Below, in pieces: positions 1 to 64,000 of a DNA stretch of 64,000 nucleotides. Both the position numbers and the translations under genes were made by a program. A model generated the notes under the pieces. It worked only from the letters and a program-made list of their open reading frames with translations. It was not told the DNA's origin and did not search any database. The DNA is from Candidatus Staskawiczbacteria bacterium (GTDB lineage: Bacteria > Patescibacteriota > Minisyncoccia > Minisyncoccales > Staskawiczbacteraceae). The stretch's first letter is position 1. Every line of letters starts with the position of its first letter. Location: the NCBI GenBank assembly GCA_026395175.1, contig JAPLZF010000009.1, positions 2,290-66,289 on the forward strand, given 5' to 3'.

Positions 1-629
1 TGCTCCAAAAATTCTTTGATATTTTTTTTCACCTGTTCGGCAGGCTCTTTTTTCAATTTTAAAACAGCAGAAACAATTACTAAATTCTTATTTTTTTTAA
101 AAATGCTGTTTTTCAGGGAAAACTGGCATTGGGCGTTTGTAAATTTTTTCAGCTTTAAGGTTTTTAAATCTACAGCTTCAATGCTTTCCACTAAGTCAGA
201 CGTTTTTGTGCCAAAGGCATGGGCGTTGCCGTGGATGGCTCCGCCAATTGTTCCGGGAATTCCGGCAGACCATTCAAACCCGGAAAGCCCGTTTTCAGCT
301 AAAGTGTAAGCCAATTTTGTTAAATTTACGCCGGCTCCGGCAAAAGCTTTATTGCCTTTTAAATTCAAATCTGAAATATTTATTTTTACAACCAAACCTG
401 AAAACCCTTTGTCTGAAACCAAAAGATTGCTTCCGCCTCCCAGAATAAAAACCGGCAATTTGAATTTTTTTGCCAGTTTCATCGCGCTTATTAAATCCTC
501 CTTATTTTTTACAGCAAAAAAATATTTGGCAGGCCCGCCAATTCTGTAAGTAGTGTAGTTTTTCAGCAGAACTCCTTTCTGGATTTCCGGCAGTTGTTTT
601 TTTAGTTTTTCAAAAACATTATTTTCCAT
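1..629 (-). CDS. murB: UDP-N-acetylenolpyruvoylglucosamine reductase (MurB), N-terminal ~209 codons; the 3' end runs off the window
   Basis: This gene is absent from the ORF track because it has no in-window stop. I translated the reverse complement of 1..629 by hand and found no stop codon from the ATG at 629. The product reads MENNVFEKLKKQLPEIQKGVLLKNYTTYRIGGPAKYFFAVKNKEDL..LPVFILGGGSNLLVSDKGF..GLSGFEWSAGIPGTIGGAIHGNAHAFG. The GGGSN and GIPGTxGGA motifs are those of the FAD-binding PCMH domain of MurB. Confidence 0.85.
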   Translation of the reverse strand, partial: MENNVFEKLKKQLPEIQKGVLLKNYTTYRIGGPAKYFFAVKNKEDLISAMKLAKKFKLPVFILGGGSNLLVSDKGFSGLVVKINISDLNLKGNKAFAGAGVNLTKLAYTLAENGLSGFEWSAGIPGTIGGAIHGNAHAFGTKTSDLVESIEAVDLKTLKLKKFTNAQCQFSLKNSIFKKNKNLVIVSAVLKLKKEPAEQVKKNIKEFLE

Positions 630-1119
630 ACCTTGCAATCATAATAATTTCATCTCCGCGGAATAAATTTTTAACAACGCACTCAGGCTTGGCTCCCAAT
701 GCTTTTTTATATAAATTTTGCGCCAGATTTTCAGAGCCGGTTGTTACCTCAACCAGTTTCAAAACCGACTTCCTTTTTTTTAGGTAATTTTTAATTTCCA
801 AAAGAGATTTTTCAACAAGCTGAGTTCCAATGCCCTGCCCCTGAAATGTTTTTTTAATGGCAATTTGTTCAAGCTCAAAAACCGACTCTTTCCTAAAACC
901 GCCTTTTTCCATCCACAAAACATAGCCTGCAATTTCTTTTTGATTTTTTGCAACAAAATATTGCATTCTTGGAAAAGCGTTAAAATTGCATTTTATCCAT
1001 TTTATGGCGTCTTTTTTATTTTTCAGGCCCGAAAAACAATCTGAAGCAATTTCAGCTATTTTCTTTAAATCGTTTTTCTGCGCTCTTTTTATCTTTATTT
1101 GCTTGAATTTATCATCCAT
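619..1119 (-). CDS. GNAT-family N-acetyltransferase
   Basis: A 166-aa ORF carrying the acetyl-CoA-binding motif A, QIAIKKTFQGQGIGTQLVEKSL. Its stop codon overlaps the murB start by 11 nt. Confidence 0.8.
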   Translation of the reverse strand: MDDKFKQIKIKRAQKNDLKKIAEIASDCFSGLKNKKDAIKWIKCNFNAFPRMQYFVAKNQKEIAGYVLWMEKGGFRKESVFELEQIAIKKTFQGQGIGTQLVEKSLLEIKNYLKKRKSVLKLVEVTTGSENLAQNLYKKALGAKPECVVKNLFRGDEIIMIARYGK

Positions 1120-1130
1120 ATTTTTTCTTA

Positions 1131-1159
1131 ACTATAAACTAAAATTTGGTATTTATCAA
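1131..1159 (-). promoter_or_regulatory. sigma70-like promoter candidate for the GNAT-murB unit
   Basis: On the minus strand the -35 is TTGATA (1159..1154), followed by a 17-nt spacer and the -10 TATAGT (1136..1131). The -10 ends 11 nt before the ATG at 1119, so the leader would be very short. Chance matches are common in AT-rich DNA. Confidence 0.35.
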
Positions 1160-1160
1160 G

Positions 1161-1197
1161 CAAAATAAAACCAGCCCACTTGTTTGGGACTGGTTTT
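1161..1197 (-). terminator. intrinsic terminator downstream of the 802-aa surface protein gene
   Basis: The hairpin is CCAGCCCA-CTTGTT-TGGGACTGG (1171..1193, one bulged A). On the minus strand it is followed by TTTTATTTTG, and it begins 8 nt after the stop codon at 1205. Confidence 0.55.
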
Positions 1198-1204
1198 AAA
1201 ATTA

Positions 1205-3613
1205 TTATTTATTCACTATTGATTGCAGCTGCGCCAATATTTTTGAAAGCGCGTCGGGATTCATTGTTGATGCCATTGCCGAAAGCGCGTCGGAAATTGA
1301 TGCCAAAAGCAGATTGTTGGCATTTAAGCTGACGGGAGCTGTGTTGTTTATGGTAAAGGTTGTTGGAGAATGCACAAGCAAGAAGTTTGTCCCGCCGGCT
1401 GAATCAATGGCGTAAACATAAAGAGTGTGCGGTTTGCCGTCGGCGTATTTTGCCGGAATTGGATAAACAAAGCGGTGGTTTCCTGTATACATAGGATAAA
1501 TGGCAGTTACGTCGGGGCTGGCAACATTAGCAGGCATTTGAGTTAAATATGTGCCTGTTGTGGAATTACCGTCTATATAAACATAAATTGTAACCGGAGC
1601 TGAAGGAGCATCTGGGTCGACTGCCCAGCCATAAGCCACCCATCCGGCATAAGTTGTGTTTATAACTCCGTCTAAATATCCAGTTGGAACTTGGTTGACA
1701 TTTGTCTGCGAAATAATGCTAAAAAAATTGTCGCTTGCATCAGCATAAACAGTTCCTGAGTTTACGAAAATTTTATACATACTTCCTACGGCTGTTGATG
1801 ATAATGCCCACGAGTAAGAACCTGCGTTTGCTGAAGCAGTCCCTATTGCATTCATAGAACCGTTTGAAAGATTTTCTAAATAAATAGTGACTGTAGCTGA
1901 ACTTGGTAATCCTGTTGTATTCCATGTTATGTTGTGTGTTGAACCTTGGATCCATTGCTCTCCTCCGTTTGGCGAAGTGACGGTGATTGTTGACGCTGGA
2001 GTTGGCGAGGTGACCGTAAAGTTAATTGTGTTGCTGGCGCCGGTGTTGTTCCACACTTGGAGAGTGTGCGAGCCTGCGGTGATTGTGGCTGGCAATGTAA
2101 ATAACATTGTGCTGGCTGTTGGAGTGAGGTTGTAGGCGGAAATCATTAAGCCGTCAACCTTGATTGTGTTTACTGTGCCAAGATTGGTTCCAGACAAAGT
2201 TATCTGCCCGCCAACTGCAACCGACAAATTGGTGGTGGTGATGGTTGGAGCTGCGGAAGTATTCGCCGCAGTGATGGTGAAATAATTATCGCTGGAGTCC
2301 TTCAATGTATCGTTATCTCCATTGTCATAGCTATCTACCCTGATTTTGTAATTATGCGGCAAAGTTGATTGCAAAGGAAGCATTTCAGAGCCGATTGTCC
2401 AGTCATAGTAACCTTGAACTGCAGAAATTACCCCGTTATTAGGCACTACGTAATTTGTAGAACCCGAACCAAGATTTGAAACATCTGTTACATAAATATA
2501 AATTCTAACTTTCTGAACTCCGGTCGAATTCCATGTGATTCTATGCGTCGTTCCTACTTGCCAAGTTTCCCCTCCGTTCGGTGAAGTGACGGTGATTGTT
2601 GACGCTGGAGTTGGCGAGGTGACCGTAAAGTTAATTGTGTTGCTGGCGCCTGTGTTGTTCCACACTTGGAGAGTGTGGCTGCCTGCGGTAATTGTGGCTG
2701 GCAATGTAAATAACATTGTGCTGGCGGTTGGAGTGAGGTTGTAGGCATTAACCATTGAGCCGTCAACCTTGATTGTGTTTACTGTGCCAAGATTGGTTCC
2801 AGACAAAGTTATCTGCCCGCCAACTGCAACCGACAAATTGGTGGTGGTGATGGTTGGAGCTACGGCTGCCGATGCAACTGCAAAGTTGATTGCGTTGCTG
2901 GTGTAGTGGCCGGAATTAGTCACGCTTACAGGATACGAACCAAGAGGAGTGGATGTGGGCACGGTGAATACAACTGCAGAGCTGGTTGTTCCGTAGGCAG
3001 GCACTGTGCTGGAGTTGAAGTTGATATAACTGCCTGTTCCTGTTGAGCTGGCAAGGTTGCTTCCGGTTATTGTTACAACGGTTCCGGCAGGTCCTGATGT
3101 TGGTGAAATTGAGGTGATGGACGGCTGGGTTGTGGTTGCGCAACCATACAATGAATTTAATTTTGCTCTTGTGAGCGGACCAACTGCCCCAGTTTGCCTA
3201 ATTCCATATTTCCCCTGAAAAGCAACTACCGCAGCCGCTGTTGATTCTCCAAACGTGCCTTTATCATCTCCAGTCAAATCATATCCTTCTTTTGTTAAAG
3301 CTGTTTGAAGGTCGGCAACTTCTTGGCTCACGCCCGTGGCATTAGCATATAAATAAACATTAAAAGTGTGGCACCAAGCTGTTGGCGGGTTTGTTGGAGT
3401 TCCGCCATTCAACGTGGTTTGCACGTTAGCAATTATTGCGGCATTATCGGCAGACAAAACACCAGTAACAGGATCTGCTAAAAATGACCTTACCAACGCG
3501 ACTACCGCATTTATCTGATCTTGCGACAGACCTGCGGCTGAAGCCACGGCTGGAGCCGAACATAAAATTGCTGTTGCTAAAACAGCTGTGAGCAAAAAAT
3601 ATCTAATCTTCAT
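1205..3613 (-). CDS. secreted surface protein with an N-terminal PG_binding_1-like domain, IPT/TIG-like beta domains and a 2x203-aa internal duplication
   Basis: Signal peptide MKIRYFLLTAVLATAILCSAPAVASA. The peptidoglycan-binding-like segment is VADLQTALTKEGYDLTGDDKGTFGESTAAAVVAFQGKYGIRQTGAVGPLTRAKLNSLYG. SITSISPTSGPAGTVVTITGSNL-type IPT/TIG repeats and repeated SPNGGE-x-W modules are present. The protein is rich in Thr, Ser, Ala and Gly. Confidence 0.85.
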   Translation of the reverse strand: MKIRYFLLTAVLATAILCSAPAVASAAGLSQDQINAVVALVRSFLADPVTGVLSADNAAIIANVQTTLNGGTPTNPPTAWCHTFNVYLYANATGVSQEVADLQTALTKEGYDLTGDDKGTFGESTAAAVVAFQGKYGIRQTGAVGPLTRAKLNSLYGCATTTQPSITSISPTSGPAGTVVTITGSNLASSTGTGSYINFNSSTVPAYGTTSSAVVFTVPTSTPLGSYPVSVTNSGHYTSNAINFAVASAAVAPTITTTNLSVAVGGQITLSGTNLGTVNTIKVDGSMVNAYNLTPTASTMLFTLPATITAGSHTLQVWNNTGASNTINFTVTSPTPASTITVTSPNGGETWQVGTTHRITWNSTGVQKVRIYIYVTDVSNLGSGSTNYVVPNNGVISAVQGYYDWTIGSEMLPLQSTLPHNYKIRVDSYDNGDNDTLKDSSDNYFTITAANTSAAPTITTTNLSVAVGGQITLSGTNLGTVNTIKVDGLMISAYNLTPTASTMLFTLPATITAGSHTLQVWNNTGASNTINFTVTSPTPASTITVTSPNGGEQWIQGSTHNITWNTTGLPSSATVTIYLENLSNGSMNAIGTASANAGSYSWALSSTAVGSMYKIFVNSGTVYADASDNFFSIISQTNVNQVPTGYLDGVINTTYAGWVAYGWAVDPDAPSAPVTIYVYIDGNSTTGTYLTQMPANVASPDVTAIYPMYTGNHRFVYPIPAKYADGKPHTLYVYAIDSAGGTNFLLVHSPTTFTINNTAPVSLNANNLLLASISDALSAMASTMNPDALSKILAQLQSIVNK
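1962..2861. repeat. intragenic tandem duplication with a 609-bp period and near-identical 291-bp cores
   Basis: I aligned 1962..2252 against 2571..2861 by eye at a constant offset of 609 nt. I counted roughly 15-20 mismatches in 291 nt. The rest of each 609-bp unit is much more diverged. Confidence 0.9.
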
Positions 3614-3757
3614 GATTTAAAATTTTAAATAACAAATTTTAAGTTTTAATTGAAAAACCTAATTTTCAAATGTTTAAAACATTTAGACACTTAGATTTGA
3701 TTTAAAATTTAAAATTGCAAATTTAAAATTAGTTTTAATTATTATTCCCTAATAATA

Positions 3758-3781
3758 CCCCCCCGCATAGCAATGCAAGGG
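3758..3781 (-). terminator. weak terminator-like hairpin downstream of the peptidase gene
   Basis: The minus-strand RNA CCCUUGCAU-UGCU-AUGCGGGGG forms a 9-bp stem only if two G-U pairs are allowed, so the structure is strand-specific. It is followed by UAUUAUUA rather than a clean U-tract. Confidence 0.3.
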
Positions 3782-3817
3782 CTGAAGCAAATTTTTGACC
3801 TGTGGATAACTTTTTTA

Positions 3818-5533
3818 TTATGTTCCGGCTAAAATTTTGTTTATTTTTGCCCTTGTTGCGGGGCCAACATAACCTGTGCCTTTTGTTAATCCGCTTGGAA
3901 TTAAAATTTCAGAAGCGTATTTTTCCTGAAATTTTATTACAGCATTTTTAGTCAAACTGCCGAAATTTCCGGTTACAAGCCCTTCAGGATAAATGTCTGC
4001 TCCCAAATTTTTCAAAAAATTCTGCAAACATTTTACATCATTATTGCTTTGAATCCCAAAATAAAGATTGCTGTTTAATTGCAAGCAATAATTCTGCCCG
4101 CCAGCATTGTCAATTTGAGCTTGTATTTCGGCTATTTGTTTTTTCAAGTCGGCAATTTTATTCAAAAGTTGCTGTATTAAAGCCTGGTCGGCAACTTGCG
4201 CCGAACCTGTAACCGAAACTGTGTAACTAAACGGATATGTCGGCTCCAAGTCGTCCGATTTGTAAATTTGCGACTGCAAAGACGGAATAATAACCAAAGA
4301 TTTGTAGTCAGAGCCGAATTTGCTTATGTTTATTTCTCCTTTTTCATTTTCATCTAACGCCAAAAATTTTACCGCATAGCTTCCTGCCGAGTCTTCTATA
4401 ATATACGGAATTTGAAAGCTCAACCCCTTCAAGCTTGAAAAATCAAGCTTCAAATCTCCGTTTCCGCCAATAAATTTCAGCCAGTTTCCTGTCCAGCTTT
4501 TTGTGACATTTGTGACAGACAAAGAAACATTTCCAGTCAGTGGTAAAAAATTAAGCGAAGGGCTTAACCGCAAATTTTTCAAATTCTGGTTCAAATAGCA
4601 ATATTTCTGGCCAATTGAGCAATTATTCAAAACAACAGCTGTTGTCCAGTTGGTAAAAATTTGCGCAAAAGTATCTTGGTAGGCTGACTTCTGCAAAGCA
4701 TAATTTATGCTGTCAATGCCAACGTATTTTGATTTTAAGGAATCTATCAAAATGTTTATTCCGTAATGGTCTGTCAAATAATGCATAAACAAGCTGGCTG
4801 AGGCATAGTCATATTTTGTGCCTGTCCATTCGGTTATTGAATCTGACGGATTTTTTACAAAATCATTGACTCTTTGCTGTAAATTGGAGCCTTCGTATCT
4901 GTCATCATATCCCAGAATTGTCGAAGAATAATCAGCCCTTGCCTCATTAAGCCATGTATCGTCCTCAACATTAAAATTTTTGTTTTTCTGGTTGAAAGTT
5001 ATCAGGTGGACAAATTCGTGCGCCAAAAAAATTTTCAAATACGAGTCGGAAAAATGGTCTAAAGACAGATAAACCATTTCTCTTTCGTTGGAATTTGGCA
5101 GTTGGAGCTTTATGTATTCGTCGGTTGTGCGGAAATATCCGCCTTCGTTGGAGTTCATTACTTCAAACAAAACAGTTATTCTGCTGTCGCCGTCCACTCC
5201 GGGTTTGAATTCTGAACCGAAAACAGAAGTCAAAGTCGGATAAATTTTATTGTCAAATTCAGATGATAAGCTGTCTAAACCAGCCAAAATTTCCGACTGC
5301 TTTGCCTGAGGCTGGGCGTCCCACCATGTTTTTTCAACATAAAAATAAAGATTGTTGCCGGTTTTAACCAGCGTGGCTGTTATTTGCGCGCGGGCAGAGG
5401 CGTCAAAATTTTTGTCTACATTAAAACTGACGCTGTCTCCCACATTTACGGCTTTTACGGAAAATGCCACAACAAAAAACAGCAGGATTGCGGCAATCAA
5501 AATTATTTTTTTAAAATCTTTATGAGTTTTCAT
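3818..5533 (-). CDS. secreted gluzincin-type zinc metallopeptidase-like protein with a coiled coil and a C-terminal peptidoglycan-binding domain
   Basis: An N-terminal signal/anchor is present (ILIAAILLFFVVAFSVKA). HEFVH is followed 20 residues later by WLNEA, an HExxH..E arrangement resembling M1/MA-clan peptidases. The C-terminus reads CLQNFLKNLGADIYPEGLVTGNFGSLTKNAVIKFQEKY..GYVGPATRAKINKIL, which is PG_binding_1-like. Confidence 0.7.
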   Translation of the reverse strand: MKTHKDFKKIILIAAILLFFVVAFSVKAVNVGDSVSFNVDKNFDASARAQITATLVKTGNNLYFYVEKTWWDAQPQAKQSEILAGLDSLSSEFDNKIYPTLTSVFGSEFKPGVDGDSRITVLFEVMNSNEGGYFRTTDEYIKLQLPNSNEREMVYLSLDHFSDSYLKIFLAHEFVHLITFNQKNKNFNVEDDTWLNEARADYSSTILGYDDRYEGSNLQQRVNDFVKNPSDSITEWTGTKYDYASASLFMHYLTDHYGINILIDSLKSKYVGIDSINYALQKSAYQDTFAQIFTNWTTAVVLNNCSIGQKYCYLNQNLKNLRLSPSLNFLPLTGNVSLSVTNVTKSWTGNWLKFIGGNGDLKLDFSSLKGLSFQIPYIIEDSAGSYAVKFLALDENEKGEINISKFGSDYKSLVIIPSLQSQIYKSDDLEPTYPFSYTVSVTGSAQVADQALIQQLLNKIADLKKQIAEIQAQIDNAGGQNYCLQLNSNLYFGIQSNNDVKCLQNFLKNLGADIYPEGLVTGNFGSLTKNAVIKFQEKYASEILIPSGLTKGTGYVGPATRAKINKILAGT

Positions 5534-5536
5534 ATA

Positions 5537-7393
5537 TTAATTTCTATAATACGGAACAAAGCTTTTCAAGGCGCTTATTATTTTTTCTTGCTCAAAGTCA
5601 TGTTTTAAGATATTTTCCAAATTTTCCAGATTTTTTTCAAGTTCAAAAAAATTTATGGCAGACAGCTTTGCTTTAAAAATTTTATTGTTCTGGGTGGCGG
5701 AAGTTCCCTCTTCTGCGGTAAGCATTTCTTCAAATAATTTTTCACCGGGCCTGATTCCAGTGAAAGTTATCGTAATATCCCTGTCTAAGACCAGTCCTGA
5801 TAATTTTATCATTTCTTTTGCCAAATCCAAAATTTTGATGGGCTTTCCCATATCCAAAACAAAAACTTCTCCGCCCTGCCCCATTGCCGACGCCTGCAAA
5901 ACCAAAAGGCATGCCTCGGAGGTAAGCATAAAATATCTTTTCATTTCTTGGTGAGTGACTTCCACGGGCCCGCCTCTTTTAATTTGCTCCCTAAATATCG
6001 GAATAACGCTTCCCCTGCTGTTCAATACATTTCCAAATCTTACAGAAATAAATTTTGTCTTGTTTTTTTCATTAAATAATTGGCAGACCATCTCGCCGGC
6101 TCTTTTCGTGGCTCCCATAACCGAACTTGGGTTTACCGCCTTGTCAGTTGAAATAAAAATAAATTTTTTTGCATTGTAATTTACAGCGGCTTTAGCCAAA
6201 TTTTTCGTGCCGAAAATATTATTTTTCACGGCTTCGTCGGCATTTTCCTCCATTAGCGGAACGTGCTTGTAGGCGGCGGCGTGGAAAATAATTTCAGGCC
6301 TAAACTTTTCAAAAATTTTATTTATTTTTTCTGCGTCGGCAATGTCTGCTATCAAGTTGCATATTTTTAAATTGGGAAAATTATTCTCCAATTCTTTTGA
6401 AATATTGAAAATGCCTGTCTCATCCTGGTCTAGCAACAAAAGCAATTCTGGCCTGAATTTTGCAACCTGTCGCGATAATTCCGAACCAATAGAGCCTGCC
6501 GAGCCTGTAATCAAAACCGATTTGTCTTTTATAAAACTTTCAATCTGTTTTGTATCCAAATTAACCTGCTCCCTGCCCAGCAAATCCTCCACTTCCACGT
6601 CCTTAAGATTCTTGAAAGACACCTGTCCTCTTATTATTTCAGACAAAGGCGGAGCAATTTTTATTTTCCATATGCCGGCTTTTTTCCCCGCTTCAACCGC
6701 TTCCCTTATTTTTTTTCCGTCGGCTGAAGGCAGGGCAATTATCAGCTGCTTTATCTGTAAATTTTTTGCGATAATAGAAATATCGGAAATTTTTCCCAAA
6801 ACTTTCAATCCGTGTATCACAACTCCTTTTTTTATGGGGTTATCGTCTATAAATCCTATCGGATAATAAGGGTTTTTGCTTGAAGAAATAATGCTTCTTA
6901 AAATTTGCTCTCCGGCGTCGCCTGCTCCAATAATCAGAGTCCTCTCTTTTTTAAACATTCTGTTCTGGCCCATAACCCGCAGATAAATTCTTTTGGAAAA
7001 TCTTGAAGCTCCGCACAAGATAAAAACCAAAAAATAACTTACAAAAATCACAGAACGCGGAAAATTTATGAAGTGCGGAAAATAATGCGAAGCAAAAATA
7101 GCCACTGACAAAAATATGAAGGCAATCGTTACGGCTTTGAACAAGGAAATCAATTCATTGGTTGAAACATAAGACCATGAAAAAGAATAAAGCTTTTGAA
7201 AATAGAAAACAGGCAGTATAAAAATAATAGCCAAACCTATCATCCTATAAATAAACGGAATATATTGCGAAGGTATGCAAAAGTCAAACCTCAAAAGAAA
7301 AGCCAGCCATACAGAAATAATTATAGAAATAATATCTGCCAACACAAAAAAAATAGTTTTTGTCAGCTTTGTTTTTTTGAAAAGATTAAGCAT
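5537..7393 (-). CDS. membrane-bound nucleotide-sugar 4,6-dehydratase of the CapD/PglF/WbpM family
   Basis: The 618-aa product has four N-terminal TM helices. These are followed by an SDR domain with LITGSAGSIGSEL and FHAAAYKHVPLME. Confidence 0.85.
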   Translation of the reverse strand: MLNLFKKTKLTKTIFFVLADIISIIISVWLAFLLRFDFCIPSQYIPFIYRMIGLAIIFILPVFYFQKLYSFSWSYVSTNELISLFKAVTIAFIFLSVAIFASHYFPHFINFPRSVIFVSYFLVFILCGASRFSKRIYLRVMGQNRMFKKERTLIIGAGDAGEQILRSIISSSKNPYYPIGFIDDNPIKKGVVIHGLKVLGKISDISIIAKNLQIKQLIIALPSADGKKIREAVEAGKKAGIWKIKIAPPLSEIIRGQVSFKNLKDVEVEDLLGREQVNLDTKQIESFIKDKSVLITGSAGSIGSELSRQVAKFRPELLLLLDQDETGIFNISKELENNFPNLKICNLIADIADAEKINKIFEKFRPEIIFHAAAYKHVPLMEENADEAVKNNIFGTKNLAKAAVNYNAKKFIFISTDKAVNPSSVMGATKRAGEMVCQLFNEKNKTKFISVRFGNVLNSRGSVIPIFREQIKRGGPVEVTHQEMKRYFMLTSEACLLVLQASAMGQGGEVFVLDMGKPIKILDLAKEMIKLSGLVLDRDITITFTGIRPGEKLFEEMLTAEEGTSATQNNKIFKAKLSAINFFELEKNLENLENILKHDFEQEKIISALKSFVPYYRN

Positions 7394-8513
7394 TTTCTAA
7401 AATTTCTTTTAAATTTTTAACAACAAAATCAATTTCTTTTTCCGTTAAATTGTTGAAAAAAGGCAAAGCCAGCGTTCTTTTGCTTATGTTTTCTGCAACA
7501 GGAAAATCCCCTTTTTTATAGCCAAAATTATTCTTATAAAACGGCTGAAGATGTATCGCCTGAAAATAATCAGAGCATTGTATGCCTTGTTCTGCCATTT
7601 TTTTGATGATTTTGTCCCTTTTTGCGCCGGAAAAATTTTCTGACAATTTTACAACATAGACAAACCAACTCAATTTATTTTCCGGCTTAATGCAGGGAAT
7701 TTCCAAATCTTTTATTCCTTTCAGTTTTTTATTGTATAATTCTGCAACATTTTTTCTTTTTTTCAGGATTTCATTTATCCTCTGCATCTGCGATATTCCC
7801 AAAGCGCAGCTCATTTCGTCCAGCCGGTAATTATATCCCAGCATTACGTGCTCTAACCATTTTCCATTTGAAACTTTTCTGCCCTGATTCGCCATGCTTC
7901 TGCCCATCTCATATATTTTTTTATTGTCGGTTAAAATAATTCCGCCTTCGCCGGTTGTAATCTGCTTATTTGGATAAAAAGCAAAAACAGCTGCGTCGCC
8001 GAAGCTTCCGCATTTTTTGCCTTTATATTCCGACCCCAATGCTTCCGCAGAATCTTCAACTAGAAAAAGTTTGTGTTTTTTTGCTATTTTTTTCAATTCG
8101 TCCCAATCAGCCGGCTGGGAAAAAACATCTACTGCCAAAATAGCTTTTGTTTTTTTGGTAATTTTTTCTTCTATTTTTTTAACATCAATATTAAATGTAT
8201 TTTCGTCAACATCAACGAAAACCGGCTTTGCTTTTTCATATAATATGCAATTTGAAGAAGCAATGAAAGAAAACGGCGTTGTAATGACTTCGTCCCCTTC
8301 TCCTAAGCCCAGCGCTTTTATAATAAGATGCAAACCGCTGGTTCCGCTGTTTGTCGCAACCGCATATTTCACTCCGGCATATTTTGCCATCATTTTTTCA
8401 AATTCCAAATATTTTTTTCCCAAGCTCAAATAAGATGTCTTTAAAACATTTTCTACTGCTTTTATTTCTTTGGCTGAAATATCAGGTTTTGACAATGGTA
8501 TTTTCCAGCTCAT
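7386..8513 (-). CDS. DegT/DnrJ/EryC1-family PLP-dependent sugar aminotransferase (PglE-like)
   Basis: The 375-aa product has the catalytic Lys in FAFYPNKQITTGEGG. It overlaps the dehydratase gene by 8 nt. Confidence 0.85.
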   Translation of the reverse strand: MSWKIPLSKPDISAKEIKAVENVLKTSYLSLGKKYLEFEKMMAKYAGVKYAVATNSGTSGLHLIIKALGLGEGDEVITTPFSFIASSNCILYEKAKPVFVDVDENTFNIDVKKIEEKITKKTKAILAVDVFSQPADWDELKKIAKKHKLFLVEDSAEALGSEYKGKKCGSFGDAAVFAFYPNKQITTGEGGIILTDNKKIYEMGRSMANQGRKVSNGKWLEHVMLGYNYRLDEMSCALGISQMQRINEILKKRKNVAELYNKKLKGIKDLEIPCIKPENKLSWFVYVVKLSENFSGAKRDKIIKKMAEQGIQCSDYFQAIHLQPFYKNNFGYKKGDFPVAENISKRTLALPFFNNLTEKEIDFVVKNLKEILENA

Positions 8514-9286
8514 TTTTTTATTTTTTTGAATAATAAAATTTTAATTTGCGAATAGTTTCCGAAAGAAGGCAGAAAAGAAAAAAATCTGGAAAAAGCCGTG
8601 TTATATTTTATGTCTTTTTTGACGGCTTTGGCAAAAAAAGGATAAATAACCCTCGAACCGAAAAAATAAGAACTTAAAAATTTGCTTTCTTTCACAAACT
8701 CTAAATTCTGGCTTTTTAAATATCCAATAACAAAATCTTTATCCAAATACAAATTATGGTAAGCTGGAGCAATGGGCTCTAAACCCAAATTTTTTCGGGC
8801 GCTGTTTAACTTTTGAAAGCCGTCGTCAAACGCTTCAAGCAATATCAGGCTTCCGCCGGGTTTTAAGGCGTCTGCCATATTTTTCAGCGCTTTTTTTTGG
8901 TCGTCTTGGTTTAATAAATTGATTACGCATCTTTCCGTAAAAACAAAATCAAAAATATTTTTGTATTTTAATTCCAAAACATCTTCCTCCTGAAATTTTA
9001 TTTTTCCTTTGGCGCCGAATGTCGGCTGTTTTTTTGCCAAAGCAATCATTTCAGGAGAAAAATCAACCGACAATAAATCCAGTTTTCTGGATTTGGAAAT
9101 CTCTATGGAAGCAGCTCCGTTTCCGCAGCCGACTTCCAGGCATTTTTTATTGGCTTTTAAAAAAGCAACAATGTTTTTGATTTCCAATCTTCTGGTATTC
9201 AAATCAGCCATTGTGCTGTTGATGGAAAGTTGGTCTTTTTCGGCTTCTTTTTTATAGTGTTCTCTCACTAATTTTTTGTATTCCAT
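8510..9286 (-). CDS. class I SAM-dependent methyltransferase
   Basis: SAM-binding motif I is LEVGCGNG and the post-I region is LKPGGSLILLE. The upstream sequence carries an SD-like AAGGAG. Confidence 0.75.
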   Translation of the reverse strand: MEYKKLVREHYKKEAEKDQLSINSTMADLNTRRLEIKNIVAFLKANKKCLEVGCGNGAASIEISKSRKLDLLSVDFSPEMIALAKKQPTFGAKGKIKFQEEDVLELKYKNIFDFVFTERCVINLLNQDDQKKALKNMADALKPGGSLILLEAFDDGFQKLNSARKNLGLEPIAPAYHNLYLDKDFVIGYLKSQNLEFVKESKFLSSYFFGSRVIYPFFAKAVKKDIKYNTAFSRFFSFLPSFGNYSQIKILLFKKIKK

Positions 9287-9299
9287 AATTTTTGCTCCT

Positions 9300-9908
9300 T
9301 CAATTAAAAAGGTCGTTTACTCCTCCTTTGCCGTAAACTCCTTCCTGCTTAATAAAAATCAAGTAAAATGTTTTAAATATGATTTTAATATCCAAAAGAA
9401 CCGACCAATTGTCGACATACCAGACATCATACTTTATTCTCTCTTGCCATGTCAAAGAATTTCTGCCGTGTATCAGCGCCCAGCCGGCAAGTCCCGGTTT
9501 TGCCAAAAGTCGCCTTTTTTCAAAATCGTTATATTTTTCAACCTGATAGCGGAGAGTCGGGCGGGGACCCACCAGGCTCATCTCGCCTTTTAAAACATTA
9601 ATCAATTGCGGAAATTCATCAATGCCCCACTTTCTTAAAAATCCGCCGATTTTTGTTATTCTTTCGTCATTTTCAGAAACAGTTATGCCCAATCCTTTAT
9701 TTACGGCTCCCTCCACCATTGTCCTGAATTTAAACGGATAAAATGCTTTTCCATTTTTGCCGATTCTTTCCTGCTTAAAAAAAACAGGACCGGCAGAATC
9801 TATTTTAACTAAAACAGCAATCAATAAAAATAACGGCGACAATAAAATCAATCCTGCCAGCGCGATTGAAAAATCAAAAATCCGCTTTAAAATTAATTGC
9901 CCGGTCAT
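9300..9908 (-). CDS. small monotopic phosphoglycosyl transferase (bacterial sugar transferase, PglC/WecA-alternative type)
   Basis: The 202-aa product has an N-terminal re-entrant helix, KRIFDFSIALAGLILLSPLFLLIAVLV. This is followed by PVFFKQERIGKNGKAFYPFKFRTM. Confidence 0.85.
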   Translation of the reverse strand: MTGQLILKRIFDFSIALAGLILLSPLFLLIAVLVKIDSAGPVFFKQERIGKNGKAFYPFKFRTMVEGAVNKGLGITVSENDERITKIGGFLRKWGIDEFPQLINVLKGEMSLVGPRPTLRYQVEKYNDFEKRRLLAKPGLAGWALIHGRNSLTWQERIKYDVWYVDNWSVLLDIKIIFKTFYLIFIKQEGVYGKGGVNDLFN

Positions 9909-12247
9909 TTCAGTTTTTTATTTAAGAGATTTTCGTATTCTTTTTCCATTCTATCAAAAAATATCCTTTCATCAAAATCTTTTTCGGCTTTTTTCCTTCC
10001 ATTGCTTCCCAGCTCCTCTGATTTTGCCGGGTCGTTCAAAAGATAAATAATGCTTTGAGCCAGTTTTTCAGGATTTTCCGGCGGTACCAAAATGCCGGTT
10101 ATTCCGTCTTCCACCGCTTCCCTGCATCCTCTTATATTTGTTGCAATTACAGGTTTTGCAAAAGAAGAAGCTTCCATAATGCTGTAAGGAAAACCTTCGC
10201 GGTAAGACGGCAAGACAAAAACATCCATCAAAGAATAAATTTCTTCTATGTTTGACAATTCCTGCTCGTATCCTAAAAGAACCGCGTCTTCTTCAATTCC
10301 ATATTCTTTCAAGACAGATTTGTCTAAAGCATCATCTTTTTCTTTGTCCAACGGCGCCACCAAAAGCAATTTTGCGCCGGGTATTTTATTTTTGACTATT
10401 TTGAAAGCTTCAAAAAGGTCTAAATATCCTTTTTCTATGACGAACCTACCCACCATTCCTATTATTTTTTTATTTTCAATTCCCAGCTCTTTCTTTTTAT
10501 TTAAAATAAAATTTTTATCGAATTTTGAAGAATTAAATCGGGATATGTCAACTCCATATCTTAAAAGCTTGATTTTTTTCTTGCTTATAATCTTTTTTTT
10601 AATCGCCCAACTGATATCTTCCTTGTTCTGAGAAGTTATCAAGTCGCAAAAATAAGAAGCGAATTTTTCAGCAGACAATATGGAAACTCTTACCCAAGCG
10701 GGTATTTTTATGCCCACATAGAAGCCGTGGGAAGTATGGACCACTGCCGGAACTCCGGCCAATCTTGCCGCCACTCTTCCCAGAAATCCGGCTTTCGGAG
10801 TATGGGTATGGACTATATCGAATTTTTCTTTTCTAAAATATAAAAATAATTTTATGAAAGGCATAAAATCCGCCAACGGGCTGACGCGCCTGAGCATTTT
10901 AATGTTATAAACGGAAAAGCCCTGCTCTCTTAAAAATCCTGTCCATTTGCCTTCAGAGCAAACTATGGAAACCTCGCAATTTTCTTTCTTCAAAAATTTA
11001 AGCAGGTCCAAAAGTATAAACCTGGCGGTAATGTCGACTGTCGTAACATGGCAAATTTTTATTTTTTTATTCCTGCATATTTTTTTGTCTGCCAATTTTT
11101 TATATTCTTCTTTTATTCTTGAAAAAACTATCTCCTCGTCAAATTCTTTTTCGGCTTTTGCTCTTGCGTTTTCAGCCATTTTTTTTGCCCTGTCGGGATT
11201 TGCCAGCATAAAAATTATGGCTTTTGCCAGCGATTCCGGATTTTGCGGCGGAATTAAAATTCCGTTTTTATTATTTTCAACAGCTTCTTTGCATCCTCTG
11301 ATATTTGTGGTTATTATTGGCCTCTCTTCCGCCATTGCCTCAACCACGGTTCTTGGAAATCCTTCGCGCCATGATGCCAAAACAAAAACGTCCATTAAAG
11401 GATACAATTCGTCAATGTCGATTCTTTCTCCCAAAAATACCACATTATTTTCAATGCCGTAATTTTTGACGATTTTTGGGTCAAAAGCGTCTCCTTTTTC
11501 CAGGTCTTCGGGACCCACGACCAAAAGAAGGGTTTTGGGAAATTTTTCCAAAACCTTTTTGAAAGCTGAAAACAAATCAAAATATCCTTTTTCCCTAACC
11601 AATCTGCCGGCTGTGCCGATAATTTTAAAATCGGGATTCAATCCAAGTTCTGCTTTTTTCCTATTTATAAAATCTTCTGAAAATCTTTTTGAATTGAATT
11701 TTTCAATATCGGCTCCGTTCCCCAAATATCTTATTTTTTTTGGGCTTGTTATTTTTTTTCTTATAACCGTTTCCATATCTTCCTTATTTTGGGAAAAAAT
11801 CAAATCAGAACAACTGTCGGCTGTCTTTTCAATGAAAGTATAAAAATTGCGCTTGAAATACGGCGTCCTGTCTGAGAAATAAAGCCCGTGCAAAGTGTTT
11901 ATAATAATGGGAACTCCTGCTATTTTTCCTGCCAATTGTCCAAGCAGGCCGGGTTTTGGAGTGTGCGTGTGGATTATCTGAAATTTTTCTTTTTTAAAAT
12001 ATAAAAACAGCCGGAAAAGGGAAACCAAATCCGAAAAAGGAGTTATTCTTCTCCTTATTTTTATGTTTTTTACCTTTATTCCTTCAGCTTCTATGTCTTT
12101 TTTCCACTTGCCTTCAGAACAGACAACATAAACATCATATCCTTCTTTCTGCAAAAATTTCAGCTGAGGCAAAAGTAAAAACTTCACCGTGATATCGGCT
12201 GAGGCAACATGGCAGATTTTAATTTTTTCAGCTTGGTTAAAAGACAT
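9905..12247 (-). CDS. tandem GT4-GT4 fusion glycosyltransferase (two complete GT-B modules)
   Basis: The 780-aa product has module 1 at about aa 1-391 (11075..12247) and module 2 at about aa 392-780 (9905..11074). The modules are collinear and paralogous: KICHVASADITVKFLLLPQLKFLQKEGYDVYVVCSEGKW matches KICHVTTVDITARFILLDLLKFLKKENCEVSIVCSEGKW. Likewise IIHTHTPKPGLLGQLAGKIAGVP matches IVHTHTPKAGFLGRVAARLAGVP. Each module ends in an EGFP..EAM motif. Confidence 0.85.
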   Translation of the reverse strand: MSFNQAEKIKICHVASADITVKFLLLPQLKFLQKEGYDVYVVCSEGKWKKDIEAEGIKVKNIKIRRRITPFSDLVSLFRLFLYFKKEKFQIIHTHTPKPGLLGQLAGKIAGVPIIINTLHGLYFSDRTPYFKRNFYTFIEKTADSCSDLIFSQNKEDMETVIRKKITSPKKIRYLGNGADIEKFNSKRFSEDFINRKKAELGLNPDFKIIGTAGRLVREKGYFDLFSAFKKVLEKFPKTLLLVVGPEDLEKGDAFDPKIVKNYGIENNVVFLGERIDIDELYPLMDVFVLASWREGFPRTVVEAMAEERPIITTNIRGCKEAVENNKNGILIPPQNPESLAKAIIFMLANPDRAKKMAENARAKAEKEFDEEIVFSRIKEEYKKLADKKICRNKKIKICHVTTVDITARFILLDLLKFLKKENCEVSIVCSEGKWTGFLREQGFSVYNIKMLRRVSPLADFMPFIKLFLYFRKEKFDIVHTHTPKAGFLGRVAARLAGVPAVVHTSHGFYVGIKIPAWVRVSILSAEKFASYFCDLITSQNKEDISWAIKKKIISKKKIKLLRYGVDISRFNSSKFDKNFILNKKKELGIENKKIIGMVGRFVIEKGYLDLFEAFKIVKNKIPGAKLLLVAPLDKEKDDALDKSVLKEYGIEEDAVLLGYEQELSNIEEIYSLMDVFVLPSYREGFPYSIMEASSFAKPVIATNIRGCREAVEDGITGILVPPENPEKLAQSIIYLLNDPAKSEELGSNGRKKAEKDFDERIFFDRMEKEYENLLNKKLK

Positions 12248-12916
12248 TTATTTTTTGGCAACTATCAGGCAGAGAACAACATATCCCGTCCCCGGCGCGG
12301 GAAGATTGTATCCTAAGCTGTGATTGTTTTTGACTATTTTTTTTATTATTTCAAAATTATTTTCTTCAATCCATTTGTCAAACATTTCCAATTTAAGCGA
12401 ATGCGGATGCCCGGGGTCTCTGGGAAGATTCAGCTGTTCAAGTATGTAAAATTTTCCGCCAGGCTTTAAAATACGCGTGCCTTCCTGCAAAACTTTTTCA
12501 GGGCGAATCACATGCTGTAAAACATTATACAAAAAAACATTGTCTGCAAAATCAGATTTTAAGGGAATTTCTTCTCCCGGAGACTTAATCCTTCTAATCG
12601 ACTTGTCAACAGAATCAATGGGAAGCGGGTCGACGGCAATTTTTTCCTTTGCATTCAGCCTTGTCAAAATTCCTATGGGGCCAGCTCCAATATCAACTAA
12701 TATTTTATTTTTGAAATCATCTGTTTCCTTCAATTCAAAAAATTCTGAAACAATATCAAGCCATTGCTTATCCATTGTGCGCAAATTTTTTTTAAACCAT
12801 TTATTCCAAAATCTTTTCTCGAATTTTTGCGCCAAATGCCAGAGAAATTCCTCTGAAAACAGCGGGCTTAATTTTCTATAAATTTTTTTTCCGGCTTCTT
12901 TGATTTTTTTAAGCAT
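12248..12916 (-). CDS. class I SAM-dependent methyltransferase (Methyltransf_11-like)
   Basis: Motifs present are VDIGAGPIG and ILKPGGKFYILE. Confidence 0.7.
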   Translation of the reverse strand: MLKKIKEAGKKIYRKLSPLFSEEFLWHLAQKFEKRFWNKWFKKNLRTMDKQWLDIVSEFFELKETDDFKNKILVDIGAGPIGILTRLNAKEKIAVDPLPIDSVDKSIRRIKSPGEEIPLKSDFADNVFLYNVLQHVIRPEKVLQEGTRILKPGGKFYILEQLNLPRDPGHPHSLKLEMFDKWIEENNFEIIKKIVKNNHSLGYNLPAPGTGYVVLCLIVAKK

Positions 12917-14010
12917 AAAGAATATATTTTTAATAATTCTTCCGTTATTGAATCCAATGAATACTTTTTAACTGCTTCTTTGTTTTTCAAGGAAATTTGT
13001 TTTCTCAGCTCGCTGTCAGAAAGCAGGCATAAAATTTTTTCAGCCAGCTTGACCGGATTTTTCGGCTCGACCAGAAAACCATTTTCTTTGTCTTTCAATA
13101 TTTCTGGAATTCCCCTCACTCTGGATGCGACAATCGGCAAACCAGACGCCATGGCTTCTAAAATAACAATCGGCAAACCTTCAGACAGGCTGGGCAGGGC
13201 AAAAATATCGGAAGAAATCATATAACCCGGAATTTTATTATTTGGAACATTGCCTATAAAACTCACCTGCTCTTTTAAATCATTTCTTCTAGCAAGGCGC
13301 TCCAATTTTCGGCGTTCTGTCCCTTCGCCGGCTAAAATTAATCTTGCTTCCGGCATTTTTTCTTTTATAATTTTGAAAGCCGTTATCAGATATTCCAAAC
13401 CCTTGACAGCATGAAGCCCGCCGGCAAAAAAAACAATTTTTTCGTCGGGACCGATTTCCAATTTGCGTCGGGATTCTTCTTTCGACAAGCCCTCGAAATT
13501 TTCCAAGCTTATGCCGTTGGGAATGACAACAACCTCTTTTTTGCAGGTTTTTTGTATATTTTTTTTCATATCCTCGGTCAAAGCAATTATTTTGTCGGCA
13601 TTGCCAAAAACAAGCTTGTTGATTATTTTTTTTAATTTCCAATCCAAATAAATATCAGATCCGTGGCCCAAAACAACATACGGCGTTTTAAAAAATTTTT
13701 TATACAATAAAGCTGGAATGCCCATTTGCGTATTTTGGCAATGCACTATATCGGGATTGATATTTTTTATATAAAATGGAATTTTCAGCCAAAAATATAC
13801 AAATCCCAAAGAAGGTATTTTAGGATAAGAAATTCTGCGGACATAAAAATTGGCTTCAACGGTTTCTTTGAATAATTCTTTTCTGCCGGAAGCTATAACA
13901 TGCACCTCGTGTCCTTTTTTTGCCAAATATTTAGCAGTATTGTAGGTTGCAACTTCAATTCCGCGCTTATTTTCTGACTTGAATACAGCGGTTAAAATTA
14001 CTATTTTCAT
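12868..14010 (-). CDS. GT4-family glycosyltransferase
   Basis: The 380-aa product has a GT-B layout with LPSLSEGLPIVILEAMASGLPIVAS, an E-x7-E region. Confidence 0.85.
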   Translation of the reverse strand: MKIVILTAVFKSENKRGIEVATYNTAKYLAKKGHEVHVIASGRKELFKETVEANFYVRRISYPKIPSLGFVYFWLKIPFYIKNINPDIVHCQNTQMGIPALLYKKFFKTPYVVLGHGSDIYLDWKLKKIINKLVFGNADKIIALTEDMKKNIQKTCKKEVVVIPNGISLENFEGLSKEESRRKLEIGPDEKIVFFAGGLHAVKGLEYLITAFKIIKEKMPEARLILAGEGTERRKLERLARRNDLKEQVSFIGNVPNNKIPGYMISSDIFALPSLSEGLPIVILEAMASGLPIVASRVRGIPEILKDKENGFLVEPKNPVKLAEKILCLLSDSELRKQISLKNKEAVKKYSLDSITEELLKIYSLCLKKSKKPEKKFIEN

Positions 14011-14011
14011 T

Positions 14012-14800
14012 TTATTTTTTATTCACTTGTCCGACCATAATTAAATGAAAGCTAAAAAATCTTGAAAAAACCGGATGATTGTCTTCTATTTTTCCGATTG
14101 CGTTTAAAATTTTTATAATTGCGGTTTCGGGCAGAGGAATTGTCAAAAAGAACAGAGCCTTCATAGATTTCCAATTTTTCCAAACGCGCATTTGAGGCGC
14201 CAAATATACTCCGTGGATGCCGACAACTTCTAATCCGGCTCTTTCCATCAAGCATTTTAAGCGCTTGGCTGAATACGACTCTTCATAGCCATACTGCCAT
14301 TTTCCCGCAATTTTTGCCAATATTTTGGAAATGACAAAAAGGCTGTAGCGGTTGGGCACATCTATTATGACATACTTTTTGGAAACTCTGGCCATCTCGC
14401 GGACCGCCTCGATGGATTTTGACATTTTAAAATGTTCAAGCACGCCCTCATTCCAAACTATGTTAAAAGACGAATTTTCAAACGGCAAATCAAACAAATC
14501 TCCTTTTTTTAAATTTTTTGCGCCAAACACTTCTTTTGCTATTTTTAAAGGCTGGCTGTTGCAATCAAGCCCTACTGAATAATGCCCTTTGTTCTGAAAA
14601 TATGAAACTACATAGCCGGAACCGCAACCCGCCTCAAGAATGCTGTCTTTAGGGCTTATATATTTTTCCAAAACTTTTATTAATTTAGAATATATATATT
14701 TGTTTATAGCATCCGGCCCTTCATAATTTTTATAAATCTTGTCCCAAACATTTTCCATATTATTTTCATTTCTCATATTTATTGCTTGATTCCTCTCCAT
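14012..14800 (-). CDS. class I SAM-dependent methyltransferase
   Basis: Motifs present are ILEAGCGSGY and FNIVWNEGVLEHF. Confidence 0.75.
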   Translation of the reverse strand: MERNQAINMRNENNMENVWDKIYKNYEGPDAINKYIYSKLIKVLEKYISPKDSILEAGCGSGYVVSYFQNKGHYSVGLDCNSQPLKIAKEVFGAKNLKKGDLFDLPFENSSFNIVWNEGVLEHFKMSKSIEAVREMARVSKKYVIIDVPNRYSLFVISKILAKIAGKWQYGYEESYSAKRLKCLMERAGLEVVGIHGVYLAPQMRVWKNWKSMKALFFLTIPLPETAIIKILNAIGKIEDNHPVFSRFFSFHLIMVGQVNKK

Positions 14801-15477
14801 GCGATAAACAAATTTAAAAATGGCAAAAAGCCAAACATTTTTCTCTTGTTGTCCATAAGATATTCTTTTTCTGTTTTTCGGCAGTATTTTTTAAGCATTT
14901 TCTCTATCTCCCATGGGAAAAACCATTTTTCTCGGAATTGAAAATCCCTCGGATAAAACCACTTATTAGAAATTTCCATGTATTTTTTAAAAAACATCAA
15001 AGGTAAGAAAAATTTAGGGTGGATAGATGCCTTATTTTTATCTATAATAATTATTTCCCCATTTCTCTTTAAAACTCTAGCCATCTCCTTAATTGATTTT
15101 TCTGTGTTGGGAATTTGCGACAAGACTTCAATGCAAATTAAAAAATCAAACTCGTCATCCATAAATGGCAGATTGCCGGCGCTTGCCTGAACAAATTCAA
15201 TATCCTTATTATTTTTTCTTGCCGCCTTAATCAGCTCTTTCGATGGTTCGACGCCAATTATATTTATAAATCCGAAATCTTTTATTTTTCTGCAAAATCT
15301 TCCTTTGCCGCATCCTACGTCTAAAATTTTTCCATCAGACGGCTTGCCAAGAAATTTTAATATTTTTTTAATCCTAAAATCAGACAAATCTATTTCCTCT
15401 AGAAAAATATGAGAAAATTCATCAAATCTCCGTATTATTTTATTTTCAATTTCATTTTCCTGCATATATTTTTTCAA
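14779..15477 (-). CDS. class I SAM-dependent methyltransferase
   Basis: Motifs present are ILDVGCGKGRF and LKRNGEIIIID. The gene overlaps its neighbours by 22 nt and 26 nt. Confidence 0.75.
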   Translation of the reverse strand: MKKYMQENEIENKIIRRFDEFSHIFLEEIDLSDFRIKKILKFLGKPSDGKILDVGCGKGRFCRKIKDFGFINIIGVEPSKELIKAARKNNKDIEFVQASAGNLPFMDDEFDFLICIEVLSQIPNTEKSIKEMARVLKRNGEIIIIDKNKASIHPKFFLPLMFFKKYMEISNKWFYPRDFQFREKWFFPWEIEKMLKKYCRKTEKEYLMDNKRKMFGFLPFLNLFIAWRGIKQ

Positions 15478-16342
15478 AAATATCCTTATATGTTGCCACC
15501 CAGATGTCTTCTTTTTTTTCTGCGATATAATCCAGCATCAGCTTAAAATCTTCATTACCTGCAATATCTTGGGGGTCAAAATATAAATTGATGTACGAAC
15601 CGGAATCTATTCCAATATCCATCAATTTTTTGAATAATTTATAAAATTCCCCATTTTTTTTGTGTTCCCCGTCTCCTCTTTCCAAGGAATGCCAAGTGTC
15701 AAAAATTGCAAAAGGATGCTTGGGACAAGTGCTTAATGGAAACTCCATTATTTCATTTTTCATAAACGGCAGACCGCAACTGGATGTTTTTATGGCGGAC
15801 ACAGAAGAAGAATATTTATATCCCAGATTGCAAAGAATGCCGTAAACGTCTTCTCCGTGCAAATTTGCAAAATGCGGAGTTCTGAATCCCATCGGAGCAT
15901 AGCCTAATATATTTTTGCAAACTTCATCGCATTTTTTTATTTCTTCCATCCGCTGGCTTGCCGCAAGCTCGTTAAATTTCTGGCCCGGATTCAATTCTTC
16001 GTTATTTGGGTGAGTATAAGTGTGATTTATTATTTCATGGCCTTCTTCAATAATTCTTCTGTGCTGTTTTGGATATTTTTCTATAAGTTTGCCCACGCTG
16101 GCGAAAGATGCCTTGAACGGATAGCGCGAAAGAATGTCTAGCAAAAGTGGTATCGCCATAATATCTTCTGTGTAATCGCAGTCAAAAGACAGGCTCAAAC
16201 ATGATTTTTTCCCGTTCCAGCGCATTTTGCCAACATTTTTCTTGTAAAAAAATTTCAAATAAAAAAACGGACATATTTTTGTAATTGCATATCTGAATGC
16301 CTTATTTCCAAATTTTTTAAATTTTCGGATTATTTCACCCAC
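15452..16342 (-). CDS. polysaccharide deacetylase (CE4/NodB-like)
   Basis: SLSFDCDY stands in the TFDD-like position, and INHTYTHP supplies the H-x-x-x-H metal motif. The track start is a GTG, so the true start is uncertain. Confidence 0.7.
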   Translation of the reverse strand: MGEIIRKFKKFGNKAFRYAITKICPFFYLKFFYKKNVGKMRWNGKKSCLSLSFDCDYTEDIMAIPLLLDILSRYPFKASFASVGKLIEKYPKQHRRIIEEGHEIINHTYTHPNNEELNPGQKFNELAASQRMEEIKKCDEVCKNILGYAPMGFRTPHFANLHGEDVYGILCNLGYKYSSSVSAIKTSSCGLPFMKNEIMEFPLSTCPKHPFAIFDTWHSLERGDGEHKKNGEFYKLFKKLMDIGIDSGSYINLYFDPQDIAGNEDFKLMLDYIAEKKEDIWVATYKDIFEKIYAGK

Positions 16343-16357
16343 AATTTTATATTTTCG

Positions 16358-17242
16358 TTAATTTTTTATTTTTTTAATTCTTCGGGCAAAAGCTGGGCTT
16401 AAAATAGTCAGGCAGACGAAAATCAGCAGTTTCCACGAGGCAAAATTAAAAAGCTTTGAGGCAACGGATTTTATCAGGGATTTTTTAGCGCTTTTATAAT
16501 CTTTTTTGTAAAAAAATACTTTTCCCTGATGATAATATTCAGCAGAACAGCTTACATAACCTCTCCCCGCCTTTTGGACCTGCGCGGCAATTTCTGCAAG
16601 CTTGTTCAACGAAGTCAGGCTGTTTTGGTGATGGCGATAATAATAAAGAAAATCATTTATTCTTTTCATTTTGAAACTCTGCCTAATGCGAAGCCAATAA
16701 TTATAATCTTCTGCCAGCCGTAATTTAAGGTCATATTCGCCGATTTTTTCGTAAACTTCCCTGCGATATAAAAAACAAGCTCCTATAAAATTATTATTAT
16801 CCAGGGATTTTGGCGAACCGGCTCTCAATGGTTTCAATATTTTTCCTGCCTCGTCAATCAAATAAAAATTGGCATAAACAAAACCTATATCTTTATTTTT
16901 TTCCAGAACCTCAGCCATTCTGGCGATAGCTTTTTTAGCGTAAAAATTATCATCTGACGTCCATGTCAAATATTCTCCTGCAGATTTTGCAAAACCGGTA
17001 TTAAGCGCCGCAGGCAAACCTAAATTTTTTTCATGCTTAAAATATCTTATTCTTCTGTCAGAATAAGATTTAATAATATCTGCCGTGTTATCAGAAGAGC
17101 CGTCGTCGACAATAATCAGCTCTAAATTTTTATATGTTTGGTTCAAGCAGCTGTCAATCGACTGCTTTAAATATCTGCTGCCGTTGCAAGTTGGTAAAAC
17201 TATAGAAACTAAAAAATTTTCATTCATATTTCTGCTCTTCAA
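16358..17242 (-). CDS. GT2-family glycosyltransferase
   Basis: The N-terminus reads VSIVLPTCNGSRYLKQSIDSCLNQTYKNLELIIVDDGSSDNT. A downstream DDN and an ED motif are also present. Confidence 0.85.
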   Translation of the reverse strand: MKSRNMNENFLVSIVLPTCNGSRYLKQSIDSCLNQTYKNLELIIVDDGSSDNTADIIKSYSDRRIRYFKHEKNLGLPAALNTGFAKSAGEYLTWTSDDNFYAKKAIARMAEVLEKNKDIGFVYANFYLIDEAGKILKPLRAGSPKSLDNNNFIGACFLYRREVYEKIGEYDLKLRLAEDYNYWLRIRQSFKMKRINDFLYYYRHHQNSLTSLNKLAEIAAQVQKAGRGYVSCSAEYYHQGKVFFYKKDYKSAKKSLIKSVASKLFNFASWKLLIFVCLTILSPAFARRIKKIKN

Positions 17243-18350
17243 GGATTATTCTAATTATTTTTTCTGCCGCTTTTCCATCGCCGAAAGGATTTTTTTTGTC
17301 GCCTTTTGCTATTTTCCTGCCAATCATTTTTTCAGTGGCTTCCAAAATTTTCTTCGGATTTGTCCCTGCCAGCATATTCATTTTAAGTTTTATTGTTTCC
17401 GACCTTTCCGTATTGTCTCTCAAAGTAACGCATGGAACTCCCAGAATAAAAGCCTCTTCCTGTATTCCGCCGGAATCGGTTAATATAAGTTTCGCATTTT
17501 TTTCCAGCTGCAAAAATTCCAGAAATCCGGCAGGCTCTGTTTCAAAAACGCCTTTTGGAAGCGCCAGTTTGAATTCTGATATTTTATTCTTGGTTCTCGG
17601 ATGAATCGGAAAAATTATTGGAATATTAAATTTGCAAAAAACCAGCTCCAGCCCTTTCAATATTTTTTCCAGCCTTTCTTTTTTGTCCACATTTTCCGCC
17701 CTATGGAAAGTTGTCAAAAAATAATCTCTATTTTTTAATTTTAATTTTTTAAGAATTTTTGTTTTTTTATCCGCTATTTTTGCATTTTGTAAAACCGCGT
17801 CAACTATTGTGTTTCCCGTTACAAAAACCTTGCCCAAATCTTTGCCTTCTTGCTGTAAATTTTTTAACGCGTCTTCAGTCGGAACCATCAGAAGGTCGGA
17901 AATGTGGTCTACAATCACTCTTATCACTTCTTCTAACATAGACGTATCGTGGCTTCTTAAGCCGGCTTCGTGATGGACAAGCTTGATTCCCAATTTATTG
18001 GCGGCAAGAGCTCCGGCTAAAACCGATATTGTATCTCCCTGCACAACAACTGCATCGGGCTTTTCTTTCAACAAAACCGCCGTGATGTTTTTAACCATTA
18101 TTCCCACTTGTTTTCTGTATGGCTGTCCGCCGGTTTTAAGATTATATTTTGACCCAGGCAGGTTTAAATCTTTAAAAAATATTTCGTCCATTTTCTGGCT
18201 ATAGTGCTGTCCGGTATGCAAAATAAAATAGTCCAGCCCTTTCTTTTGGCATTCTCTGACAATCGGGGCCATTTTTATTATTTCAGGCCGAGTGCCTAAA
18301 ATTATGCAAATTTTTGTTTTATAATTTTTCATTTTGCTTGTACCACTCAA
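17220..18350 (-). CDS. wecB: UDP-N-acetylglucosamine 2-epimerase (non-hydrolysing)
   Basis: Motifs present are ICIILGTRPEIIKMAP, VVVQGDT, HHEAGLRS and LTDSGGIQEEA. Confidence 0.85.
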   Translation of the reverse strand: MSGTSKMKNYKTKICIILGTRPEIIKMAPIVRECQKKGLDYFILHTGQHYSQKMDEIFFKDLNLPGSKYNLKTGGQPYRKQVGIMVKNITAVLLKEKPDAVVVQGDTISVLAGALAANKLGIKLVHHEAGLRSHDTSMLEEVIRVIVDHISDLLMVPTEDALKNLQQEGKDLGKVFVTGNTIVDAVLQNAKIADKKTKILKKLKLKNRDYFLTTFHRAENVDKKERLEKILKGLELVFCKFNIPIIFPIHPRTKNKISEFKLALPKGVFETEPAGFLEFLQLEKNAKLILTDSGGIQEEAFILGVPCVTLRDNTERSETIKLKMNMLAGTNPKKILEATEKMIGRKIAKGDKKNPFGDGKAAEKIIRIILEEQKYE

Positions 18351-19266
18351 ATGTTTTTGCCAATCCGTCTTTAAAGTTGACTATCGGATGATAATTAATG
18401 ATATTTTCTGCTTTTGAAATGTCGGCTTTTGAATGCAGAACGTCGCCCTGCCTTTCTTTCTGATAGTCTGCTTTAATGTCTTTGCCGGTTATTTCTTTCA
18501 ACAAATCTACCAATTGGTTAAGGCTAGTTTGGTCTCCGCAGGCAATATTCAAAACCTCTCCGTTGCCTTCTCCTGAATTGGCTGCCAATATATTTGCTTG
18601 GACGACATTTTCCACAAAAGTAAAATCTCGGCTTTGTTCTCCTGTTCCGTAAATTATCGGCCTTTCGTTTTTAAGAAAAGCAAAAATAAAATTCGGCATA
18701 ACCGCCGCATATTGGGATTTTGGGTCTTGCCTTGGCCCGAATACATTAAAATAGCGCAGAGAAATTGTTGGAAATTTATAAATCTGCCAAAAAATCTGGC
18801 AATATCTTTCTCCGGCATATTTTGTCAAAGCATAAGGTGAAATCGGCTTTATCGGAAAATCCTCTCTTTTCGGCAGTTCCGGATTATCACCGTAAATAGA
18901 CGAAGAAGACGCATAAACAAATTTTTTGACGCCTTCGTCTTTTGCTGCAACCAATAAATTAAGGGTTGATGTGATATTCGAATCATTTGATTTTATTGGG
19001 TCTTCAATAGACCTTGCCACCGAAGGAACCGCCGCCTCGTGTAAAACGAAATCTATTCCTTTCACTGATTTTCTGGCAATATCCAAGTCTGTCAAATCTC
19101 CCTCGATAAATTCAAAATTCGGGTTATCAAAAAACTCTTCAATGTTCTCTTTTTTGCCGGTAGACAAGTTATCTGCAACTCTGACAAATTCCCCTTTTTC
19201 TAAAAGTTTTTTTACGATGTTGGAACCGATGAATCCGGCTCCACCCGTAACTAAATATTTTTTCAT
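18319..19266 (-). CDS. NAD-dependent nucleotide-sugar 4-epimerase (WbpP/TviC/GalE-like extended SDR)
   Basis: Motifs present are MKKYLVTGGAGFIGSNIV, DNLSTGKKENI and the YxxxK element YALTKYAGE. The track start at 19326 adds 20 implausible residues, so I chose the ATG at 19266 immediately before the Rossmann motif. Confidence 0.7.
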   Translation of the reverse strand: MKKYLVTGGAGFIGSNIVKKLLEKGEFVRVADNLSTGKKENIEEFFDNPNFEFIEGDLTDLDIARKSVKGIDFVLHEAAVPSVARSIEDPIKSNDSNITSTLNLLVAAKDEGVKKFVYASSSSIYGDNPELPKREDFPIKPISPYALTKYAGERYCQIFWQIYKFPTISLRYFNVFGPRQDPKSQYAAVMPNFIFAFLKNERPIIYGTGEQSRDFTFVENVVQANILAANSGEGNGEVLNIACGDQTSLNQLVDLLKEITGKDIKADYQKERQGDVLHSKADISKAENIINYHPIVNFKDGLAKTFEWYKQNEKL

Positions 19267-19279
19267 AAAATAATTATTA

Positions 19280-21157
19280 TTAATTTTTAACCGGTGAATC
19301 CATAAACCGGCGGTGCCACAGCTCAAAATTCAAAAGCAGCCAGAATTGGGAATCAAGTGGCTGGTTACCGCGCTGATACGATTCATAAATTTTTTCAATA
19401 TATTTATAATTGAAATATCCCCTTTCTTTGGTTTTTTTATCAAAAATAATTTCAAACAAATAATCTTTCAATTTTCCGCGAAACCAAATATTAGTAGGAA
19501 CGCTAAAACCATGCTTCTTTTTATTGATAATTTGCTTTGGCAAAAAATCTTTCATCGCTTCCTTGAAAATATATTTTGTTTCAAAGCCTTTTATCTTGTA
19601 TTTTGACGGCACAGAATTTGCAAATTCAACAAGGTTTTTGTCTAAAATCGGCGCTCTTGTCTCAAGACCAAAGGCCATGCTGGTTTTGTCGACTTTCTCC
19701 AAATAAGCATCGGGCAAAATAATTTTCTGGTCCAAATACATAATCTTGTCCAGCCAATCAGATAATTTTGATTCGGAAAAATACTGCTTATACATTTTTA
19801 AAGGATCTTCCTGTAAAGATTCTTTAAACAAATTATTTCTCATTTCATCTGAAAAAAAACTAACCCAGCTGGCGTATCTTTTCAAGTCGTCTTTTATGCC
19901 GGCTGAATTGGCAAATTTTTTGGTTTTCCTGAATCCCGGCAGGGAATTTATTGTTTTTTTCAGCAAATTATTGCCTGAAATAAAATTAAAAAATAATAAT
20001 TTCTGCCTGTTTTTTTCTGCCGCATACCTGCGGTATCCTCCAAAAATTTCGTCTCCGCCTTCTCCTGTCAGGGCAACTGTCACATTATTTTTAGCAAACT
20101 TGCTCAAGAAAAAAACAGGAAAGCCGGCGGCGTCTCCAAACGGCTCGTCAAAATGATACACAAGCGTTTCAACTGCTCCCATCAAGTCAGATTCCTTTAA
20201 AACTATTTCATTATGATCAGTCTTGAAATATTCTGCAACAATTCTTGCGTCGCTTAATTCGTTAAACTCGCGCCCCGGCAAATCAAATCCTACTGAAAAA
20301 GTTTTCAGCGGGCTGACTTTATTTTTCGCCATCATTGCCACAACAGAACTTGAATCGATTCCGCCGCTCAAAAAAACTCCCAAAGGAACATCTGATATCA
20401 AACGTTCTTTCACCGAATTTTCAAATAACTCTTTTATTCTCTGCTTGTAATATTCTTCGCCCTTATCTTTTGAATCACCGGCCGGCAAAGAATCCCAGTA
20501 TTTTTTAATATCAATTTTGCCATTTCTAAAAATAAGATAATGCGCCGGCAGAAGCTTCTTGATTCCTTTGTAAATGGTGTCGGGCGCAATAGAATGTCCG
20601 AAAGTAAAATAATTTACCAACCCTTGGTTGTCTATGGTTCTTGTTATTGATTTGTCTTGTAAAATTGCTTTTATTTCCGACGCAAAAACAAATTTATTTC
20701 CGTCAAAATAATAATATAAAGGTTTTTCTCCCATCCTGTCGCGCGCCAAAAACAAACGCTCTTTTGCCTGGTCAAAAATAGCAAAGGCAAACATTCCGTT
20801 GAATTTTTCAACGCAATTGATTCCCCATTGCTCGTAACTGCGCAGAATTACCTCCGTGTCTGTTTTTGATTTGAATTTATGGCCGTTATTTTCCAAAACT
20901 TTTCTTATTTCCTGAAAATTATATATTTCTCCGTTAAAGACAATTTGCAAAGTTTTGTCTTCGTTTGACATCGGCTGATGCCCCAAAGGAGACAAATCAA
21001 TAATAGACAATCGCCTGTGGCCCAAGCCAATGTTGTTTTTTATATAAATGCCAGAATCATCCGGACCCCTGTGGCCCAAAATATCAGTCATATTTTCCAG
21101 CAAAGAGGCATCAACTTTCTGCCCTTTATAATTGTATATTCCGGTTATTCCACACAT
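19280..21157 (-). CDS. glutamine-dependent asparagine-synthase-family amidotransferase (AsnB/WbpS-like)
   Basis: Ntn amidotransferases need Cys as residue 2, so the start is set at MCGITGIY (21157) rather than at 21166. The PP-loop SGGIDSS is present. Confidence 0.8.
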   Translation of the reverse strand: MCGITGIYNYKGQKVDASLLENMTDILGHRGPDDSGIYIKNNIGLGHRRLSIIDLSPLGHQPMSNEDKTLQIVFNGEIYNFQEIRKVLENNGHKFKSKTDTEVILRSYEQWGINCVEKFNGMFAFAIFDQAKERLFLARDRMGEKPLYYYFDGNKFVFASEIKAILQDKSITRTIDNQGLVNYFTFGHSIAPDTIYKGIKKLLPAHYLIFRNGKIDIKKYWDSLPAGDSKDKGEEYYKQRIKELFENSVKERLISDVPLGVFLSGGIDSSSVVAMMAKNKVSPLKTFSVGFDLPGREFNELSDARIVAEYFKTDHNEIVLKESDLMGAVETLVYHFDEPFGDAAGFPVFFLSKFAKNNVTVALTGEGGDEIFGGYRRYAAEKNRQKLLFFNFISGNNLLKKTINSLPGFRKTKKFANSAGIKDDLKRYASWVSFFSDEMRNNLFKESLQEDPLKMYKQYFSESKLSDWLDKIMYLDQKIILPDAYLEKVDKTSMAFGLETRAPILDKNLVEFANSVPSKYKIKGFETKYIFKEAMKDFLPKQIINKKKHGFSVPTNIWFRGKLKDYLFEIIFDKKTKERGYFNYKYIEKIYESYQRGNQPLDSQFWLLLNFELWHRRFMDSPVKN

Positions 21158-22535
21158 ATTTTTCAAATGCGTTATTGTTCAAAGCCAAAAGGCACATCAA
21201 AGCTGAAAAAACAGGCATCCGTATCCTTACAATTATGCCAAAATTATTTATAAAAAGAGAAAGCGCAGATAATGCCAGCAAAGAAAATACCAGCAATGGC
21301 AATGCTAATTTGTATGTTTTGAAAAAGTTTTTCAGTCCATTCTTTTTTATGCGCATTGCCATTCCGCGCAAAATCAGAAAAATTATAAAATACCAGGGAA
21401 TAGTTTCTAAAAGAAAAAATAAATGGCTTTTTTGCTTTAACTGCCATGGGAAAGGCCCTAAAAAAGAATAAACAAAAGATATTGCGTAATTTGTTATGAA
21501 TTTGTATTTATTGCCAAAACCAGTTTCAAGATTGAACGAAGAACTTGTCCCGGAAATTTCAGAGGCAGGGCAAGAAGAAATTTTTCCGCTTTCCGTCAAT
21601 CTTCCGTTTTCTGCGCAATTGGAATTTTCAATCGGCGCATATGCCACTTCCCTGTAATTAGTTATTGAATCTTTATTCAAAAAACTTTCCATTGGAATTG
21701 CTCCAAAATAACCGCACCCAACCAAATATGGAGAAAAACCCAGAAGAAAAATAACGGCAAATCCATAAACAATTTTTTCTTCAAATTTTAAATTCACCAG
21801 GAAAAACCAGCAGGCTACAAAAGAAAACATCAGGGCAAACCCGATATAAAAACGAAAATGTATAAGGCAGGTTAAGACGGCAAAAAACGCCAGAAATTTA
21901 AGCGCTGTAAAATCTTTCATCATTTTTATAAACAGCAGAAGCCCGGCTAAAGACAGCAAAACAACCAAGCTGTCTTTGAGCAATAAACTGCTGAAAAAAA
22001 GGAAGCTCGGATAAAATGAAAAAATCAGCAATATGAAAAAAGCGCTTTTTTTGCTGCCACCGATTTCCAAAATTATAAAATATAAAAAAATAGCGGAGAA
22101 CACGGCTATCCAAACAAGAAACAGCTGGCCGACAATCATTTTTGGCAGAGAAATCGCATAAACCAATCCTATTATCACCGGAAAATAATGGAGCAAATCT
22201 AAATCAGCCAGGTAAAAATTAAAATGCCTGAACCTTTGCGCTATTTCAACCGCGCTGTGATGGTAGCCGTCATAATCAGCTCCTCCTGAAAACGGCTGGA
22301 ATCCTGTAAGATAAATAAACAGGACAACAGACAAATGGACTAAAAAAAATAGCGAAATAATTATATATAATTCCCTGTCCTTTACGCCCAATTTGTATAA
22401 AACGCAAAAAGTTGTGGCAGTCAAAAAAATTGCTATAAGCAGACCGACCGCCAATCCCTTGTCAAAAAAAGATATGAAAAAAATCGCCAGCAAAACTATT
22501 GCCACCAGAAATAATATTTTTTTTGTGTTAATCAT
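21126..22535 (-). CDS. polytopic membrane protein, possibly a glycan polymerase (Wzy-like) or GT-C enzyme
   Basis: The 469-aa product has about 12 hydrophobic segments and one soluble loop, NKDSITNYREVAYAPIENSNCAENGRLTESGK. I recognised no diagnostic motif; the call rests on gene context only. Confidence 0.35.
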   Translation of the reverse strand: MINTKKILFLVAIVLLAIFFISFFDKGLAVGLLIAIFLTATTFCVLYKLGVKDRELYIIISLFFLVHLSVVLFIYLTGFQPFSGGADYDGYHHSAVEIAQRFRHFNFYLADLDLLHYFPVIIGLVYAISLPKMIVGQLFLVWIAVFSAIFLYFIILEIGGSKKSAFFILLIFSFYPSFLFFSSLLLKDSLVVLLSLAGLLLFIKMMKDFTALKFLAFFAVLTCLIHFRFYIGFALMFSFVACWFFLVNLKFEEKIVYGFAVIFLLGFSPYLVGCGYFGAIPMESFLNKDSITNYREVAYAPIENSNCAENGRLTESGKISSCPASEISGTSSSFNLETGFGNKYKFITNYAISFVYSFLGPFPWQLKQKSHLFFLLETIPWYFIIFLILRGMAMRIKKNGLKNFFKTYKLALPLLVFSLLALSALSLFINNFGIIVRIRMPVFSALMCLLALNNNAFEKYVWNNRNIQL

Positions 22536-22540
22536 TTTTT

Positions 22541-23680
22541 TTATTTTAATAACCGATTGAAAACTTTTTCGTATTCTTTGGCGCTTTTTTCCACAGAAAA
22601 AAATTCTGCTCTTTTTCTGCCTGCGTTTGAAAACATTTTTGCCAAAGCCTTATTATTCAAAATTCTTAAAAGAGCCTCTGCCAATGCTTTTGGATTTTGA
22701 ACCGGAACTAAAATTCCGCTCTTGTTGTCTTCAATAATTTCATCGGGACCAAAAGGACATCTTGTTGAAACCACAGGAACTCCGCACGCCATTGCTTCAA
22801 CCAAAACATTTCCAAAACCCTCTGCTACAGAAGACAAAACAAAAACAGAAGATTTTTTGATATATTTATAAGGATTGCTTTGAAATCCTAAAAAATCAAC
22901 ATTTTTTGACAGCCCCAAAGTTTCAACCATTTTTTTCAGTTTTAATTCTTCCGGTCCTTCACCTAAAATAATCAGGCGGACCGATTTTTTTAAAAGCACT
23001 ATTTCAATCGCTTTAAAGAGCATCGGGTAATCTTTTTGGCTTGCCAATCTGCCGGCTGCCGCAACAACAGGAATATCATTATTTATCAGCCACTTATGGC
23101 TGACTTTTTCGTTTGACAAATTAATTAAATTATCATTGACTATCGGGTTGTAAATAACTTTTAATTTTTCAACAGGCGCAATTTTTAAAATATCCTCTGC
23201 CACTCCTTTGGAAACGCAAATTACCTGGTCGGCTTTTAAATAAAATAGCCTGATGAAAACGGGAAGGAAAAAACGCGACACGAAACTATTTAAAGGAGAG
23301 CTTGCAATTTTAGGCAGAGAAAGCAGGGCAATGTGTTCTGTAATGACGATTTTTGTTTTGGCTTTTGACAATTTTACGGCCAATATGCAGATTATATTGA
23401 AATGCGGAAAAGCAGACACTAAAATATCGGGCTGGTTATTTTTTAAATAATTTTTCAAATTTAAAAATGTCCTTAAATATCCTTTGGCGTCAAGACCGGT
23501 TATAATAACATTTTTAGGGACTTTGTCAACGAATCCCCCTTTTTTTTCCGCCAAAACTAATGAAAAGGCATAATCCTTGGCATTTAAAGAGCAGAGAAGG
23601 TTTAAAGCATTCCGCTCGGCTCCCCCGATTTCAAAAGAAGGGAAGAAAAAAGCAATAGTACGTCTTTCTTTCAGAGGCAT
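22541..23680 (-). CDS. GT4-family glycosyltransferase
   Basis: The protein is 379 aa. Motifs present are FFFPSFEIGGAERN and LSSVAEGFGNVLVEAMACGVPVVS. Confidence 0.85.
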   Translation of the reverse strand: MPLKERRTIAFFFPSFEIGGAERNALNLLCSLNAKDYAFSLVLAEKKGGFVDKVPKNVIITGLDAKGYLRTFLNLKNYLKNNQPDILVSAFPHFNIICILAVKLSKAKTKIVITEHIALLSLPKIASSPLNSFVSRFFLPVFIRLFYLKADQVICVSKGVAEDILKIAPVEKLKVIYNPIVNDNLINLSNEKVSHKWLINNDIPVVAAAGRLASQKDYPMLFKAIEIVLLKKSVRLIILGEGPEELKLKKMVETLGLSKNVDFLGFQSNPYKYIKKSSVFVLSSVAEGFGNVLVEAMACGVPVVSTRCPFGPDEIIEDNKSGILVPVQNPKALAEALLRILNNKALAKMFSNAGRKRAEFFSVEKSAKEYEKVFNRLLK

Positions 23681-23709
23681 TTTAATATAAAAATACTGCC
23701 CGAAAAGGC

Positions 23710-23738
23710 TTGCATTTATGGTTAAATTATTATATTAT
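23710..23738 (+). promoter_or_regulatory. sigma70-like promoter candidate for the plus-strand rfbF block
   Basis: The -35 is TTGCAT (23710..23715), followed by a 17-nt spacer and the -10 TATTAT (23733..23738). The promoter lies inside the 5' extension of the track ORF (23718), which supports the downstream ATG at 23772 as the real start. Confidence 0.4.
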
Positions 23739-23771
23739 ACTATAACTTACATAAAAGAAAAAATCAATAAA

Positions 23772-24569
23772 ATGGAGGATGAAAAACCAAAGATAAAAAC
23801 CATTATTTTGTGCGGAGGGACAGGCACCCGCTTGAAGGAGGAAACCGAGTTTAAGCCAAAGCCCATGGTAGACATAGGGGGAAAGCCGATTCTCTGGCAT
23901 ATTATGAAAATATATAACCATCACGGCTATGACAATTTTGTTTTGGCTTTGGGCTACAAGGGCAGTTATATTAAAGATTATTTTTTAAGGCAGAAATATT
24001 ACACTCACGATTTCCTTTTCAAGCAGTCCGAGGGCAAAATAACCAATTTTTTAAACAATGGCTCAGAATGCGATAATTTCAATATAATCTTTGCAGAGAC
24101 AGGGCTGGAAACTCCCCATGGAGAAAGAGTTTTAAAACTGAAAGATTACATAAATGAGGATATTTTTATGGTCACTTACGGCGACGGCATTGCTGACATT
24201 GATATCAAAAAGCTGGTAGAATTCCATAAAAGCCATGGGAAAATAGCAACTATCACAGGGGTCCATCCTGCCAATTCCAGATGGGGATTGGTAAACTCTG
24301 GGGATGATAATATGGTTACCGAATTTGCCCAAAAACCCATGCTTTATGATTATGTGAACGGCGGTTTTATGGTTTTTAACAAGGAATTTTTAAATTATTT
24401 GAAGCCGGGCGATATGATAGAAGATGCTTTAATGAGGCTGATACCTGGAAAACAGCTGGCTTTATACAAACACGAAAATTTTTGGTACGGAATGGACACA
24501 TATAAAGATTTTCTCCTTCTAAACGAACTTTGGGAAAAAGATCCGAAATGGAAAATATGGAAAACATAA
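23772..24569 (+). CDS. rfbF: glucose-1-phosphate cytidylyltransferase
   Basis: The N-terminus reads IILCGGTGTRLKEETEFKPKPMVDIGGKPILWHIMKIYNHHGYDNFVLALGYKG, followed by YGDGIADIDI. The roughly 257-aa length is typical of RfbF. Confidence 0.85.
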   Translation: MEDEKPKIKTIILCGGTGTRLKEETEFKPKPMVDIGGKPILWHIMKIYNHHGYDNFVLALGYKGSYIKDYFLRQKYYTHDFLFKQSEGKITNFLNNGSECDNFNIIFAETGLETPHGERVLKLKDYINEDIFMVTYGDGIADIDIKKLVEFHKSHGKIATITGVHPANSRWGLVNSGDDNMVTEFAQKPMLYDYVNGGFMVFNKEFLNYLKPGDMIEDALMRLIPGKQLALYKHENFWYGMDTYKDFLLLNELWEKDPKWKIWKT

Positions 24570-25387
24570 TTAAAAAAATAATCCGCTCATATAACGCAGG
24601 CAGAAGATATTTGTTTAAAGACACCAAATATTTATTTTTTTACATATACAGGTATTTTACTGATAATTACCATAACAAGTGCAAATTTTATACAGATGAA
24701 GAATTTGCCAATTTAATTAAAGCAGGCAAGCCTGCACTCAGATTGGGAGACGGAGAAATAAGCCTGGTGCATTTTTTGCCCACACCCAGCAACAGCCCGC
24801 AAGTTTACAGCGACGCCATAAGAAATGACTTCTTGAAAATTATCAAAAATTACAGCGACGATTCAAAATACATAATCGGAATTCCCAAAGCCGTCAATTT
24901 TACGAATGCAGAATTGAAAAAAATAAACCGCTTTGAAGTATGCCGGCAGATGAAAATCACCTACGAGATGATATTCAATAAAAACGCGAAATATTTTGAC
25001 GCGTTTGCTTTTTACAAAGACGGCGGGTTTGAAAAATTCATATTGCCGCACATAAAAAACAAAAAAGTGATAATAGCGACAAATGAAGAAAACAAGAAAA
25101 AAATAATGGATTCCAAATTGTCGTCAAAAGAATATCTTTATGTTACTTGCGGAGAAAAAAATACCTATGAAGACAGATTCAGGATGCAAAATGAGATTAT
25201 TAATATTATTGACAAAAGCGGGTTGCCGAAAGATAATTTTGCCATACTGATGTCTGCCGGGCTTTCAAAAACAATAATACATGACATGGCTGGCAAAGGA
25301 TACCAGTTAATAGACATTGGAAGGGGGCTGGAAAATTATTACGCAGGAATAAGCATCGAACACCTTCTTACGGACAAACTTTATTAA
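24530..25387 (+). CDS. hypothetical protein, possibly a GT-D (DUF1792-like) glycosyltransferase
   Basis: LRLGDGEISLV resembles the RFGDGE motif as I remember it. The C-terminal ILMSAGLSKTIIHDMAGKGYQLIDIGRG also fits my recollection of that family. The start is uncertain (alternatives at 24548 and 24557). Confidence 0.35.
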   Translation: MGKRSEMENMENIIKKIIRSYNAGRRYLFKDTKYLFFYIYRYFTDNYHNKCKFYTDEEFANLIKAGKPALRLGDGEISLVHFLPTPSNSPQVYSDAIRNDFLKIIKNYSDDSKYIIGIPKAVNFTNAELKKINRFEVCRQMKITYEMIFNKNAKYFDAFAFYKDGGFEKFILPHIKNKKVIIATNEENKKKIMDSKLSSKEYLYVTCGEKNTYEDRFRMQNEIINIIDKSGLPKDNFAILMSAGLSKTIIHDMAGKGYQLIDIGRGLENYYAGISIEHLLTDKLY

Positions 25388-25399
25388 TTTTCTAAAATT

Positions 25400-26461
25400 A
25401 TGGACAAAATAATAGAGCAGGACATAAAAGAAATAACAGATAGCATAAAAAAAATTGCACAAAAGTTGGAAGGAAAAACTCTTTTGGTTACCGGCGGAAC
25501 CGGATTTATCGGCAGTTATATTTTAGACGCTGTTTCTTTTCTTAATGAAAACCATTTCAAAAAACCCTGCAACTTAATATGTTTGGATAATTTAATTGTC
25601 GGAGACGAGCATAGGATATCGCGCTTGCTTGAAAAAGAATATTTCAAATTCATAAAGCATGACATTTCAAAGCCTTTTGAATATGCCGACTCTATAGATT
25701 TCATAATTCATGCCGCTTCAATTGCCTCTCCGACATTTTACCGGCTTCATCCCATAGAAACAATCGACGCCAATGTTTTGGGAACGCGCAATCTGCTGGA
25801 ACTGGGCGCAGAAAAAAAAATAAAAAGCTTCCTTTATTTCAGCTCCAGCGAAACTTATGGAGACCCGATTGAAGGAAATATTCCAACGCCGGAAACCTAT
25901 AAGGGAAACGTTTCTTTTACAGGGCCAAGGGCTTGCTACGACGAGTCGAAAAGATTGGGCGAAACGCTGTGCATTGCTTTTTTCAACCAGCGCAATGTTC
26001 CTGTTAAAATTGCCAGGCCTTTCAATGTTTACGGCCCCGGCATGAGATTGGACGACAAAAGAGTCATTCCGGATTTTATGAACAATGTCTTGCATAACGA
26101 ACCCATTATAATGTACAGCGACGGAAAAGATACAAGGTCTTTCTGTTATGCCACAGATGCGATAATCGGCTTTTTTAAAATATTATTATCAGATTTCAAC
26201 GGCGAACCGTTTAACGTTGGAAATGACGCAGAAGAAATATCAATGATAAAATTGGCAGAAACCATAAAAGAAATTTCAGGAAACAAAATTGAAATAATAA
26301 GCAGAGAAAGCAAAGACAAAAACTATTTGAAAGATAATCCGCACCGCCGTCTGCCTGATTTGGCTAAAATAAAAAAACTTTTGAATTACGAGCCGAAAAC
26401 AGATTTAAAAACTGGGCTTAAAAAAAGCATAGACTGGTATAAATTAGCCTATAACTTATGA
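25400..26461 (+). CDS. NAD-dependent epimerase/dehydratase, UDP-glucuronate decarboxylase (UXS/ArnA-like)
   Basis: Motifs present are LLVTGGTGFIGSYIL, SSSETYGDP and YDESKRLGE. The gene is translationally coupled to ugd through an ATGA overlap. Confidence 0.55.
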   Translation: MDKIIEQDIKEITDSIKKIAQKLEGKTLLVTGGTGFIGSYILDAVSFLNENHFKKPCNLICLDNLIVGDEHRISRLLEKEYFKFIKHDISKPFEYADSIDFIIHAASIASPTFYRLHPIETIDANVLGTRNLLELGAEKKIKSFLYFSSSETYGDPIEGNIPTPETYKGNVSFTGPRACYDESKRLGETLCIAFFNQRNVPVKIARPFNVYGPGMRLDDKRVIPDFMNNVLHNEPIIMYSDGKDTRSFCYATDAIIGFFKILLSDFNGEPFNVGNDAEEISMIKLAETIKEISGNKIEIISRESKDKNYLKDNPHRRLPDLAKIKKLLNYEPKTDLKTGLKKSIDWYKLAYNL

Positions 26462-27837
26462 AAATATCAATCATTGGCGCAGGTTATGTGGGGTTAGTGA
26501 CAGGAGTTGGGCTTGCCTCTGTGGGACACGAGGTTTTTTGCGTTGACGTAAATGAAGAAAAAGTTAAAAAAATAAACAGCGGGATATCGCCGATTTACGA
26601 AAAAGATTTGGATAAATTGCTGAAAAAAGCGTCCAGCAAAAAATTAATATCGGCAACTTCTGATTTAAAATCTGCTGTTTTGAACAGCGACATAACTTTT
26701 ATAACCGTGCCCACGCCAAGCCAAAATGACGGCGGAATTGACCTGTCTTTCATCAAAAAAATTTCGCACCAGATAGGAATTGCCCTCCTGCAGAAAAATA
26801 AATACCATTTGATAGTTGTAAAAAGCACGGTTGTGCCAGAAACAACCCAGGACATTGTTATTCCGTTGATAGAAAAATATTCGAAAAAAAACGTCGGGCA
26901 ATTCGGCGTATGCATGAATCCGGAATTTCTCCGCGAAGGCGGAGCTGTTTATGATTTTATGAACCCCGACAGGATAGTAATAGGCCAGCTGGACAAAAAA
27001 AGCGGAGACAAATTGGCAGAGGTTTATAAGAATTTCAAGACAGACATATTGAGAACTTCTCTCAATAACGCCGAAATGATCAAATATACAAACAATGCTT
27101 TGCTGGCAACTTTGATTTCCTTTTCCAATGAAATTGCCAATATCTGCCAGCAAACTCCCGGAACCGATGCTTTTGAAGTTTTGAAAGGAGTTCATTTGGA
27201 CAAAAGATTCAATCCTATTTTAAACAACAAAAGAGTCAACCCAAACTTTTTGACTTATTTATGGCCCGGTTGCGGATTCGGCGGCAGCTGTTTTCCCAAA
27301 GACGTGAAGGCGCTGGCCGCTTTCGCAAAAAAGAAAAATTACAATCCTCTTATTTTATCGGCGGTTTTGGATGTCAATAAAAAACAGCCGTTGCAGCTTT
27401 CAAGCCTGGCTGAAAAAAATCTTGGGACATTGGAAAATAAAAAAATTGCTGTTTTGGGGCTGGCTTTCAAGCCCAACACTGACGACACCAGAGAATCTCC
27501 GGCAATTTCTTTAATAAAAGAATTAATTTCCAAAAAAGCAAAAGTTTCTGTTTATGACCCCATAGTAAATTCAAATAATATCAAATCCCCTCTTTCGGGC
27601 TTGAATTTTAAATTTGCAAATTCTTTGGATGACGCCATAAAAGGCAAAGATGCCTGCCTGTTGGTTACCAGCTGGCAAGAATTTAAGAATATAACTCCGG
27701 AACTTTTAAAAAATGGAACAAAAAATCCTTTGCTGATTGACGGACGCGGATTTTTTGACAAAAAAGAATTTGAAGGAAAAACAAATTATCTGCCGATTGG
27801 AAAAAATATAAATAAAAAAAATATCCAAACATCTTAA
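26458..27837 (+). CDS. ugd: UDP-glucose 6-dehydrogenase family enzyme
   Basis: The N-terminus MKISIIGAGYVGLVTGVGLA and the catalytic-Cys motif GFGGSCFPKDV are present. The 459-aa product has the three-domain length of this family. Confidence 0.85.
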   Translation: MKISIIGAGYVGLVTGVGLASVGHEVFCVDVNEEKVKKINSGISPIYEKDLDKLLKKASSKKLISATSDLKSAVLNSDITFITVPTPSQNDGGIDLSFIKKISHQIGIALLQKNKYHLIVVKSTVVPETTQDIVIPLIEKYSKKNVGQFGVCMNPEFLREGGAVYDFMNPDRIVIGQLDKKSGDKLAEVYKNFKTDILRTSLNNAEMIKYTNNALLATLISFSNEIANICQQTPGTDAFEVLKGVHLDKRFNPILNNKRVNPNFLTYLWPGCGFGGSCFPKDVKALAAFAKKKNYNPLILSAVLDVNKKQPLQLSSLAEKNLGTLENKKIAVLGLAFKPNTDDTRESPAISLIKELISKKAKVSVYDPIVNSNNIKSPLSGLNFKFANSLDDAIKGKDACLLVTSWQEFKNITPELLKNGTKNPLLIDGRGFFDKKEFEGKTNYLPIGKNINKKNIQTS

Positions 27838-27870
27838 TTGTTTTTTAAAAAAATAAATGTATACTGAAAT

Positions 27871-27898
27871 AAAAAAAAGGCGCATTGGGTAATGCGCC
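27871..27898 (-). terminator. intrinsic terminator of the GC-rich Nudix-like gene
   Basis: A perfect 7-bp stem GGCGCAT/ATGCGCC (27879..27885 and 27892..27898) encloses a 6-nt loop. On the minus strand it is followed by T8 (the complement of 27871..27878). No T-tract follows it on the plus strand, so it is not a good terminator for ugd. Confidence 0.7.
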
Positions 27899-27922
27899 AC
27901 ATGCTCACCCAAATGGGTTGGG

Positions 27923-28501
27923 TTATGCACATTGAATATTTTCGGCAACGAATGCGCCGAGCGCCGCGGGAATAATCCTGCGCCGATGGCTTGCAATCGT
28001 CTTTGTAGGAAGCTGGTCCACAGGGAACCACATCCCTTTCATCTCGCTAGCTCTGCCCGCCTGAAGACAGCAAAGATAGACCAGCGAAAGGAAATGTCCC
28101 CGAGCTTCGTTGGGATTATTCACGTTGGCAACGAAACGCGCCGACTGAATCGTTCCGCCGCCGAACTCCTTGTCGACAAGGCGATTGAAGACGTCTTCGA
28201 TGTCTTCTCCTGAACGAAGAACCGAACCAGGGCAGTGCCATTCGCTGGGGTATGCGGTATCGTCAGGAGGCCGATGAGTCATATACACCTCTACGATGTT
28301 ATAGCTTGCATCATCTGTTTGAACAAGACCATGAGATGTTTCGCAACAAACTCCGACAATCTCCTTCCTCTTCAATTGAAGGCAGACCGCCTCCACCGCC
28401 ACGCTGACAGTAACCTTGGCTAGCGCATCGAATAACGCTGTGCCATAGGGCTTTGCGGGATTAATTCCCTGCAATCCCCGTATCAAATCCGACCTTCTCA
28501 T
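27923..28501 (-). CDS. Nudix-fold protein with a degenerate Nudix box; compositionally foreign
   Basis: EWHCPGSVLRSGEDIEDVFNRLVDKEFGG aligns position by position with W-x-L-P-G-G-x2-E-x-G-E-x7-R-E-x2-E-E-x-G. Three of the consensus acidic residues are replaced (E to R, E to L, E to K). The C-terminus GMWFPVDQLP is also Nudix-like. The start is set at the ATG at 28501 because GAAAGGAGGGAGAGCA precedes it (an AAGGAGG SD with a 7-nt spacer). A 60-nt sample at 28021..28080 is 32/60 GC, against 13/60 at 27781..27840. Confidence 0.6.
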   Translation of the reverse strand: MRRSDLIRGLQGINPAKPYGTALFDALAKVTVSVAVEAVCLQLKRKEIVGVCCETSHGLVQTDDASYNIVEVYMTHRPPDDTAYPSEWHCPGSVLRSGEDIEDVFNRLVDKEFGGGTIQSARFVANVNNPNEARGHFLSLVYLCCLQAGRASEMKGMWFPVDQLPTKTIASHRRRIIPAALGAFVAENIQCA

Positions 28502-28593
28502 TGCTCTCCCTCCTTTCAAAAGGGTTGTACAAATTAACAAAGGACAAAACTAAACACTAATCTCACTAATATATTATATACAAAATAAAAATA

Positions 28594-29760
28594 ATGTCAA
28601 TACTTTCAAAAGTTGCGCACAACATAGAAGGCCAGCCAATGTTCAAGGTTTTGGACAAGGTCCAGAAACTGGAAAAACGCGGAGAGAATATCATTCATTT
28701 TGAAATAGGAGACCCTGATTTTGACACGCCAAAACACATAGCAGAAGCTGCCTGCCAATCCATAAAAAACGGAGAAACCCATTACGCGAATTCAATGGGG
28801 CTTTACGATATGAGAGAAGCAATAAGGGAAACAACTTTGATATCCAGAAAATTCAAGCCGTCTTTAAACCAAGTTCTTATAACGCCCGGCGCAAATATCA
28901 TAATTTATCTTGCCATTTCCTGCTTGGTAAATCCCGGCGAAGAAGTGATTGTGCCAGACCCCGGATTCCCCACTTATTATTCTGTAATAAAACTTTGCGG
29001 AGTAAAGCCAGTAAGAGTTCCGTTAAAAGAAAAAAATAAATTCAGGATGTATCCGGTAGACGTAAGAAAAGCCATTACTAAAAAAACAAAGCTTATCATC
29101 ATCAATTCTCCAAACAATCCAACCGGTTCTGTAATGACTGAAAAAGAGCTGGACGAAGTTTATAAAATTGCAAAAGACAACGGCATTTATCTGCTTTCTG
29201 ACGAAGTATATTCTAGAATGATATACGGCGAAAATAAATTTTACAGCCCTTCTAAAAATGATGCCTGCAAAAACACAACAATTGTAATAAACGGATTCAG
29301 CAAAGCATTTGCAATGACAGGCTGGAGATTGGGAGTTGCCATCGGTCCTGAAAAAGTCATTGAAAAAATGGGGCTGTTGGTGCAGACATTGTGCTCGTGC
29401 GTTTCTCCTTTTGTGCAGAGAGCAGGAATCGCCGCCATAAACGGAGACCAGTCTGAAATTAAAAAAATGATGGAAATATATAAAGAAAGAAGAGACACGC
29501 TCGTCGAAGGACTGAATAAAATTCCGGGCTTGAGCTGCCTGAAAAGCGAAGGGGCTTTTTATGTATTCTGCAACATAACAAAAACAGGCATGACTGAAGA
29601 GCAATTTGCCGATTTTGCTTTAAAAAAAGCTAAAGTCGCGCTCCTGCCCGGCACTAATTTTGGGAAATATGGAAAAGGATATGTGAGGCTTACTTATGCC
29701 ACAAGCATTGAAAATATTAAAGAAGGCCTCAAAAGGCTGGAAAAAGTTTTAAAAAAATAA
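28594..29760 (+). CDS. class I/II PLP-dependent aminotransferase (AspC-like)
   Basis: NSPNNPTGS is present. The PLP-binding Lys is in FSKAFAMTGWRLG. Confidence 0.8.
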   Translation: MSILSKVAHNIEGQPMFKVLDKVQKLEKRGENIIHFEIGDPDFDTPKHIAEAACQSIKNGETHYANSMGLYDMREAIRETTLISRKFKPSLNQVLITPGANIIIYLAISCLVNPGEEVIVPDPGFPTYYSVIKLCGVKPVRVPLKEKNKFRMYPVDVRKAITKKTKLIIINSPNNPTGSVMTEKELDEVYKIAKDNGIYLLSDEVYSRMIYGENKFYSPSKNDACKNTTIVINGFSKAFAMTGWRLGVAIGPEKVIEKMGLLVQTLCSCVSPFVQRAGIAAINGDQSEIKKMMEIYKERRDTLVEGLNKIPGLSCLKSEGAFYVFCNITKTGMTEEQFADFALKKAKVALLPGTNFGKYGKGYVRLTYATSIENIKEGLKRLEKVLKK

Positions 29761-29764
29761 TCAA

Positions 29765-31564
29765 ATGCGCGTAGCAGACTACATAGCAAAATTTATTTAC
29801 GAAAACGGCACAAAGCATGTTTTTATGTTTTCTGGCGGAGGAATAATGCATCTCACAGACGGCCTTGCCTGCAATAAAAATTTGAAAAAAATCTGCGTCC
29901 ATCATGAACAAACCGCATCAATGGCAATTGAAGCATACTCAAGGCTTACAGGAAAAATGGGCGTTGGATATTTTACCACAGGTCCCGGCGCGACAAATGC
30001 CTTAACCGGTCTTGCGGGCGCATGGCTGGATTCTGTGCCCTGTCTTTTTATTTCCGGCCAGGCAAAAAGAAAAGATTCTGTGCGCATGGCAAAAATTCCA
30101 GGGCTCAGGCAAGTGGGCGTGCAGGAAATAGACATAATACCTGTCATAAAATCGGTCACAAAATATTCTGCCTTTGTAGACAATCCGAATGATATCAAAT
30201 ATCATCTCCAAAAAGCTTATTACTTTGCAAAAGAAGGCAGGCCAGGCCCTGTCTGGCTGGATATTCCGCTTGACGTCCAGGGAGCTGAAATTGATGAAAA
30301 AAACTTGAAGAGCTTTTATGCTCCCAAAGAAAAAAATAAAATATCAGACGGCGACATTAAAAAAATAATCAAATATCTCAAATCAGCAAAAAGACCTGTA
30401 ATTTTGGCGGGATACGGAGTAAGAATTTCGGGAGCTAAAAGCCAATTGTCTGATTTTGCCAAAAAATATAAAATACCCGTGGTCACAACTTATCTTGGAG
30501 TTGATTTGATTGAAGAAAACCATGCCTGCTATTCGGGAAGAATTGGAATCAAAGGAACAAGGTCGGGAAATTTAGCCGTGCAGAATTCTGACTTGCTGAT
30601 AGTGATCGCAAGCAGTTTGCCCGTGGCAGAGGTCAATTATGAATATAGCCAATTTGCCAGAGACGCCAAAATTGTTGTTGTGGACATTGATATGTCTTCG
30701 CATAAGAAAAAAACCATAAAAATTGACACTTTGATAAAGGGCGATGTTAAAGAATTTTTAGAAAAACTTTTAAAAAATTCAAAAAAAGAAAACTTTGATT
30801 TTGACAAAAACTGGCTGAAAACATGCGCAGGCTGGAAAAAGAAATATCCCGTCTGCCTGCCGGAATATAAAAAATTAAAAAATAAAATCAACCTTTATTA
30901 TTTTTTAGAAAAACTTTCGCAGAAACTTTCAAAAAATGACGTGGTCATAACAGATGCAGGCTCTGTTTTTTACGTAGGCTCGCAAGGAATAAAAATAAAA
31001 AAAGGAATGAGGTATATAACTTCCGGCGGATTGGCAACCATGGGCTACAGCCTGCCGGCCGGCATTGGAGCAAGCGTTGGACTGGAAAACAAAAGAACAA
31101 TATGCATAACCGGCGACGGTTCTTTCCAGCTTAATATTCAGGAACTGCAGACTTTGGTCCATTATAAGTTGCCCGTAAAACTTTTTGTGATTAACAACGG
31201 AGGATACCTTTCCATCAGATTTACGCAAAGAAAATTTTTCAACAGCCGTTTTATCGGAGTAGATAAGAATTCCGGAATTTCTTTCCCGAATATTGAAAAA
31301 ATCGCCAAGGCTTATGGAATAAAATTCGTCCGGGCAAAAAATAACAAAGAATTGGGCGCTGCCCTTGATAAAACTTTAAAATATAAAGGCCCTGTTATCT
31401 GCGAAATAATAAGTCCTGAAAATCAGGAAATTATTCCAGCTGTCGCTTCGGAAAAAAATCCTGACGGCGCCATGGTTTCAAAACCTTTGGAAGATATGTA
31501 TCCGTTTTTGGACAGGGAAGAATTCAAAAAAGAAATGATTATTAAGCCCTTGAAGAATAATTGA
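29765..31564 (+). CDS. thiamine-diphosphate-dependent enzyme of the acetolactate-synthase large-subunit family (YerE-like candidate)
   Basis: The 599-aa product has the three-domain ALS-like length. The ThDP motif ITGDGSFQLNIQELQTLVHYKLPVKLFVINNGGY (GDG..NN) is present. Confidence 0.75.
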   Translation: MRVADYIAKFIYENGTKHVFMFSGGGIMHLTDGLACNKNLKKICVHHEQTASMAIEAYSRLTGKMGVGYFTTGPGATNALTGLAGAWLDSVPCLFISGQAKRKDSVRMAKIPGLRQVGVQEIDIIPVIKSVTKYSAFVDNPNDIKYHLQKAYYFAKEGRPGPVWLDIPLDVQGAEIDEKNLKSFYAPKEKNKISDGDIKKIIKYLKSAKRPVILAGYGVRISGAKSQLSDFAKKYKIPVVTTYLGVDLIEENHACYSGRIGIKGTRSGNLAVQNSDLLIVIASSLPVAEVNYEYSQFARDAKIVVVDIDMSSHKKKTIKIDTLIKGDVKEFLEKLLKNSKKENFDFDKNWLKTCAGWKKKYPVCLPEYKKLKNKINLYYFLEKLSQKLSKNDVVITDAGSVFYVGSQGIKIKKGMRYITSGGLATMGYSLPAGIGASVGLENKRTICITGDGSFQLNIQELQTLVHYKLPVKLFVINNGGYLSIRFTQRKFFNSRFIGVDKNSGISFPNIEKIAKAYGIKFVRAKNNKELGAALDKTLKYKGPVICEIISPENQEIIPAVASEKNPDGAMVSKPLEDMYPFLDREEFKKEMIIKPLKNN

Positions 31565-31565
31565 A

Positions 31566-32441
31566 ATGGCTGACAACCGCAAAAAAATATTCCTTTCAGG
31601 AGGCGACGGATTCATAGGCCGAAATATATTAGAATGCCTCAACGAAAAATACAATTTTGTGTCGCCGTCTGCAAAAGAACTCGACCTGACAAATGCCCAG
31701 GCGGTATATGATTTTTTGGAAAAAGAAAAAGTTGATATTGTGCTGCACGCAGCAAATGTTGGCGGAATAAAGGGGGAAAAAGAACCGCCGGACGCAATTT
31801 CTGCAAATCTGAAAATGTTTTTTAATTTGTTGAGGGCAAAACCCTTTTACAAAAAAATGATAATGTTCGGTTCTGGCGCAGAATATGGCAAAACAAGGCC
31901 GATTGTAAAAATAAAAGAAGATGATTTTGACAAATATATTCCGGAAGACCAATACGGATTCTACAAATATATCTGCTCAAAATATGCCGAAAAAACAGAC
32001 TTTATCACCCACATCCGGCTTTTTGGAGTATTTGGAAAATACGAACAATATGAAACGCGGTTTATTTCAAATGCCATCTGCAGAGTCCTGCTTGATATAC
32101 CCATAGCCATAAACCAAAATGTATTTTTCGATTATATTTGTGCAGAAGACGTGGCTAAAGCTGTCGATTGCCTTATAGAAAAAAAAGCAAAACATAAATT
32201 TTACAACATAGGCTCGGGCAGACAGATTGATTTGATGGCAATCGCCAAAAAAATATTGCAAATATCCGGCAAAAATCTGGAAATATTGGTGGAAAACAGC
32301 GGTTTGAACAATGAATACACCTGCGACGTTTCCAGATTCTTATCGGAATTTCCCGATTTTAAATGTGCCGACTTTGAAGAATCCATAAAAAAAATGTTTG
32401 ATTATTACAAACCCCTGATTTCTCAAATAAACATAAAATAA
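31566..32441 (+). CDS. NAD(P)-dependent sugar reductase/epimerase (extended SDR)
   Basis: The Rossmann motif is IFLSGGDGFIGRNI and the YxxxK element is YICSK. It lies immediately downstream of the ThDP enzyme. Confidence 0.65.
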   Translation: MADNRKKIFLSGGDGFIGRNILECLNEKYNFVSPSAKELDLTNAQAVYDFLEKEKVDIVLHAANVGGIKGEKEPPDAISANLKMFFNLLRAKPFYKKMIMFGSGAEYGKTRPIVKIKEDDFDKYIPEDQYGFYKYICSKYAEKTDFITHIRLFGVFGKYEQYETRFISNAICRVLLDIPIAINQNVFFDYICAEDVAKAVDCLIEKKAKHKFYNIGSGRQIDLMAIAKKILQISGKNLEILVENSGLNNEYTCDVSRFLSEFPDFKCADFEESIKKMFDYYKPLISQINIK

Positions 32442-32443
32442 AC

Positions 32444-33412
32444 ATGGAAGACAAATATTTATTAAGCATCTGCATACCAACTTACAACAGAGCTGACTAT
32501 TTGAAACAATGCCTTGATAATATTGTCCGCCAATTTGGCGATAAAAAAATAAAAGATTCAATTGAAATAGTTATTTCCGACAATGCCAGCAAAGACAACA
32601 CCGAAAATCTGGCAAAAGAATACCAAAGTCGATGGGACAACATAAAATATTTCAGAAATGAAAAAAATTTGGGCCCCGACGAGAATATGATAAATTCTGT
32701 TTTGAAGGCAGAAGGCAGATATTGCTGGACCATAGGAGACGACGATTTTATACAAAATGGCGGGCTGAATTTCATAATAAGCTCGTTGGAAAAAAAACCC
32801 GTGTCCCTGCTAACTATAAATTTTAATCCCTTTATCGACTTGGATGCCTGCGCCAAAAAAATTGAAAATATAGACGAAAAGCTTCTTATGTACTTCGATT
32901 CTCCGGAAAAATTCTGGTCTGACGGCTATTGCCAGGGCATTTTTGGAATTTTAATTTTTAACAAAAAACTATGGCTTGAAATTGACAGGAATAATTACGA
33001 AAAGCTTTGGGCTTATTATGAAATTATCCTGAAAATGATTGCCCGGTCTGACTTGCCGCTGGCTCATATAAATTATCCTCTAGCATTCATAGGCCAAGAT
33101 TACAGATGGAATGAAAATGGAACCGCCCTGCTTGTTTCGGTAAATTTTAAAAAACTTTTAGATAAATTAACCGATTACGGATATAGCAAAAAATTCATCA
33201 ACACTAAAAAATTAATAATAGCAAAAAGCCTGCCGACAGCTATCTTAAGCGCAAAAAGCTACGGCCTGAAATGCTCGTTTTCCAACTTAAAACTGATTTA
33301 CAAAAATTTTTATAATTATCCAATTTATGTTTTTGCAACCGCTTTGATTTTTTTCATACCAAATACAATTGTCAAAAAATTAAAATCCATAAAAAACAAG
33401 CTTAAAAAATAA
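32444..33412 (+). CDS. GT2-family glycosyltransferase
   Basis: Motifs present are LSICIPTYNRADYLKQCLDNI, IVISDNASKDNT and GDDD. Confidence 0.8.
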   Translation: MEDKYLLSICIPTYNRADYLKQCLDNIVRQFGDKKIKDSIEIVISDNASKDNTENLAKEYQSRWDNIKYFRNEKNLGPDENMINSVLKAEGRYCWTIGDDDFIQNGGLNFIISSLEKKPVSLLTINFNPFIDLDACAKKIENIDEKLLMYFDSPEKFWSDGYCQGIFGILIFNKKLWLEIDRNNYEKLWAYYEIILKMIARSDLPLAHINYPLAFIGQDYRWNENGTALLVSVNFKKLLDKLTDYGYSKKFINTKKLIIAKSLPTAILSAKSYGLKCSFSNLKLIYKNFYNYPIYVFATALIFFIPNTIVKKLKSIKNKLKK

Positions 33413-33420
33413 AAATCCGC

Positions 33421-34734
33421 ATGCAAAAAAAAATAAAAAAAGAGATATTAAAAAAAGTAAAAGATTTTTATTCTGCCAGGCCGAAAGAAAAATTCCTGCC
33501 TGGCAAAACCTACATAAACTATGCCGGCAGAGTTTATGACGAAAAAGAGCTGGTTAATTTGGTTGACAGCTCCTTGGACTTCTGGCTGACAACCGGAAAA
33601 AATGCCGCCAAGTTTGAAAAAGAGTTTGCCGATTTTTTAGGAGCAAAACATTGCTTGCTGACTAATTCCGGCTCTTCTGCCAATCTTTTGGCTGTTTCTG
33701 CCCTTACCTCAAAAAAGCTCAAAGAAAGAAGATTAAAGCCGGGCGACGAAGTCATAACAATTGCCTGCGGTTTTCCGACAACGCTTAATCCGATAATCCA
33801 GAATGGCTTGACGCCGGTTTTTGTCGACATTGAATTGGGAAGCTACAACATTGATGCAGATAAAATTGAAAAAGCGCTTTCCAAAAAAACAAAAGCAATT
33901 TTCATAGCCCACACATTGGGAAACCCTTTTAATATCGAAAAAATTTTGAAAATAGCCAAAAAATATAATCTCTGGCTTATCGAGGACAACTGCGACGCCT
34001 TGGGCTCTGAATATAACAACAAATACACCGGCACTTTTGGAGATATTTCTACGTTCAGCTTTTATCCTGCCCACCATATGACTATGGGCGAAGGCGGAGC
34101 GATTGTGACAAATAATTTTGAACTGAAAAAAATAATCTCTTCTTTCCGCGACTGGGGCAGGGACTGCTGGTGCGAATCGGGATGCGACAATACCTGCAAA
34201 AAAAGATTCGGATGGAAACTGGGAAAAATGCCTTTCGGCTACGACCACAAATATATTTATTCGCATATCGGATATAACCTTAAAATTACCGACCTTCAAG
34301 CGGCAATCGGGCTGGCCCAATTAAAAAAACTTCCTTCTTTCATTGAAAAAAGAAGAGAAAATTTTGATGCAATTTACAATATATTGGAGCCGTACCAAAA
34401 ATATCTATTGTTGCCGAAAATAGAAAAAAACTGCAAGCCTTCGTGGTTCGGTTTTCCCATCTTAGTGAAAAAGACAGCTTGTTTTACAAGAAACGACATC
34501 GTAAATTATTTGGAAAATAATAAAATAGCAACCCGCATGCTTTTTGGAGGGAATCTTTTGAAACAGCCCGCTTATCTTAATATAAAGCGCCGAGTCCATG
34601 AAAAATTAAAGAATACCGACATCGTGATGGATGACCTGTTTTGGATAGGCGTTTATCCCGGAATCGGCAAGGAACAGATAAATCACATAGCAAAAACTAT
34701 TAAAAAGTTTTTTGAAGAAAAAAAATGTATATAG
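33421..34734 (+). CDS. PMP-dependent nucleotide-sugar 3-dehydratase (RfbH/DdhC E1 or ColD type)
   Basis: This is a DegT-fold protein of 437 aa. The Schiff-base Lys is replaced by His: FSFYPAHHMTMGEGG (His codon 34072..34074), compared with FAFYPNKQITTGEGG and FSFYANKIISTGEGG in the two true aminotransferases of this window. A Cys cluster, DWGRDCWCESGCDNTC (~34165..34197), is present. Confidence 0.75.
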   Translation: MQKKIKKEILKKVKDFYSARPKEKFLPGKTYINYAGRVYDEKELVNLVDSSLDFWLTTGKNAAKFEKEFADFLGAKHCLLTNSGSSANLLAVSALTSKKLKERRLKPGDEVITIACGFPTTLNPIIQNGLTPVFVDIELGSYNIDADKIEKALSKKTKAIFIAHTLGNPFNIEKILKIAKKYNLWLIEDNCDALGSEYNNKYTGTFGDISTFSFYPAHHMTMGEGGAIVTNNFELKKIISSFRDWGRDCWCESGCDNTCKKRFGWKLGKMPFGYDHKYIYSHIGYNLKITDLQAAIGLAQLKKLPSFIEKRRENFDAIYNILEPYQKYLLLPKIEKNCKPSWFGFPILVKKTACFTRNDIVNYLENNKIATRMLFGGNLLKQPAYLNIKRRVHEKLKNTDIVMDDLFWIGVYPGIGKEQINHIAKTIKKFFEEKKCI

Positions 34735-35753
34735 GATTTTACAGCAACCATAATTTATACAATAAAAATAAAATGCTTACAGACCCCTCTTCGACCATAG
34801 GGGATAATTTGATGTATCCTTTTTTTTATCTGGCTCAGCAACTTGAAAAATTGGGGCACAAATCAGCCACCATCGACACAGATAATATTGAGAATTTTGA
34901 TGCTGTAGTATTTTTGGAGTTCCCCACTTTAAAAAACAAATATTTCAGGCAGCTTTTAAAATTAGGGCGCGATAATATGTATCTTCTTATTTTTGAATCG
35001 CCTTTGATAAAACCGGATAATTTAGACTTGAAAAACCACAAATATTTCAAAAAAATATTTACATGGACAGACGAGCTGGTAGACAACAAAAAATATTTCA
35101 AAATAAATTACAGCCATAAAATCCCGGAAAAATTGGATTTTGACATAAACAAAAAAGGAAAACTGTGCGCTGTAATATCGGGCAATAAGCTTACTCCCCA
35201 CCCCAAAGAATTATATTCTGAAAGAATAAGAGCCATTCGCTGGTTTGAAAAAAATCATCCTGAAGATTTCGACCTTTTCGGCATGGGATGGGACAGATAT
35301 AATTTTCAGGGAAATTTTTTAGGAATAAATATAGCCAGGCTGAACCGTCTTGCATTTCTGGCAAAAATGCTGGCGCCGAATTATCCTTCTTACAAAGGAA
35401 AAATCAAGTCAAAGAATGAAACCTACAAAAAATATAAATTTTCCATATGCTATGAAAATATAGAAGGTTTTCCGGGATATATTACCGAAAAAATAATTGA
35501 CTGCTTTTTTGCCGGCTGCGTGCCAGTATATTTAGGCGCTCCGAATATAACAGACCACATTCCTGAAAATACTTTCATCGACAAAAGAAATTTTCACAGC
35601 TACGAAGACTTGTATAAATATCTCAAAAATATGAGCAATGAAAAATACGCCGAATATTTAGAGGCGATAAAAAACTTCATCAGAAGCGAAAAATTTTATC
35701 CGTTCACCGCAGAATATTTTGCAGAAACACTAATGCGGGAAATCATAAAATGA
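34725..35753 (+). CDS. GT10-family fucosyltransferase-like glycosyltransferase
   Basis: KFSICYENIEGFPGYITEKIIDCFFAGCVPVYLG matches the GT10 pattern FENS..Y(V/I)TEK..(G)xVPV. The GDP-fucose synthesis genes gmd and fcl are in the same cluster. Confidence 0.7.
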   Translation: MYIGFYSNHNLYNKNKMLTDPSSTIGDNLMYPFFYLAQQLEKLGHKSATIDTDNIENFDAVVFLEFPTLKNKYFRQLLKLGRDNMYLLIFESPLIKPDNLDLKNHKYFKKIFTWTDELVDNKKYFKINYSHKIPEKLDFDINKKGKLCAVISGNKLTPHPKELYSERIRAIRWFEKNHPEDFDLFGMGWDRYNFQGNFLGINIARLNRLAFLAKMLAPNYPSYKGKIKSKNETYKKYKFSICYENIEGFPGYITEKIIDCFFAGCVPVYLGAPNITDHIPENTFIDKRNFHSYEDLYKYLKNMSNEKYAEYLEAIKNFIRSEKFYPFTAEYFAETLMREIIK

Positions 35754-36799
35754 AAAAACCATTGCTGACAATTTGCGTTCTCTGCCACAACAGCGAAAAA
35801 TTCATTGAAAAAACCTTAAAATCCATTTTAAGCCAGGCTTATTCTGATTCCGAGATAATCATTTCTGACAATTATTCAGATGACAGCACGCCGGAAATTA
35901 TAAAGCATTTCCAAAAAGATTATCCGAAAATAATATACCGCAGGAATGAAAAGCCCTTGTTAGATGACCAAGACTATATCGGATGCTATGAGAATTACAA
36001 CACCTGTCTCAAATCCGGGCTGATAAACGGCGAATTTGTCGCTTTCTGCCACGACGACGATATTTATCATAAAGATGTTTTCGAAAAACAGATAAATTTT
36101 TTAATCAAAAATCCTGAAGCTGGAGCTGTTTTTACAATGGTGAATCTTATTAATAACAATGATAAAATAATCAGGACAACCAGAATTCCAAAAATCCTCG
36201 GCAAAAAAAATATCCATAATTTTACAGAAATATTCAACGCCCTTCTCTATAATGGAAATACTTTTTTAGAAACTCCGGCTTTTTTGGCAAGAAAAAAAAC
36301 ATTTGAAACCTCAGGATTTTTTAATGAAGACAGATTCCGCACATCGGCCGACCTTGAAATGTGGCTAAGAATAGCGGAAAAATATTCCATTGGCATCCTT
36401 GATGAAAGGCTGGTAGATTACAGGGTTGGAGGCGGAGGGCGGGCTTACCAGCGCTTGCGGAATAAAAGATCTGATTTTTTTTCAGTAATGGATTATTATC
36501 TGGAAAAAAAATCATTGGCTGCCGAAAATAAATTTTTAAGGCAATATGAATATCAAAAAAATTTCGACGACACTTTGCTGGCGCTCAATTTTCTTATGAA
36601 AGACGATATAACTGCGGCTAAAAAAATAATAAATCAGCCGGTTAAGTTGAGCATTTTTTTGGCTTTTTTTGAAAATATCACGTTGAAAAGAATGCAGGTT
36701 TCAATGCTGAGAATCATTATGTTTTTGGGAATTAATGCCGGATTTGGAAAATATCTCAAAAAAATATTTCAAACGCTTATCGTCATAAATCGCCGATGA
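35750..36799 (+). CDS. GT2-family glycosyltransferase
   Basis: The N-terminus reads LTICVLCHNSEKFIEKTLKSILSQAYSDSEIIISDNYSDDST. A downstream HDDD is present. Confidence 0.8.
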   Translation: MKKPLLTICVLCHNSEKFIEKTLKSILSQAYSDSEIIISDNYSDDSTPEIIKHFQKDYPKIIYRRNEKPLLDDQDYIGCYENYNTCLKSGLINGEFVAFCHDDDIYHKDVFEKQINFLIKNPEAGAVFTMVNLINNNDKIIRTTRIPKILGKKNIHNFTEIFNALLYNGNTFLETPAFLARKKTFETSGFFNEDRFRTSADLEMWLRIAEKYSIGILDERLVDYRVGGGGRAYQRLRNKRSDFFSVMDYYLEKKSLAAENKFLRQYEYQKNFDDTLLALNFLMKDDITAAKKIINQPVKLSIFLAFFENITLKRMQVSMLRIIMFLGINAGFGKYLKKIFQTLIVINRR

Positions 36800-37565
36800 C
36801 TCCGGCATATTTATTCTCAAATTCAAAAATATGGAATTTATCAATTTGTTTTTTCCGCAAGTAATCGTAAAAATGAGAATTGTCCTGGATATCATCAAAA
36901 ATTATAACAGCGCCGGCATTAAATAATTTTTCCAGCTGTTTTACCGCAAAAGCCCTGCCTCTGTAACTTTTGTCGGAATCATAATGGAATATGTCAATTT
37001 TGCCAATCTCTTTTTTTATTTTTGGAATATTAATTTCATCTCCTTTTATAAAAAGCTTCCAGTTTTTTTTGAATCTTTCTTCCACTAAAATGCCGACATA
37101 TTTTTGTGGCTCTGCCAATCTGAAATATAAAAGGTCGCTGCTGTATAAAATTCCCTGCCCGTTTTCATAAATTGCCTTCAAAAACATTTGACTGGAAAAA
37201 CCGGCTGCCACGCCGGTCTCGAATATGCGGTTTGGTTTTTTCAATTTCGTCAAAAAATAAAGCACAGGGTAAATGCCTCCTCCGCCAAGGTCATAACCGA
37301 TTTCCGGCAAAACATTATTTGCTTTTAACTTAAGCTCTGACGCGCATTTTAATGATTCTTCCCAGAGTTTATTATTTATATTTCTAAAAATTTCTGAATA
37401 ATCAGAGCAATTTTTTTTAATCCATTTTAAATTTTCTTCTTTAGACAAACTGCCTTTTTCATCAAAAAATCTTTCGACAGCTTTGCCTGCCAAAACTCTA
37501 AAATTTTCCGGAGACTTAAATCCGAATTTTATAATATTAAGCAGATTTTCAGACATTTTTTTCAT
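36783..37565 (-). CDS. class I SAM-dependent methyltransferase (O-methyltransferase family 3 / Methyltransf_24-like)
   Basis: Motifs present are IFETGVAAGFSSQ and FHYDSDKSYRGR..VIIFDDIQDN. The track start at 37649 would overlap fcl by 101 nt, so I chose the internal Met (MKKMSEN) at 37565. An alternative start is at 37556. Confidence 0.6.
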   Translation of the reverse strand: MKKMSENLLNIIKFGFKSPENFRVLAGKAVERFFDEKGSLSKEENLKWIKKNCSDYSEIFRNINNKLWEESLKCASELKLKANNVLPEIGYDLGGGGIYPVLYFLTKLKKPNRIFETGVAAGFSSQMFLKAIYENGQGILYSSDLLYFRLAEPQKYVGILVEERFKKNWKLFIKGDEINIPKIKKEIGKIDIFHYDSDKSYRGRAFAVKQLEKLFNAGAVIIFDDIQDNSHFYDYLRKKQIDKFHIFEFENKYAGVIGDL

Positions 37566-38487
37566 ACCATTCAATTGTATTTTTAAGACCGGCTTTGAAA
37601 TTAGTTTTTGCCAGGAAGCCGAACTCTTTTTTTGCAAGAGACGTATCAAGCGACCTTCTCGGCTGGCCGTCGGGCTTTGTTTTATCCCATTTGATTTTTC
37701 CTTTAAAATTCATCAACCTGCAAATTAAATCCGCCAAATCCTTTATTGAAATTTCCAAATCAGAACCCAAATTCACAGGCTCTGATTTTTCATATTTTTC
37801 CGTTGCCAGAATAATTCCTTCAGCCGCGTCTTCAACATACAAGAATCCCCTGGTGGCCTTTCCTGTTCCCCAGGCTTCAATATATTTTTTTCCGTCTCTT
37901 TTTGCCTCGTAAATTTTTCGTATCAAAGCAGCTATGACGTGCGAAGATTCAGGATTGAAATTGTCGCCGGGACCGTACATATTCAGGGGCAATAAAAATA
38001 CTGAATTAAATCCATATTGCGCCCGATAGGCCAAAGACTGCACCAAAAGCATTTTTTTAGCCAGCCCGTAAGGCGCGTTTGTTTCTTCGGGGTATCCATT
38101 CCATAAATTTTTTTCTTTAAAAGGAACGGGCGTAAATTTTGGATAAGCGCAAACTGTTCCAAGCGCCACAAATTTTTCAACGCCTTCTTGCCGGGCTACT
38201 TCCATCAGCTGGGCCCCCATTATAATATTGTCGTAAAAAAGTTCCCCGGGTTTTGCCTTGTTAAACCCAATTCCGCCCACCTTGGCGGCAAGATGTATTA
38301 CAATATTTTTACCTTTTACCGCCTTTACGCAGTCTTCCCATTTTCTCAAATCTAATTCTTCAATCGACGGCAAAAACAAATTTTTTTCCAAAACTTTTCT
38401 TTTTTCCAACAAATTGGCAACCAAGCGCTTTCCTAAAAATCCGCCCGCGCCTGTTATTAAAATTTTTTTATCTTTAAGATTTATCAT
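37549..38487 (-). CDS. fcl: GDP-L-fucose synthase (GDP-4-keto-6-deoxymannose 3,5-epimerase/4-reductase)
   Basis: Motifs present are KILITGAGGFLGKRL, PYGLAKKM and NMYGPGDNFNPESSHVIAALIRK. The protein is 312 aa. Confidence 0.8.
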   Translation of the reverse strand: MINLKDKKILITGAGGFLGKRLVANLLEKRKVLEKNLFLPSIEELDLRKWEDCVKAVKGKNIVIHLAAKVGGIGFNKAKPGELFYDNIIMGAQLMEVARQEGVEKFVALGTVCAYPKFTPVPFKEKNLWNGYPEETNAPYGLAKKMLLVQSLAYRAQYGFNSVFLLPLNMYGPGDNFNPESSHVIAALIRKIYEAKRDGKKYIEAWGTGKATRGFLYVEDAAEGIILATEKYEKSEPVNLGSDLEISIKDLADLICRLMNFKGKIKWDKTKPDGQPRRSLDTSLAKKEFGFLAKTNFKAGLKNTIEWYEKNV

Positions 38488-38488
38488 A

Positions 38489-39448
38489 TTAATTCTTGTA
38501 ATAAGATATGATATTTAAAAGCCCTTCTTCAAGAGAAACCGCAGGATGATATTTTAAAATTTTAACCATTTTTCCTATTTCAGGAAATCTATGCCTTATA
38601 TCAACTCTTTTTGTTTCCACCAGTTTTGGCTTTAATTTTTCTTTTTGGCCAGAATAATAAATTATTGAATTCGCCAGGTCATATATTGTAAGGGGTCTTC
38701 CTGTCCCGATATTAATAACTTCCCCGTTGGAACTGTCCAGTTCCATTGCTTTTACAGACGCTTCTATATTGTCTTTTATATAAACAAAATCCCTTGTCTG
38801 GCTTCCATCGCCGAAAACAGTGGGGCATTTCCCTTCTAAAACTTGCTTTACAAAAATGCCGACGACAAAACCATAATCGCTGCTTTCCTGGCGAGGTCCG
38901 TAGACATTAAAAAATCTCAAGGCGCATGTTTTCAATCCGTATTTCTGCCAATATGATTCCAAAAATTTTTCTCCCAAAAGCTTTACAACAGCATAAGGAA
39001 TTTTAGGGTTGACAGAGCCGTCTTCGCGCTCGGGCAATTCTTTCGGCTCTCCATACACTTCAGAGCTTGATGAAAATACAACTTTAGGCCTGCCATTTTT
39101 CAGCGACAATTCTAAAATATTTTTGATGCCCTCGACGTCATCCAGCACCAGCAGAGGATTTTCAATGGTTCTTTTCACGCCCACCATAGCCGCATAATGG
39201 AAAACTCCGTCAAATTTATATTTTTTGAAAACCGGCGCGATTTCTTTTATTTTGTTGGCATCGCCTTTTATAAATACAAAATCAGAATTATTTTTTAGAG
39301 AAGAAAGATTTTCAAGTTTTCCGGTGCTTAAATTGTCCAAGCAGACAACCTTACTGCCCTTTCCGATTAGTTTTTCGCACAAATGCGAACCAATAAACCC
39401 AGCTCCGCCGGTTATTAAAAATGTCTTTTTTTTATTTGATTTTTCCAT
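38489..39448 (-). CDS. NAD-dependent epimerase/dehydratase, UDP-glucuronate decarboxylase-like
   Basis: Motifs present are FLITGGAGFIGSHLCEKL, VVCLDNLSTGKLENL, SSSEVYGEP and the YxxxK element YAVVK. Confidence 0.55.
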   Translation of the reverse strand: MEKSNKKKTFLITGGAGFIGSHLCEKLIGKGSKVVCLDNLSTGKLENLSSLKNNSDFVFIKGDANKIKEIAPVFKKYKFDGVFHYAAMVGVKRTIENPLLVLDDVEGIKNILELSLKNGRPKVVFSSSSEVYGEPKELPEREDGSVNPKIPYAVVKLLGEKFLESYWQKYGLKTCALRFFNVYGPRQESSDYGFVVGIFVKQVLEGKCPTVFGDGSQTRDFVYIKDNIEASVKAMELDSSNGEVINIGTGRPLTIYDLANSIIYYSGQKEKLKPKLVETKRVDIRHRFPEIGKMVKILKYHPAVSLEEGLLNIISYYKN

Positions 39449-39450
39449 AT

Positions 39451-40308
39451 CTAAAATCTTAAAATCTTAATACTCTTTCTCCAAATCCTAAGAAGGAAAA
39501 ATTTATAAGGGCTCATTGTTCCCGGATACTGCCGGAAAAATTTCGGCAAAGGATTAGTTTTTTTAAAATTCATTTCGCAGCCGTGCCAAAATAATTTTTT
39601 ATAGCCGTCCACAACTATTTTCCCGTCGTATAATTGGAAAATCCTGGTCTGATATTTTGTATCTTTAAAAATTTCCTTTGGAGAATTATCTTTTATTTCA
39701 AAAAGATTAAAAAATTCTCTTTTCACAAAAAAGCCGTTCCAAAGTGTGGCAGCCACCAGTTCATATCCTTTTTTTCTAGCTAATTTAGATAGCGCAAATA
39801 AAGACGACCCTTGATTGACTTCCAAATTTCTTTCCTGAACAAAATAAATATCTGTTGGTATAGTTGAATTGAATTCTATAACCACGACTTTCGGAGAATA
39901 TGTTTTCAAGGAATCCCAAATGTGATAATCATTTCCGTCTATGTCTATACTGAGAAGGTCAAAATTTTTATCTGTCGGAGTATTTTTTAAAATATTATCT
40001 AATGTATCTTCGCCCTCAAAATTAACTTTTCTGTTCAGGCAGATATTTTGGGGCTTTACAGAATAAGTTTCGGTTAATTTTTCATATTCTTTTTCATCAG
40101 ATTCTATTAACGCGCCCGACCATCCTTTATTTTCAATTAAATTATAAGTATTGCTTAAAAATTTTCCGTCCAGCGCTCCAAACTCCACGCACTGCTTATT
40201 ATCGCTTTTTATTATTTCAAAAATCTTTTCCAAAATGCCGTCTTCCCCGTTTTGAGAATAGACATTTTTTTCAAACGAGCATAACCAATTATTTTTTTTA
40301 TTTTCCAT
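39451..40308 (-). CDS. FkbM-family methyltransferase
   Basis: CVEFGALDGKFLSNTYNLIENKGWSGALIESDEKEY is present. The roughly 285-aa length fits the family. Confidence 0.6.
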   Translation of the reverse strand: MENKKNNWLCSFEKNVYSQNGEDGILEKIFEIIKSDNKQCVEFGALDGKFLSNTYNLIENKGWSGALIESDEKEYEKLTETYSVKPQNICLNRKVNFEGEDTLDNILKNTPTDKNFDLLSIDIDGNDYHIWDSLKTYSPKVVVIEFNSTIPTDIYFVQERNLEVNQGSSLFALSKLARKKGYELVAATLWNGFFVKREFFNLFEIKDNSPKEIFKDTKYQTRIFQLYDGKIVVDGYKKLFWHGCEMNFKKTNPLPKFFRQYPGTMSPYKFFLLRIWRKSIKILRF

Positions 40309-40334
40309 AATCTATAATTTAATTAGTTAAAAGT

Positions 40335-41384
40335 TCAATCTACTTTCCACCATTTATCCGGAAACTTTTCTTTTATTATTTTGTCGCCTTCGCCCGGAGC
40401 AGCCAAATTCAAGCGCCTCATATCAGAATCAACCATTATTTTTACCAGCTCGTCAAATTTAATCTTCGCTTCCCAATTCAATTTGTTTTTTGCCTTCAAA
40501 GGGTCTCCGATAAGATTTTCAACTTCTGCCGGCCTGAAATATCTGTCATCAATTTCAACATATTGCTTAAAATCGCCTAATCCTGCATATTGGAATGCCA
40601 CTTCCAAAAATTCTTTCACCGAATGGCTTTCCCCTGTCGCTATGACAAAATCATCCGGCTGGTCCTGCTGCAATATCTGCCACATTGCTTCTATATATTC
40701 CTGGGAAAAACCCCAATCGCGCTTGGCATTAATGTTGCCAAGATAAATTTTCTTTTCTAACCCTGCCTTAATTTTTGCTACGGCCATAGTAATTTTTCTT
40801 GTCACAAACGTCGGCCCCCTTCTGCATCCTTCGTGATTGAATAAAATGCCGTTGCAGGCAAAAATGCCGTAAGCTTCCCTATACATTCTGGTTATATCGA
40901 AAGAAAAAACTTTTGCGCAGGCATAAGGGCTTCGAGGATGAAAAGGAGTGTTCTCATTTTGGGGCGGAGCGTTGTTGCCAAACATTTCAGAGGACGACGC
41001 CATATAAAATTTTATCGGAAGCTTGGAATTTTTAATTGCCTCCAATATTCTCAGCGTTCCCAGGCCGTCTATGTTTACGGTTGATTCTGGCATATCAAAG
41101 CTTACTTTGACGTGCGACATTGCTCCGAGGTGGTATATTTCATCCGGCTTTATCTGGTTGATCAATCGTTCCAAATTTCCGGTGTCTGAAAGGTCTCCAT
41201 AGTGCAAAAATAATTTGACATTATTCACGTGCGGATCCTGATAAAGATGGTCTATCCTTTCTGTCGTGAAAATGCTGTCCCATCTTATAATGCCATGCAC
41301 TTGATATCCTTTGTATAATAAAAATTCTGCAAGATATGAACCATCTTGCCCGGCAATGCCTGTTATTAAAGCTTTTTTTTCCAT
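40335..41384 (-). CDS. gmd: GDP-mannose 4,6-dehydratase
   Basis: The N-terminus [30 protein letters not shown] is present, together with SSSEMFG and PYACAKVF. Confidence 0.9.
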
Positions 41385-41389
41385 AAAAT

Positions 41390-41773
41390 TTAATTAATAA
41401 TAGGAACTCTTACTGTGTCGCTTTCATATTTTCTGCCCGCCCTTGATTCGGAAATCAAATCAAGCAAAATTGTTTTCTCAATTGCTTTGAATCTGTGAAT
41501 TGTCATCGGGGGTATTATTATAAGCTCTCCGGGCCTTAAAATTATTTTTTTGACATTTGAAGGATTGCTTGCTTTTGCGAAAAAAACTTCGAATTTTCCG
41601 GAGAGAACATAATTATACTGCGTAGAAAGCTTATGGTAATGGTTGGCCCTTACGCATCCTTTTTTCGTGACAATAAGCCCCACATGATTTATTTTTTCAT
41701 TCAATAAGTCCGATATCGACCCTCTTTTGTCTTCAAATGCGGGCTTTATTTTTTTGACAATTACTTTTTTCAT
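41390..41773 (-). CDS. cupin-fold sugar ketoisomerase/epimerase (FdtA/QdtA/WxcM-like)
   Basis: The 127-aa product carries [22 protein letters not shown] (an H-x-H element) and [11 protein letters not shown] 4-nt overlap links it to the C-methyltransferase gene. Confidence 0.5.
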
Positions 41774-43011
41774 TTTATTATCGGGCTCGGTATTGGAATA
41801 ATAAATTTTCCTCCGGCCTTTGAAAAATTTTCGTTATTTCTGATTATTTCTTCGGCAAAATTCCAGGCGAAGATAATGCCGTAATCCGGCTTGTCTTCCA
41901 TAATTTTTTCTTCTCCCACGATAGGAATATGCATTCCCGGAGTATATCCTCCTTTTTTTATAAGAGATTTTTCTGCAATATAATCAATCAAATCTGCGCC
42001 GATTTTGCAATAATTCAGCACCGTGTTTCCTTTGGCCGGAGCTGAAATGCCTATTATTTTCTTGCCGTCTTTTTTAATGTCCCTTAAAAGATTTATCAAC
42101 ATTTCCTTGTGCAAAGCAACTTTTTTTGCAAACTCGTCTAAAGTTTCTTTATTATATATTTTTTTTTCATTCTCTAACAATATGAATTTTTCAATATTGC
42201 CCGATATCGGAATTTTTCCGGTTCTGCAGACAAAAACCCTGATTGATTTTCCATGTATGTCATATTTTTCAACATCAAAAACATCAAAATTATGCTTTTT
42301 GAAAAAATTTATCAGAGGCTTTACGGAAATGTATTCTAAATGCTCGAGATAAATCGTATCATACTCCAAATTTTCTATCAGATCAACCAAATAAGGAACC
42401 TCAAAAACAAACACCCCGTCTTCTTCTAACAAAATATCCAGAGATTTCAAAAGTCCTTCTTTGTCATCGATATGGGCGAAAACATTTGTGCCTGTGATTA
42501 TTTTTGCCCTGCCTTTTTCAATTTTTATCCTTTCAGCAACCGCAGGATTGAAAAATTCGTGCCAGGTTTCAATGTTTCTTTCATTGGCAATTTTATATAT
42601 CTCCACCGCAGGGTCTATCCCCAAAACCTCCATGCCGTTCTTTTTGAAGCCTTCCAAAAGAACTCCCACATTGCTGCCTATGTCAACTGCCAAAGATTTG
42701 TTTTTTAAATCGAATCTTTTGCAAATGGAATCGGCCATCAGAAAAAAATGCTTTTTGCCTGTTTCGGTTATGGAAGATTCATATTTATATTTGCTTCCGT
42801 AGAGCAATTTTGAATTAACAACGTATCCCAGCTGAGTTAGTCCGCAATCCTCGCACTGCAAAACATTCAGCGGAAAAAAAATTTCAGGCTCTAAAAGATC
42901 CTCAAAAGAAATAATCGCGTCGGAAGGAGGCGTAAAACCGAGGTCTAAAAATTTATATAATTTTTCTCCCCCGCACATTCTGCATGTTTTTAAAACACGG
43001 CCGAATTCCAT
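41770..43011 (-). CDS. NDP-hexose C-methyltransferase (TylC3/EvaC-type architecture)
   Basis: An N-terminal zinc ribbon (CRMCGGEKLYKFLDLGFTPPSD..CEDCGLTQ) is followed by a SAM core (LAVDIGSNVGVLLEG). A C-terminal C-methyltransferase-type domain completes the architecture. Confidence 0.7.
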   Translation of the reverse strand: MEFGRVLKTCRMCGGEKLYKFLDLGFTPPSDAIISFEDLLEPEIFFPLNVLQCEDCGLTQLGYVVNSKLLYGSKYKYESSITETGKKHFFLMADSICKRFDLKNKSLAVDIGSNVGVLLEGFKKNGMEVLGIDPAVEIYKIANERNIETWHEFFNPAVAERIKIEKGRAKIITGTNVFAHIDDKEGLLKSLDILLEEDGVFVFEVPYLVDLIENLEYDTIYLEHLEYISVKPLINFFKKHNFDVFDVEKYDIHGKSIRVFVCRTGKIPISGNIEKFILLENEKKIYNKETLDEFAKKVALHKEMLINLLRDIKKDGKKIIGISAPAKGNTVLNYCKIGADLIDYIAEKSLIKKGGYTPGMHIPIVGEEKIMEDKPDYGIIFAWNFAEEIIRNNENFSKAGGKFIIPIPSPIIK

Positions 43012-43037
43012 AATATTTTAAGATGACAATTATATTT

Positions 43038-44147
43038 CTATTTTAATATGAATTTTATCGCATCGCACACTGCTTCAATCTGTTCTTTTTTCAAAGCCAG
43101 CCCGCTTGGCAGATATAACCCCTGCCTGGAAATATTTTCCGTTACAGCAAGCTTTTCTTTTTTTATTTTGATATTTATTTTTTTCCAGACAGGCTGAAGA
43201 TGCAAAGGATAAAAGAACGGCCTTGTTTCTATTCTTTTTTCCAGCAATTTTTCAGCAAATGATTCGGCGTTAAATCCGGTTTTTTTATCCAAAACGATTC
43301 CGTACATCCAATAAACATTCTTGGCGTATTCTTTTTCAGCCGGCAGGCGCAACCCGCTGATTCCTTCCAGATTTTCTGTGTATTTTTTGCCGTTTTCCCT
43401 TTTTATTTTTATCAGTTTTTCAATGTTTTTCAGCTGGGCTGTTCCTATTGCCGCCTGCATATTCGTCATTCTGTAATTCCTCGCCAATTCTTCATGCAAA
43501 AATCTTCTTTTTTCAATGAAGCCGATATTCCTTAAAAGCTCCGCCCGCTCGGCATATTTTTTGTCATTAGCCAGAACCATTCCTCCTTCTCCGGTACTTA
43601 TAATTTTATTGGCATAAAAGCTGAAGCAGGAAATATCGCCGAAACTTCCGCATTTTTTTCCGTAATATTCTGCACCAATCGCTTCTGCCACGTCCTCAAT
43701 TATTTTTAATTTGCGCTTTTTGGCTATTTTCAAAATTGGTTCCATATTACATGGATACCCATAAATATGGACAACCATTATGGCTTTGGTTTTTTTGGTG
43801 ATTTTTTCTTCTATTTTTTCAGGGTCAATGTTCCATGTATCTTCTTTGCAATCAACAAAAACCGGAACCAACCCATTGGCAACCACGGCCGAGGCGCAGC
43901 TTATTATTGTAAAAGACGGCAATATTATTTCGTCACCCGGCGCAAAATTAAGAGCGCCGACAGCCACCTCCAAAGCGGCTGTTCCGGAAGAAACAGCAAC
44001 CCCGTATTTTTTGCCGATATAAGAACTGAATTTATTTTCAAATTCTTTCACAAAAGGGCCTTCAGAAGAAATCCAGCCGGAATTAATGCATTCGGCTAAA
44101 TACTTTTTTTCATCGCTTATGAATAATGGCTCGTTGACAGGAATCAT
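43038..44147 (-). CDS. DegT/DnrJ/EryC1-family PLP-dependent sugar aminotransferase
   Basis: The protein is 369 aa. The catalytic Lys is retained in FSFYANKIISTGEGG. Confidence 0.85.
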   Translation of the reverse strand: MIPVNEPLFISDEKKYLAECINSGWISSEGPFVKEFENKFSSYIGKKYGVAVSSGTAALEVAVGALNFAPGDEIILPSFTIISCASAVVANGLVPVFVDCKEDTWNIDPEKIEEKITKKTKAIMVVHIYGYPCNMEPILKIAKKRKLKIIEDVAEAIGAEYYGKKCGSFGDISCFSFYANKIISTGEGGMVLANDKKYAERAELLRNIGFIEKRRFLHEELARNYRMTNMQAAIGTAQLKNIEKLIKIKRENGKKYTENLEGISGLRLPAEKEYAKNVYWMYGIVLDKKTGFNAESFAEKLLEKRIETRPFFYPLHLQPVWKKINIKIKKEKLAVTENISRQGLYLPSGLALKKEQIEAVCDAIKFILK

Positions 44148-45343
44148 AGGTTTAATGCTTCATTTATAGCATTTTCCCACTTGTTTGTAAACGATTCCCT
44201 GGTTATGCCTTCTGCCATTTTTTTGGCGTTTTTAACCAAGTTTTCCCTTAAATTGCCGTCTGTCCACAACTGGTAAATTTTTTCCGCCATATCTTCGGGT
44301 AAAAAAGGGTTGAATAAAAGACCGGCATTGCCAACCTCTTCTGGCATCGCAAAAAGATTCGAGCATAAAACTGGCGTTCCTAAAACAATGGCCTCTAATG
44401 GCGGAATGCTGGTTGGGCCTATCAGCGTCGGAAAAACCAATGCCCAAGATTTTTTATACAGCGCGACAATTTCCTCGTCTGGCGCATATCCTAAATGAAA
44501 AATCTGATTTTTTATTCCTGATTTTTCCGCCAACTCCATAACTTTTAAATAATTTTTTTTATTTGCTCCCGGGTCTCCCGCCAAAACTAAATTTACCTCT
44601 GCTTTATATTTGTCTTTTATTATTTTCAAGGATTTTATCAGCCTCAAATGATTTTTATGGAACCAGAATTGGGCCGGATAAAAAATAAATTTTTCAGGCA
44701 GGTTATATTTTGAAAGCAGGCTGTCAACAACTTTTTCATCCATATTTTTTAGTTCATAGACATATCCTGGCGGAATAAGAGGCGCAATCATAATTTTTTC
44801 CTTCGGAATTTTATAAAATTTATTCAAGTCATCAGCCCCCTGTTTTGATTCCACTGCGCTCAAAACCGAATTTTCAGCGGAACATTTGTAAACAATGTCC
44901 CTTTTTATTCTTGCCTTGAAATTATATTCTGGAAAATTATGATAATACTTATGCATAATATCGGGAATGGAAACAATATAGGGTATTTTATTTTCAAAGC
45001 CGAACAAAAGAGGAAAAGGGATAATCAAAAGGTCTATGCCGGAATTTTTTATAGTATCTTTATTTTTTTTATTCGGCGCAAAAAAGGGTCTGCCTAACAA
45101 AACATTGATTATTGTTTTTATTTTTCCCATAAAACTGTTCTGGCTTCCGTCAAGCGGAATAAAATTGACATTATCAAGATTTTTTGCCTTTAAAAATTCT
45201 TTCGGAGATTCTTTGTCAAAATACAAAATAGTGTAATTAAAATCACCGCAATAATTGATCAACCCCTCGATTATGCTCAACCCATACTGAAAAACGCCCA
45301 TCTTCCTTGAAACTGAAAATAAAATTCCTATATTCTTTTTCAT
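44144..45343 (-). CDS. GT4-family (group 1) glycosyltransferase
   Basis: The C-terminal half reads LVFPTLIGPTSIPPLEAIVLGTPVLCSN. The start is set at the ATG at 45343 (MKKNIGILF), 5 nt after the upstream stop. The track start at 45382 would overlap the upstream gene by 34 nt. Confidence 0.75.
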   Translation of the reverse strand: MKKNIGILFSVSRKMGVFQYGLSIIEGLINYCGDFNYTILYFDKESPKEFLKAKNLDNVNFIPLDGSQNSFMGKIKTIINVLLGRPFFAPNKKNKDTIKNSGIDLLIIPFPLLFGFENKIPYIVSIPDIMHKYYHNFPEYNFKARIKRDIVYKCSAENSVLSAVESKQGADDLNKFYKIPKEKIMIAPLIPPGYVYELKNMDEKVVDSLLSKYNLPEKFIFYPAQFWFHKNHLRLIKSLKIIKDKYKAEVNLVLAGDPGANKKNYLKVMELAEKSGIKNQIFHLGYAPDEEIVALYKKSWALVFPTLIGPTSIPPLEAIVLGTPVLCSNLFAMPEEVGNAGLLFNPFLPEDMAEKIYQLWTDGNLRENLVKNAKKMAEGITRESFTNKWENAINEALNL

Positions 45344-45348
45344 GATTG

Positions 45349-46086
45349 CTATATTTTTTTGGCAACAATAAATATGTTCCAATTATCTTCTGAAATTTTT
45401 GAATTCAAATCCATAAAATTGCAGATTTTGATTATTTTAAACCCGTTTTTTGCAAAAAAATATTCCAGTTCCGGCAGATACCAAAATCGTATTTTGTGGT
45501 TTTCGTTTATTTTTATAATTCCATCTTTAAAAATTTTAAAATTTATATCGACAATGCTTTTTTCTATGTCTAATTTCTGCCCGGTCTTTCTTATAAATCC
45601 GCCGATTGTTTTTTCTCTGTCTTCCGGACGATTTTTCAAGACAGCCGGCCCGTACCAGCAATCAAAAGCAAACAAGGCATTCTTTTTCAATAAACGTCCT
45701 GTATTTTTAATCGTATTTTCCATAGCTTCGTTTTCCGCCATATAGCCTAAAGTATTGAACATAGCCATCGCAAAATCAAATTTTCCACCAGCCTTGAAAT
45801 TGGAAATATCCGCTATTTTAAATTTGATATCCGCATTTTCTTTTTTGGCTTTCTGCTTTGCAATTTCAATCATTTTCGGCGATTTATCCACTCCCAAAAT
45901 TTTGAATCCGGATTTTGCCAAAATAATATCGTGGCTTGCTGTTCCGCAACCCAAACTCAAAATATTTCCAACTTTTATTGAAGAATATTTTTTTATAACA
46001 TTTTTTAAGAAATCTGCCTCTTTTTTATAATCTTTATTCTCATAAACTTTATCATAAAAATCAGCATATTTTTGAAAATTAGCCAT
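45349..46086 (-). CDS. class I SAM-dependent methyltransferase
   Basis: ILSLGCGTASHD is present. The acidic loop is GVDKSPKMIEIAK. Confidence 0.75.
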   Translation of the reverse strand: MANFQKYADFYDKVYENKDYKKEADFLKNVIKKYSSIKVGNILSLGCGTASHDIILAKSGFKILGVDKSPKMIEIAKQKAKKENADIKFKIADISNFKAGGKFDFAMAMFNTLGYMAENEAMENTIKNTGRLLKKNALFAFDCWYGPAVLKNRPEDREKTIGGFIRKTGQKLDIEKSIVDINFKIFKDGIIKINENHKIRFWYLPELEYFFAKNGFKIIKICNFMDLNSKISEDNWNIFIVAKKI

Positions 46087-46088
46087 AT

Positions 46089-46838
46089 TCAGAGCTTATA
46101 TCCGGCTTTTCTTGCGGTTTTTCCGCAAATCAGCCCGAATATCTTTAATTCTAATGTTGAAAAATAATTTTTATAATCTCCCACTATCCCTTTTCTGAAT
46201 TCAGAATTTTTTTTGTCTTCCTGCCCTTTTTTTCTTCCGGTAATTTTTTCAAAAGAAAATTTTTCAATTGCTTCGTCTATAATATTATATTCTGCGCTAA
46301 CGTTAATATAGTCCAAAATTTTCAAAAGCGTTTTTTTCGTTTCAGCGGACAAATCCTCATATTTTACATGGAAAGGCAAATTTTTTCCTTGCGATGAATA
46401 ATAGCTGGTCCAGCCTTTGGCTGTCAAAACATAATCTATTATCCTGATTTTGGTGGCTATTGTCCAAAATATTTTGCCTTTTATATTTTTCCATTTTGCG
46501 GATTTAGCTCCGTTTTTATGCCACCAAAGAGCTGAAACAGCCACGTCGCGCGGGTCTCTGGTCAAAAAAATAACTTTGCCGGAAAAATTTGCTTCTCTTA
46601 TGGGCAGGTTATGGGTTTTAACCACCAAATCATACCGGGTTTTCTTTCTGCCGGGAATATTGCCGTTTGTATTTTCTATTATGTATTCTGAAAAAGAGCA
46701 GTCTTTTCCGCGAATTAAGCTGTACGGCTCGATGTATCTGGCATTCAAAATATAACAAAGCATATAGCTCAGCCACCCCTGGCCAGACCTTCCGTAATCT
46801 GAAATTAAAATTATCCTGTCGCTAGAGCTTGATTTCAT
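46089..46838 (-). CDS. PAPS-dependent sulfotransferase
   Basis: A 5'-phosphosulfate-binding-like loop (ILISDYGRSGQGWL) is present. A 3'-phosphate-binding-like motif (IFLTRDPRDVAVSALW) is also present. Confidence 0.7.
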   Translation of the reverse strand: MKSSSSDRIILISDYGRSGQGWLSYMLCYILNARYIEPYSLIRGKDCSFSEYIIENTNGNIPGRKKTRYDLVVKTHNLPIREANFSGKVIFLTRDPRDVAVSALWWHKNGAKSAKWKNIKGKIFWTIATKIRIIDYVLTAKGWTSYYSSQGKNLPFHVKYEDLSAETKKTLLKILDYINVSAEYNIIDEAIEKFSFEKITGRKKGQEDKKNSEFRKGIVGDYKNYFSTLELKIFGLICGKTARKAGYKL

Positions 46839-47349
46839 ATTTTTTTTCTAAAATTTTTATTATTTCACCCAAAGAATCTTCAATGGAAACTTTATCTGTC
46901 ATAATTTCCAAATCAGAATTTTTTGGAATTTCATATGGGGAATTCTCTGAAAATCCGATCAGATTTTTAATTTCTCCGGTTTTTGCTTTTTTATATAATC
47001 CTTTAATGTCGTTTTTTATCAAAATATCCAAAGGGCAGTTCAAAAATATCTCTAAATATTTTTTATTAAAAATTTTGCGCGCTTTGTCCCGCGTTTCCTG
47101 ATAAGGAGAAATTGCAGACACTATTATAAAATCATAATCTTTTTTTGCCTTTTGGCAGTAAGAAATTATATTGTAATTATTATCTAAAATATCTTTTTTG
47201 GCAAATTCATTTTTTTTATTATTTTTTTCCCGGAAGATATCCCCATCAAGCTGAAAAACCGAAAAGCCGGCTTTTTCCAAAACTTCCTTAAGACAAGCTG
47301 ACAAAGTTGATTTTCCCGACCCGGATAGCCCGGTAAGCCAAATTACCAT
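46822..47349 (-). CDS. cysC: adenylylsulfate (APS) kinase
   Basis: The N-terminus MVIWLTGLSGSGKSTLSACL contains the P-loop, followed by LDGDIFR. The protein is 175 aa. Confidence 0.85.
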   Translation of the reverse strand: MVIWLTGLSGSGKSTLSACLKEVLEKAGFSVFQLDGDIFREKNNKKNEFAKKDILDNNYNIISYCQKAKKDYDFIIVSAISPYQETRDKARKIFNKKYLEIFLNCPLDILIKNDIKGLYKKAKTGEIKNLIGFSENSPYEIPKNSDLEIMTDKVSIEDSLGEIIKILEKKYEIKL

Positions 47350-47351
47350 AA

Positions 47352-49556
47352 TTATTGCCCGGTTTCAAATAATTTATTTTTTGAATTCTTATACATGTCT
47401 TCCAGCATTTCTGCAATGTCCGGTCTCATAAGATAATCCGGTATTTTTTCATTGTTCAAAAGGCAAGCTCTGGCTTTTGTCCCGCTGATGCTGATTTTTG
47501 ATTTCTCTTTGTGCCTGCATTTGTCAACAACTTTGCCGCATTCTCTGCAAAAATAAGCTACATCAAAAAACAAAGGAATAATGCCAATGTCGCCTATCTT
47601 GCTGAATATTTCTTGGGAAGCGTTGGGAGAATAATAATTGCCAACGCCTGTATGGTCTCTGCCGACTATAAAATGGCTGCAGCCGAAATTTTTTCTGCAA
47701 AGAGCGGTGAATACCGCTTCCCTAGGACCGCTGTATCTTGAATAAGTGGCAAACGAGCCTATTATTGCAGGATACGGCTTATAATATCCTTTTTTTATCA
47801 TAATTTCATAAGCGCCAATAATAGCTTCTGCGGTAAAATCGTCTGCCTTTTTTGGCCCCACAACCGGACTGATAAATAAGCTGTCCGCGCCGACTTTTGC
47901 CAATGCTTCTTTTTGTATAAATTCGTGCCCTTTGTGGACTACATTTCTTGTGTGAAAACCCACTATTTTCTGCCAGCCGAAATTTCCAAAAATTTCTCTC
48001 GTCTGCTTTGGAGTCAAATTATAAAGCTGGGCATAGGAAGCAGGCCTCTGGATGAGAAAAACTTCTCCCCCAATTATATAATTTCCTTTTTTCTTAAAAT
48101 TACTGGCGCCGGGATGATTGTCATCTTTTGAGCCAAACCATTTTTCGGCTATTTTTTTGATATCTATTTTTTTTATTTCCGACACATCCATTGCTCCGCA
48201 TATCTCGCCAGAATTATTCTGCAAAATAATTCTTTCGTCTTCTTTAAAATTTATGTCGCTTTTTTCCATCTGCAATAAAATCGGCATAGTCCAAACAGCT
48301 CCATTTTTCAGTTTATAATTTTCTAAAACCGAAGTCAGTTCCTTGTAATTCATAAAACCTCTCAAGGGCGAATAAACGCCTTCGCCAATCTGCACCAAAT
48401 CCAATATAGCCTGGTCTGAAACTATTTTTTTCTTTAATTTTCCTATATTCTTGATTGATTGGAGGCTTATTATATTCTGGACCAGAATTCCGCCATGAGG
48501 CTCTATCAAAGAATAATCGAAAATTGAATTAAGGTAATTATTTTTTTCGCTTTGTTTGTAATTTTTGACTTCCTCTATTATATTTTTAACCATTCTGACG
48601 CATTCTGCAGGATGCTTGCCAATAGCTGTTTCTGCGGCCAAAACAAGCCCTTGGGCTCCGTCCAATAATGTGTTGGTAATGTCGTTTACTTCCGCTCTTG
48701 TGGGCTGGAAATTTTCCATCATTGTTTCCAGCAAATTAGTGGCGACATAAACAGGCGTTTTAAAGCTTCCGGCTGTTTTTAAAATATGCTTCTGGACTAA
48801 CCCGATTTTCTGCAATTGCACGTCGCGCGAAAGGTCTCCCCTGTCTATCAATATGGCGTCGCTTACTTTGCATATTTCTTCCAAATTATTTATTCCTTTC
48901 CTGCTCTCAATTTTGCTTATTGCAAAAATAGGATATTTGAATATTTTCCTCAAATTTTCCACGTCTTCTTTTTTTGAGCAGAAAGACAGGGCAATGCAAT
49001 CAATTTTTTTTGCTTCTGCCATTTTAAAAACAGCCATGTCTTTTTCTGTAAATGCCGGCAAATTAATGTCCCTGTCCAAATTAACGCCCTTATTTGAACC
49101 GACAACTCCTCCTTCCAAAACCCGCGCTTTGACTTTGCCTTTAGATATTTCAATCACCTGAACAATAACATTATGAAAATCCATATAAAGAATATCTCCT
49201 TCTTTCAACAAATTCTTAGGGCTTATGGGGTATAAAGGAATGTTTTTTTCGTCTCCCAAAACATTGCAATCGCTCAGCGAAACAACGCTGTTGTTTTCCA
49301 AAAAGGCCTGACCGTTTTTCATTTTGCCGGTTCTTATTTGGGCGCCTTCAGAATCAACGCATATTGTTTTTTTAACGCTAGAAGATATTTTTGAAAAAAT
49401 TCCGTTGAAATCTTTTTCTTTTGTGTGAGACAAATTAATTCTGAAAATATCAACTCCGGCAGATTCCATTCTCTGCAATATTTCTTTATCTATGGAGCTT
49501 GGCCCCACCGTAGCCAGAATTTTTATGTTTTTTAATTCTTTTTTCATAATTTGCAT
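47352..49556 (-). CDS. fusion protein: pyruvate-kinase catalytic barrel (aa ~9-330) + PUA-like domain + ATP sulfurylase (aa ~351-734)
   Basis: The PK motifs are IKILATVGPSS, FRINLSH, CVDSEGAQIRTG, ISKIES, LIDRGDLSRDV, VATNLLETM and PTRAEVNDITNTLLDGAQGLVLAAETAIGKHP. The Sat motifs are IEPHGGILV, YSPLRGFM, GFHTRNVVHKGHEF and HFIVGRDHTGVG. All of these lie in a single uninterrupted 734-aa frame. Confidence 0.8.
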   Translation of the reverse strand: MQIMKKELKNIKILATVGPSSIDKEILQRMESAGVDIFRINLSHTKEKDFNGIFSKISSSVKKTICVDSEGAQIRTGKMKNGQAFLENNSVVSLSDCNVLGDEKNIPLYPISPKNLLKEGDILYMDFHNVIVQVIEISKGKVKARVLEGGVVGSNKGVNLDRDINLPAFTEKDMAVFKMAEAKKIDCIALSFCSKKEDVENLRKIFKYPIFAISKIESRKGINNLEEICKVSDAILIDRGDLSRDVQLQKIGLVQKHILKTAGSFKTPVYVATNLLETMMENFQPTRAEVNDITNTLLDGAQGLVLAAETAIGKHPAECVRMVKNIIEEVKNYKQSEKNNYLNSIFDYSLIEPHGGILVQNIISLQSIKNIGKLKKKIVSDQAILDLVQIGEGVYSPLRGFMNYKELTSVLENYKLKNGAVWTMPILLQMEKSDINFKEDERIILQNNSGEICGAMDVSEIKKIDIKKIAEKWFGSKDDNHPGASNFKKKGNYIIGGEVFLIQRPASYAQLYNLTPKQTREIFGNFGWQKIVGFHTRNVVHKGHEFIQKEALAKVGADSLFISPVVGPKKADDFTAEAIIGAYEIMIKKGYYKPYPAIIGSFATYSRYSGPREAVFTALCRKNFGCSHFIVGRDHTGVGNYYSPNASQEIFSKIGDIGIIPLFFDVAYFCRECGKVVDKCRHKEKSKISISGTKARACLLNNEKIPDYLMRPDIAEMLEDMYKNSKNKLFETGQ

Positions 49557-51031
49557 TAAGCGACCAATACCAAAAAGCTTTCTTTTATGGCAGAGTATAT
49601 TTTATAATTTAAAAACTTGTCTGAAATGAATACAAAAAAGAAATAAGAAGCTATTCCCGAAATCACCAGAATGAAAAATCCTGCAAAATTGTTCCCAACA
49701 AAATTTTTCATAAAAGAAACAAACAGCACCATAAACGCGCAATTGGCAAGTGGTATGAATGTTTCTTTCAAAAAATCAAACCATCTGCATTTTATAATGC
49801 TTATTGTAGTAATTGCTATGCATGAAACATAAACAACAGCGCTGGTTAAAACAGCCAAAGCCGCTCCTGAAATTCCCCACATTTTTATTAAAGGATAGAG
49901 CAGAATCAAAAAAACTGCAAGCTGGACAGCGCTATATTTTGTCTGTATTTTCGGCTGTCCTAGAGCCTTAAGCACAGGAGAACTGGCGGCGTCGAATATG
50001 GAAACAAGCCCGGCAAGGCATAATAATCTCATTGGAGTCACTGCTGGCAGCCACTGCCTGCCCAAAAAAAGAAACGTAAACTCTGAGGCAATCACAATTA
50101 TTCCGCTGGAAATCGGCGCGAAAATAAATAATAAAAATTTGATTGTTTTCAAGTAAGCTCCGGCCATTTTTTTAATGTCGTGCTGGATTTTAGAATAAGC
50201 CGGAAAAATGGCTCCTGAAACAATGCTTGCCGAAGTTATGCTTGAAATTTTGTATCCCACCTGGTAGAATCCCAAAGACAAGACTCCAAGAAATCTGCCC
50301 ACGAAAATGCTGTCTGCCTGCAACAAGAAAAAATTCAAGACATTAGACCAAAAAATCCATTTGCCGAAATTAAACATCTCTTTGGCTTTTTTGTAATCAA
50401 ACTTAAAATGCGGACGATAGCTGTGAAGCGCGTAAGAAGCAACAAGGCGCACCAAGTTGCCGACAATCAGTCCAATGACTAAAGCCCAGACATTTCTGAA
50501 TACAAGAGCCGCCGACACGACTGCTATGAATTCAATTGCCGTGCCGAAAAGCTGATAAATAAAATATCTGTCGAATTCAAGGTCTTTGCCGAAATAAATA
50601 ATGCCTATGTTTACAAATCCCTGGATTAATATTGAAAGCGCCACGAATTGCGCTATCAAAGCCGCTTGCGGAGCGTTAAAAACAGATGCCACAAACGGCG
50701 CTATCAATATCAAAATTGTGGCTAAAATAATGCCCCTTGCTATCTGGATAATCCAAGCTGTGTCCAAATAAGACTCTGCAGAATCTTTTTTCTGTATGAT
50801 TGCCTGGTCGATGCCGGTCTGCGAAAAAGATTCCAAGACAGATACGGCTATAAAAGCTACTCCAAATAATCCGAAATCTTCAGGAGAAATAATGTGGGCA
50901 AGAATAATCGCCTGGATAAAACTGAAAAATTGGTCAACTATGCGGAAAGCAAACAGCCAAAATGTTCCCTGAATTGTTTTCTTTGAAATGCTTCCTTCCC
51001 GCGAAAAGAATTTTTTAATTAAATTTTTCAT
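49556..51031 (-). CDS. MOP-superfamily polysaccharide flippase (Wzx-like)
   Basis: The 491-aa product has about 12-14 TM segments. Its N-terminus (KKTIQGTFWLFAFRIVDQFFSFIQAIILAHIISPEDFGLF) is typical of the polysaccharide biosynthesis protein family. Confidence 0.75.
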   Translation of the reverse strand: MKNLIKKFFSREGSISKKTIQGTFWLFAFRIVDQFFSFIQAIILAHIISPEDFGLFGVAFIAVSVLESFSQTGIDQAIIQKKDSAESYLDTAWIIQIARGIILATILILIAPFVASVFNAPQAALIAQFVALSILIQGFVNIGIIYFGKDLEFDRYFIYQLFGTAIEFIAVVSAALVFRNVWALVIGLIVGNLVRLVASYALHSYRPHFKFDYKKAKEMFNFGKWIFWSNVLNFFLLQADSIFVGRFLGVLSLGFYQVGYKISSITSASIVSGAIFPAYSKIQHDIKKMAGAYLKTIKFLLFIFAPISSGIIVIASEFTFLFLGRQWLPAVTPMRLLCLAGLVSIFDAASSPVLKALGQPKIQTKYSAVQLAVFLILLYPLIKMWGISGAALAVLTSAVVYVSCIAITTISIIKCRWFDFLKETFIPLANCAFMVLFVSFMKNFVGNNFAGFFILVISGIASYFFFVFISDKFLNYKIYSAIKESFLVLVA

Positions 51032-51599
51032 ATTTATAAGAAGCTTTTATTTCTTTTGTCAGCCAGTTGTTTCCGATAGTTTCCACAAAAGGGATATAAA
51101 TTTTTTCCGCTTCTTTCAAATGCCTAAGCCATCTTTCCTTGCGGTCTTTTCTATATTTAAGAGATTTAACATTATCAAGAACATCGCAGGCTTTTATAAT
51201 TATTATTTCTTTCGGTCCGGCAATGGTTTCTTCAAATTTCTTTTCTTTTGTTTCTCTGGCTTTGTCTCTTGAAAGCGCCAAAACCCATCGGGCTATTTTG
51301 CCGCCAAACCTATTTTTAATTTCTAAAAACGAAATATCCGTGTCTTCTATGATATCGTGCAACAGGCTAGCAACAATAACATCTGCTTTTCTGATTTTCA
51401 AATCAAATATCAATGTATTTGCAACTCTGACCAAATGAATCAAATATGGGTCTCCTTCGTCTCTTTTTTGATTTTTATGATGCTCTCTTGCCAATTCAAA
51501 CGCTTCAATAATTTTTTTTCTTCCGGTTATTTTGGCAATGCCTTTTTTAAGCCTTTTTTCCTGAAAATTAATATCCCTGAAATAATCTTTTTTATTCAT
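51015..51599 (-). CDS. HD-domain protein of the RelA/SpoT hydrolase type (small alarmone hydrolase-like)
   Basis: HHKNQKRDEGDPYLIHLVRVANTL..ASLLHDIIEDTD matches the HD (p)ppGpp-hydrolase pattern H..Q.R..G.PY..H...VA...LHD..EDT. Confidence 0.65.
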   Translation of the reverse strand: MNKKDYFRDINFQEKRLKKGIAKITGRKKIIEAFELAREHHKNQKRDEGDPYLIHLVRVANTLIFDLKIRKADVIVASLLHDIIEDTDISFLEIKNRFGGKIARWVLALSRDKARETKEKKFEETIAGPKEIIIIKACDVLDNVKSLKYRKDRKERWLRHLKEAEKIYIPFVETIGNNWLTKEIKASYKYEKFN

Positions 51600-51601
51600 T
51601 T

Positions 51602-53080
51602 TTATTTCAGTTTTTTAAAAATCAATAATTTTTCAGGAAAAATAATCCTGTAAAAAACAAGCAACAGTAATCCGTAAACCAACACTCCTATGCCAAAAAC
51701 AAAAATAACATTAAGCCCGCTGATAAATTTTAAACTAATGACAGAATACATTACAAGGCTGGAAAATAAGGAGATCAATGCTGTTTTAAGCAGATTTTTA
51801 TTGAATGACTTGATCAGCGCCAATTTTCTGGAAAGGAATATGGTTGAAGCCAAAACAACAAAGCATGAAATTATGGTGGAAATTATAACCCCATAAAAAC
51901 CGAAGACGGGAATGAATAAAAAATTTAATATTATGTTTAAAACAGCTCCGGCAATTATCAGACCAAAATTTCTTTTCTGATGGTCTGAAACTATCAGAAT
52001 AACGCTGTAAGGATAATTTATGAAGCTGATGCCCGCCACGAATATCAAAAGTTGCAGGGCTAAAACCGACGGGCCGAAATTAGGACCATAAAAAAATCTT
52101 ATGATACTGCCGGATAATGCTATGCCTCCCGCTATTATAGGCAATGCCAAAAGAATCATCAACTCCATCAAATATTCCCAAACTTTTTGGAGATTCTGTT
52201 TTGAAGAAACAAAAAAATTGCTCAATGCCGGATAAAAGCTCCTGATTATCAAATCAGCCGGCACTATGGCGACCAGCGCAATTTTGGAAGCGGCGCTGTA
52301 CCAGCCATTTTCTATAATCAATCCGAAAAAGCCGAGCATCACCGAGCTTATCGATATATAAATCCAGCTGACCGTAAAACCAAGGCTCAAAGGCCAGGAA
52401 ATTTTTAAAATATCCAACGATTTTCTTTCCCATTTTAAAGACAGGCGGTGAAAAAGGACATTGAAAAGCAGAAGAACAAAACACATCACGGCTAAGTTTG
52501 AAAACATATATCCGTAACTTAAGTTTACAGCCGAAGGAATATTGAAAATAATGAATAAAACAACTATTGCGTTGACTACAGCATGGAATATTTTTATCGC
52601 CGCTTCATATTCCATTTTTTGGCGCGCCCGCAAAAAAATAAAAGTCATTGAAAACAGATTGGCGCTTAAAACGTAAACAATTAAAATCCACATAATCCTT
52701 CTGATAAGGAGGTCTTTTGTTATAAAAGAAGAGATTATGAATGTCGCAGTCAAAACCAGCGCGCACAAAATTATTTCCAGCGTGAAAATAGAATCGAATT
52801 TTTTTTCGTTTTCCCTGCTTCTTGAAAATTCTCTGGTGAAGACATCAATAATGCCGAGGTCTGAAAAAATAGCCATTATGGAAACAAAAGAAAAAGCAAA
52901 AATAAATTTGCCGTATTCTGTAGCTCCCAGCATTCTGATAATGTAAACAGCCAAAATAAATCCTAAAACTCTTACCGATACCTCGCCCAAAACCAGCCAA
53001 AAAGTATTTTTGACAATCGTCTGCCTGACCCCAATATTATTCAGAAATAAATTCTTCAGGTTTTGGAATATTTTTAACAC
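51602..53080 (-). CDS. second MOP-superfamily flippase (Wzx/oligosaccharide flippase-like)
   Basis: The protein is 492 aa and polytopic. Its N-terminus is VRQTIVKNTFWLVLGEVSVRVLGFILAVYIIRMLGATEYGKF. Confidence 0.7.
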   Translation of the reverse strand: MLKIFQNLKNLFLNNIGVRQTIVKNTFWLVLGEVSVRVLGFILAVYIIRMLGATEYGKFIFAFSFVSIMAIFSDLGIIDVFTREFSRSRENEKKFDSIFTLEIILCALVLTATFIISSFITKDLLIRRIMWILIVYVLSANLFSMTFIFLRARQKMEYEAAIKIFHAVVNAIVVLFIIFNIPSAVNLSYGYMFSNLAVMCFVLLLFNVLFHRLSLKWERKSLDILKISWPLSLGFTVSWIYISISSVMLGFFGLIIENGWYSAASKIALVAIVPADLIIRSFYPALSNFFVSSKQNLQKVWEYLMELMILLALPIIAGGIALSGSIIRFFYGPNFGPSVLALQLLIFVAGISFINYPYSVILIVSDHQKRNFGLIIAGAVLNIILNFLFIPVFGFYGVIISTIISCFVVLASTIFLSRKLALIKSFNKNLLKTALISLFSSLVMYSVISLKFISGLNVIFVFGIGVLVYGLLLLVFYRIIFPEKLLIFKKLK

Positions 53081-53781
53081 GATTCATTTCTTTTTAAAAT
53101 TATTTTTGCGATGCCGTCTTTTAAAATTTGGCAATTGGGAATTACGCAATGCCCGCCAATTTTTCCCGGAACATATTTTAGATAAGGCCTTAAAACTTCC
53201 TCTCTTCCCAACTTTTTATATCCCTCATTATAAGTTTTATTTGCGTCTGCATAAACAGCTTCAAAATCAACTTTATTTTTATCGCACCATTTTTTCATTT
53301 CTTTGTTTAAAACAATCAGCCAGCCGTATTGGGTTGTGTCCCAAAGCTTTATGGCTTCTGTTGTTTTTGACGGATAAAAAATTTTTGTTTTGATGCCTAA
53401 AGATTTCAAATGGCTTTCTGCCATTTTCCCTGCTTTTTCAGAATCAGCGCCAATGTATTTCACAAAGGTTTTTATGCCTTCAAAAAGTTTCGGATGCACT
53501 CCCCTGACCGGGCTGTGGACAATCATTCCTCCAATTTTTTTTGTCGTCCCGGGCGCGACAGTTGAATGTATTATCGTCAATTTAGGATTCGCTTTTTTTA
53601 TTTCTTTTTTGACAATTTTTACAAAATCTCTGCTCCAAGGAATGCAAATGTGCAGAATATCAACTCCTGCCAACCCGTCATCGCGCTTTAAATCTTTTAT
53701 TTTAGGATTATTGTAAAATTTAGAAATCGCTTTGCCGATTTCGCCGTATCCCAAGATGCCTATTTTTTGCAAAGATTTCAT
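53074..53781 (-). CDS. short NAD(P)-binding protein resembling the N-terminal two-thirds of nucleotide-sugar dehydrogenases
   Basis: The Rossmann motif is KIGILGYGEIGKAI. GKIGGHCVIPN resembles the catalytic-Cys motif GGxC(F/L/I)PKD of UDP-glucose/ManNAc dehydrogenases. At 235 aa it has no C-terminal nucleotide-sugar-binding domain. Confidence 0.4.
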   Translation of the reverse strand: MKSLQKIGILGYGEIGKAISKFYNNPKIKDLKRDDGLAGVDILHICIPWSRDFVKIVKKEIKKANPKLTIIHSTVAPGTTKKIGGMIVHSPVRGVHPKLFEGIKTFVKYIGADSEKAGKMAESHLKSLGIKTKIFYPSKTTEAIKLWDTTQYGWLIVLNKEMKKWCDKNKVDFEAVYADANKTYNEGYKKLGREEVLRPYLKYVPGKIGGHCVIPNCQILKDGIAKIILKRNESC

Positions 53782-53784
53782 AAT

Positions 53785-54228
53785 TTATTTTTTTAATTTT
53801 GCGGAAGCATTGTTTAAAAGCCAGGAAGAGCTCTGGACTTTGCCTCCGCCCACTCCGTTAATTATTTTAATGTTAAATTTTTCGCAGACTTTTTTTTCGC
53901 TTTCCGGAATATTGCCGGCATTCCTGTCACCGCCCTTGGCAAAATATAAATCACCTTTATATTTCTGAGCTATAAATTTGAGACTTTCCGACTGCGTAGT
54001 GTCTTTATCAATTGACAACATAACCTCATCTGCGTATCTTAAAGCTTTTATTATTTCAATGCGTTCTCGTTCTTCCATGAAAGGAACGCTTGCTTTTAGC
54101 TTGACTTGCTCGTCATTATTCACAATAACAATCAAAAAACCGCCTAAATTTTTGGCTTCTCTTATCAGATTTATATGGCCAATATGGAGAGGATTGAAGT
54201 ATCCGGATGTTATAATCACCTTTCTCAT
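53785..54228 (-). CDS. cytidylyltransferase-family nucleotidyltransferase (TagD / RfaE-domain-II-like)
   Basis: The 147-aa product has the HxGH motif in VIITSGYFNPLHIGHINLIREAK. The substrate cannot be assigned from sequence. Confidence 0.6.
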   Translation of the reverse strand: MRKVIITSGYFNPLHIGHINLIREAKNLGGFLIVIVNNDEQVKLKASVPFMEERERIEIIKALRYADEVMLSIDKDTTQSESLKFIAQKYKGDLYFAKGGDRNAGNIPESEKKVCEKFNIKIINGVGGGKVQSSSWLLNNASAKLKK

Positions 54229-54256
54229 TGCTTTTTTGGTTTTTTATTTGTATCAT
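54228..54256 (+). promoter_or_regulatory. sigma70-like promoter candidate for the ligase gene
   Basis: The -35 is TTGCTT (54228..54233), followed by a 17-nt spacer and the -10 TATCAT (54251..54256). The -10 ends 8 nt before the ATG at 54265, which implies a leaderless or near-leaderless mRNA. It sits in a 36-bp divergent intergenic gap. Confidence 0.35.
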
Positions 54257-54264
54257 AAAATTGC

Positions 54265-56694
54265 ATGAAAATCAATAACAAAAACAGCATATTGCGCTAT
54301 GCTTATTTTTCCGGATTTGTTTTAATTCTTCTTCTGCCTCTTCTGGACCTTCCGCCGTGGTTTTTTCCAGTTGATTGGGGAAAAACCATAATATTCAGAA
54401 TTGTATTGTCCGCAATTATTTTCTTATTCATATACCAGCTTTTTTACAAAAAAAGCGAACTGGAACTGCCGGGCATTAAAAAAAATAAAATAATCTGGGC
54501 GTTATCGATATTTTTGTTTTTTTTACTGCTTGCCACGCTATTTTCCCAGGACATTACTTTCAGCTTATGGGGTTCGCCTTACCGTTCGGGCGGAGCAGTC
54601 AATCTTGTTTTTTATATTGCATTCGGATTCCTGTCTTTTCTGCTTTTCAAAAAACCGGGAGAATGGAAAAAATTCTGGGATATTTCCATTATTGCAGGAG
54701 TTTTAGTCTGCATTATTGCAATAATCCAGCTTTACGGCTTGCTGAACAATGTGTTTACGTCAGTAGCTGGGCGTCCGGCATCCACCATGGGAAACCCGAT
54801 AATTCTGGGCATTTATCTGATTCTCCTGCTTTTTATAACATCGGCTTCTGCCATCAGAGAAAAAACGCGGAATAAAAAAATATTCTATGTTTTTGCTTTA
54901 TTGTTATTTTTATACACAATTTTGATGACCGGCTCCAGAGCCGCCTATCTGGCTGTTTTAATCGGCGCGCTTTATTTCATTTTGTTTTATCCTGCGACAA
55001 AAAATAAAAAATTATTGTTTTTAAAAATCGCGCTTTTAATTTCCATAATCGTCGGAACCGGCATTGTTTATTACGTTAACACATTAAAACAGCCTCCTGA
55101 TTTTGTGCAAAATAACAGGCTTTTAATTTCGGTTTATTACAGGCTGTCAATTAAAGAAGCTTTGAACGACCCAAGATTTTCCGCATGGCAAGTGGTCATA
55201 AGAGAAATAAAGGAGAAGCCTGTTTTGGGCTGGGGACCGGAAAACCTTGCCATTGGCTTTGACAAACATTATGACCCTTCCCTGCCTTACATATCAAAAG
55301 AATGGGGTGGCTGGTGGGACAGAGCCCACAATATTATTTTAGACACCGCAGCTTCAACCGGAATTCCTTCGGCAATAGCCTATTTGGCTTTGCTTATAAC
55401 TTTATTCTGGCAGCTGCAAAAATTAAAAAACAGCCAGCAGCTAATTATCCACGGACTGCAATCAACCTTAATTGCTTATTTTGTTGCTAATTTTTTCGGT
55501 TTTGACACTTTTTCAACTTATATTTTATTTTTTCTGATAATCGGCTATTCTCTGCATTTGACAACACAAAATAATTCTGTAAACGAAACGCAAAAACGCG
55601 CAGAACAGAAAAAAATATGGTGGAAATCCGCGCTCATGTTCGCGCTATTATTCCTGCTGGTTATATTTTTGTGGCAGGACAATATTAAGCCGTTTCAAAT
55701 CAACAGCAAAATAAATGTTGCCGGCGATTTAGTTGCCGTCGGCAACTGCGACTTTGCTTTCCAAATAATGGACAGCTCTTTAAAAGACCATAGTTTTTTA
55801 GACGCATACTCCAGAATGGAATATATTGATTTTACAAAATCCTGCCTTGCTGTCCATCCTGAAAAAAATTTGGAGTATGCTAAAAGAGGAGTTGAAATTA
55901 TGAAAGAAGTGACAAAAATCAGGCCTCTTTACAGCCGTGTCTGGATATACTTAGGCGGATTTGATACTGCTATTGCGGCTCTTGAAAAAGATGAAAACGC
56001 AAAAAAATCGCTTTTAGAAGACGCAGATTCTTATTTTGTAGAAGCTTATAAATTAGCTCCGGAGCACCAGGAAATATTGATTGAACAAGGAAAAGAATAT
56101 CTTGTTTCAGAAAACTATCAGGCAATGGAACAAAACGGCGAAAAGTGCGTTGCTTTAGACCAAAGCCTGAACGACTGCTATTGGATAAGGGGCATTGCCG
56201 AAATATATTTGAAAAAATTTGACAAGTCGCAGGAAGATGTAACCACGGCCATAGACAAAACAGCAGGCTTTTCCAATGTGGCTCCGTCTTTTCTGCAGAT
56301 GGTTATAAACGGCTATATTAATATAAAAAACTATGAAGGAATGGCAAAAACATTACATCAATTCATTATGGTAAAACCGCGCAACATAGAATTCCATTCG
56401 TACCTGGCGATGCTATACGGCCAGCTCAACAGGCCCCGCGAGGCAACCATAGAAGCGATAAAAGTTCTTTATATTTCCCCAGAGTCAAAAGACAACGTCA
56501 ATAATTTTTTAAGCCAATTGGGATATACACTTGAAATGCCAACAGATTCCAATTACCATCTTGCTTTGGCAAAAAAGTATTATAATGAGGTGAGCGGATA
56601 TGAAAAATATATAGGAGAAGCTCTGATTGCCTTTTACATCTCGCCTTCAAATAATGACGCGAAAAAATTCTTAAACGATTCTTACCAATACTAA
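54265..56694 (+). CDS. O-antigen ligase/polymerase-family (Wzy_C) membrane protein with a C-terminal TPR-like domain
   Basis: The Wzy_C-type motifs are MTGSRAAYLAVLIG, PVLGWGPENLAIGF and WWDRAHNIILDTAASTGIPS. From about aa 470 (~55675 onward) the protein is soluble and helical-repeat-rich. Confidence 0.75.
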   Translation: MKINNKNSILRYAYFSGFVLILLLPLLDLPPWFFPVDWGKTIIFRIVLSAIIFLFIYQLFYKKSELELPGIKKNKIIWALSIFLFFLLLATLFSQDITFSLWGSPYRSGGAVNLVFYIAFGFLSFLLFKKPGEWKKFWDISIIAGVLVCIIAIIQLYGLLNNVFTSVAGRPASTMGNPIILGIYLILLLFITSASAIREKTRNKKIFYVFALLLFLYTILMTGSRAAYLAVLIGALYFILFYPATKNKKLLFLKIALLISIIVGTGIVYYVNTLKQPPDFVQNNRLLISVYYRLSIKEALNDPRFSAWQVVIREIKEKPVLGWGPENLAIGFDKHYDPSLPYISKEWGGWWDRAHNIILDTAASTGIPSAIAYLALLITLFWQLQKLKNSQQLIIHGLQSTLIAYFVANFFGFDTFSTYILFFLIIGYSLHLTTQNNSVNETQKRAEQKKIWWKSALMFALLFLLVIFLWQDNIKPFQINSKINVAGDLVAVGNCDFAFQIMDSSLKDHSFLDAYSRMEYIDFTKSCLAVHPEKNLEYAKRGVEIMKEVTKIRPLYSRVWIYLGGFDTAIAALEKDENAKKSLLEDADSYFVEAYKLAPEHQEILIEQGKEYLVSENYQAMEQNGEKCVALDQSLNDCYWIRGIAEIYLKKFDKSQEDVTTAIDKTAGFSNVAPSFLQMVINGYINIKNYEGMAKTLHQFIMVKPRNIEFHSYLAMLYGQLNRPREATIEAIKVLYISPESKDNVNNFLSQLGYTLEMPTDSNYHLALAKKYYNEVSGYEKYIGEALIAFYISPSNNDAKKFLNDSYQY

Positions 56695-56695
56695 A

Positions 56696-57706
56696 ATGAA
56701 AAAAAAATTAAAAATCGCGCTCGCCATCGGCTTTTTGGCTCTGCTAATTGTTTCATTTGTTATCGGATGGATTGTCAGAGACATGTATTTTGGCAAAGGA
56801 CCCACCCGGACAGCGCCTCTGCGTCTTACCGGATTTGAATACATAAAACCGCTTTTAATATGCGACACCAACCCTGAAAAAAAATATCCGGAATTAAAGC
56901 CGCTGGAAACAGAACTCACTGATTTCATAGATAAGCAGAAAGCAGCAGGCAAAATAGACACTGCTTCCATTTTTTTTCAGGATTTGAAAACCGACGGCAA
57001 GATAGACATAAACAAAGACGAAAAATTCGAACCAGCATCCTTGACCAAAATTTCTGTTATGATTATGATTTATAAAATGGCTGAAATCAATCCTGCAATT
57101 CTTTCAGAAGAAATCAAATATTCAGGAGGAGAAGACCTCAATTCCAGCCAGGAGATAAAACCCAAAGATTATGCTAAAATTGGCGGAGTGTACACCGTGA
57201 ATGAATTGATTGAAAAAATGATCAAGTATTCAGACAACATCTCTGCCCATCTGCTTATCAATTTAATAAATGACACTACCGCCCAATCATTATTCAGCGA
57301 CCTGCAAATACCTTTTCCCGAGGATTCCCAAAAATCAAACACAATGACCACGAAAGATATTTCTTATTTATTCAGAATTTTATATAACGCAACTTATCTG
57401 CCGAAAGAATCATCGGAAAAATCGCTCCAGCTTTTAAGCGAAATAGATTATAAAAACGGATTATCGGCCGGCGTTCCTAAAAATGTTGTTGTTTCCCATA
57501 AATTCGGCTTATTCAGCGTCAAAGACGGAAGCACAAATAATATCATTCAAAGACAGCTCCACGATTGCGGAATAGTTTATCACATTAACGACCCGTATCT
57601 TTTATGCGTTATGACAAAAAGCTCTTCTGACATTCCTGCCATTGAAAACTTCATAAAAAATGTTTCTAAAATGGCTTATCAGCAAGTAGATAATTATTCT
57701 AAATAA
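56696..57706 (+). CDS. class-A beta-lactamase-like serine hydrolase with an N-terminal membrane anchor
   Basis: The SxxK motif is in PASLTKI and the SDN motif is in KYSDNISA. HKFG is a KTG-like element. An N-terminal TM helix (ALAIGFLALLIVSFVIGWIV) is present. Confidence 0.65.
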   Translation: MKKKLKIALAIGFLALLIVSFVIGWIVRDMYFGKGPTRTAPLRLTGFEYIKPLLICDTNPEKKYPELKPLETELTDFIDKQKAAGKIDTASIFFQDLKTDGKIDINKDEKFEPASLTKISVMIMIYKMAEINPAILSEEIKYSGGEDLNSSQEIKPKDYAKIGGVYTVNELIEKMIKYSDNISAHLLINLINDTTAQSLFSDLQIPFPEDSQKSNTMTTKDISYLFRILYNATYLPKESSEKSLQLLSEIDYKNGLSAGVPKNVVVSHKFGLFSVKDGSTNNIIQRQLHDCGIVYHINDPYLLCVMTKSSSDIPAIENFIKNVSKMAYQQVDNYSK

Positions 57707-57727
57707 TCAGCATAGTCAGCGCAAACT

Positions 57728-57752
57728 AAAAACCGCCCATTGGGCGGTTTTT
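57728..57752. terminator. bidirectional intrinsic terminator between convergent genes
   Basis: The sequence AAAAA-CCGCCCA-T-TGGGCGG-TTTTT is a GC-rich palindrome flanked by an A5 and a T5 tract. It lies between the stops at 57706 (+) and 57794 (-). Confidence 0.75.
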
Positions 57753-57793
57753 AGTTCTATCTCTCTAACTTTGTCACAAGCAAAGCGAGGATA

Positions 57794-60700
57794 TTAGTTA
57801 GCGTAGATGACTGATGTTCCGAGAGGAGAGCCTGGCAATAGGTAACCATTTAAGTAGTCGCCTGTGCCTGCGGTCACAGAATCGCTGTGGCTGGCAGATC
57901 CTTCGTCAGACCAGATTACGCTGTAAACTGTGCCTGAACCGGAACCTCCTGTTGCAGTATGCAACGAATAGAGGTAAGTGCCGCTCATTTGATCCATAAA
58001 CCTCTTGGATGAAGCGATAGCATAATTCAAGCTGGCTGTTGTATCGTTTGCTAACTGGGTAACAACAGAGTCTTTGGCTCCGCTTGACTGCGAGAACCCT
58101 GAAAGAGTGGCGTGCAAGCTGTATGTATGGCTTGAGCCCTGTCCAATTTCCTTTTCAGTTAAGAACTGAACGTAAACTGGCAAAGTTACTGTTCCAGTAG
58201 CTGTTGCAGTTACAGAAGTTGCTGTGCTGACGATGGAATAACCCAGTCCGTCAGAAATTGCAACTCCGGTTGAACCTGTGTTGTCAGCTGCCATTGTCAA
58301 AGGAACTCCGTCCTCGTACAACTTGAAGGTGTTCAATGCCGGTGTGCCTGCGTTCTTTGTAACTGATATATTGAACTTCAATTGCTTCAATGTTATAGGA
58401 CCTTGGTTTCCGGCTGCGACAGTAAAGTTATAAATTTCCTGGTCGCCGCTGGAGTTAGTTCCGGCAATAGCATGCTGTGTCAATGTTGGCTGTGACTTCA
58501 CAACAGCAATGGCATTTCCTAATCCGGCTGTGCCGTTAGTTGTTGCAATAGTTATGCCAGTAGCAGAAGTCAAGTTGCCGTATTTTGTTCCACCGCCTTT
58601 AACTGCGCCTGTGCTGTTCAACGCCTCAACATAAGTTAATGTAGGCGTGACAGTTTGAAGGTCTGTGCAGTTTGCGGCAGTGCTTACAATGACTGGATTT
58701 CCCAAGTTGTAGTATAGGTCAATATACTTTGTTGAACCTGCTGCAATAGGAATGCCTCCATTTGGAAGAACGAAGTATGCCGTATCATTTGTAGGTGTAG
58801 TGGTTCCGCTTGGGAAAGCAAAGGCTTGAGTTGCCAATACAGTGCTTCCATCTCTTAACTCAGCTGAGTTAATAATGCCTGATTCTCCAACGTTTGAAGA
58901 TATACTAGGCACGGAAAACTGCAATGCAGTCAATGTGTAAGAATCGTTTTGAGCTGTGAATTTATACCTTCCTGCTAATATTGGCGCGCCTCCAGGAACT
59001 ATTTCAATGCTTGAAGGAACGTTAGCAAAGGTAGGTGTAAATGTGCCACTTGTCCATGTGATTGTCTGACCTGTTGTAGAGACGTTTATTGTTCCGCCAG
59101 TAACAGTCTGCGAAGAATTTGCAGTAATGCCAGAAACATAAAGTCCTGTGGTGGCTACTGCCGAAGTAGAACCAGCTGCAGTTCCTACGTTTCCATAAAT
59201 TGACATATCCCATGTCTGTCCTGGTAATATCTGGTAATTAACTGCCCATGTTGGCGTTAAAGTAGAAACAGTTGCTTTTACCGGTGTGATAAGAGTAGAT
59301 CCGTCTGGCTTGGTTGCTTTAACATAAAGATTGGTTGTGTCGCCAGAAACATAGTTTAAGGTAACTTCAATATCATTTATGTTGACTGCTTCTGTTGTGT
59401 TGGCTGTTAATGTGAAATCACCTAATTTGTAATTTGACACAGGAAGAACAGCTGATTGGCTTGTGTAAGCAGTGTATTTTGACAATGTCAAAGCTCCTTG
59501 ACCGATTGTCAATGTGTTTCCATTTACATTAGCTGAAGGTGTGGAAACAGCTGATTTTGAAACCTGCGCCTCTGCGTTTGAAGAGCCTTTTATTATAGTG
59601 GCGTATATGGCGTCTCCATTGGTTACAATATCGGGTGTAGTACCAGAGTATTCTTTAATGTCTGACCTGATTTCCAATATTACTGGAGAACCTGGGTTGA
59701 CTATTAATGAAGAACCTAAGGTAAATTCTTTACCTGTTGTGACATCGCCTTCTGTAACAGTTTGAGTTGTGCCGATTTGCACGCCATTGGCATACAAAGT
59801 GACATTTCTGAAGTTTGCTACACCGGCAGTTGTTGAATCAACGATTCCAACAAACAAGCTGGAAATTTTAACCGGCTCGCCGGCTGCGGAGACATCGTAT
59901 TTTGCCAAAGTAGCTCCTGGAGCGCCCAATACCACTGTGCCAGATGGAGAATCTGTTCTCTTGGCAAATGTGACTGTGCCGGAGTTAATTGAGCAAGCGG
60001 TTGTCGCGCAACTCTTTCTTTGCGTGAAAGCAATAGATGAATCAGTAACTGTTGGGACTGTTCCAACGCCGATTTGGCTGTCAACGAAGACAGCGTCAGC
60101 AGAAACTCTCACAGCATAAGCGAATGTCTTTGAAGAGCCGTTAACAATGTTTGCTAATACTTTGACAACTCTTGTTCCTGTCTGTAATGCAACAGGAGCA
60201 GATGACAGGTCAAATGTAATGTATCCATTAGCATCTGCCTGTGCTACAGCTGAACCGACATTTACGCCATCGATATTAAGTCGATAGTTTACTATGTCTG
60301 TTGCTGAAGCGCTTCCCAATTGATACAAAGCTAAACGGTTAAAAGTTACAGCTCTTGTATTTACGGTCAAACTGTTTTGCCAGATAACATAATCATTTTG
60401 AGGGTCAACGGCTCCTGAAACAGGAGTTGGCGCTGCGCCGGCAAAATTAACGTTTGCTAAAGTGGCACTGGCAATCATATCTACATTGCCTGCAAGTGGG
60501 AATGTTCCTCTTACAGAACTTGCATTTGTTGTAACGTCAGTAGAAGCTTTAATAGCCACGCCAACTGTTTGGCCAGCTGAACCTAAAGCTATATCAGATA
60601 CTACTTTTATTGTAATGGAACCTCCAGCTGGAACTGTAAACAATCCAGTTGGGTCGTTGAAAGTTATTAATCCTGAAGAAACGCTGGCAGCGTCTGTCAA

Positions 60701-61453
60701 TCTATGCGCGCCATTATACAAATAGACGCTTTCAAGAGTGGCATCTGCTGCAACTCCTGTCCTTGTTACTTTCAAGTTAGTTACTTTCACCGGAGCATTA
60801 TCTCCGTTTACGAAAGTATAGTGGGCTAAGTCAGCTGCTGCTTGAGATGGAGTAGCTGAAATGCTGGTAGAACCAGAAACCAATACTCCCGGGGCTGGGT
60901 TGTCGGATGCTAATTGCACCGCCAATCCTGCGCCTGTTGGGATAATTACTCCGCCGGTGTTTCCGCCGGTTGTTCCAAGAGCTGCGTTTAATGCTGCTCT
61001 TGTCATAGGACCAACCTGATTTGCAGGTGTCATCCCGTTGGCTGCCTGGTATTTTTTAACAGCTGCTAAGGTCGCTGGACCAAAGTAAGTTGTTTCATGG
61101 CCAGGTGAGCCTGCGCCTGTCAATGCAACTTGAGTTGCAGCTGATGTGTTTAAGAGCGATTGTAAACATTTTACATCTGCTCCTATTGAACCAGTTGTCA
61201 AATTGCGGGTAAATGAAACCCCTGAGCATGTGCCAGTTCCTGCGTTTGCCGGTGGTGTTACTGGTGCTGTACCATTTAATGAAGCTGTAACATTAGCAAC
61301 AGTTGTAGCATCTGCTCCAAATGATTGAAGCAAGCTGATTATTGCTGATATTTGCGCGCTTGTTAAAGCAGCGGCTGAAGCTCCGGCAGGTACTAGCATA
61401 ACAACCAATGACAATCCAAGAACTATCGATAAGATTTTAGTTTTTATACTCAT
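57794..61453 (-). CDS. giant secreted surface protein (1219 aa) with an N-terminal PG_binding_1-like domain
   Basis: The signal peptide is MSIKTKILSIVLGLSLVVMLVPAGASA. The PG-binding-like segment is VKCLQSLLNTSAATQVALTGAGSPGHETTYFGPATLAAVKKYQAANGMTPANQVGPMTRAALNAAL. The remaining ~1000 aa are extremely rich in Thr, Ser, Ala, Gly and Val, poor in charged residues and predicted to be beta-rich. Confidence 0.85.
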   Translation of the reverse strand: MSIKTKILSIVLGLSLVVMLVPAGASAAALTSAQISAIISLLQSFGADATTVANVTASLNGTAPVTPPANAGTGTCSGVSFTRNLTTGSIGADVKCLQSLLNTSAATQVALTGAGSPGHETTYFGPATLAAVKKYQAANGMTPANQVGPMTRAALNAALGTTGGNTGGVIIPTGAGLAVQLASDNPAPGVLVSGSTSISATPSQAAADLAHYTFVNGDNAPVKVTNLKVTRTGVAADATLESVYLYNGAHRLTDAASVSSGLITFNDPTGLFTVPAGGSITIKVVSDIALGSAGQTVGVAIKASTDVTTNASSVRGTFPLAGNVDMIASATLANVNFAGAAPTPVSGAVDPQNDYVIWQNSLTVNTRAVTFNRLALYQLGSASATDIVNYRLNIDGVNVGSAVAQADANGYITFDLSSAPVALQTGTRVVKVLANIVNGSSKTFAYAVRVSADAVFVDSQIGVGTVPTVTDSSIAFTQRKSCATTACSINSGTVTFAKRTDSPSGTVVLGAPGATLAKYDVSAAGEPVKISSLFVGIVDSTTAGVANFRNVTLYANGVQIGTTQTVTEGDVTTGKEFTLGSSLIVNPGSPVILEIRSDIKEYSGTTPDIVTNGDAIYATIIKGSSNAEAQVSKSAVSTPSANVNGNTLTIGQGALTLSKYTAYTSQSAVLPVSNYKLGDFTLTANTTEAVNINDIEVTLNYVSGDTTNLYVKATKPDGSTLITPVKATVSTLTPTWAVNYQILPGQTWDMSIYGNVGTAAGSTSAVATTGLYVSGITANSSQTVTGGTINVSTTGQTITWTSGTFTPTFANVPSSIEIVPGGAPILAGRYKFTAQNDSYTLTALQFSVPSISSNVGESGIINSAELRDGSTVLATQAFAFPSGTTTPTNDTAYFVLPNGGIPIAAGSTKYIDLYYNLGNPVIVSTAANCTDLQTVTPTLTYVEALNSTGAVKGGGTKYGNLTSATGITIATTNGTAGLGNAIAVVKSQPTLTQHAIAGTNSSGDQEIYNFTVAAGNQGPITLKQLKFNISVTKNAGTPALNTFKLYEDGVPLTMAADNTGSTGVAISDGLGYSIVSTATSVTATATGTVTLPVYVQFLTEKEIGQGSSHTYSLHATLSGFSQSSGAKDSVVTQLANDTTASLNYAIASSKRFMDQMSGTYLYSLHTATGGSGSGTVYSVIWSDEGSASHSDSVTAGTGDYLNGYLLPGSPLGTSVIYAN

Positions 61454-61567
61454 TTTTGTGTTTATTTTTTTGTTAATTTTTATTTTTTTATTTCTCGCCT
61501 GTCGACCTTATCGCTCGCGATTTTACGTACTAATCACGAACAATGGCTCGTCAAATGTTAAAGTAAA

Positions 61568-62290
61568 CTACTTGCTTATAAGCAAGATTTTTTCCAGCGC
61601 GTCGGTATATTTCCCCTGATTATACAAATCTTCAATATCTATTAATGTCTTCTTTTGGCTGTCTGTCAAAGTTGTTTTCTGCAAGTCGGCAATTTGGCTC
61701 TGCGCTACTATTTGGTACAAATCTTTCACGTCTGAATTTTCGCTCAAATCCGTTCCCGGCACATCAGCTAATGTTTTCAGGCTGTTTGCAATTTCTTTAA
61801 GCGTCTGCGGGTCTTTGACCGGATTCTTTTTCAAACTTTTTGCCAGTTGGGACATATTAGCATTAATCTCGCTTATTGCCGAAGGAATATTGTCTGTCCT
61901 ACCTTCCTTGGCAACTTTAGCCAAGTCATTTATCCTGCTGCTTAAAATTGCAACATCCTGATTTAATTTTGTCTGTCCTGCCAAAGATGCCTGCGATTGC
62001 TCGGCTATTTTCTTTACTGGAAATAACAAATCTCCCGGCATTGCATATTTAACAAAACCAAAAACCCCGGCAATCAATAAAAGAGCAGCTGCAAAAGAAT
62101 AAGCAAATTTTCTCTGAAAAAACAATGATTGTATGACGTTCATAATCCCAACCTGATTTGCCGGAATTGCAATTGCTTTCTGTTCGGTCAAAATCTGCGA
62201 TTTAAGTAAAACAGCCCATTCTTTTCTGGGCTTGATTTCTTTCAGCTGTTTTAGTGAATTTATAAGTTGTTTTTCTGTTGTTTTAGTCAT
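61568..62290 (-). CDS. single-pass membrane protein, anti-sigma-factor-like (DUF5667-like helical ectodomain)
   Basis: It lies directly downstream of the ECF sigma gene. One TM helix (FAYSFAAALLLIAGVFGFV) is followed by a helical C-terminal domain. An AAGGAG SD lies 4-5 nt upstream of the ATG. Confidence 0.55.
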   Translation of the reverse strand: MTKTTEKQLINSLKQLKEIKPRKEWAVLLKSQILTEQKAIAIPANQVGIMNVIQSLFFQRKFAYSFAAALLLIAGVFGFVKYAMPGDLLFPVKKIAEQSQASLAGQTKLNQDVAILSSRINDLAKVAKEGRTDNIPSAISEINANMSQLAKSLKKNPVKDPQTLKEIANSLKTLADVPGTDLSENSDVKDLYQIVAQSQIADLQKTTLTDSQKKTLIDIEDLYNQGKYTDALEKILLISK

Positions 62291-62339
62291 TGTACTCCTT
62301 GTATAAGTATGACGTTTGGCAGAGCTGTTTTGTTACAAA

Positions 62340-62846
62340 TTATGATTCCTTTATAAATCCTTTCAAATCTTTTAATCCTCTGTGCAACATTACCCTTACT
62401 GTGCCTGCCGGTTTGCCCAATAATTGGGCTATATTGTCTATTGGCATATCTTCCAAATAATGCCAAATAATTATGTCTTGATGCTCGGGTTTAAGCTTTT
62501 TGATGGCCTTTTTCACAACCTCAATGTCGGCGCTTAAAATTGCCTTATTATGGGCGTTTGTCCCAGGGTCGGCTATCTGTGGGCTGGCATCAACTGATAT
62601 TGTCCTATCCCTACCTTTCTCTCTATAATGGTCTACAACCGCATTCCTGGCTATTTGGTATAAAAAGGCGCTTTGGTTTTTAATATCAGAACCTTGTTTT
62701 TGATAGGACTCCCAACCTTTTATAAATACCTTAGATGTGATATCTTCTGCTACCTCTTGGGAATTCACCTTCAAATAAACAAACCTGTATATTTTATCAA
62801 TATATTGGTCGTAAATCTTACCAAATTGTTCGTTTAAACTATCCAT
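62340..62846 (-). CDS. ECF-type sigma-70 family RNA polymerase sigma factor
   Basis: The region 2 sequence is IYRFVYLKV..FLYQIARNAVVDHYRE. The region 4 HTH is IAQLLGKPAGTVRVMLHRGLKDLK. The protein is 168 aa. Confidence 0.85.
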   Translation of the reverse strand: MDSLNEQFGKIYDQYIDKIYRFVYLKVNSQEVAEDITSKVFIKGWESYQKQGSDIKNQSAFLYQIARNAVVDHYREKGRDRTISVDASPQIADPGTNAHNKAILSADIEVVKKAIKKLKPEHQDIIIWHYLEDMPIDNIAQLLGKPAGTVRVMLHRGLKDLKGFIKES

Positions 62847-62859
62847 CTAATAAGGTTTA

Positions 62860-62888
62860 ATATTACACTGAAAATGATAAAAAGTCAA
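62860..62888 (-). promoter_or_regulatory. sigma70-like promoter candidate for the sigma / anti-sigma / surface-protein unit
   Basis: On the minus strand the -35 is TTGACT (62888..62883), followed by a 17-nt spacer and the -10 TAATAT (62865..62860). The -10 ends 13 nt before the ATG at 62846. Confidence 0.45.
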
Positions 62889-62904
62889 CGATTTTAAAGC
62901 AAAA

Positions 62905-62942
62905 TGTCCTATCTATTATATTTGTCCTAACGTGTCCTATCT
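62905..62942. promoter_or_regulatory. three direct copies of TGTCCTA (two extended to TGTCCTATCT) just upstream of the sigma promoter
   Basis: The copies are at 62905..62914 (TGTCCTATCT), 62923..62929 (TGTCCTA) and 62933..62942 (TGTCCTATCT). The third copy overlaps the stop codon of the HTH gene. Start-to-start spacings are 18 nt and 10 nt. Confidence 0.35.
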
Positions 62943-63536
62943 CTTTACCCTGTAAACTACCTGATTAAAATCCCCTAATCTTACTATTTTGCCTGACTCG
63001 AGCAACTCGTCCAAATCCCTTCTTATTGTTCTTTTTGTAATGTCGGGCAATATTGTCTGCAAATCCATAACCTGCGCCTTATCGTTATTTTCTAAAAATT
63101 CAAGAATTTTTCTTTGCCTGTCTGACATAGAAAAATCAGGAGTTTTTGGCTCCATATCATTTAATACGGATTTAAATGATATTTGCGCGCTTTCTTGAAA
63201 AACAGGCAATTTTTTTGTTAATTCAAGAATCGGCTCAATTTCTTTTTTTATTTTTTCGTATTCATTAGAAATTATAAGGCAGTTTGATGAATTCAGCCAG
63301 CCCTGAGTTTTGCCAATCCAAATATAACCCAAAAAAATATCAATGTCTTCCAAAAGCTGAGTTTTTATTTTCTCTTTCTGAAAAGACGCCCAACCACTGG
63401 TTTCATTGAGCAAAATCAAATGCTCCATTATTGCCAAAGCTTTGTCTTTTGCCCTGTTTTTCAATGGATCTGATTCTGGAAAAAATTCCAGCACTTTATA
63501 AACCGTGTTTGTTAATTTTAGAAACTTATTTTCCAT
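62937..63536 (-). CDS. DNA-binding protein with a C-terminal DeoR-type winged HTH and an N-terminal helical bundle
   Basis: The C-terminus reads RQRKILEFLENNDKAQVMDLQTILPDITKRTIRRDLDELLESGKIVRLG, which is DeoR-type HTH-like. The N-terminal 120 aa are all-helical with no motif I recognise. Confidence 0.55.
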   Translation of the reverse strand: MENKFLKLTNTVYKVLEFFPESDPLKNRAKDKALAIMEHLILLNETSGWASFQKEKIKTQLLEDIDIFLGYIWIGKTQGWLNSSNCLIISNEYEKIKKEIEPILELTKKLPVFQESAQISFKSVLNDMEPKTPDFSMSDRQRKILEFLENNDKAQVMDLQTILPDITKRTIRRDLDELLESGKIVRLGDFNQVVYRVKR

Positions 63537-63570
63537 AGCATTTAATCCCTAAATTTAACAAAAAATATAC

Positions 63571-63595
63571 AAAAAGTAAAGCGCATTTTTTGCGC
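63571..63595 (-). terminator. weak terminator-like hairpin downstream of rlmN
   Basis: The hairpin GCGCA-TTTTT-TGCGC (63581..63595) is followed on the minus strand by TTTACTTTTT. The stem is only 5 bp long. Confidence 0.3.
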
Positions 63596-63621
63596 GGACA
63601 CTTTTTGTAATTATATCATAA

Positions 63622-64000
63622 CTATTTTGAGGTTGCGAATTGTCCGCAGGCTGCCTGAATGTCGTCGCCAAACCGGTATCTTTGAGTGTATCGTATCTTT
63701 AGTTTTTCCAATATTGCGCGAAAAGCTTGGACTCTTTTTGTATCGGAAGGCTCAAAACTTCCAGCCTGCCCCGTTTGCGGGGTTTTATTATACAAAATCA
63801 AATTAACAAAATATAATTTTCTATCCATTATTTTTGCCAGTTCTTTGGCATTATTATCTGAATCATTCACACCCTTAATCAAAACATATTCAAACATTAC
63901 TTTTCGGTTTGTTTCTTTAATATATTCGTCAACTGCTTTCAAAACATCTTGCAAAGGATATTTTTTGTCTATTGGCATAAGTTCCCTTCTCAGTTTATCG
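63622..64000 (-). CDS. rlmN: 23S rRNA/tRNA adenine-C2 methyltransferase RlmN (radical SAM), C-terminal part; the 5' end lies beyond the window
   Basis: The C-terminus reads FEYVLIKGVNDSDNNAKELAKI..VNLILYN..RFGDDIQAACGQFA, with the conserved D-I-x-A-A-C-G-Q. The frame stays open upstream of the track Met (..DKLRRELMPIDKKYPL) to the window edge. Confidence 0.85.
   Translation of the reverse strand, partial: DKLRRELMPIDKKYPLQDVLKAVDEYIKETNRKVMFEYVLIKGVNDSDNNAKELAKIMDRKLYFVNLILYNKTPQTGQAGSFEPSDTKRVQAFRAILEKLKIRYTQRYRFGDDIQAACGQFATSK

Follow-up and report, generated by a model that had tools for sequence, protein, structure and literature searches.

Yersiniose, erwiniose and caryophyllose follow the same C-4 side-chain logic as that proposed here for a cassette in a bacterial genome. 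For the ThDP-dependent step, a YerE/ErwE/MMAR_2332/MyGE scheme has been described, in which donors of the characterised YerE-like enzymes range from C3 to C8 (PMC9306805); YerE itself prefers pyruvate (PMC12247030), ErwE does not accept it, and the structure 8rph has been identified as JanthE (PMC12188165). Mechanisms are likewise described for the 3-dehydratases E1, ColD and SpnQ, including the regeneration of PMP by ColD itself and the general reductases used by SpnQ (PMC8987622).

The window, the whole 64 kb stretch of a Candidatus Staskawiczbacteria (CPR) genome that was analysed, is filled for the most part by a glycan-synthesis island, a single region of 48 kb in which glycan genes are concentrated. 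Using the ORF list together with Pfam and NCBIfam searches of the window, every gene listed in an earlier sequence-only reading was recovered at exact or near coordinates (Table 1). From 28594 to 36799 the genes overlap or are separated by gaps of only 1–8 nt, and this segment was thus considered a single operon. The cassette is a variant of a widespread, unstudied type, the product of which is probably a surface sugar bearing an additional carbon branch. More specifically, we consider it reasonably likely that the plus strand from 23718 to 36799 encodes a lineage-specific form of a widespread, horizontally shared cassette for a nucleotide-activated 3-deoxy-4-keto sugar to which a side chain is added at C-4. 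Two textbook enzymes of such a pathway, the CDP-hexose 4,6-dehydratase and the E3 reductase, are missing from the window.

Table 1. Predicted genes and catalytic features of the cassette and its surroundings (window coordinates).
Feature	Coordinates	Strand	Basis
RfbF-type glucose-1-phosphate cytidylyltransferase	23718..24569	+	TIGR02623, 1tzf
GT-D fold glycosyltransferase	24530..25387	+	PF08759 34.6 bits
UDP-glucuronate-decarboxylase (UXS)-type SDR	25400..26461	+	human UXS1, motifs
Nucleotide-sugar 6-dehydrogenase (UDP-glucose dehydrogenase family)	26458..27837	+	TIGR03026
NUDIX-like ORF between two plus-strand operons	27923..28540	-	PF00293 23.5 bits
Class-I (AspAT/ArAT-like) amino-acid aminotransferase	28594..29760	+	PF00155 256 bits
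YerE-like ThDP-dependent carboligase	29765..31564	+	JanthE (8rph), cassette context
Short extended SDR (291 aa), putative side-chain or 4-keto reductase	31566..32441	+	PF01370 96.7 bits
GT2 glycosyltransferase	32444..33412	+	PF00535 87 bits
E1/RfbH PMP- and [2Fe-2S]-dependent NDP-4-keto-sugar 3-dehydratase	33421..34734	+	NF011936, 3bcx
Span of four iron-sulfur Cys codons	33991..34197	+	motif + homologue alignment
C191 codon	33991..33993	+	
His218 codon, in place of Schiff-base Lys	34072..34074	+	alignment to 3bcx/3bb8
C249 codon	34165..34167	+	
C251 codon	34171..34173	+	
C259 codon	34195..34197	+	
GT10-family glycosyltransferase, overlapping E1 stop	34725..35753	+	PF00852 52 bits
GT2 glycosyltransferase, last gene of operon	35750..36799	+	PF00535 85 bits
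GDP-mannose 4,6-dehydratase (GMD)	40335..41384	-	TIGR01472 491 bits, cutoff 415

Approximately 95 related loci, from archaea, Omnitrophota, CPR and marine metagenomes, embed the ThDP gene in sugar cassettes with the conserved order RfbF – CDP-hexose 4,6-dehydratase – 3-dehydratase – (class-I aminotransferase) – ThDP – SDR. The order RfbF–DH–AT–ThDP–SDR–E1 was found in L007 (Methanolobus) and in L008 and L010 (Sulfuricurvum), and in L009 (Omnitrophota) the same order lacks the aminotransferase (AT). In 36 loci the sequence upstream of ThDP extends for 6 kb or more; RfbF was present in 25 of these, a 4,6-dehydratase bearing SDK/TDK, the motif that we take to mark CDP-glucose 4,6-dehydratases, also in 25, and a 3-dehydratase in 23–27.

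The 437-aa protein, proposed in the sequence-only reading to be a PMP-dependent 3-dehydratase, matched the RfbH model NF011936 at 730 bits (cutoff 423) and Yersinia E1 (3bcx) with an E-value of 7.7e-165 and 55% identity over 430 residues; by homology and intact motifs it is assigned as a true E1/RfbH 3-dehydratase. The suggested replacement of the Schiff-base Lys held on alignment, His218 (the first His of FYPAHH) matching H220 of Yersinia E1, where the wild-type chain 3bcx has PAHH and the H220K chain 3bb8 has PAKH. The Cys cluster also proved real: Cys191, 249, 251 and 259 form an exact C-X57-C-X1-C-X7-C iron-sulfur motif and are invariant among 32 E1 homologues of related loci, whereas Cys255 is not conserved. 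No E3 had been seen in the earlier reading, and its absence was confirmed both by a Pfam scan of all ORFs of ≥120 aa across the 64 kb, none of which carried Fer2, FAD_binding_6 or NAD_binding_1, and by tblastn of the window with a genuine E3 from L080 (no match better than E = 0.01); the analysis also revealed no electron donor for E1. Among the related cassettes, an E3-like gene with all three domains occurred only in L080, and an FNR-only gene adjoined E1 in two loci (L052 and L036). A missing E3 is thus the rule among related cassettes and no peculiarity of this genome, and the four Cys are kept by all Fe-S-type E1 homologues though E3 is rarely nearby.

The ThDP enzyme contains three TPP domains, with GDG…NN at residue 450 and HHEQ as its catalytic-Glu region. 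Its best NCBIfam match was TIGR00118 (417 bits) and its homologues are publicly annotated as acetolactate synthase, which would suit a housekeeping large subunit of that enzyme; however, the TIGR00118 cutoff of 538 was not reached, the characterised YerE-like enzyme JanthE scored higher (423 bits, 35% identity) than the best AHAS (282 bits), the related loci place the gene in sugar cassettes, and no ilvN, ilvC or ilvD gene was found in the window. The housekeeping explanation is thereby effectively refuted, and similarity to JanthE together with gene context supports a YerE-like rather than an IlvB-like enzyme. As had been noted, a reductase-type SDR follows directly, starting 1 nt after the ThDP gene; the corresponding position is occupied by an extended SDR in 42 or more of the 72 related loci, with orthologues 43–50% identical in L010, L014, L024, L062 and L082. 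The 291-aa SDR carries GxxGxxG and YxxxK motifs and is a putative analogue of YerF of the yersiniose pathway.

Immediately upstream, also as read earlier, the aminotransferase ends 4 nt before the ThDP gene. It scored 300 bits against the P. horikoshii ArAT 1dju and keeps both the PLP Lys in SKAFAMTGWR and an Arg in GYVRLTY, which, as in class-I aminotransferases generally, we assume binds the alpha-carboxylate. In 36 of the 65 loci that could be scored, the gene immediately before ThDP encodes a counterpart 54–87% identical, an association biased by sampling since all related loci were gathered by ThDP homology. The aminotransferase stays with ThDP where E1 is elsewhere (L007, L008, L010 and the window) and where E1 is absent (L100, L057, L060 and L011), and this tight coupling is consistent with a role in supplying a keto-acid donor.

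The first ATG of the RfbF-type gene is at 23718, the start previously given (23772) being Met19. Its product matched TIGR02623 over its full length at 244 bits, under the cutoff of 300, and its best solved relative was Salmonella glucose-1-phosphate cytidylyltransferase 1tzf (202 bits, residues 27–282; next family 69 bits); its identity to the NTP-transferase encoded in related cassettes is 43–81%. The SDR at 25400–26461, offered earlier as a possible CDP-glucose 4,6-dehydratase, was rejected for that role because it has the UXS signatures SSSETYG and CYDESKRLGE, scored 216 bits against human UXS1 and just 62 bits against TIGR02622, and its stop is overlapped by 4 nt by the start of the 6-dehydrogenase gene. 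This UXS–dehydrogenase pair also occurs in L100, L016, L103, L104 and L105. Profile searches of the whole window agreed with the earlier impression that no CDP-hexose 4,6-dehydratase is present, as did tblastn with three cassette dehydratases, whose only hits were SDRs of the epimerase or decarboxylase type (25–31% identity). The canonical E1 substrate thus has no visible source in the 64 kb.

In the proposed pathway, an RfbF-type enzyme, clear as to family and presumed as to nucleotide, would form CDP-glucose. A 4-keto sugar would follow, by a step for which the window does not account; it could come from a dehydratase whose gene lies elsewhere, from the 6-dehydrogenase/decarboxylase pair in the form of a 4-keto-pentose, or from GMD as its product. 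E1 would remove the 3-OH by means of PMP and its [2Fe-2S] centre, the electrons presumably being supplied not by a dedicated E3 but by ferredoxin or flavodoxin systems of general function, as has been reported for SpnQ. Judging from gene coupling, the aminotransferase may convert an amino acid to a 2-oxo acid, which the YerE-like enzyme, by family and context, would decarboxylate, adding the acyl-anion equivalent to C-4 to give a tertiary alcohol. The 291-aa SDR could then reduce the side-chain carbonyl, and transfer of the sugar to a cell-surface glycan would fall to the GT2 and GT10 enzymes that the operon also encodes. The branch need not be of two carbons, given the donor range of characterised YerE-like enzymes.

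Several alternatives concern the source of the 4-keto sugar. The product may be a canonical CDP-3,6-dideoxyhexose with a two-carbon branch from pyruvate, like yersiniose A, with the 4,6-dehydratase and perhaps E3 or ferredoxin encoded outside the 64 kb and the dehydrogenase/decarboxylase pair only making UDP-xylose for one glycosyltransferase. This we regard as possible but doubtful: most related cassettes do contain the dehydratase, the window RfbF and E1 have their orthologues in such cassettes, and no residue positions were found that separate aminotransferase-linked from unlinked ThDP enzymes, so that a special donor is not indicated and a common one, such as the pyruvate preferred by YerE (PMC12247030), is possible; however, three diverged loci (the window, L100 and L016) have no dehydratase beside RfbF, the glycan genes are concentrated in one island, and pyruvate as donor makes a dedicated aminotransferase hard to explain. 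Alternatively, the RfbF-type transferase, 6-dehydrogenase and UXS-type decarboxylase could convert NDP-glucose through NDP-glucuronate to NDP-4-keto-xylose, replacing the 4,6-dehydratase, and E1 and the ThDP enzyme would yield a 3-deoxy-4-C-branched pentose. The closest loci, L100 and L016, share RfbF–UXS–UGDH–(NUDIX)–AT–ThDP with the window and have no SDK-type dehydratase; in L100 (RfbF 81%, UXS 71%, UGDH 77%, AT 87% and ThDP 73% identical) the end of RfbF overlaps the beginning of UXS, and since E1 is absent another 4-keto acceptor would be needed there. Additionally, the Firmicute locus L103 (Proteinivorax) has RfbF-like–SDR–UXS–UGDH–FdtA-like cupin with no 4,6-dehydratase, and the window dehydrogenase exceeded the cutoff of the generic model TIGR03026 (437 bits) but not those of the UDP-glucose-specific equivalogs AglM and TuaD. 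We nevertheless consider the pentose unlikely, as we know of no described CDP-glucuronate pathway, UGDH and UXS form a common stand-alone UDP-xylose module (as in L104, with no RfbF nearby), the Staskawiczbacteria loci L102 and L105 keep a classic SSDKAYG dehydratase beside RfbF, and the window E1 is 71–75% identical to E1s of dehydratase-containing cassettes. The decarboxylase also resembles an ordinary xylose synthase; keto-releasing and reducing decarboxylases are indistinguishable by sequence (PMC10338323). In favour of the pentose, ThDP-dependent branching of a 4-keto-pentose that arises by decarboxylation has been proposed for eurekanate (PMC10338323). The GMD, as the sole true 4,6-dehydratase of the window, is a possible alternative source, E1 then acting on GDP-4-keto-6-deoxymannose in a colitose-like 3-deoxygenation before branching. 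GMD and Fcl-like genes do lie beside the ThDP cassette in many loci (L007, L012, L014, L052, L063, L064 and L072), and L012 (Clostridium sp. AT4) reads GMD–ColD-like–Fcl-like–ThDP; this route is nonetheless very improbable, since the window dehydratase is a CDP-type E1 and not ColD-like, its intact iron-sulfur motif giving no indication of the GDP/colitose type raised earlier, ordinary GDP-fucose use explains the GMD, Fcl-like gene and GT10, and no role would remain for RfbF.

The aminotransferase might instead serve the 3-dehydratase, regenerating PMP or glutamate in a ColD-like, reductase-free cycle that makes E3 dispensable. In many cassettes the order dehydratase–AT–ThDP places it beside the dehydratase too, it occurs in seven of the nine loci of the ThDP-seeded sample whose dehydratase is ColD-like (His, no Cys cluster), E3 is almost always absent, and in L105 it overlaps an E1 homologue that retains the His, has lost the Cys cluster and has no ThDP gene alongside. 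This, too, seems unlikely: a dehydratase was present in 13 of 18 aminotransferase-positive and 14 of 18 aminotransferase-negative loci, an independence that weakens the suggested PMP-regeneration role; L100, L057, L060 and L011 have AT–ThDP pairs with no dehydratase within 10 kb; L009, L020 and L101 have E1 and ThDP without the aminotransferase; the iron-sulfur ligands of the window E1 point to electron transfer over hydrolysis; and ColD regenerates PMP itself. Finally, related Parcubacteria loci are mosaics (L100 without E1 and SDR, L105 without ThDP and SDR), showing frequent gain and loss within the lineage, and the 4,6-dehydratase could have been lost, RfbF and E1 then persisting without function while the glycosyltransferases and the modules for xylose and fucose alone would matter. 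Such decay is very unlikely indeed, as no gene is truncated, catalytic motifs are intact throughout, the operon is compact, and an identical ThDP protein was recovered from 12 contigs, which derive from at least six sequencing runs.

Among the neighbouring genes, the GT-D gene occupies the position held by the 4,6-dehydratase in related cassettes and is absent from the syntenic L100. L100 has, as in the window, an opposite-strand NUDIX gene between the dehydrogenase and aminotransferase (26% identity), and in L105 an opposite-strand NUDIX gene, 41% identical to the window ORF, adjoins the 4,6-dehydratase. Copies of the GT10 gene 48–68% identical were found in the L007, L100 and L105 cassettes.

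Nearly all genes between ~5.5 and 57 kb of the window, which has a GC content of ~36% and contains no tRNA genes or Rfam families, were assigned to glycan synthesis; ~48 kb is given to surface glycan chemistry in a genome-reduced CPR bacterium. The island encodes an initiating sugar transferase, many GT1, GT2, GT4, and GT10 glycosyltransferases, methyltransferases, three DegT-family proteins, a GMD/Fcl-like pair, a C-methyltransferase, a PAPS-forming module, a sulfotransferase, two flippases, and an O-antigen-ligase-like protein. Two plus-strand operons, with a minus-strand NUDIX-like ORF between them, carry the branched-sugar genes, and all of the genes named in the sequence-only reading are present in the window. 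The gene set would work like the yersiniose, erwiniose, and caryophyllose systems, and its 3-dehydratase (E1) and its ThDP enzyme both carry the sequence hallmarks of those families. It departs from those systems in four ways: there is no E3, the ferredoxin reductase of the DdhD type; no 4,6-dehydratase is encoded in the window; a dehydrogenase/decarboxylase pair occupies the dehydratase's usual place; and the partner coupled to the ThDP gene is an aminotransferase instead of an aldolase.

Coordinates of the branched-sugar genes and of other features of the glycan island (window positions)
Feature	Positions	Strand	Size
Secreted-looking proteins, first flank	1205-5533	-	
Polysacc_synt_2/PglF-like protein	5537-7393		
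TviC-like UDP-GlcNAcA 4-epimerase and UDP-GlcNAc 2-epimerase	17220-19326	-	
TviC-like SDR	18319-19326		
Asparagine-synthase-type amidotransferase	19280-21166	-	
First branched-sugar operon	23718-27837	+	
RfbF-like protein	23718-24569	+	
UXS-type decarboxylase SDR	25400-26461	+	
6-Dehydrogenase	26458-27837	+	
NUDIX-like ORF	27923-28540	-	
Second branched-sugar operon	28594-36799	+	
Class-I aminotransferase	28594-29760	+	
ThDP enzyme	29765-31564	+	599 aa
Post-ThDP SDR	31566-32441	+	291 aa
E1 3-dehydratase	33421-34734	+	437 aa
Codon of His218 in E1	34072-34074	+	
Second sugar pathway	36783-44147	-	
Fcl-like SDR	37549-38487		
GalE/WbgU-like SDR	38489-39448		
GDP-mannose 4,6-dehydratase (GMD)	40335-41384	-	
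Sulfotransferase	46089-46838		
APS kinase	46822-47349		
ATP sulfurylase fusion	47352-49556	-	734 aa
Secreted-looking proteins, second flank	57794-61453	-	

To place these genes in context, ~95 loci with homologs were collected (designated L007, L100, and so on), and their ORFs were labelled by BLAST against the cassette proteins; a contig search of genomes with a single ThDP protein yielded 6 loci, and a metagenome scan with an alignment yielded 80. The recurrent order was RfbF, 4,6-dehydratase, (3-dehydratase), aminotransferase, ThDP enzyme, SDR, (3-dehydratase), with the 3-dehydratase in either bracketed position. Where at least 6 kb of sequence before the ThDP gene was available (36 loci), RfbF was found in 25, the 4,6-dehydratase in 25, and a 3-dehydratase in 23–27. 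This cassette context, together with the similarity of the ThDP enzyme to JanthE, supports the core of the earlier proposal, a yersiniose-type pathway logic. Close relatives of the YerE-type machinery are thus common in uncultivated CPR bacteria, methanogens and Methanoperedens, Omnitrophota, and marine microbes, where the cassettes usually lack the textbook E3 and often carry an amino-acid aminotransferase in the operon.

The DegT-fold protein was identified as E1/RfbH, matching NF011936 at 730 bits (cutoff 423) and the Yersinia pseudotuberculosis E1 (3bcx) with 55% identity (E=7.7e-165). The replacement of the Schiff-base Lys by His, previously read from the sequence, held on alignment: His218 aligned with H220 of E1, in a register fixed by the presence in the PDB of both a wild-type chain (PAHH) and an H220K chain (PAKH). 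The Cys cluster was also recovered, as Cys191, 249, 251, and 259 spaced C-X57-C-X1-C-X7-C, which is the spacing of the [2Fe-2S] motif of E1. The His and these four Cys were invariant in 32 E1 homologs from the related loci, and Cys255, part of the DCWCESGCDNTC string singled out earlier, varied. A ColD-type identity (GDP-4-keto-6-deoxymannose 3-dehydratase of colitose synthesis) was rejected, as the Cys motif is present and ColD chains scored 205–209 bits versus 552 for E1; ColD shares the DegT fold and catalytic His but lacks the Cys cluster and needs no reductase partner. Scores, His, and intact Cys motif therefore place the protein with E1/DdhC. Both kinds of 3-dehydratase occur among the related loci, E1-type enzymes with all four Cys and shorter ColD-like enzymes with the His and without the Cys cluster.

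The lack of an E3 gene, already suspected, was borne out: no ORF of at least 120 aa in the window contained a Fer2 or FNR domain by Pfam, and neither tblastn of the window with the genuine E3 of L080 nor a scan for plant-type ferredoxin motifs returned anything. A classical Fer2+FAD_binding_6+NAD_binding_1 gene was found in L080 only, directly before RfbF, and a gene for a 240-aa FNR-only protein adjoins E1 in L052 and L036; all other cassettes lack a dedicated reductase, yet their E1-type enzymes still keep the iron-sulfur ligands. SpnQ, the 3-dehydrase of spinosyn forosamine synthesis, is likewise an E1-type PMP/[2Fe-2S] enzyme with no dedicated E3 gene and draws on general ferredoxin or flavodoxin reductase pairs (PMC8987622), although its substrate is a dTDP-2,6-dideoxy sugar and its gene belongs to an antibiotic cluster of an actinomycete, whereas the window enzyme is close to the CDP-type E1 and lies in a surface-glycan island. 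Because nearly all related cassettes lack E3 and SpnQ operates in the same manner, the absence is considered real but typical of the cassette family and not without precedent. On the simplest reading, electrons for E1 would be supplied by general ferredoxin or flavodoxin systems, as for SpnQ.

Several dehydratase variants were observed in passing. In L105 (10488-12940; Staskawiczbacteria, GCA_001821935.1), an E1 homolog 61% identical to that of the window has kept the catalytic His (FYPGHQ), but only one of the four iron-sulfur Cys is left, the DCxC…C cluster being gone altogether; this E1 may have returned to a ColD-like mechanism that needs no reductase. ColD-like dehydratases (~400 aa, 35–39% identity to E1), which have the His and lack the Cys cluster, are encoded immediately before the aminotransferase and ThDP genes in L027, L028, L030, L038, L063, and L071/L073, from marine and other metagenomes. 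An ORF of 221–222 aa separates dehydratase and aminotransferase in L022, L028, and L030, and the L030 copy is a classical SDR.

As surface components, C-branched deoxy sugars are uncommon and of immunological importance, and the ThDP enzymes that form them are valued as biocatalysts for chiral tertiary alcohols. The ThDP enzyme of the window contains Pfam TPP_enzyme_N/M/C domains, a GDGSFQ…NN motif at residue 450, and the catalytic-Glu region HHEQ. Its best solved relative was 8rph (423 bits, 35% identity), which is JanthE, described by its authors as a YerE-like enzyme coupling 2-oxo acids to ketones (PMC12188165); the best acetolactate synthase scored 282 bits. The enzyme is thus YerE-like and not IlvB-like, as had been proposed, with a placement that rests on JanthE and not on the YerE or ErwE sequences, and this similarity together with the cassette context supports its prediction as a YerE-like carboligase, an enzyme type that forms tertiary alcohols from ketones and acyl anions of 2-oxo acids. 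A protein identical to it is annotated in a Candidatus Staskawiczbacteria MAG (Patescibacteria/CPR). A housekeeping AHAS large subunit (IlvB/IlvG/IlvI) was rejected, as the TIGR00118 score of 417 bits falls below the cutoff of 538 and no ilv genes are present in the window. Homologs at 60–76% identity were found in Staskawiczbacteria, other Patescibacteria, Omnitrophota, Methanoperedens, Methanolobus, and Nanoarchaeota; sequences of this family are highly conserved and have been exchanged widely. The SDR gene that starts 1 nt after the ThDP gene encodes an extended SDR with GxxGxxG and YxxxK motifs, a candidate side-chain reductase of the YerF type. An extended SDR directly follows the ThDP gene in at least 42 of 72 loci, representing at least four unrelated subtypes, and the window type recurs in L010, L014, L024, L062, and L082.

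The aminotransferase belongs to the ordinary class-I amino-acid aminotransferases (Pyrococcus ArAT/AspAT, 300 bits) and keeps the PLP Lys and the Arg of GYVRLTY, which presumably binds the alpha-carboxylate; these features point to amino acids and 2-oxo acids, not sugars, as its substrates. Of the 65 loci that could be scored, 36 have its gene directly upstream of the ThDP gene, in many cases with codons that overlap, an association biased by sampling since the loci were gathered by ThDP homology. The two genes stay together where E1 is elsewhere or absent (L007, L008, L010, L100, L057, L060, and L011), and presence of the aminotransferase was independent of that of the dehydratase (13 of 18 versus 14 of 18 loci). 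By analogy with the known systems, in which a neighboring aldolase supplies the donor (PMC9306805), the aminotransferase would supply a 2-oxo acid donor to the ThDP enzyme. In the common order dehydratase, aminotransferase, ThDP enzyme, however, it adjoins both partners, and L105 is a counter-case in which it overlaps the Cys-depleted E1 homolog and there is no ThDP gene. In a neighbor-joining tree, the aminotransferase-linked ThDP enzymes, including that of the window, filled a large crown clade, with JanthE and mostly unlinked enzymes basal; no positions separated linked from unlinked enzymes at a threshold of ≥90% versus ≤35%, so pyruvate or another common donor is still a possible substrate. 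If the aminotransferase does supply the donor, there would be a second, amino-acid-based way to vary sugar side chains beside the aldolase route, and unknown branched sugars would be predicted on the surfaces of the organisms that carry the cassette.

At the start of the pathway, the RfbF-like protein is a putative glucose-1-phosphate cytidylyltransferase: the best solved relative was Salmonella RfbF (1tzf) at 202 bits, versus 69 for the next nucleotidyltransferase, and the match to TIGR02623 was full length but, at 244 bits, below the cutoff of 300. The nearby SDR, put forward in the sequence-only reading as a possible CDP-glucose 4,6-dehydratase, scored only 62 bits to TIGR02622 (cutoff 278) and has SSSE, not the S/T-D-K motif typical of CDP-glucose 4,6-dehydratases. 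It is instead a UXS-type enzyme (SSSETYG and CYDESKRLGE; 216 bits to human UXS1), and its gene overlaps that of the 6-dehydrogenase by 4 nt. For comparison, the cassette dehydratases of L007–L009 read SSDKAYG and had the CDP-glucose 4,6-dehydratase model as their best match (208–219 bits). No S/T-D-K type SDR was found in the window, where tblastn with three cassette dehydratases returned only epimerase or UXS genes at 25–31% identity. Four further candidates were rejected, being GalE/WbgU-like, TviC-like, Fcl-like, and Polysacc_synt_2/PglF-like. Since the SDRs of the window are of UXS, epimerase, TviC, Fcl, and GMD types and tblastn found nothing better, the window has no visible source of the canonical E1 substrate.

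Four explanations for the missing 4-keto sugar source were weighed, with rough conditional guesses that are looser than stand-alone confidences in each rival. That a 4,6-dehydratase is encoded elsewhere in the genome is quite possible, at a little under an even chance. It is rather unlikely, though to be taken seriously, that the RfbF product feeds the dehydrogenase/decarboxylase pair, with a 4-keto-pentose as acceptor, as the arrangements in three loci suggest. L100 has the order RfbF, decarboxylase, dehydrogenase, NUDIX, aminotransferase, ThDP enzyme, GT10, GT2, with no dehydratase, E1, or post-ThDP SDR, and is close to the window throughout (RfbF 81%, decarboxylase 71%, dehydrogenase 77%, aminotransferase 87%, ThDP enzyme 73%, and GT10 68% identity); L016 has RfbF, decarboxylase, dehydrogenase, aminotransferase, ThDP enzyme. 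In the cultured Firmicute Proteinivorax hydrogeniformans (L103, CP159485.1, 6240-10870), an RfbF-like gene is followed by genes for an SDR, a UXS-type decarboxylase, a 6-dehydrogenase, and an FdtA-like cupin, without a 4,6-dehydratase, which hints that a decarboxylase-derived 4-keto-pentose is processed on an RfbF-made nucleotide sugar. However, two other Staskawiczbacteria loci (L102 and L105) keep an SSDKAYG dehydratase beside RfbF, and the dehydrogenase and decarboxylase commonly form a stand-alone xylose module, as in L104. A comparable route was proposed for the eurekanate branch of everninomicin (EvdS6 with EvdU5/EvdS3), where a glucuronate decarboxylase also adjoins a ThDP-dependent branching enzyme and a 4-keto-pentose is the proposed acceptor, but release of the keto intermediate by the decarboxylase cannot be read from sequence (PMC10338323). 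The eurekanate system, with UDP or TDP as carrier, also lacks a 3-dehydratase and uses a ThDP enzyme of the two-subunit pyruvate-dehydrogenase type that is not YerE-like, whereas in the window the link comes from gene order only.

Supply of the 4-keto sugar by the GMD, a true enzyme of its type (491 bits) encoded within the minus-strand pathway, appears improbable, and decay of the pathway equally so. The fullest form of the pentose proposal, in which the pair replaces the 4,6-dehydratase in this Parcubacteria lineage and CDP-glucose passes via CDP-glucuronate to CDP-4-keto-xylose, E3-independent 3-deoxygenation, and ThDP-dependent addition of an amino-acid-derived acyl group, is distinctly unlikely as a whole; it would lead to a 3-deoxy-4-C-branched pentose whose side chain is provided by a transaminase, and both the sugar class and the nucleotide-sugar route would be without earlier description. 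The pair standing in place of the missing dehydratase is a concrete, testable lead to a pentose-based variant.

Compared with the yersiniose A pathway of Yersinia pseudotuberculosis (DdhA/B/C/D, YerE, and YerF), the window shares a putative RfbF-type cytidylyltransferase, the E1 with His-for-Lys and the [2Fe-2S] motif, and the acetolactate-synthase-family ThDP enzyme, whose gene is followed by one for a putative NAD(P)H-type reductase; it differs in lacking DdhB and DdhD, in its CPR host, and in the translational coupling of a class-I aminotransferase to the ThDP gene. ErwE/ErwF (erwiniose), MMAR_2332 (caryophyllose), MyGE (gastriose), and JanthE also combine a YerE-like ThDP enzyme and a reductase in a CDP-4-keto-3,6-dideoxyhexose gene set, with a neighboring gene that could supply a non-pyruvate 2-oxo acid (PMC9306805, PMC12247030, PMC12188165). 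There, however, a pyruvate aldolase (ErwI, MMAR_2331, MygI) makes the donor, whereas in the window and roughly half of the related loci from the environment an amino-acid aminotransferase takes its place; transamination in the work on ErwE, MMAR_2332, and MyGE was a laboratory route to donors only (PMC9306805). According to a review, in silico work predicts >200 YerE-like clusters, most with unknown products (PMC12247030), so the family as such is known. In the literature searched, which took in this review but not the survey it cites, neither the aminotransferase-coupled, E3-less form nor the decarboxylase-linked form was described, and this counts as weak evidence that they are new.

Two further features were seen around related cassettes. 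In the cultured Firmicute Clostridium sp. AT4 (L012, NZ_LN999828.1, ~5000-11800), genes for a GMD, a ColD-like enzyme, an Fcl-like enzyme, one further ORF, and a ThDP homolog (44% identity) follow one another, an arrangement resembling a branching cassette in GDP-linked form. B12-binding radical-SAM proteins, of which the window has none, are encoded just downstream of the ThDP cassette in L007 (17328-18797, Methanolobus), L009 (15112-16566, Omnitrophota), and L101 (12058-13254) and may methylate the sugar or its side chain.

Within the island, the NUDIX-like ORF lies opposite to and between the 6-dehydrogenase and aminotransferase genes and may encode a nucleotide-sugar hydrolase; opposite-strand NUDIX genes also occur in L100, at the same position, and in L105, beside the 4,6-dehydratase. 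The second sugar pathway comprises a methyltransferase, the Fcl-like SDR, the GalE/WbgU-like epimerase, an FkbM methyltransferase, the GMD, a cupin, an NDP-hexose C-methyltransferase (PF08421/PF08484), and a DegT aminotransferase, and probably yields GDP-fucose and a C-methylated amino deoxy-sugar, which would add another type of branched sugar to the island. An ATP sulfurylase fused, unusually, to a pyruvate-kinase barrel and also to a PUA_2 domain adjoins the APS kinase and sulfotransferase, an arrangement that supplies PAPS for a sulfated glycan. The amidotransferase adjoins both epimerases, which suggests an amidated uronic acid in the glycan. The island is flanked on both sides by large secreted-looking proteins (802, 571, and 1219 aa) with peptidoglycan-binding and TIG domains.

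Follow-up and report, generated by a model that had tools for sequence, protein, structure and literature searches.

As seen in Table 1, the window (the whole 64,000-nucleotide stretch of Candidatus Staskawiczbacteria DNA analysed here) contains a gene in which a pyruvate kinase (PK) barrel, a PUA-like domain and an ATP sulfurylase (ATPS) are joined on one chain. The operon around it also encodes two Wzx-like flippases, an HD_4 protein, methyltransferases, a GT1 glycosyltransferase, a DegT aminotransferase, a sugar C-methyltransferase, a GDP-mannose 4,6-dehydratase and epimerases. The APS kinase gene begins 2 nt past the stop codon of the fusion, and its translation contains GLSGSGKST (P-loop) and LDGD; it is overlapped by 17 nt by the sulfotransferase gene, whose product is matched by PF00685 over its full length (residues 10-242) and contains the PAPS-binding-like motifs GRSGQGW and RDPRD. 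With this spacing and these Pfam and NCBIfam domains, the order given in the first-pass annotation, an APS kinase and then a sulfotransferase on the same strand, each abutting or overlapping its neighbour, was borne out. Terminator-like sites over the 19-kb operon region were at chance level, and nothing informative came from scanning the window for promoters and terminators, Rfam families and tRNAs.

Table 1. Features of the fusion locus in the window (coordinates are window positions)
Feature	Coordinates	Strand	Basis
Co-directional glycan-biosynthesis operon around the fusion	36783..53781	(-)	Pfam scans, ORF map
PAPS-type sulfotransferase, 249 aa	46089..46838	(-)	PF00685, 76.4 bits vs cut-off 22
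APS kinase (CysC type), 175 aa	46822..47349	(-)	PF01583, 137 bits; TIGR00455, 158.8 vs 138.7
Fusion gene, 734 aa: barrel-only pyruvate kinase + PUA-like domain + ATP sulfurylase	47352..49556	(-)	ORF, Pfam/NCBIfam, AF2
ATP sulfurylase catalytic domain, residues 512-719	47400..48023	(-)	PF01747, 237 bits
PUA-like N-terminal domain of ATP sulfurylase, residues 351-504	48045..48506	(-)	PF14306, 125 bits
Junction/linker, residues 321-350	48507..48596	(-)	Gap between Pfam domain ends
Pyruvate kinase A+B (barrel + lid) domains, residues 9-320	48597..49532	(-)	PF00224

The fusion is a single uninterrupted open reading frame, which the public annotation (P0001) starts at Met4, giving 731 aa. Its PK half is matched by PF00224 with 223.3 bits against a cut-off of 30 and over profile positions 2-328 of 328, a span that takes in the B "lid" domain. 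No match to PK_C (PF02887), the C-terminal alpha/beta regulatory domain, was found in the Pfam scan of the fusion protein; PUA_2, which starts 30 residues past the barrel end, and the ATPS domain stand in its place. Thus, the three-part architecture on one frame and the missing PK C-terminal domain, both proposed from the letters of the sequence, were upheld by the domain scan, in which no GTPase or PPase domain was detected in the fusion protein either. The junction is made up of the last PK helix and then about 20 linker residues that lead into LIEPHGG, the start of the ATP sulfurylase, and its earlier placement at 48507..48566 agrees with the interval between the Pfam domains. A structure prediction, proposed in the first pass as a check, was made with AF2 from a family MSA; the model (pLDDT 91.5, pTM 0.72) is confident across both halves, with the lowest pLDDT at the junction (blocks 62-77).

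Within the PK half, the residues aligned to the PK catalytic set are R39, N41, S43 and D68 (K+ and phosphate site), R75, K156, K215 and E217 (SKIE), D241 (RGDL), T273 (ATN) and E309 (AAETA). All of the core set (R72, N74, S76, D112, R119, K206, K269, E271, D295, T327 and E363 in rabbit numbering) is present, and each residue is invariant or at least 97% conserved across 118 fusion relatives whose identity to the query is only 46-75%. Other positions near the active site have been replaced throughout the family: K114 by E, E117 by Q, A292 by D, G297 by S and Q328 by N, and the canonical S361-G362 by two alanines (A307-A308 in the query). The earlier statement that all catalytic landmarks are present is therefore true of the core residues and quoted motifs, but not of these seven positions. 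Such substitutions differ from those of every characterised PK class. Two cation signatures of PK have been described, T113/K114/E117 for K+-dependent and L113/Q114/K117 for K+-independent enzymes (PMC8835810, PMC4284704), and the T/S113, E114, Q117 and T120 of the fusion family fit neither. The fusion also scores below the cut-off of the PK equivalog model TIGR01064 (274.2 bits against 306.4), as it does with all other PK models of NCBIfam. Judged from its sequence, the PK half is a distinct pyruvate kinase subfamily with fixed near-active-site substitutions, and with Ser lost next to the enolpyruvate site (A361/A362), it could depart from canonical PKs in activity, in cation dependence or in substrate.

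Compared with canonical pyruvate kinases (PykF/PykA and PKM, with PF00224 and PF02887), the A+B fold is shared (Foldseek rmsd 2.3-3 A to the A+B domains of PykF and PKM2), as are all core catalytic and metal-binding residues. The fusion differs in lacking the C-terminal allosteric and tetramerisation domain, in its sub-cut-off NCBIfam score and fixed signature, and in its genetic ties, which are to APS kinase and sulfotransferases and not to glycolysis. The C domain forms the tetramer interface of normal PKs, and with its absence this interface is lost in the fusion.

The ATPS half passes the NCBIfam model NF003166 (391 bits against a cut-off of 387) and falls slightly under TIGR00339 (318.9 against 322.95). 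Its closest likeness is the assimilatory enzyme of Methanothermococcus thermolithotrophicus (8a8d), to which it is aligned by Foldseek with a TM of 0.92 and an rmsd of 2.0 A, the PUA-like domain aligning with 8a8d from residue 5. To the dimeric archaeal/Thermus-type enzymes (8a8d; T. thermophilus 1v47) the likeness runs end to end (E 3e-87) and includes HxxH (H541/H544), GRDH (within GRDHTGVG) and a putative Zn site, C670/C673/C680/H682, where Thermus has its zinc site. R537, N538, H541, H544 and GRDH are conserved in the relatives. Unlike those enzymes, the fusion bears an N-terminal PK module of 350 residues, and the Gln of the QTRN sulfate-binding motif is changed to His (H535-T-R-N), invariant in 118 of 118 relatives.

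The same architecture was seen in all of the 120 best-scoring protein clusters listed, and matches spanning the junction were found in at least 495 GTDB species-representative genomes of at least 12 phyla. These carriers include Nitrospina, Scalindua and Anammoxibacter, Pelagibacterales, Marinimicrobia, Omnitrophota, Bacteroidota and many CPR bacteria. Because the junction recurs in hundreds of independent assemblies, an assembly chimera or missed frameshift joining two genes, which the first-pass annotation had named as a possible source of error, has next to no probability; the frame is uninterrupted and both halves are confidently modelled. The fusion is confirmed as a genuine gene.

To characterise the surroundings of the fusion, 76 loci were compared, with neighbour families labelled by pooled Pfam scans of the neighbouring genes. 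(BLAST with the sulfotransferase of the window as query recovered close relatives only.) Within two genes on either side, 35 APS kinases, about 34 sulfotransferases and 6 CysQ-like Inositol_P proteins were counted, together with Wzx/Wzy and sugar-modifying genes, and neither APS/PAPS reductases nor sulfite reductases were among the top neighbour families. In 33 of the 76 loci the gene right next to the fusion encodes APS kinase, and in 41 APS kinase is not adjacent. In the window it is on a separate gene; in several relatives (P0032, P0034, P0102, P0210, P0223 and P0241) it lies on the chain of the fusion itself, at either end, so that both PK-PUA-ATPS-APSK and APSK-PK-PUA-ATPS occur. Another relative (P0232) has an extra domain of the nucleotide pyrophosphatase/phosphodiesterase family. 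The fusion is thus genetically linked to the use of PAPS, not to sulfate reduction.

The same PK subfamily, signature included, also exists as stand-alone barrel-only proteins of about 330 aa. Of seven such proteins sampled, three (L081, L082 and L083) are encoded directly upstream of an APS kinase gene, which follows after 3-29 nt, and no ATP sulfurylase was found within 6 kb of these three. The gene past the PK and APS kinase pair in L081 was considered as the missing ATP sulfurylase and rejected, having neither ATPS motifs nor a Pfam match. The PK subfamily is specifically linked to APS kinase.

From these observations, we infer an active PEP:ADP phosphotransferase in the PK domain, which would serve to regenerate ATP and remove ADP locally. 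In the proposed mechanism, the ATPS half would convert ATP and sulfate to APS and PPi, the neighbouring APS kinase would convert APS to PAPS with release of ADP, and the PK domain would use this ADP and PEP to form ATP, giving a net reaction of sulfate, ATP and PEP to PAPS, pyruvate and PPi. The removal of ADP would also relieve dead-end inhibition by the enzyme-ADP-APS complex, and the PAPS would pass to the adjacent sulfotransferase for a surface glycan that the other genes of the operon would build and export. APS kinases are known to be inhibited through this dead-end complex, and ATP sulfurylase binds ADP in the manner of APS (PMC3734648); moreover, PAPSS1 in vitro forms almost no PAPS unless ADP is removed by PK and PEP (PMC9885120). 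That a dedicated PK freed of its regulatory domain recycles the ADP of APS kinase at the expense of PEP for PAPS synthesis is probable on this evidence, and the idea, already put forward in the first-pass annotation, is strengthened by the adjacency of APS kinase in 33 loci and its fusion in some proteins, and by the stand-alone PKs that lie immediately upstream of APS kinase without an ATPS. Several counterpoints can be noted. A fused PK would bring no thermodynamic gain in bulk cytoplasm without local exchange of ADP and ATP, more than half of the loci have no adjacent APS kinase, and the PK half has its family-fixed substitutions and has lost its C domain.

An alternative is that the PK-like domain is active with a changed specificity, using PEP to phosphorylate another nucleotide (PAP, AMP or GDP) or discriminating strictly against APS as a look-alike of ADP. 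The module would then carry out a chemistry not seen in known PAPS synthesis. Eight positions around the PK active site fixed to residues foreign to canonical PKs, and cation-site residues outside both signatures, are in keeping with this, and the invariant His of the ATPS sulfate-binding motif hints at co-adaptation. However, none of the residues by which canonical PK binds Mg2+, K+, the phosphate of PEP and the phosphates of the nucleotide has been lost, and since about half of the sampled loci still have APS kinase, either next to the fusion or on its chain, PAPS is evidently made in the normal way. PKs also accept a range of nucleotides by nature, and the linkage to APS kinase can be explained without a new specificity; changed specificity is considered unlikely. 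Also unlikely is a broader proposal in which the subfamily with E114/Q117/D292/S297/N328/A361/A362 would be a new enzyme class. Its members would be in physical contact with APS kinase and ATP sulfurylase, and together these would act as a PAPS synthase driven by PEP, either channeling nucleotides or using a different phosphoryl acceptor. This would be a fourth, hitherto unrecognised means of powering sulfate activation, in wide use among marine and groundwater bacteria for sulfated glycans.

ATP sulfurylases can carry non-catalytic kinase-like regulatory domains, as in the Penicillium enzyme, and 1i2d and 1m8p from the PDB, ATP sulfurylases of this kind, are among the matches to the fusion. 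The PK domain might similarly be mainly regulatory or structural, a PEP/ADP sensor or oligomerisation scaffold with little turnover that replaces the C-terminal regulatory domains of the fungal type, and the absence of the C domain needed for the usual tetramer and the loss of S361 would agree with this. Degenerate regulatory domains normally lose their catalytic residues, however, whereas here the core is invariant among relatives of such low identity, and a tethered sensor would not account for the same subfamily standing alone beside APS kinase; a regulatory role is therefore quite improbable. Less probable still is service in assimilatory sulfate reduction or general glycolysis with only an incidental link to sulfation. 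The affinity of the ATPS half to the assimilatory 8a8d enzyme, and the plain database names "pyruvate kinase" or "sulfate adenylyltransferase" of the fusion proteins, would point that way, but their neighbourhoods are dominated by APS kinase, sulfotransferase and polysaccharide genes, reductases are not among the frequent families, and the window copy lies inside a glycan operon.

The activation of sulfate is thermodynamically unfavourable, and the textbook drivers are APS kinase, the CysN GTPase and pyrophosphatase. If ADP recycling is correct, a fusion for PEP-driven ATP regeneration would be a fourth way of driving it. In the CysD/CysN system and in the APSK-ATPS-pyrophosphatase fusions of stramenopiles, a second exergonic reaction is likewise attached to ATP sulfurylase, although it is GTP or PPi hydrolysis there and, as proposed, ADP rephosphorylation by PEP here; the fold of CysD is unrelated to Sat-type ATP sulfurylase. 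The bifunctional PAPS synthases (metazoan PAPSS1/2, APSK-ATPS; Aquifex aeolicus Sat/APS kinase, 2gks) also have ATPS fused to a pulling partner and make PAPS for sulfotransferases, and some fusion relatives carry APS kinase too. In contrast, the partner here is a PK barrel, found in no described PAPS synthase, the APS kinase of the window has its own gene, and the energy input would include PEP. ATPS, APSK and PK have been brought together for ADP removal and ATP regeneration in PAPS-regeneration cascades in vitro (PMC9885120), but those are man-made mixes of unrelated enzymes, whereas the fusion would be a natural, genetically joined counterpart.

No description of a PK-ATP sulfurylase fusion was found in full-text literature searches, one preprint (bioRxiv 10.64898/2026.04.11.717937) naming the two enzymes separately and not as a fusion; NCBIfam has no family specific to the architecture, and no solved structure spanning both halves was found. 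The earlier impression that the architecture had not been described can thus be retained for papers, curated families and structures, but it is common in databases. The PK-ATPS fusion is a widespread, uncharacterised architecture. With its junction in so many species, it may bear on the amount of microbial sulfated polysaccharide in oceans and aquifers. The pyruvate kinase subfamily so defined, without a regulatory domain and with an unusual cation-site signature, is unstudied. Additionally, the module leads one to expect that ultra-small CPR bacteria bear sulfated glycans on their surface, and for biotechnology it would offer a ready-made, single-chain, ATP-regenerating PAPS module. The fusion is also present in a cultured bacterium, Nitratireductor sp. 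ZSWI3 (L076), which opens the idea to direct testing.

As seen in the table, the gene encodes in one frame a pyruvate kinase (PK) barrel, a PUA_2 domain and an ATP sulfurylase (ATPS) catalytic domain, and no match to PK_C was obtained anywhere in the fusion in the Pfam scan. This set of domains, the missing PK_C and the position of the junction had been proposed by the first-pass annotation, and all were upheld by the HMM scan, with NCBIfam in agreement. The Pfam match covers the full 328-position PK profile, indicating that it includes the inserted B 'lid' domain. In NCBIfam, the subfamily model for sulfate adenylyltransferase scored above its cut-off (391 vs 387); all NCBIfam PK models remained below theirs, and only their first ~340 positions could be aligned. 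With regard to membership, the fusion has the domain and the catalytic residues of a PK and departs in three respects: it lacks PK_C, scores below the curated equivalog cut-off and has a different signature at the cation site; for ATPS, the domain, the fold and most of the motifs are present. No fusion-specific NCBIfam family was matched, and the public database names of these proteins are generic.

Coordinates of the fusion, its domains and linked genes in the window and at loci of relatives (L0xx)
Feature	Position	Strand	Basis
Fusion ORF, 734 codons, unbroken	47352..49556	-	ORF map of window
PK barrel	fusion residues 9-320		Pfam, 223 bits
Domain junction	residues ~321-350 = 48507..48596	-	gap between Pfam domains
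PUA_2 domain	fusion residues 351-504		Pfam
ATP-sulfurylase catalytic domain	fusion residues 512-719		Pfam
APS kinase gene	46822..47349	-	TIGR00455 above cut-off
Sulfotransfer_1 protein	46089..46838	-	Pfam
Co-directional genes around fusion	36783..53781	-	Pfam scans
Stand-alone PK + APS kinase pairs, PKs 324-338 aa	L081:3958-5461, L082:5996-7539, L083:6001-7554		
Sulfatase-family (alkaline-phosphatase superfamily) genes	L085:109-978; L088:273-1871		

Among 5.8 billion proteins searched, an identical protein was found in a Candidatus Staskawiczbacteria MAG, and the PK, PUA_2 and ATP-sulfurylase architecture was present in all 120 clusters listed (46-75% identity to the fusion), whose sources are Parcubacteria lineages, Ignavibacteria, Bacteroidetes, Bacteriovoracia and one Asgard archaeon bin. 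When GTDB was scanned with one genome per species and the alignment was restricted to the junction (query residues 230-425), relatives spanning it were encoded in at least 495 species genomes. The whole junction was covered in the best 80 of these, among which are Omnitrophota, Verrucomicrobiota, Nitrospinota, Planctomycetota (Scalindua, Anammoxibacter), Chloroflexota, Actinomycetota, Marinimicrobia, Elusimicrobia and many Alphaproteobacteria (Pelagibacterales among them), as well as a cultured carrier, Nitratireductor sp. ZSWI3 (L076). A frameshift or an assembly chimera is therefore ruled out by the recurrence of the architecture in the listed clusters and of the junction in these genomes. 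The PK-ATPS fusion is widespread and uncharacterised, not rare, and complete genomes such as OZ244199.1 and OZ245728.1 are among its carriers. No description of it was found in the openly accessible full-text literature; domain-architecture databases certainly list the architecture implicitly.

Over its whole length, the ATPS half can be aligned with the dimeric enzymes of M. thermolithotrophicus (E 3e-87) and T. thermophilus (4e-67), and it retains R-N, HxxH, GRDH and a Cys/His cluster. The sulfate-binding QTRN reads HTRN in the fusion (residues 535-538, window 47950-47961); this change of Gln to His is found in 118 of 118 family members, and the residue is Gln in the three closest solved enzymes. 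With the family alignment as input, AlphaFold gave a confident model of the fusion (pLDDT 91.5, pTM 0.72). By Foldseek, its C-terminal half resembles 8a8d, the M. thermolithotrophicus ATPS structure (TM 0.92), and its N-terminal half matches PykF and PKM2 over their A+B domains (rmsd 2.3-3 A). Neither PDB sequence comparison nor Foldseek yielded a chain that spans both halves.

For the PK half, 118 family members were aligned with E. coli PykF and compared in rabbit numbering. R72, N74, S76, D112, R119, K206, K269, E271, D295, T327 and E363 are invariant or nearly so, a set that covers the binders of PEP phosphate, Mg2+, K+ and nucleotide phosphates, plus the catalytic Lys and Thr. The earlier claim that all catalytic landmarks of PK are retained thus holds for the core residues, but not for S361-G362, which is A-A, nor for further positions with fixed substitutions: K114E, P116A/S, E117Q, A292D, G297S and Q328N. 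Published PK classes are K+-dependent with T113/K114/E117 or K+-independent with L113/Q114/K117 (PMC8835810, PMC4284704), and the fusion family matches neither. It is an unstudied subfamily, defined by the present finding.

When only the PK half was used as query in an exhaustive search, the proteins with this signature comprised the fusions and complete stand-alone forms of about 325-360 aa; the nearest canonical PKs (474-497 aa) show the Q114/K117 pattern. In a rough, non-bootstrapped NJ tree, canonical PKs are set apart from the signature group, within which the positions of stand-alone forms are several. The neighbourhoods of seven stand-alone members were sampled. At three of these loci (L081, L082 and L083), an APS kinase gene lies 3-29 nt downstream in a glycan cluster, and no ATP sulfurylase was found within 6 kb of the PK; this arrangement is a split form, with PK paired with APS kinase only. 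Directly upstream of the L082 and L083 pairs are large proteins of 694 aa (L082:3863-5947) and 658 aa (L083:4028-6004) without a confident Pfam match, which may be novel enzymes of sulfotransfer or glycan modification. At one locus (L086), an APS kinase is located 7 kb upstream, together with a weak sulfotransferase-like neighbour; on two short contigs (L085 and L088), sulfatase-family genes upstream overlap the PK start by 4 nt; and one neighbourhood was uninformative. In an eighth member (P0166), considered by called neighbours only, the downstream gene encodes no APS kinase but an ABC-transporter ATPase that matches Wzt_C weakly. Since stand-alone PKs occur beside APS kinase without a nearby ATPS, the conserved partner of the signature PKs is less ATPS than APS kinase, which catalyses the step that yields ADP. 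Outside the fusion family, a different nucleotide-recycling fusion was observed in P0220 (1051 aa), in which a canonical-signature PK is joined to adenylate kinase.

Neighbours of the fusion itself were sampled at 76 loci from different species, with two genes on each side. Among them were 35 APS kinases, 33 directly adjoining the fusion. Sulfotransferases (Sulfotransfer_1/3) numbered about 34 and CysQ-like Inositol_P proteins six, and many genes were for polysaccharide synthesis; reductases of APS/PAPS or sulfite were absent from the frequent neighbour families. Therefore, the fusion serves PAPS-dependent sulfation, not reductive assimilation. In some relatives APS kinase (APSK) is on the same chain, at either end (PK-PUA-ATPS-APSK and APSK-PK-PUA-ATPS). 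Additionally, a type I phosphodiesterase/nucleotide pyrophosphatase domain, which might remove PPi or PAP, lies N-terminal to PK-PUA-ATPS in P0232 (1151 aa).

From what is shown of architecture, residue conservation, distribution and gene linkage, it is probable that a dedicated PK without allosteric control rephosphorylates the ADP of APS kinase with PEP, although its activity, direction and benefit are what we infer. This recycling, already suggested by the first-pass annotation, is the best supported reading and the leading hypothesis, sharpened by the linkage evidence. The ADP that APS kinase releases would be converted to ATP by the fused PK at the expense of PEP (net: sulfate + ATP + PEP -> PAPS + pyruvate + PPi), and the benefit would be local removal of ADP and supply of ATP. 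ADP binds ATP sulfurylase much like APS (PMC3734648), and human PAPSS1 in vitro formed almost no PAPS unless ADP was cleared by PK/PEP (PMC9885120), which gives a concrete reason why rephosphorylation of ADP would matter. The main rival, that the PK half uses an altered acceptor or donor, would be reflected in the fixed active-site substitutions, and is considered unlikely. Still less probable is a purely regulatory or scaffold role of the PK half, against which stand the invariant catalytic residues and the existence of stand-alone forms.

With ADP recycling, the fusion would work like a PAPS synthase to which an energy-coupling partner has been added. Elsewhere this part is known to be played by APS kinase, as in metazoan PAPSS and Aquifex Sat/CysC, by the CysN GTPase or by pyrophosphatase; PK is not among the partners described, and its fusion to ATPS would surprise sulfur-metabolism specialists. 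The cultured Nitratireductor carrier allows a direct test of the proposal.

In the window, the APS kinase and sulfotransferase predicted to follow the fusion on the same strand were confirmed by domain matches: the APS kinase starts 2 nt past the fusion stop codon, and the sulfotransferase gene overlaps that of APS kinase by 17 nt. The co-directional genes around them code for two flippases of the Wzx type, an HD_4 protein, a GT1 glycosyltransferase, a DegT aminotransferase, a GDP-mannose 4,6-dehydratase and epimerases, along with several methyltransferases and a sugar C-methyltransferase. This gene set is a surface-glycan operon with a sulfation module built in. Both Wzx-like flippases are located in the one operon (49556-51031 and 51602-53080, both -). 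Between their genes lies that of the HD_4 protein (RelA/SpoT-hydrolase-like HD, 194 aa, 51015-51599, -), which overlaps the downstream one; one idea is that it is a candidate nucleotide phosphohydrolase acting on PAP. The ORF at the operon head (235 aa, 53074-53781, -) is without a Pfam match, and upstream of the operon, divergent on the opposite strand, is an unusually long Wzy_C-domain protein of 809 aa (54265-56694, +).
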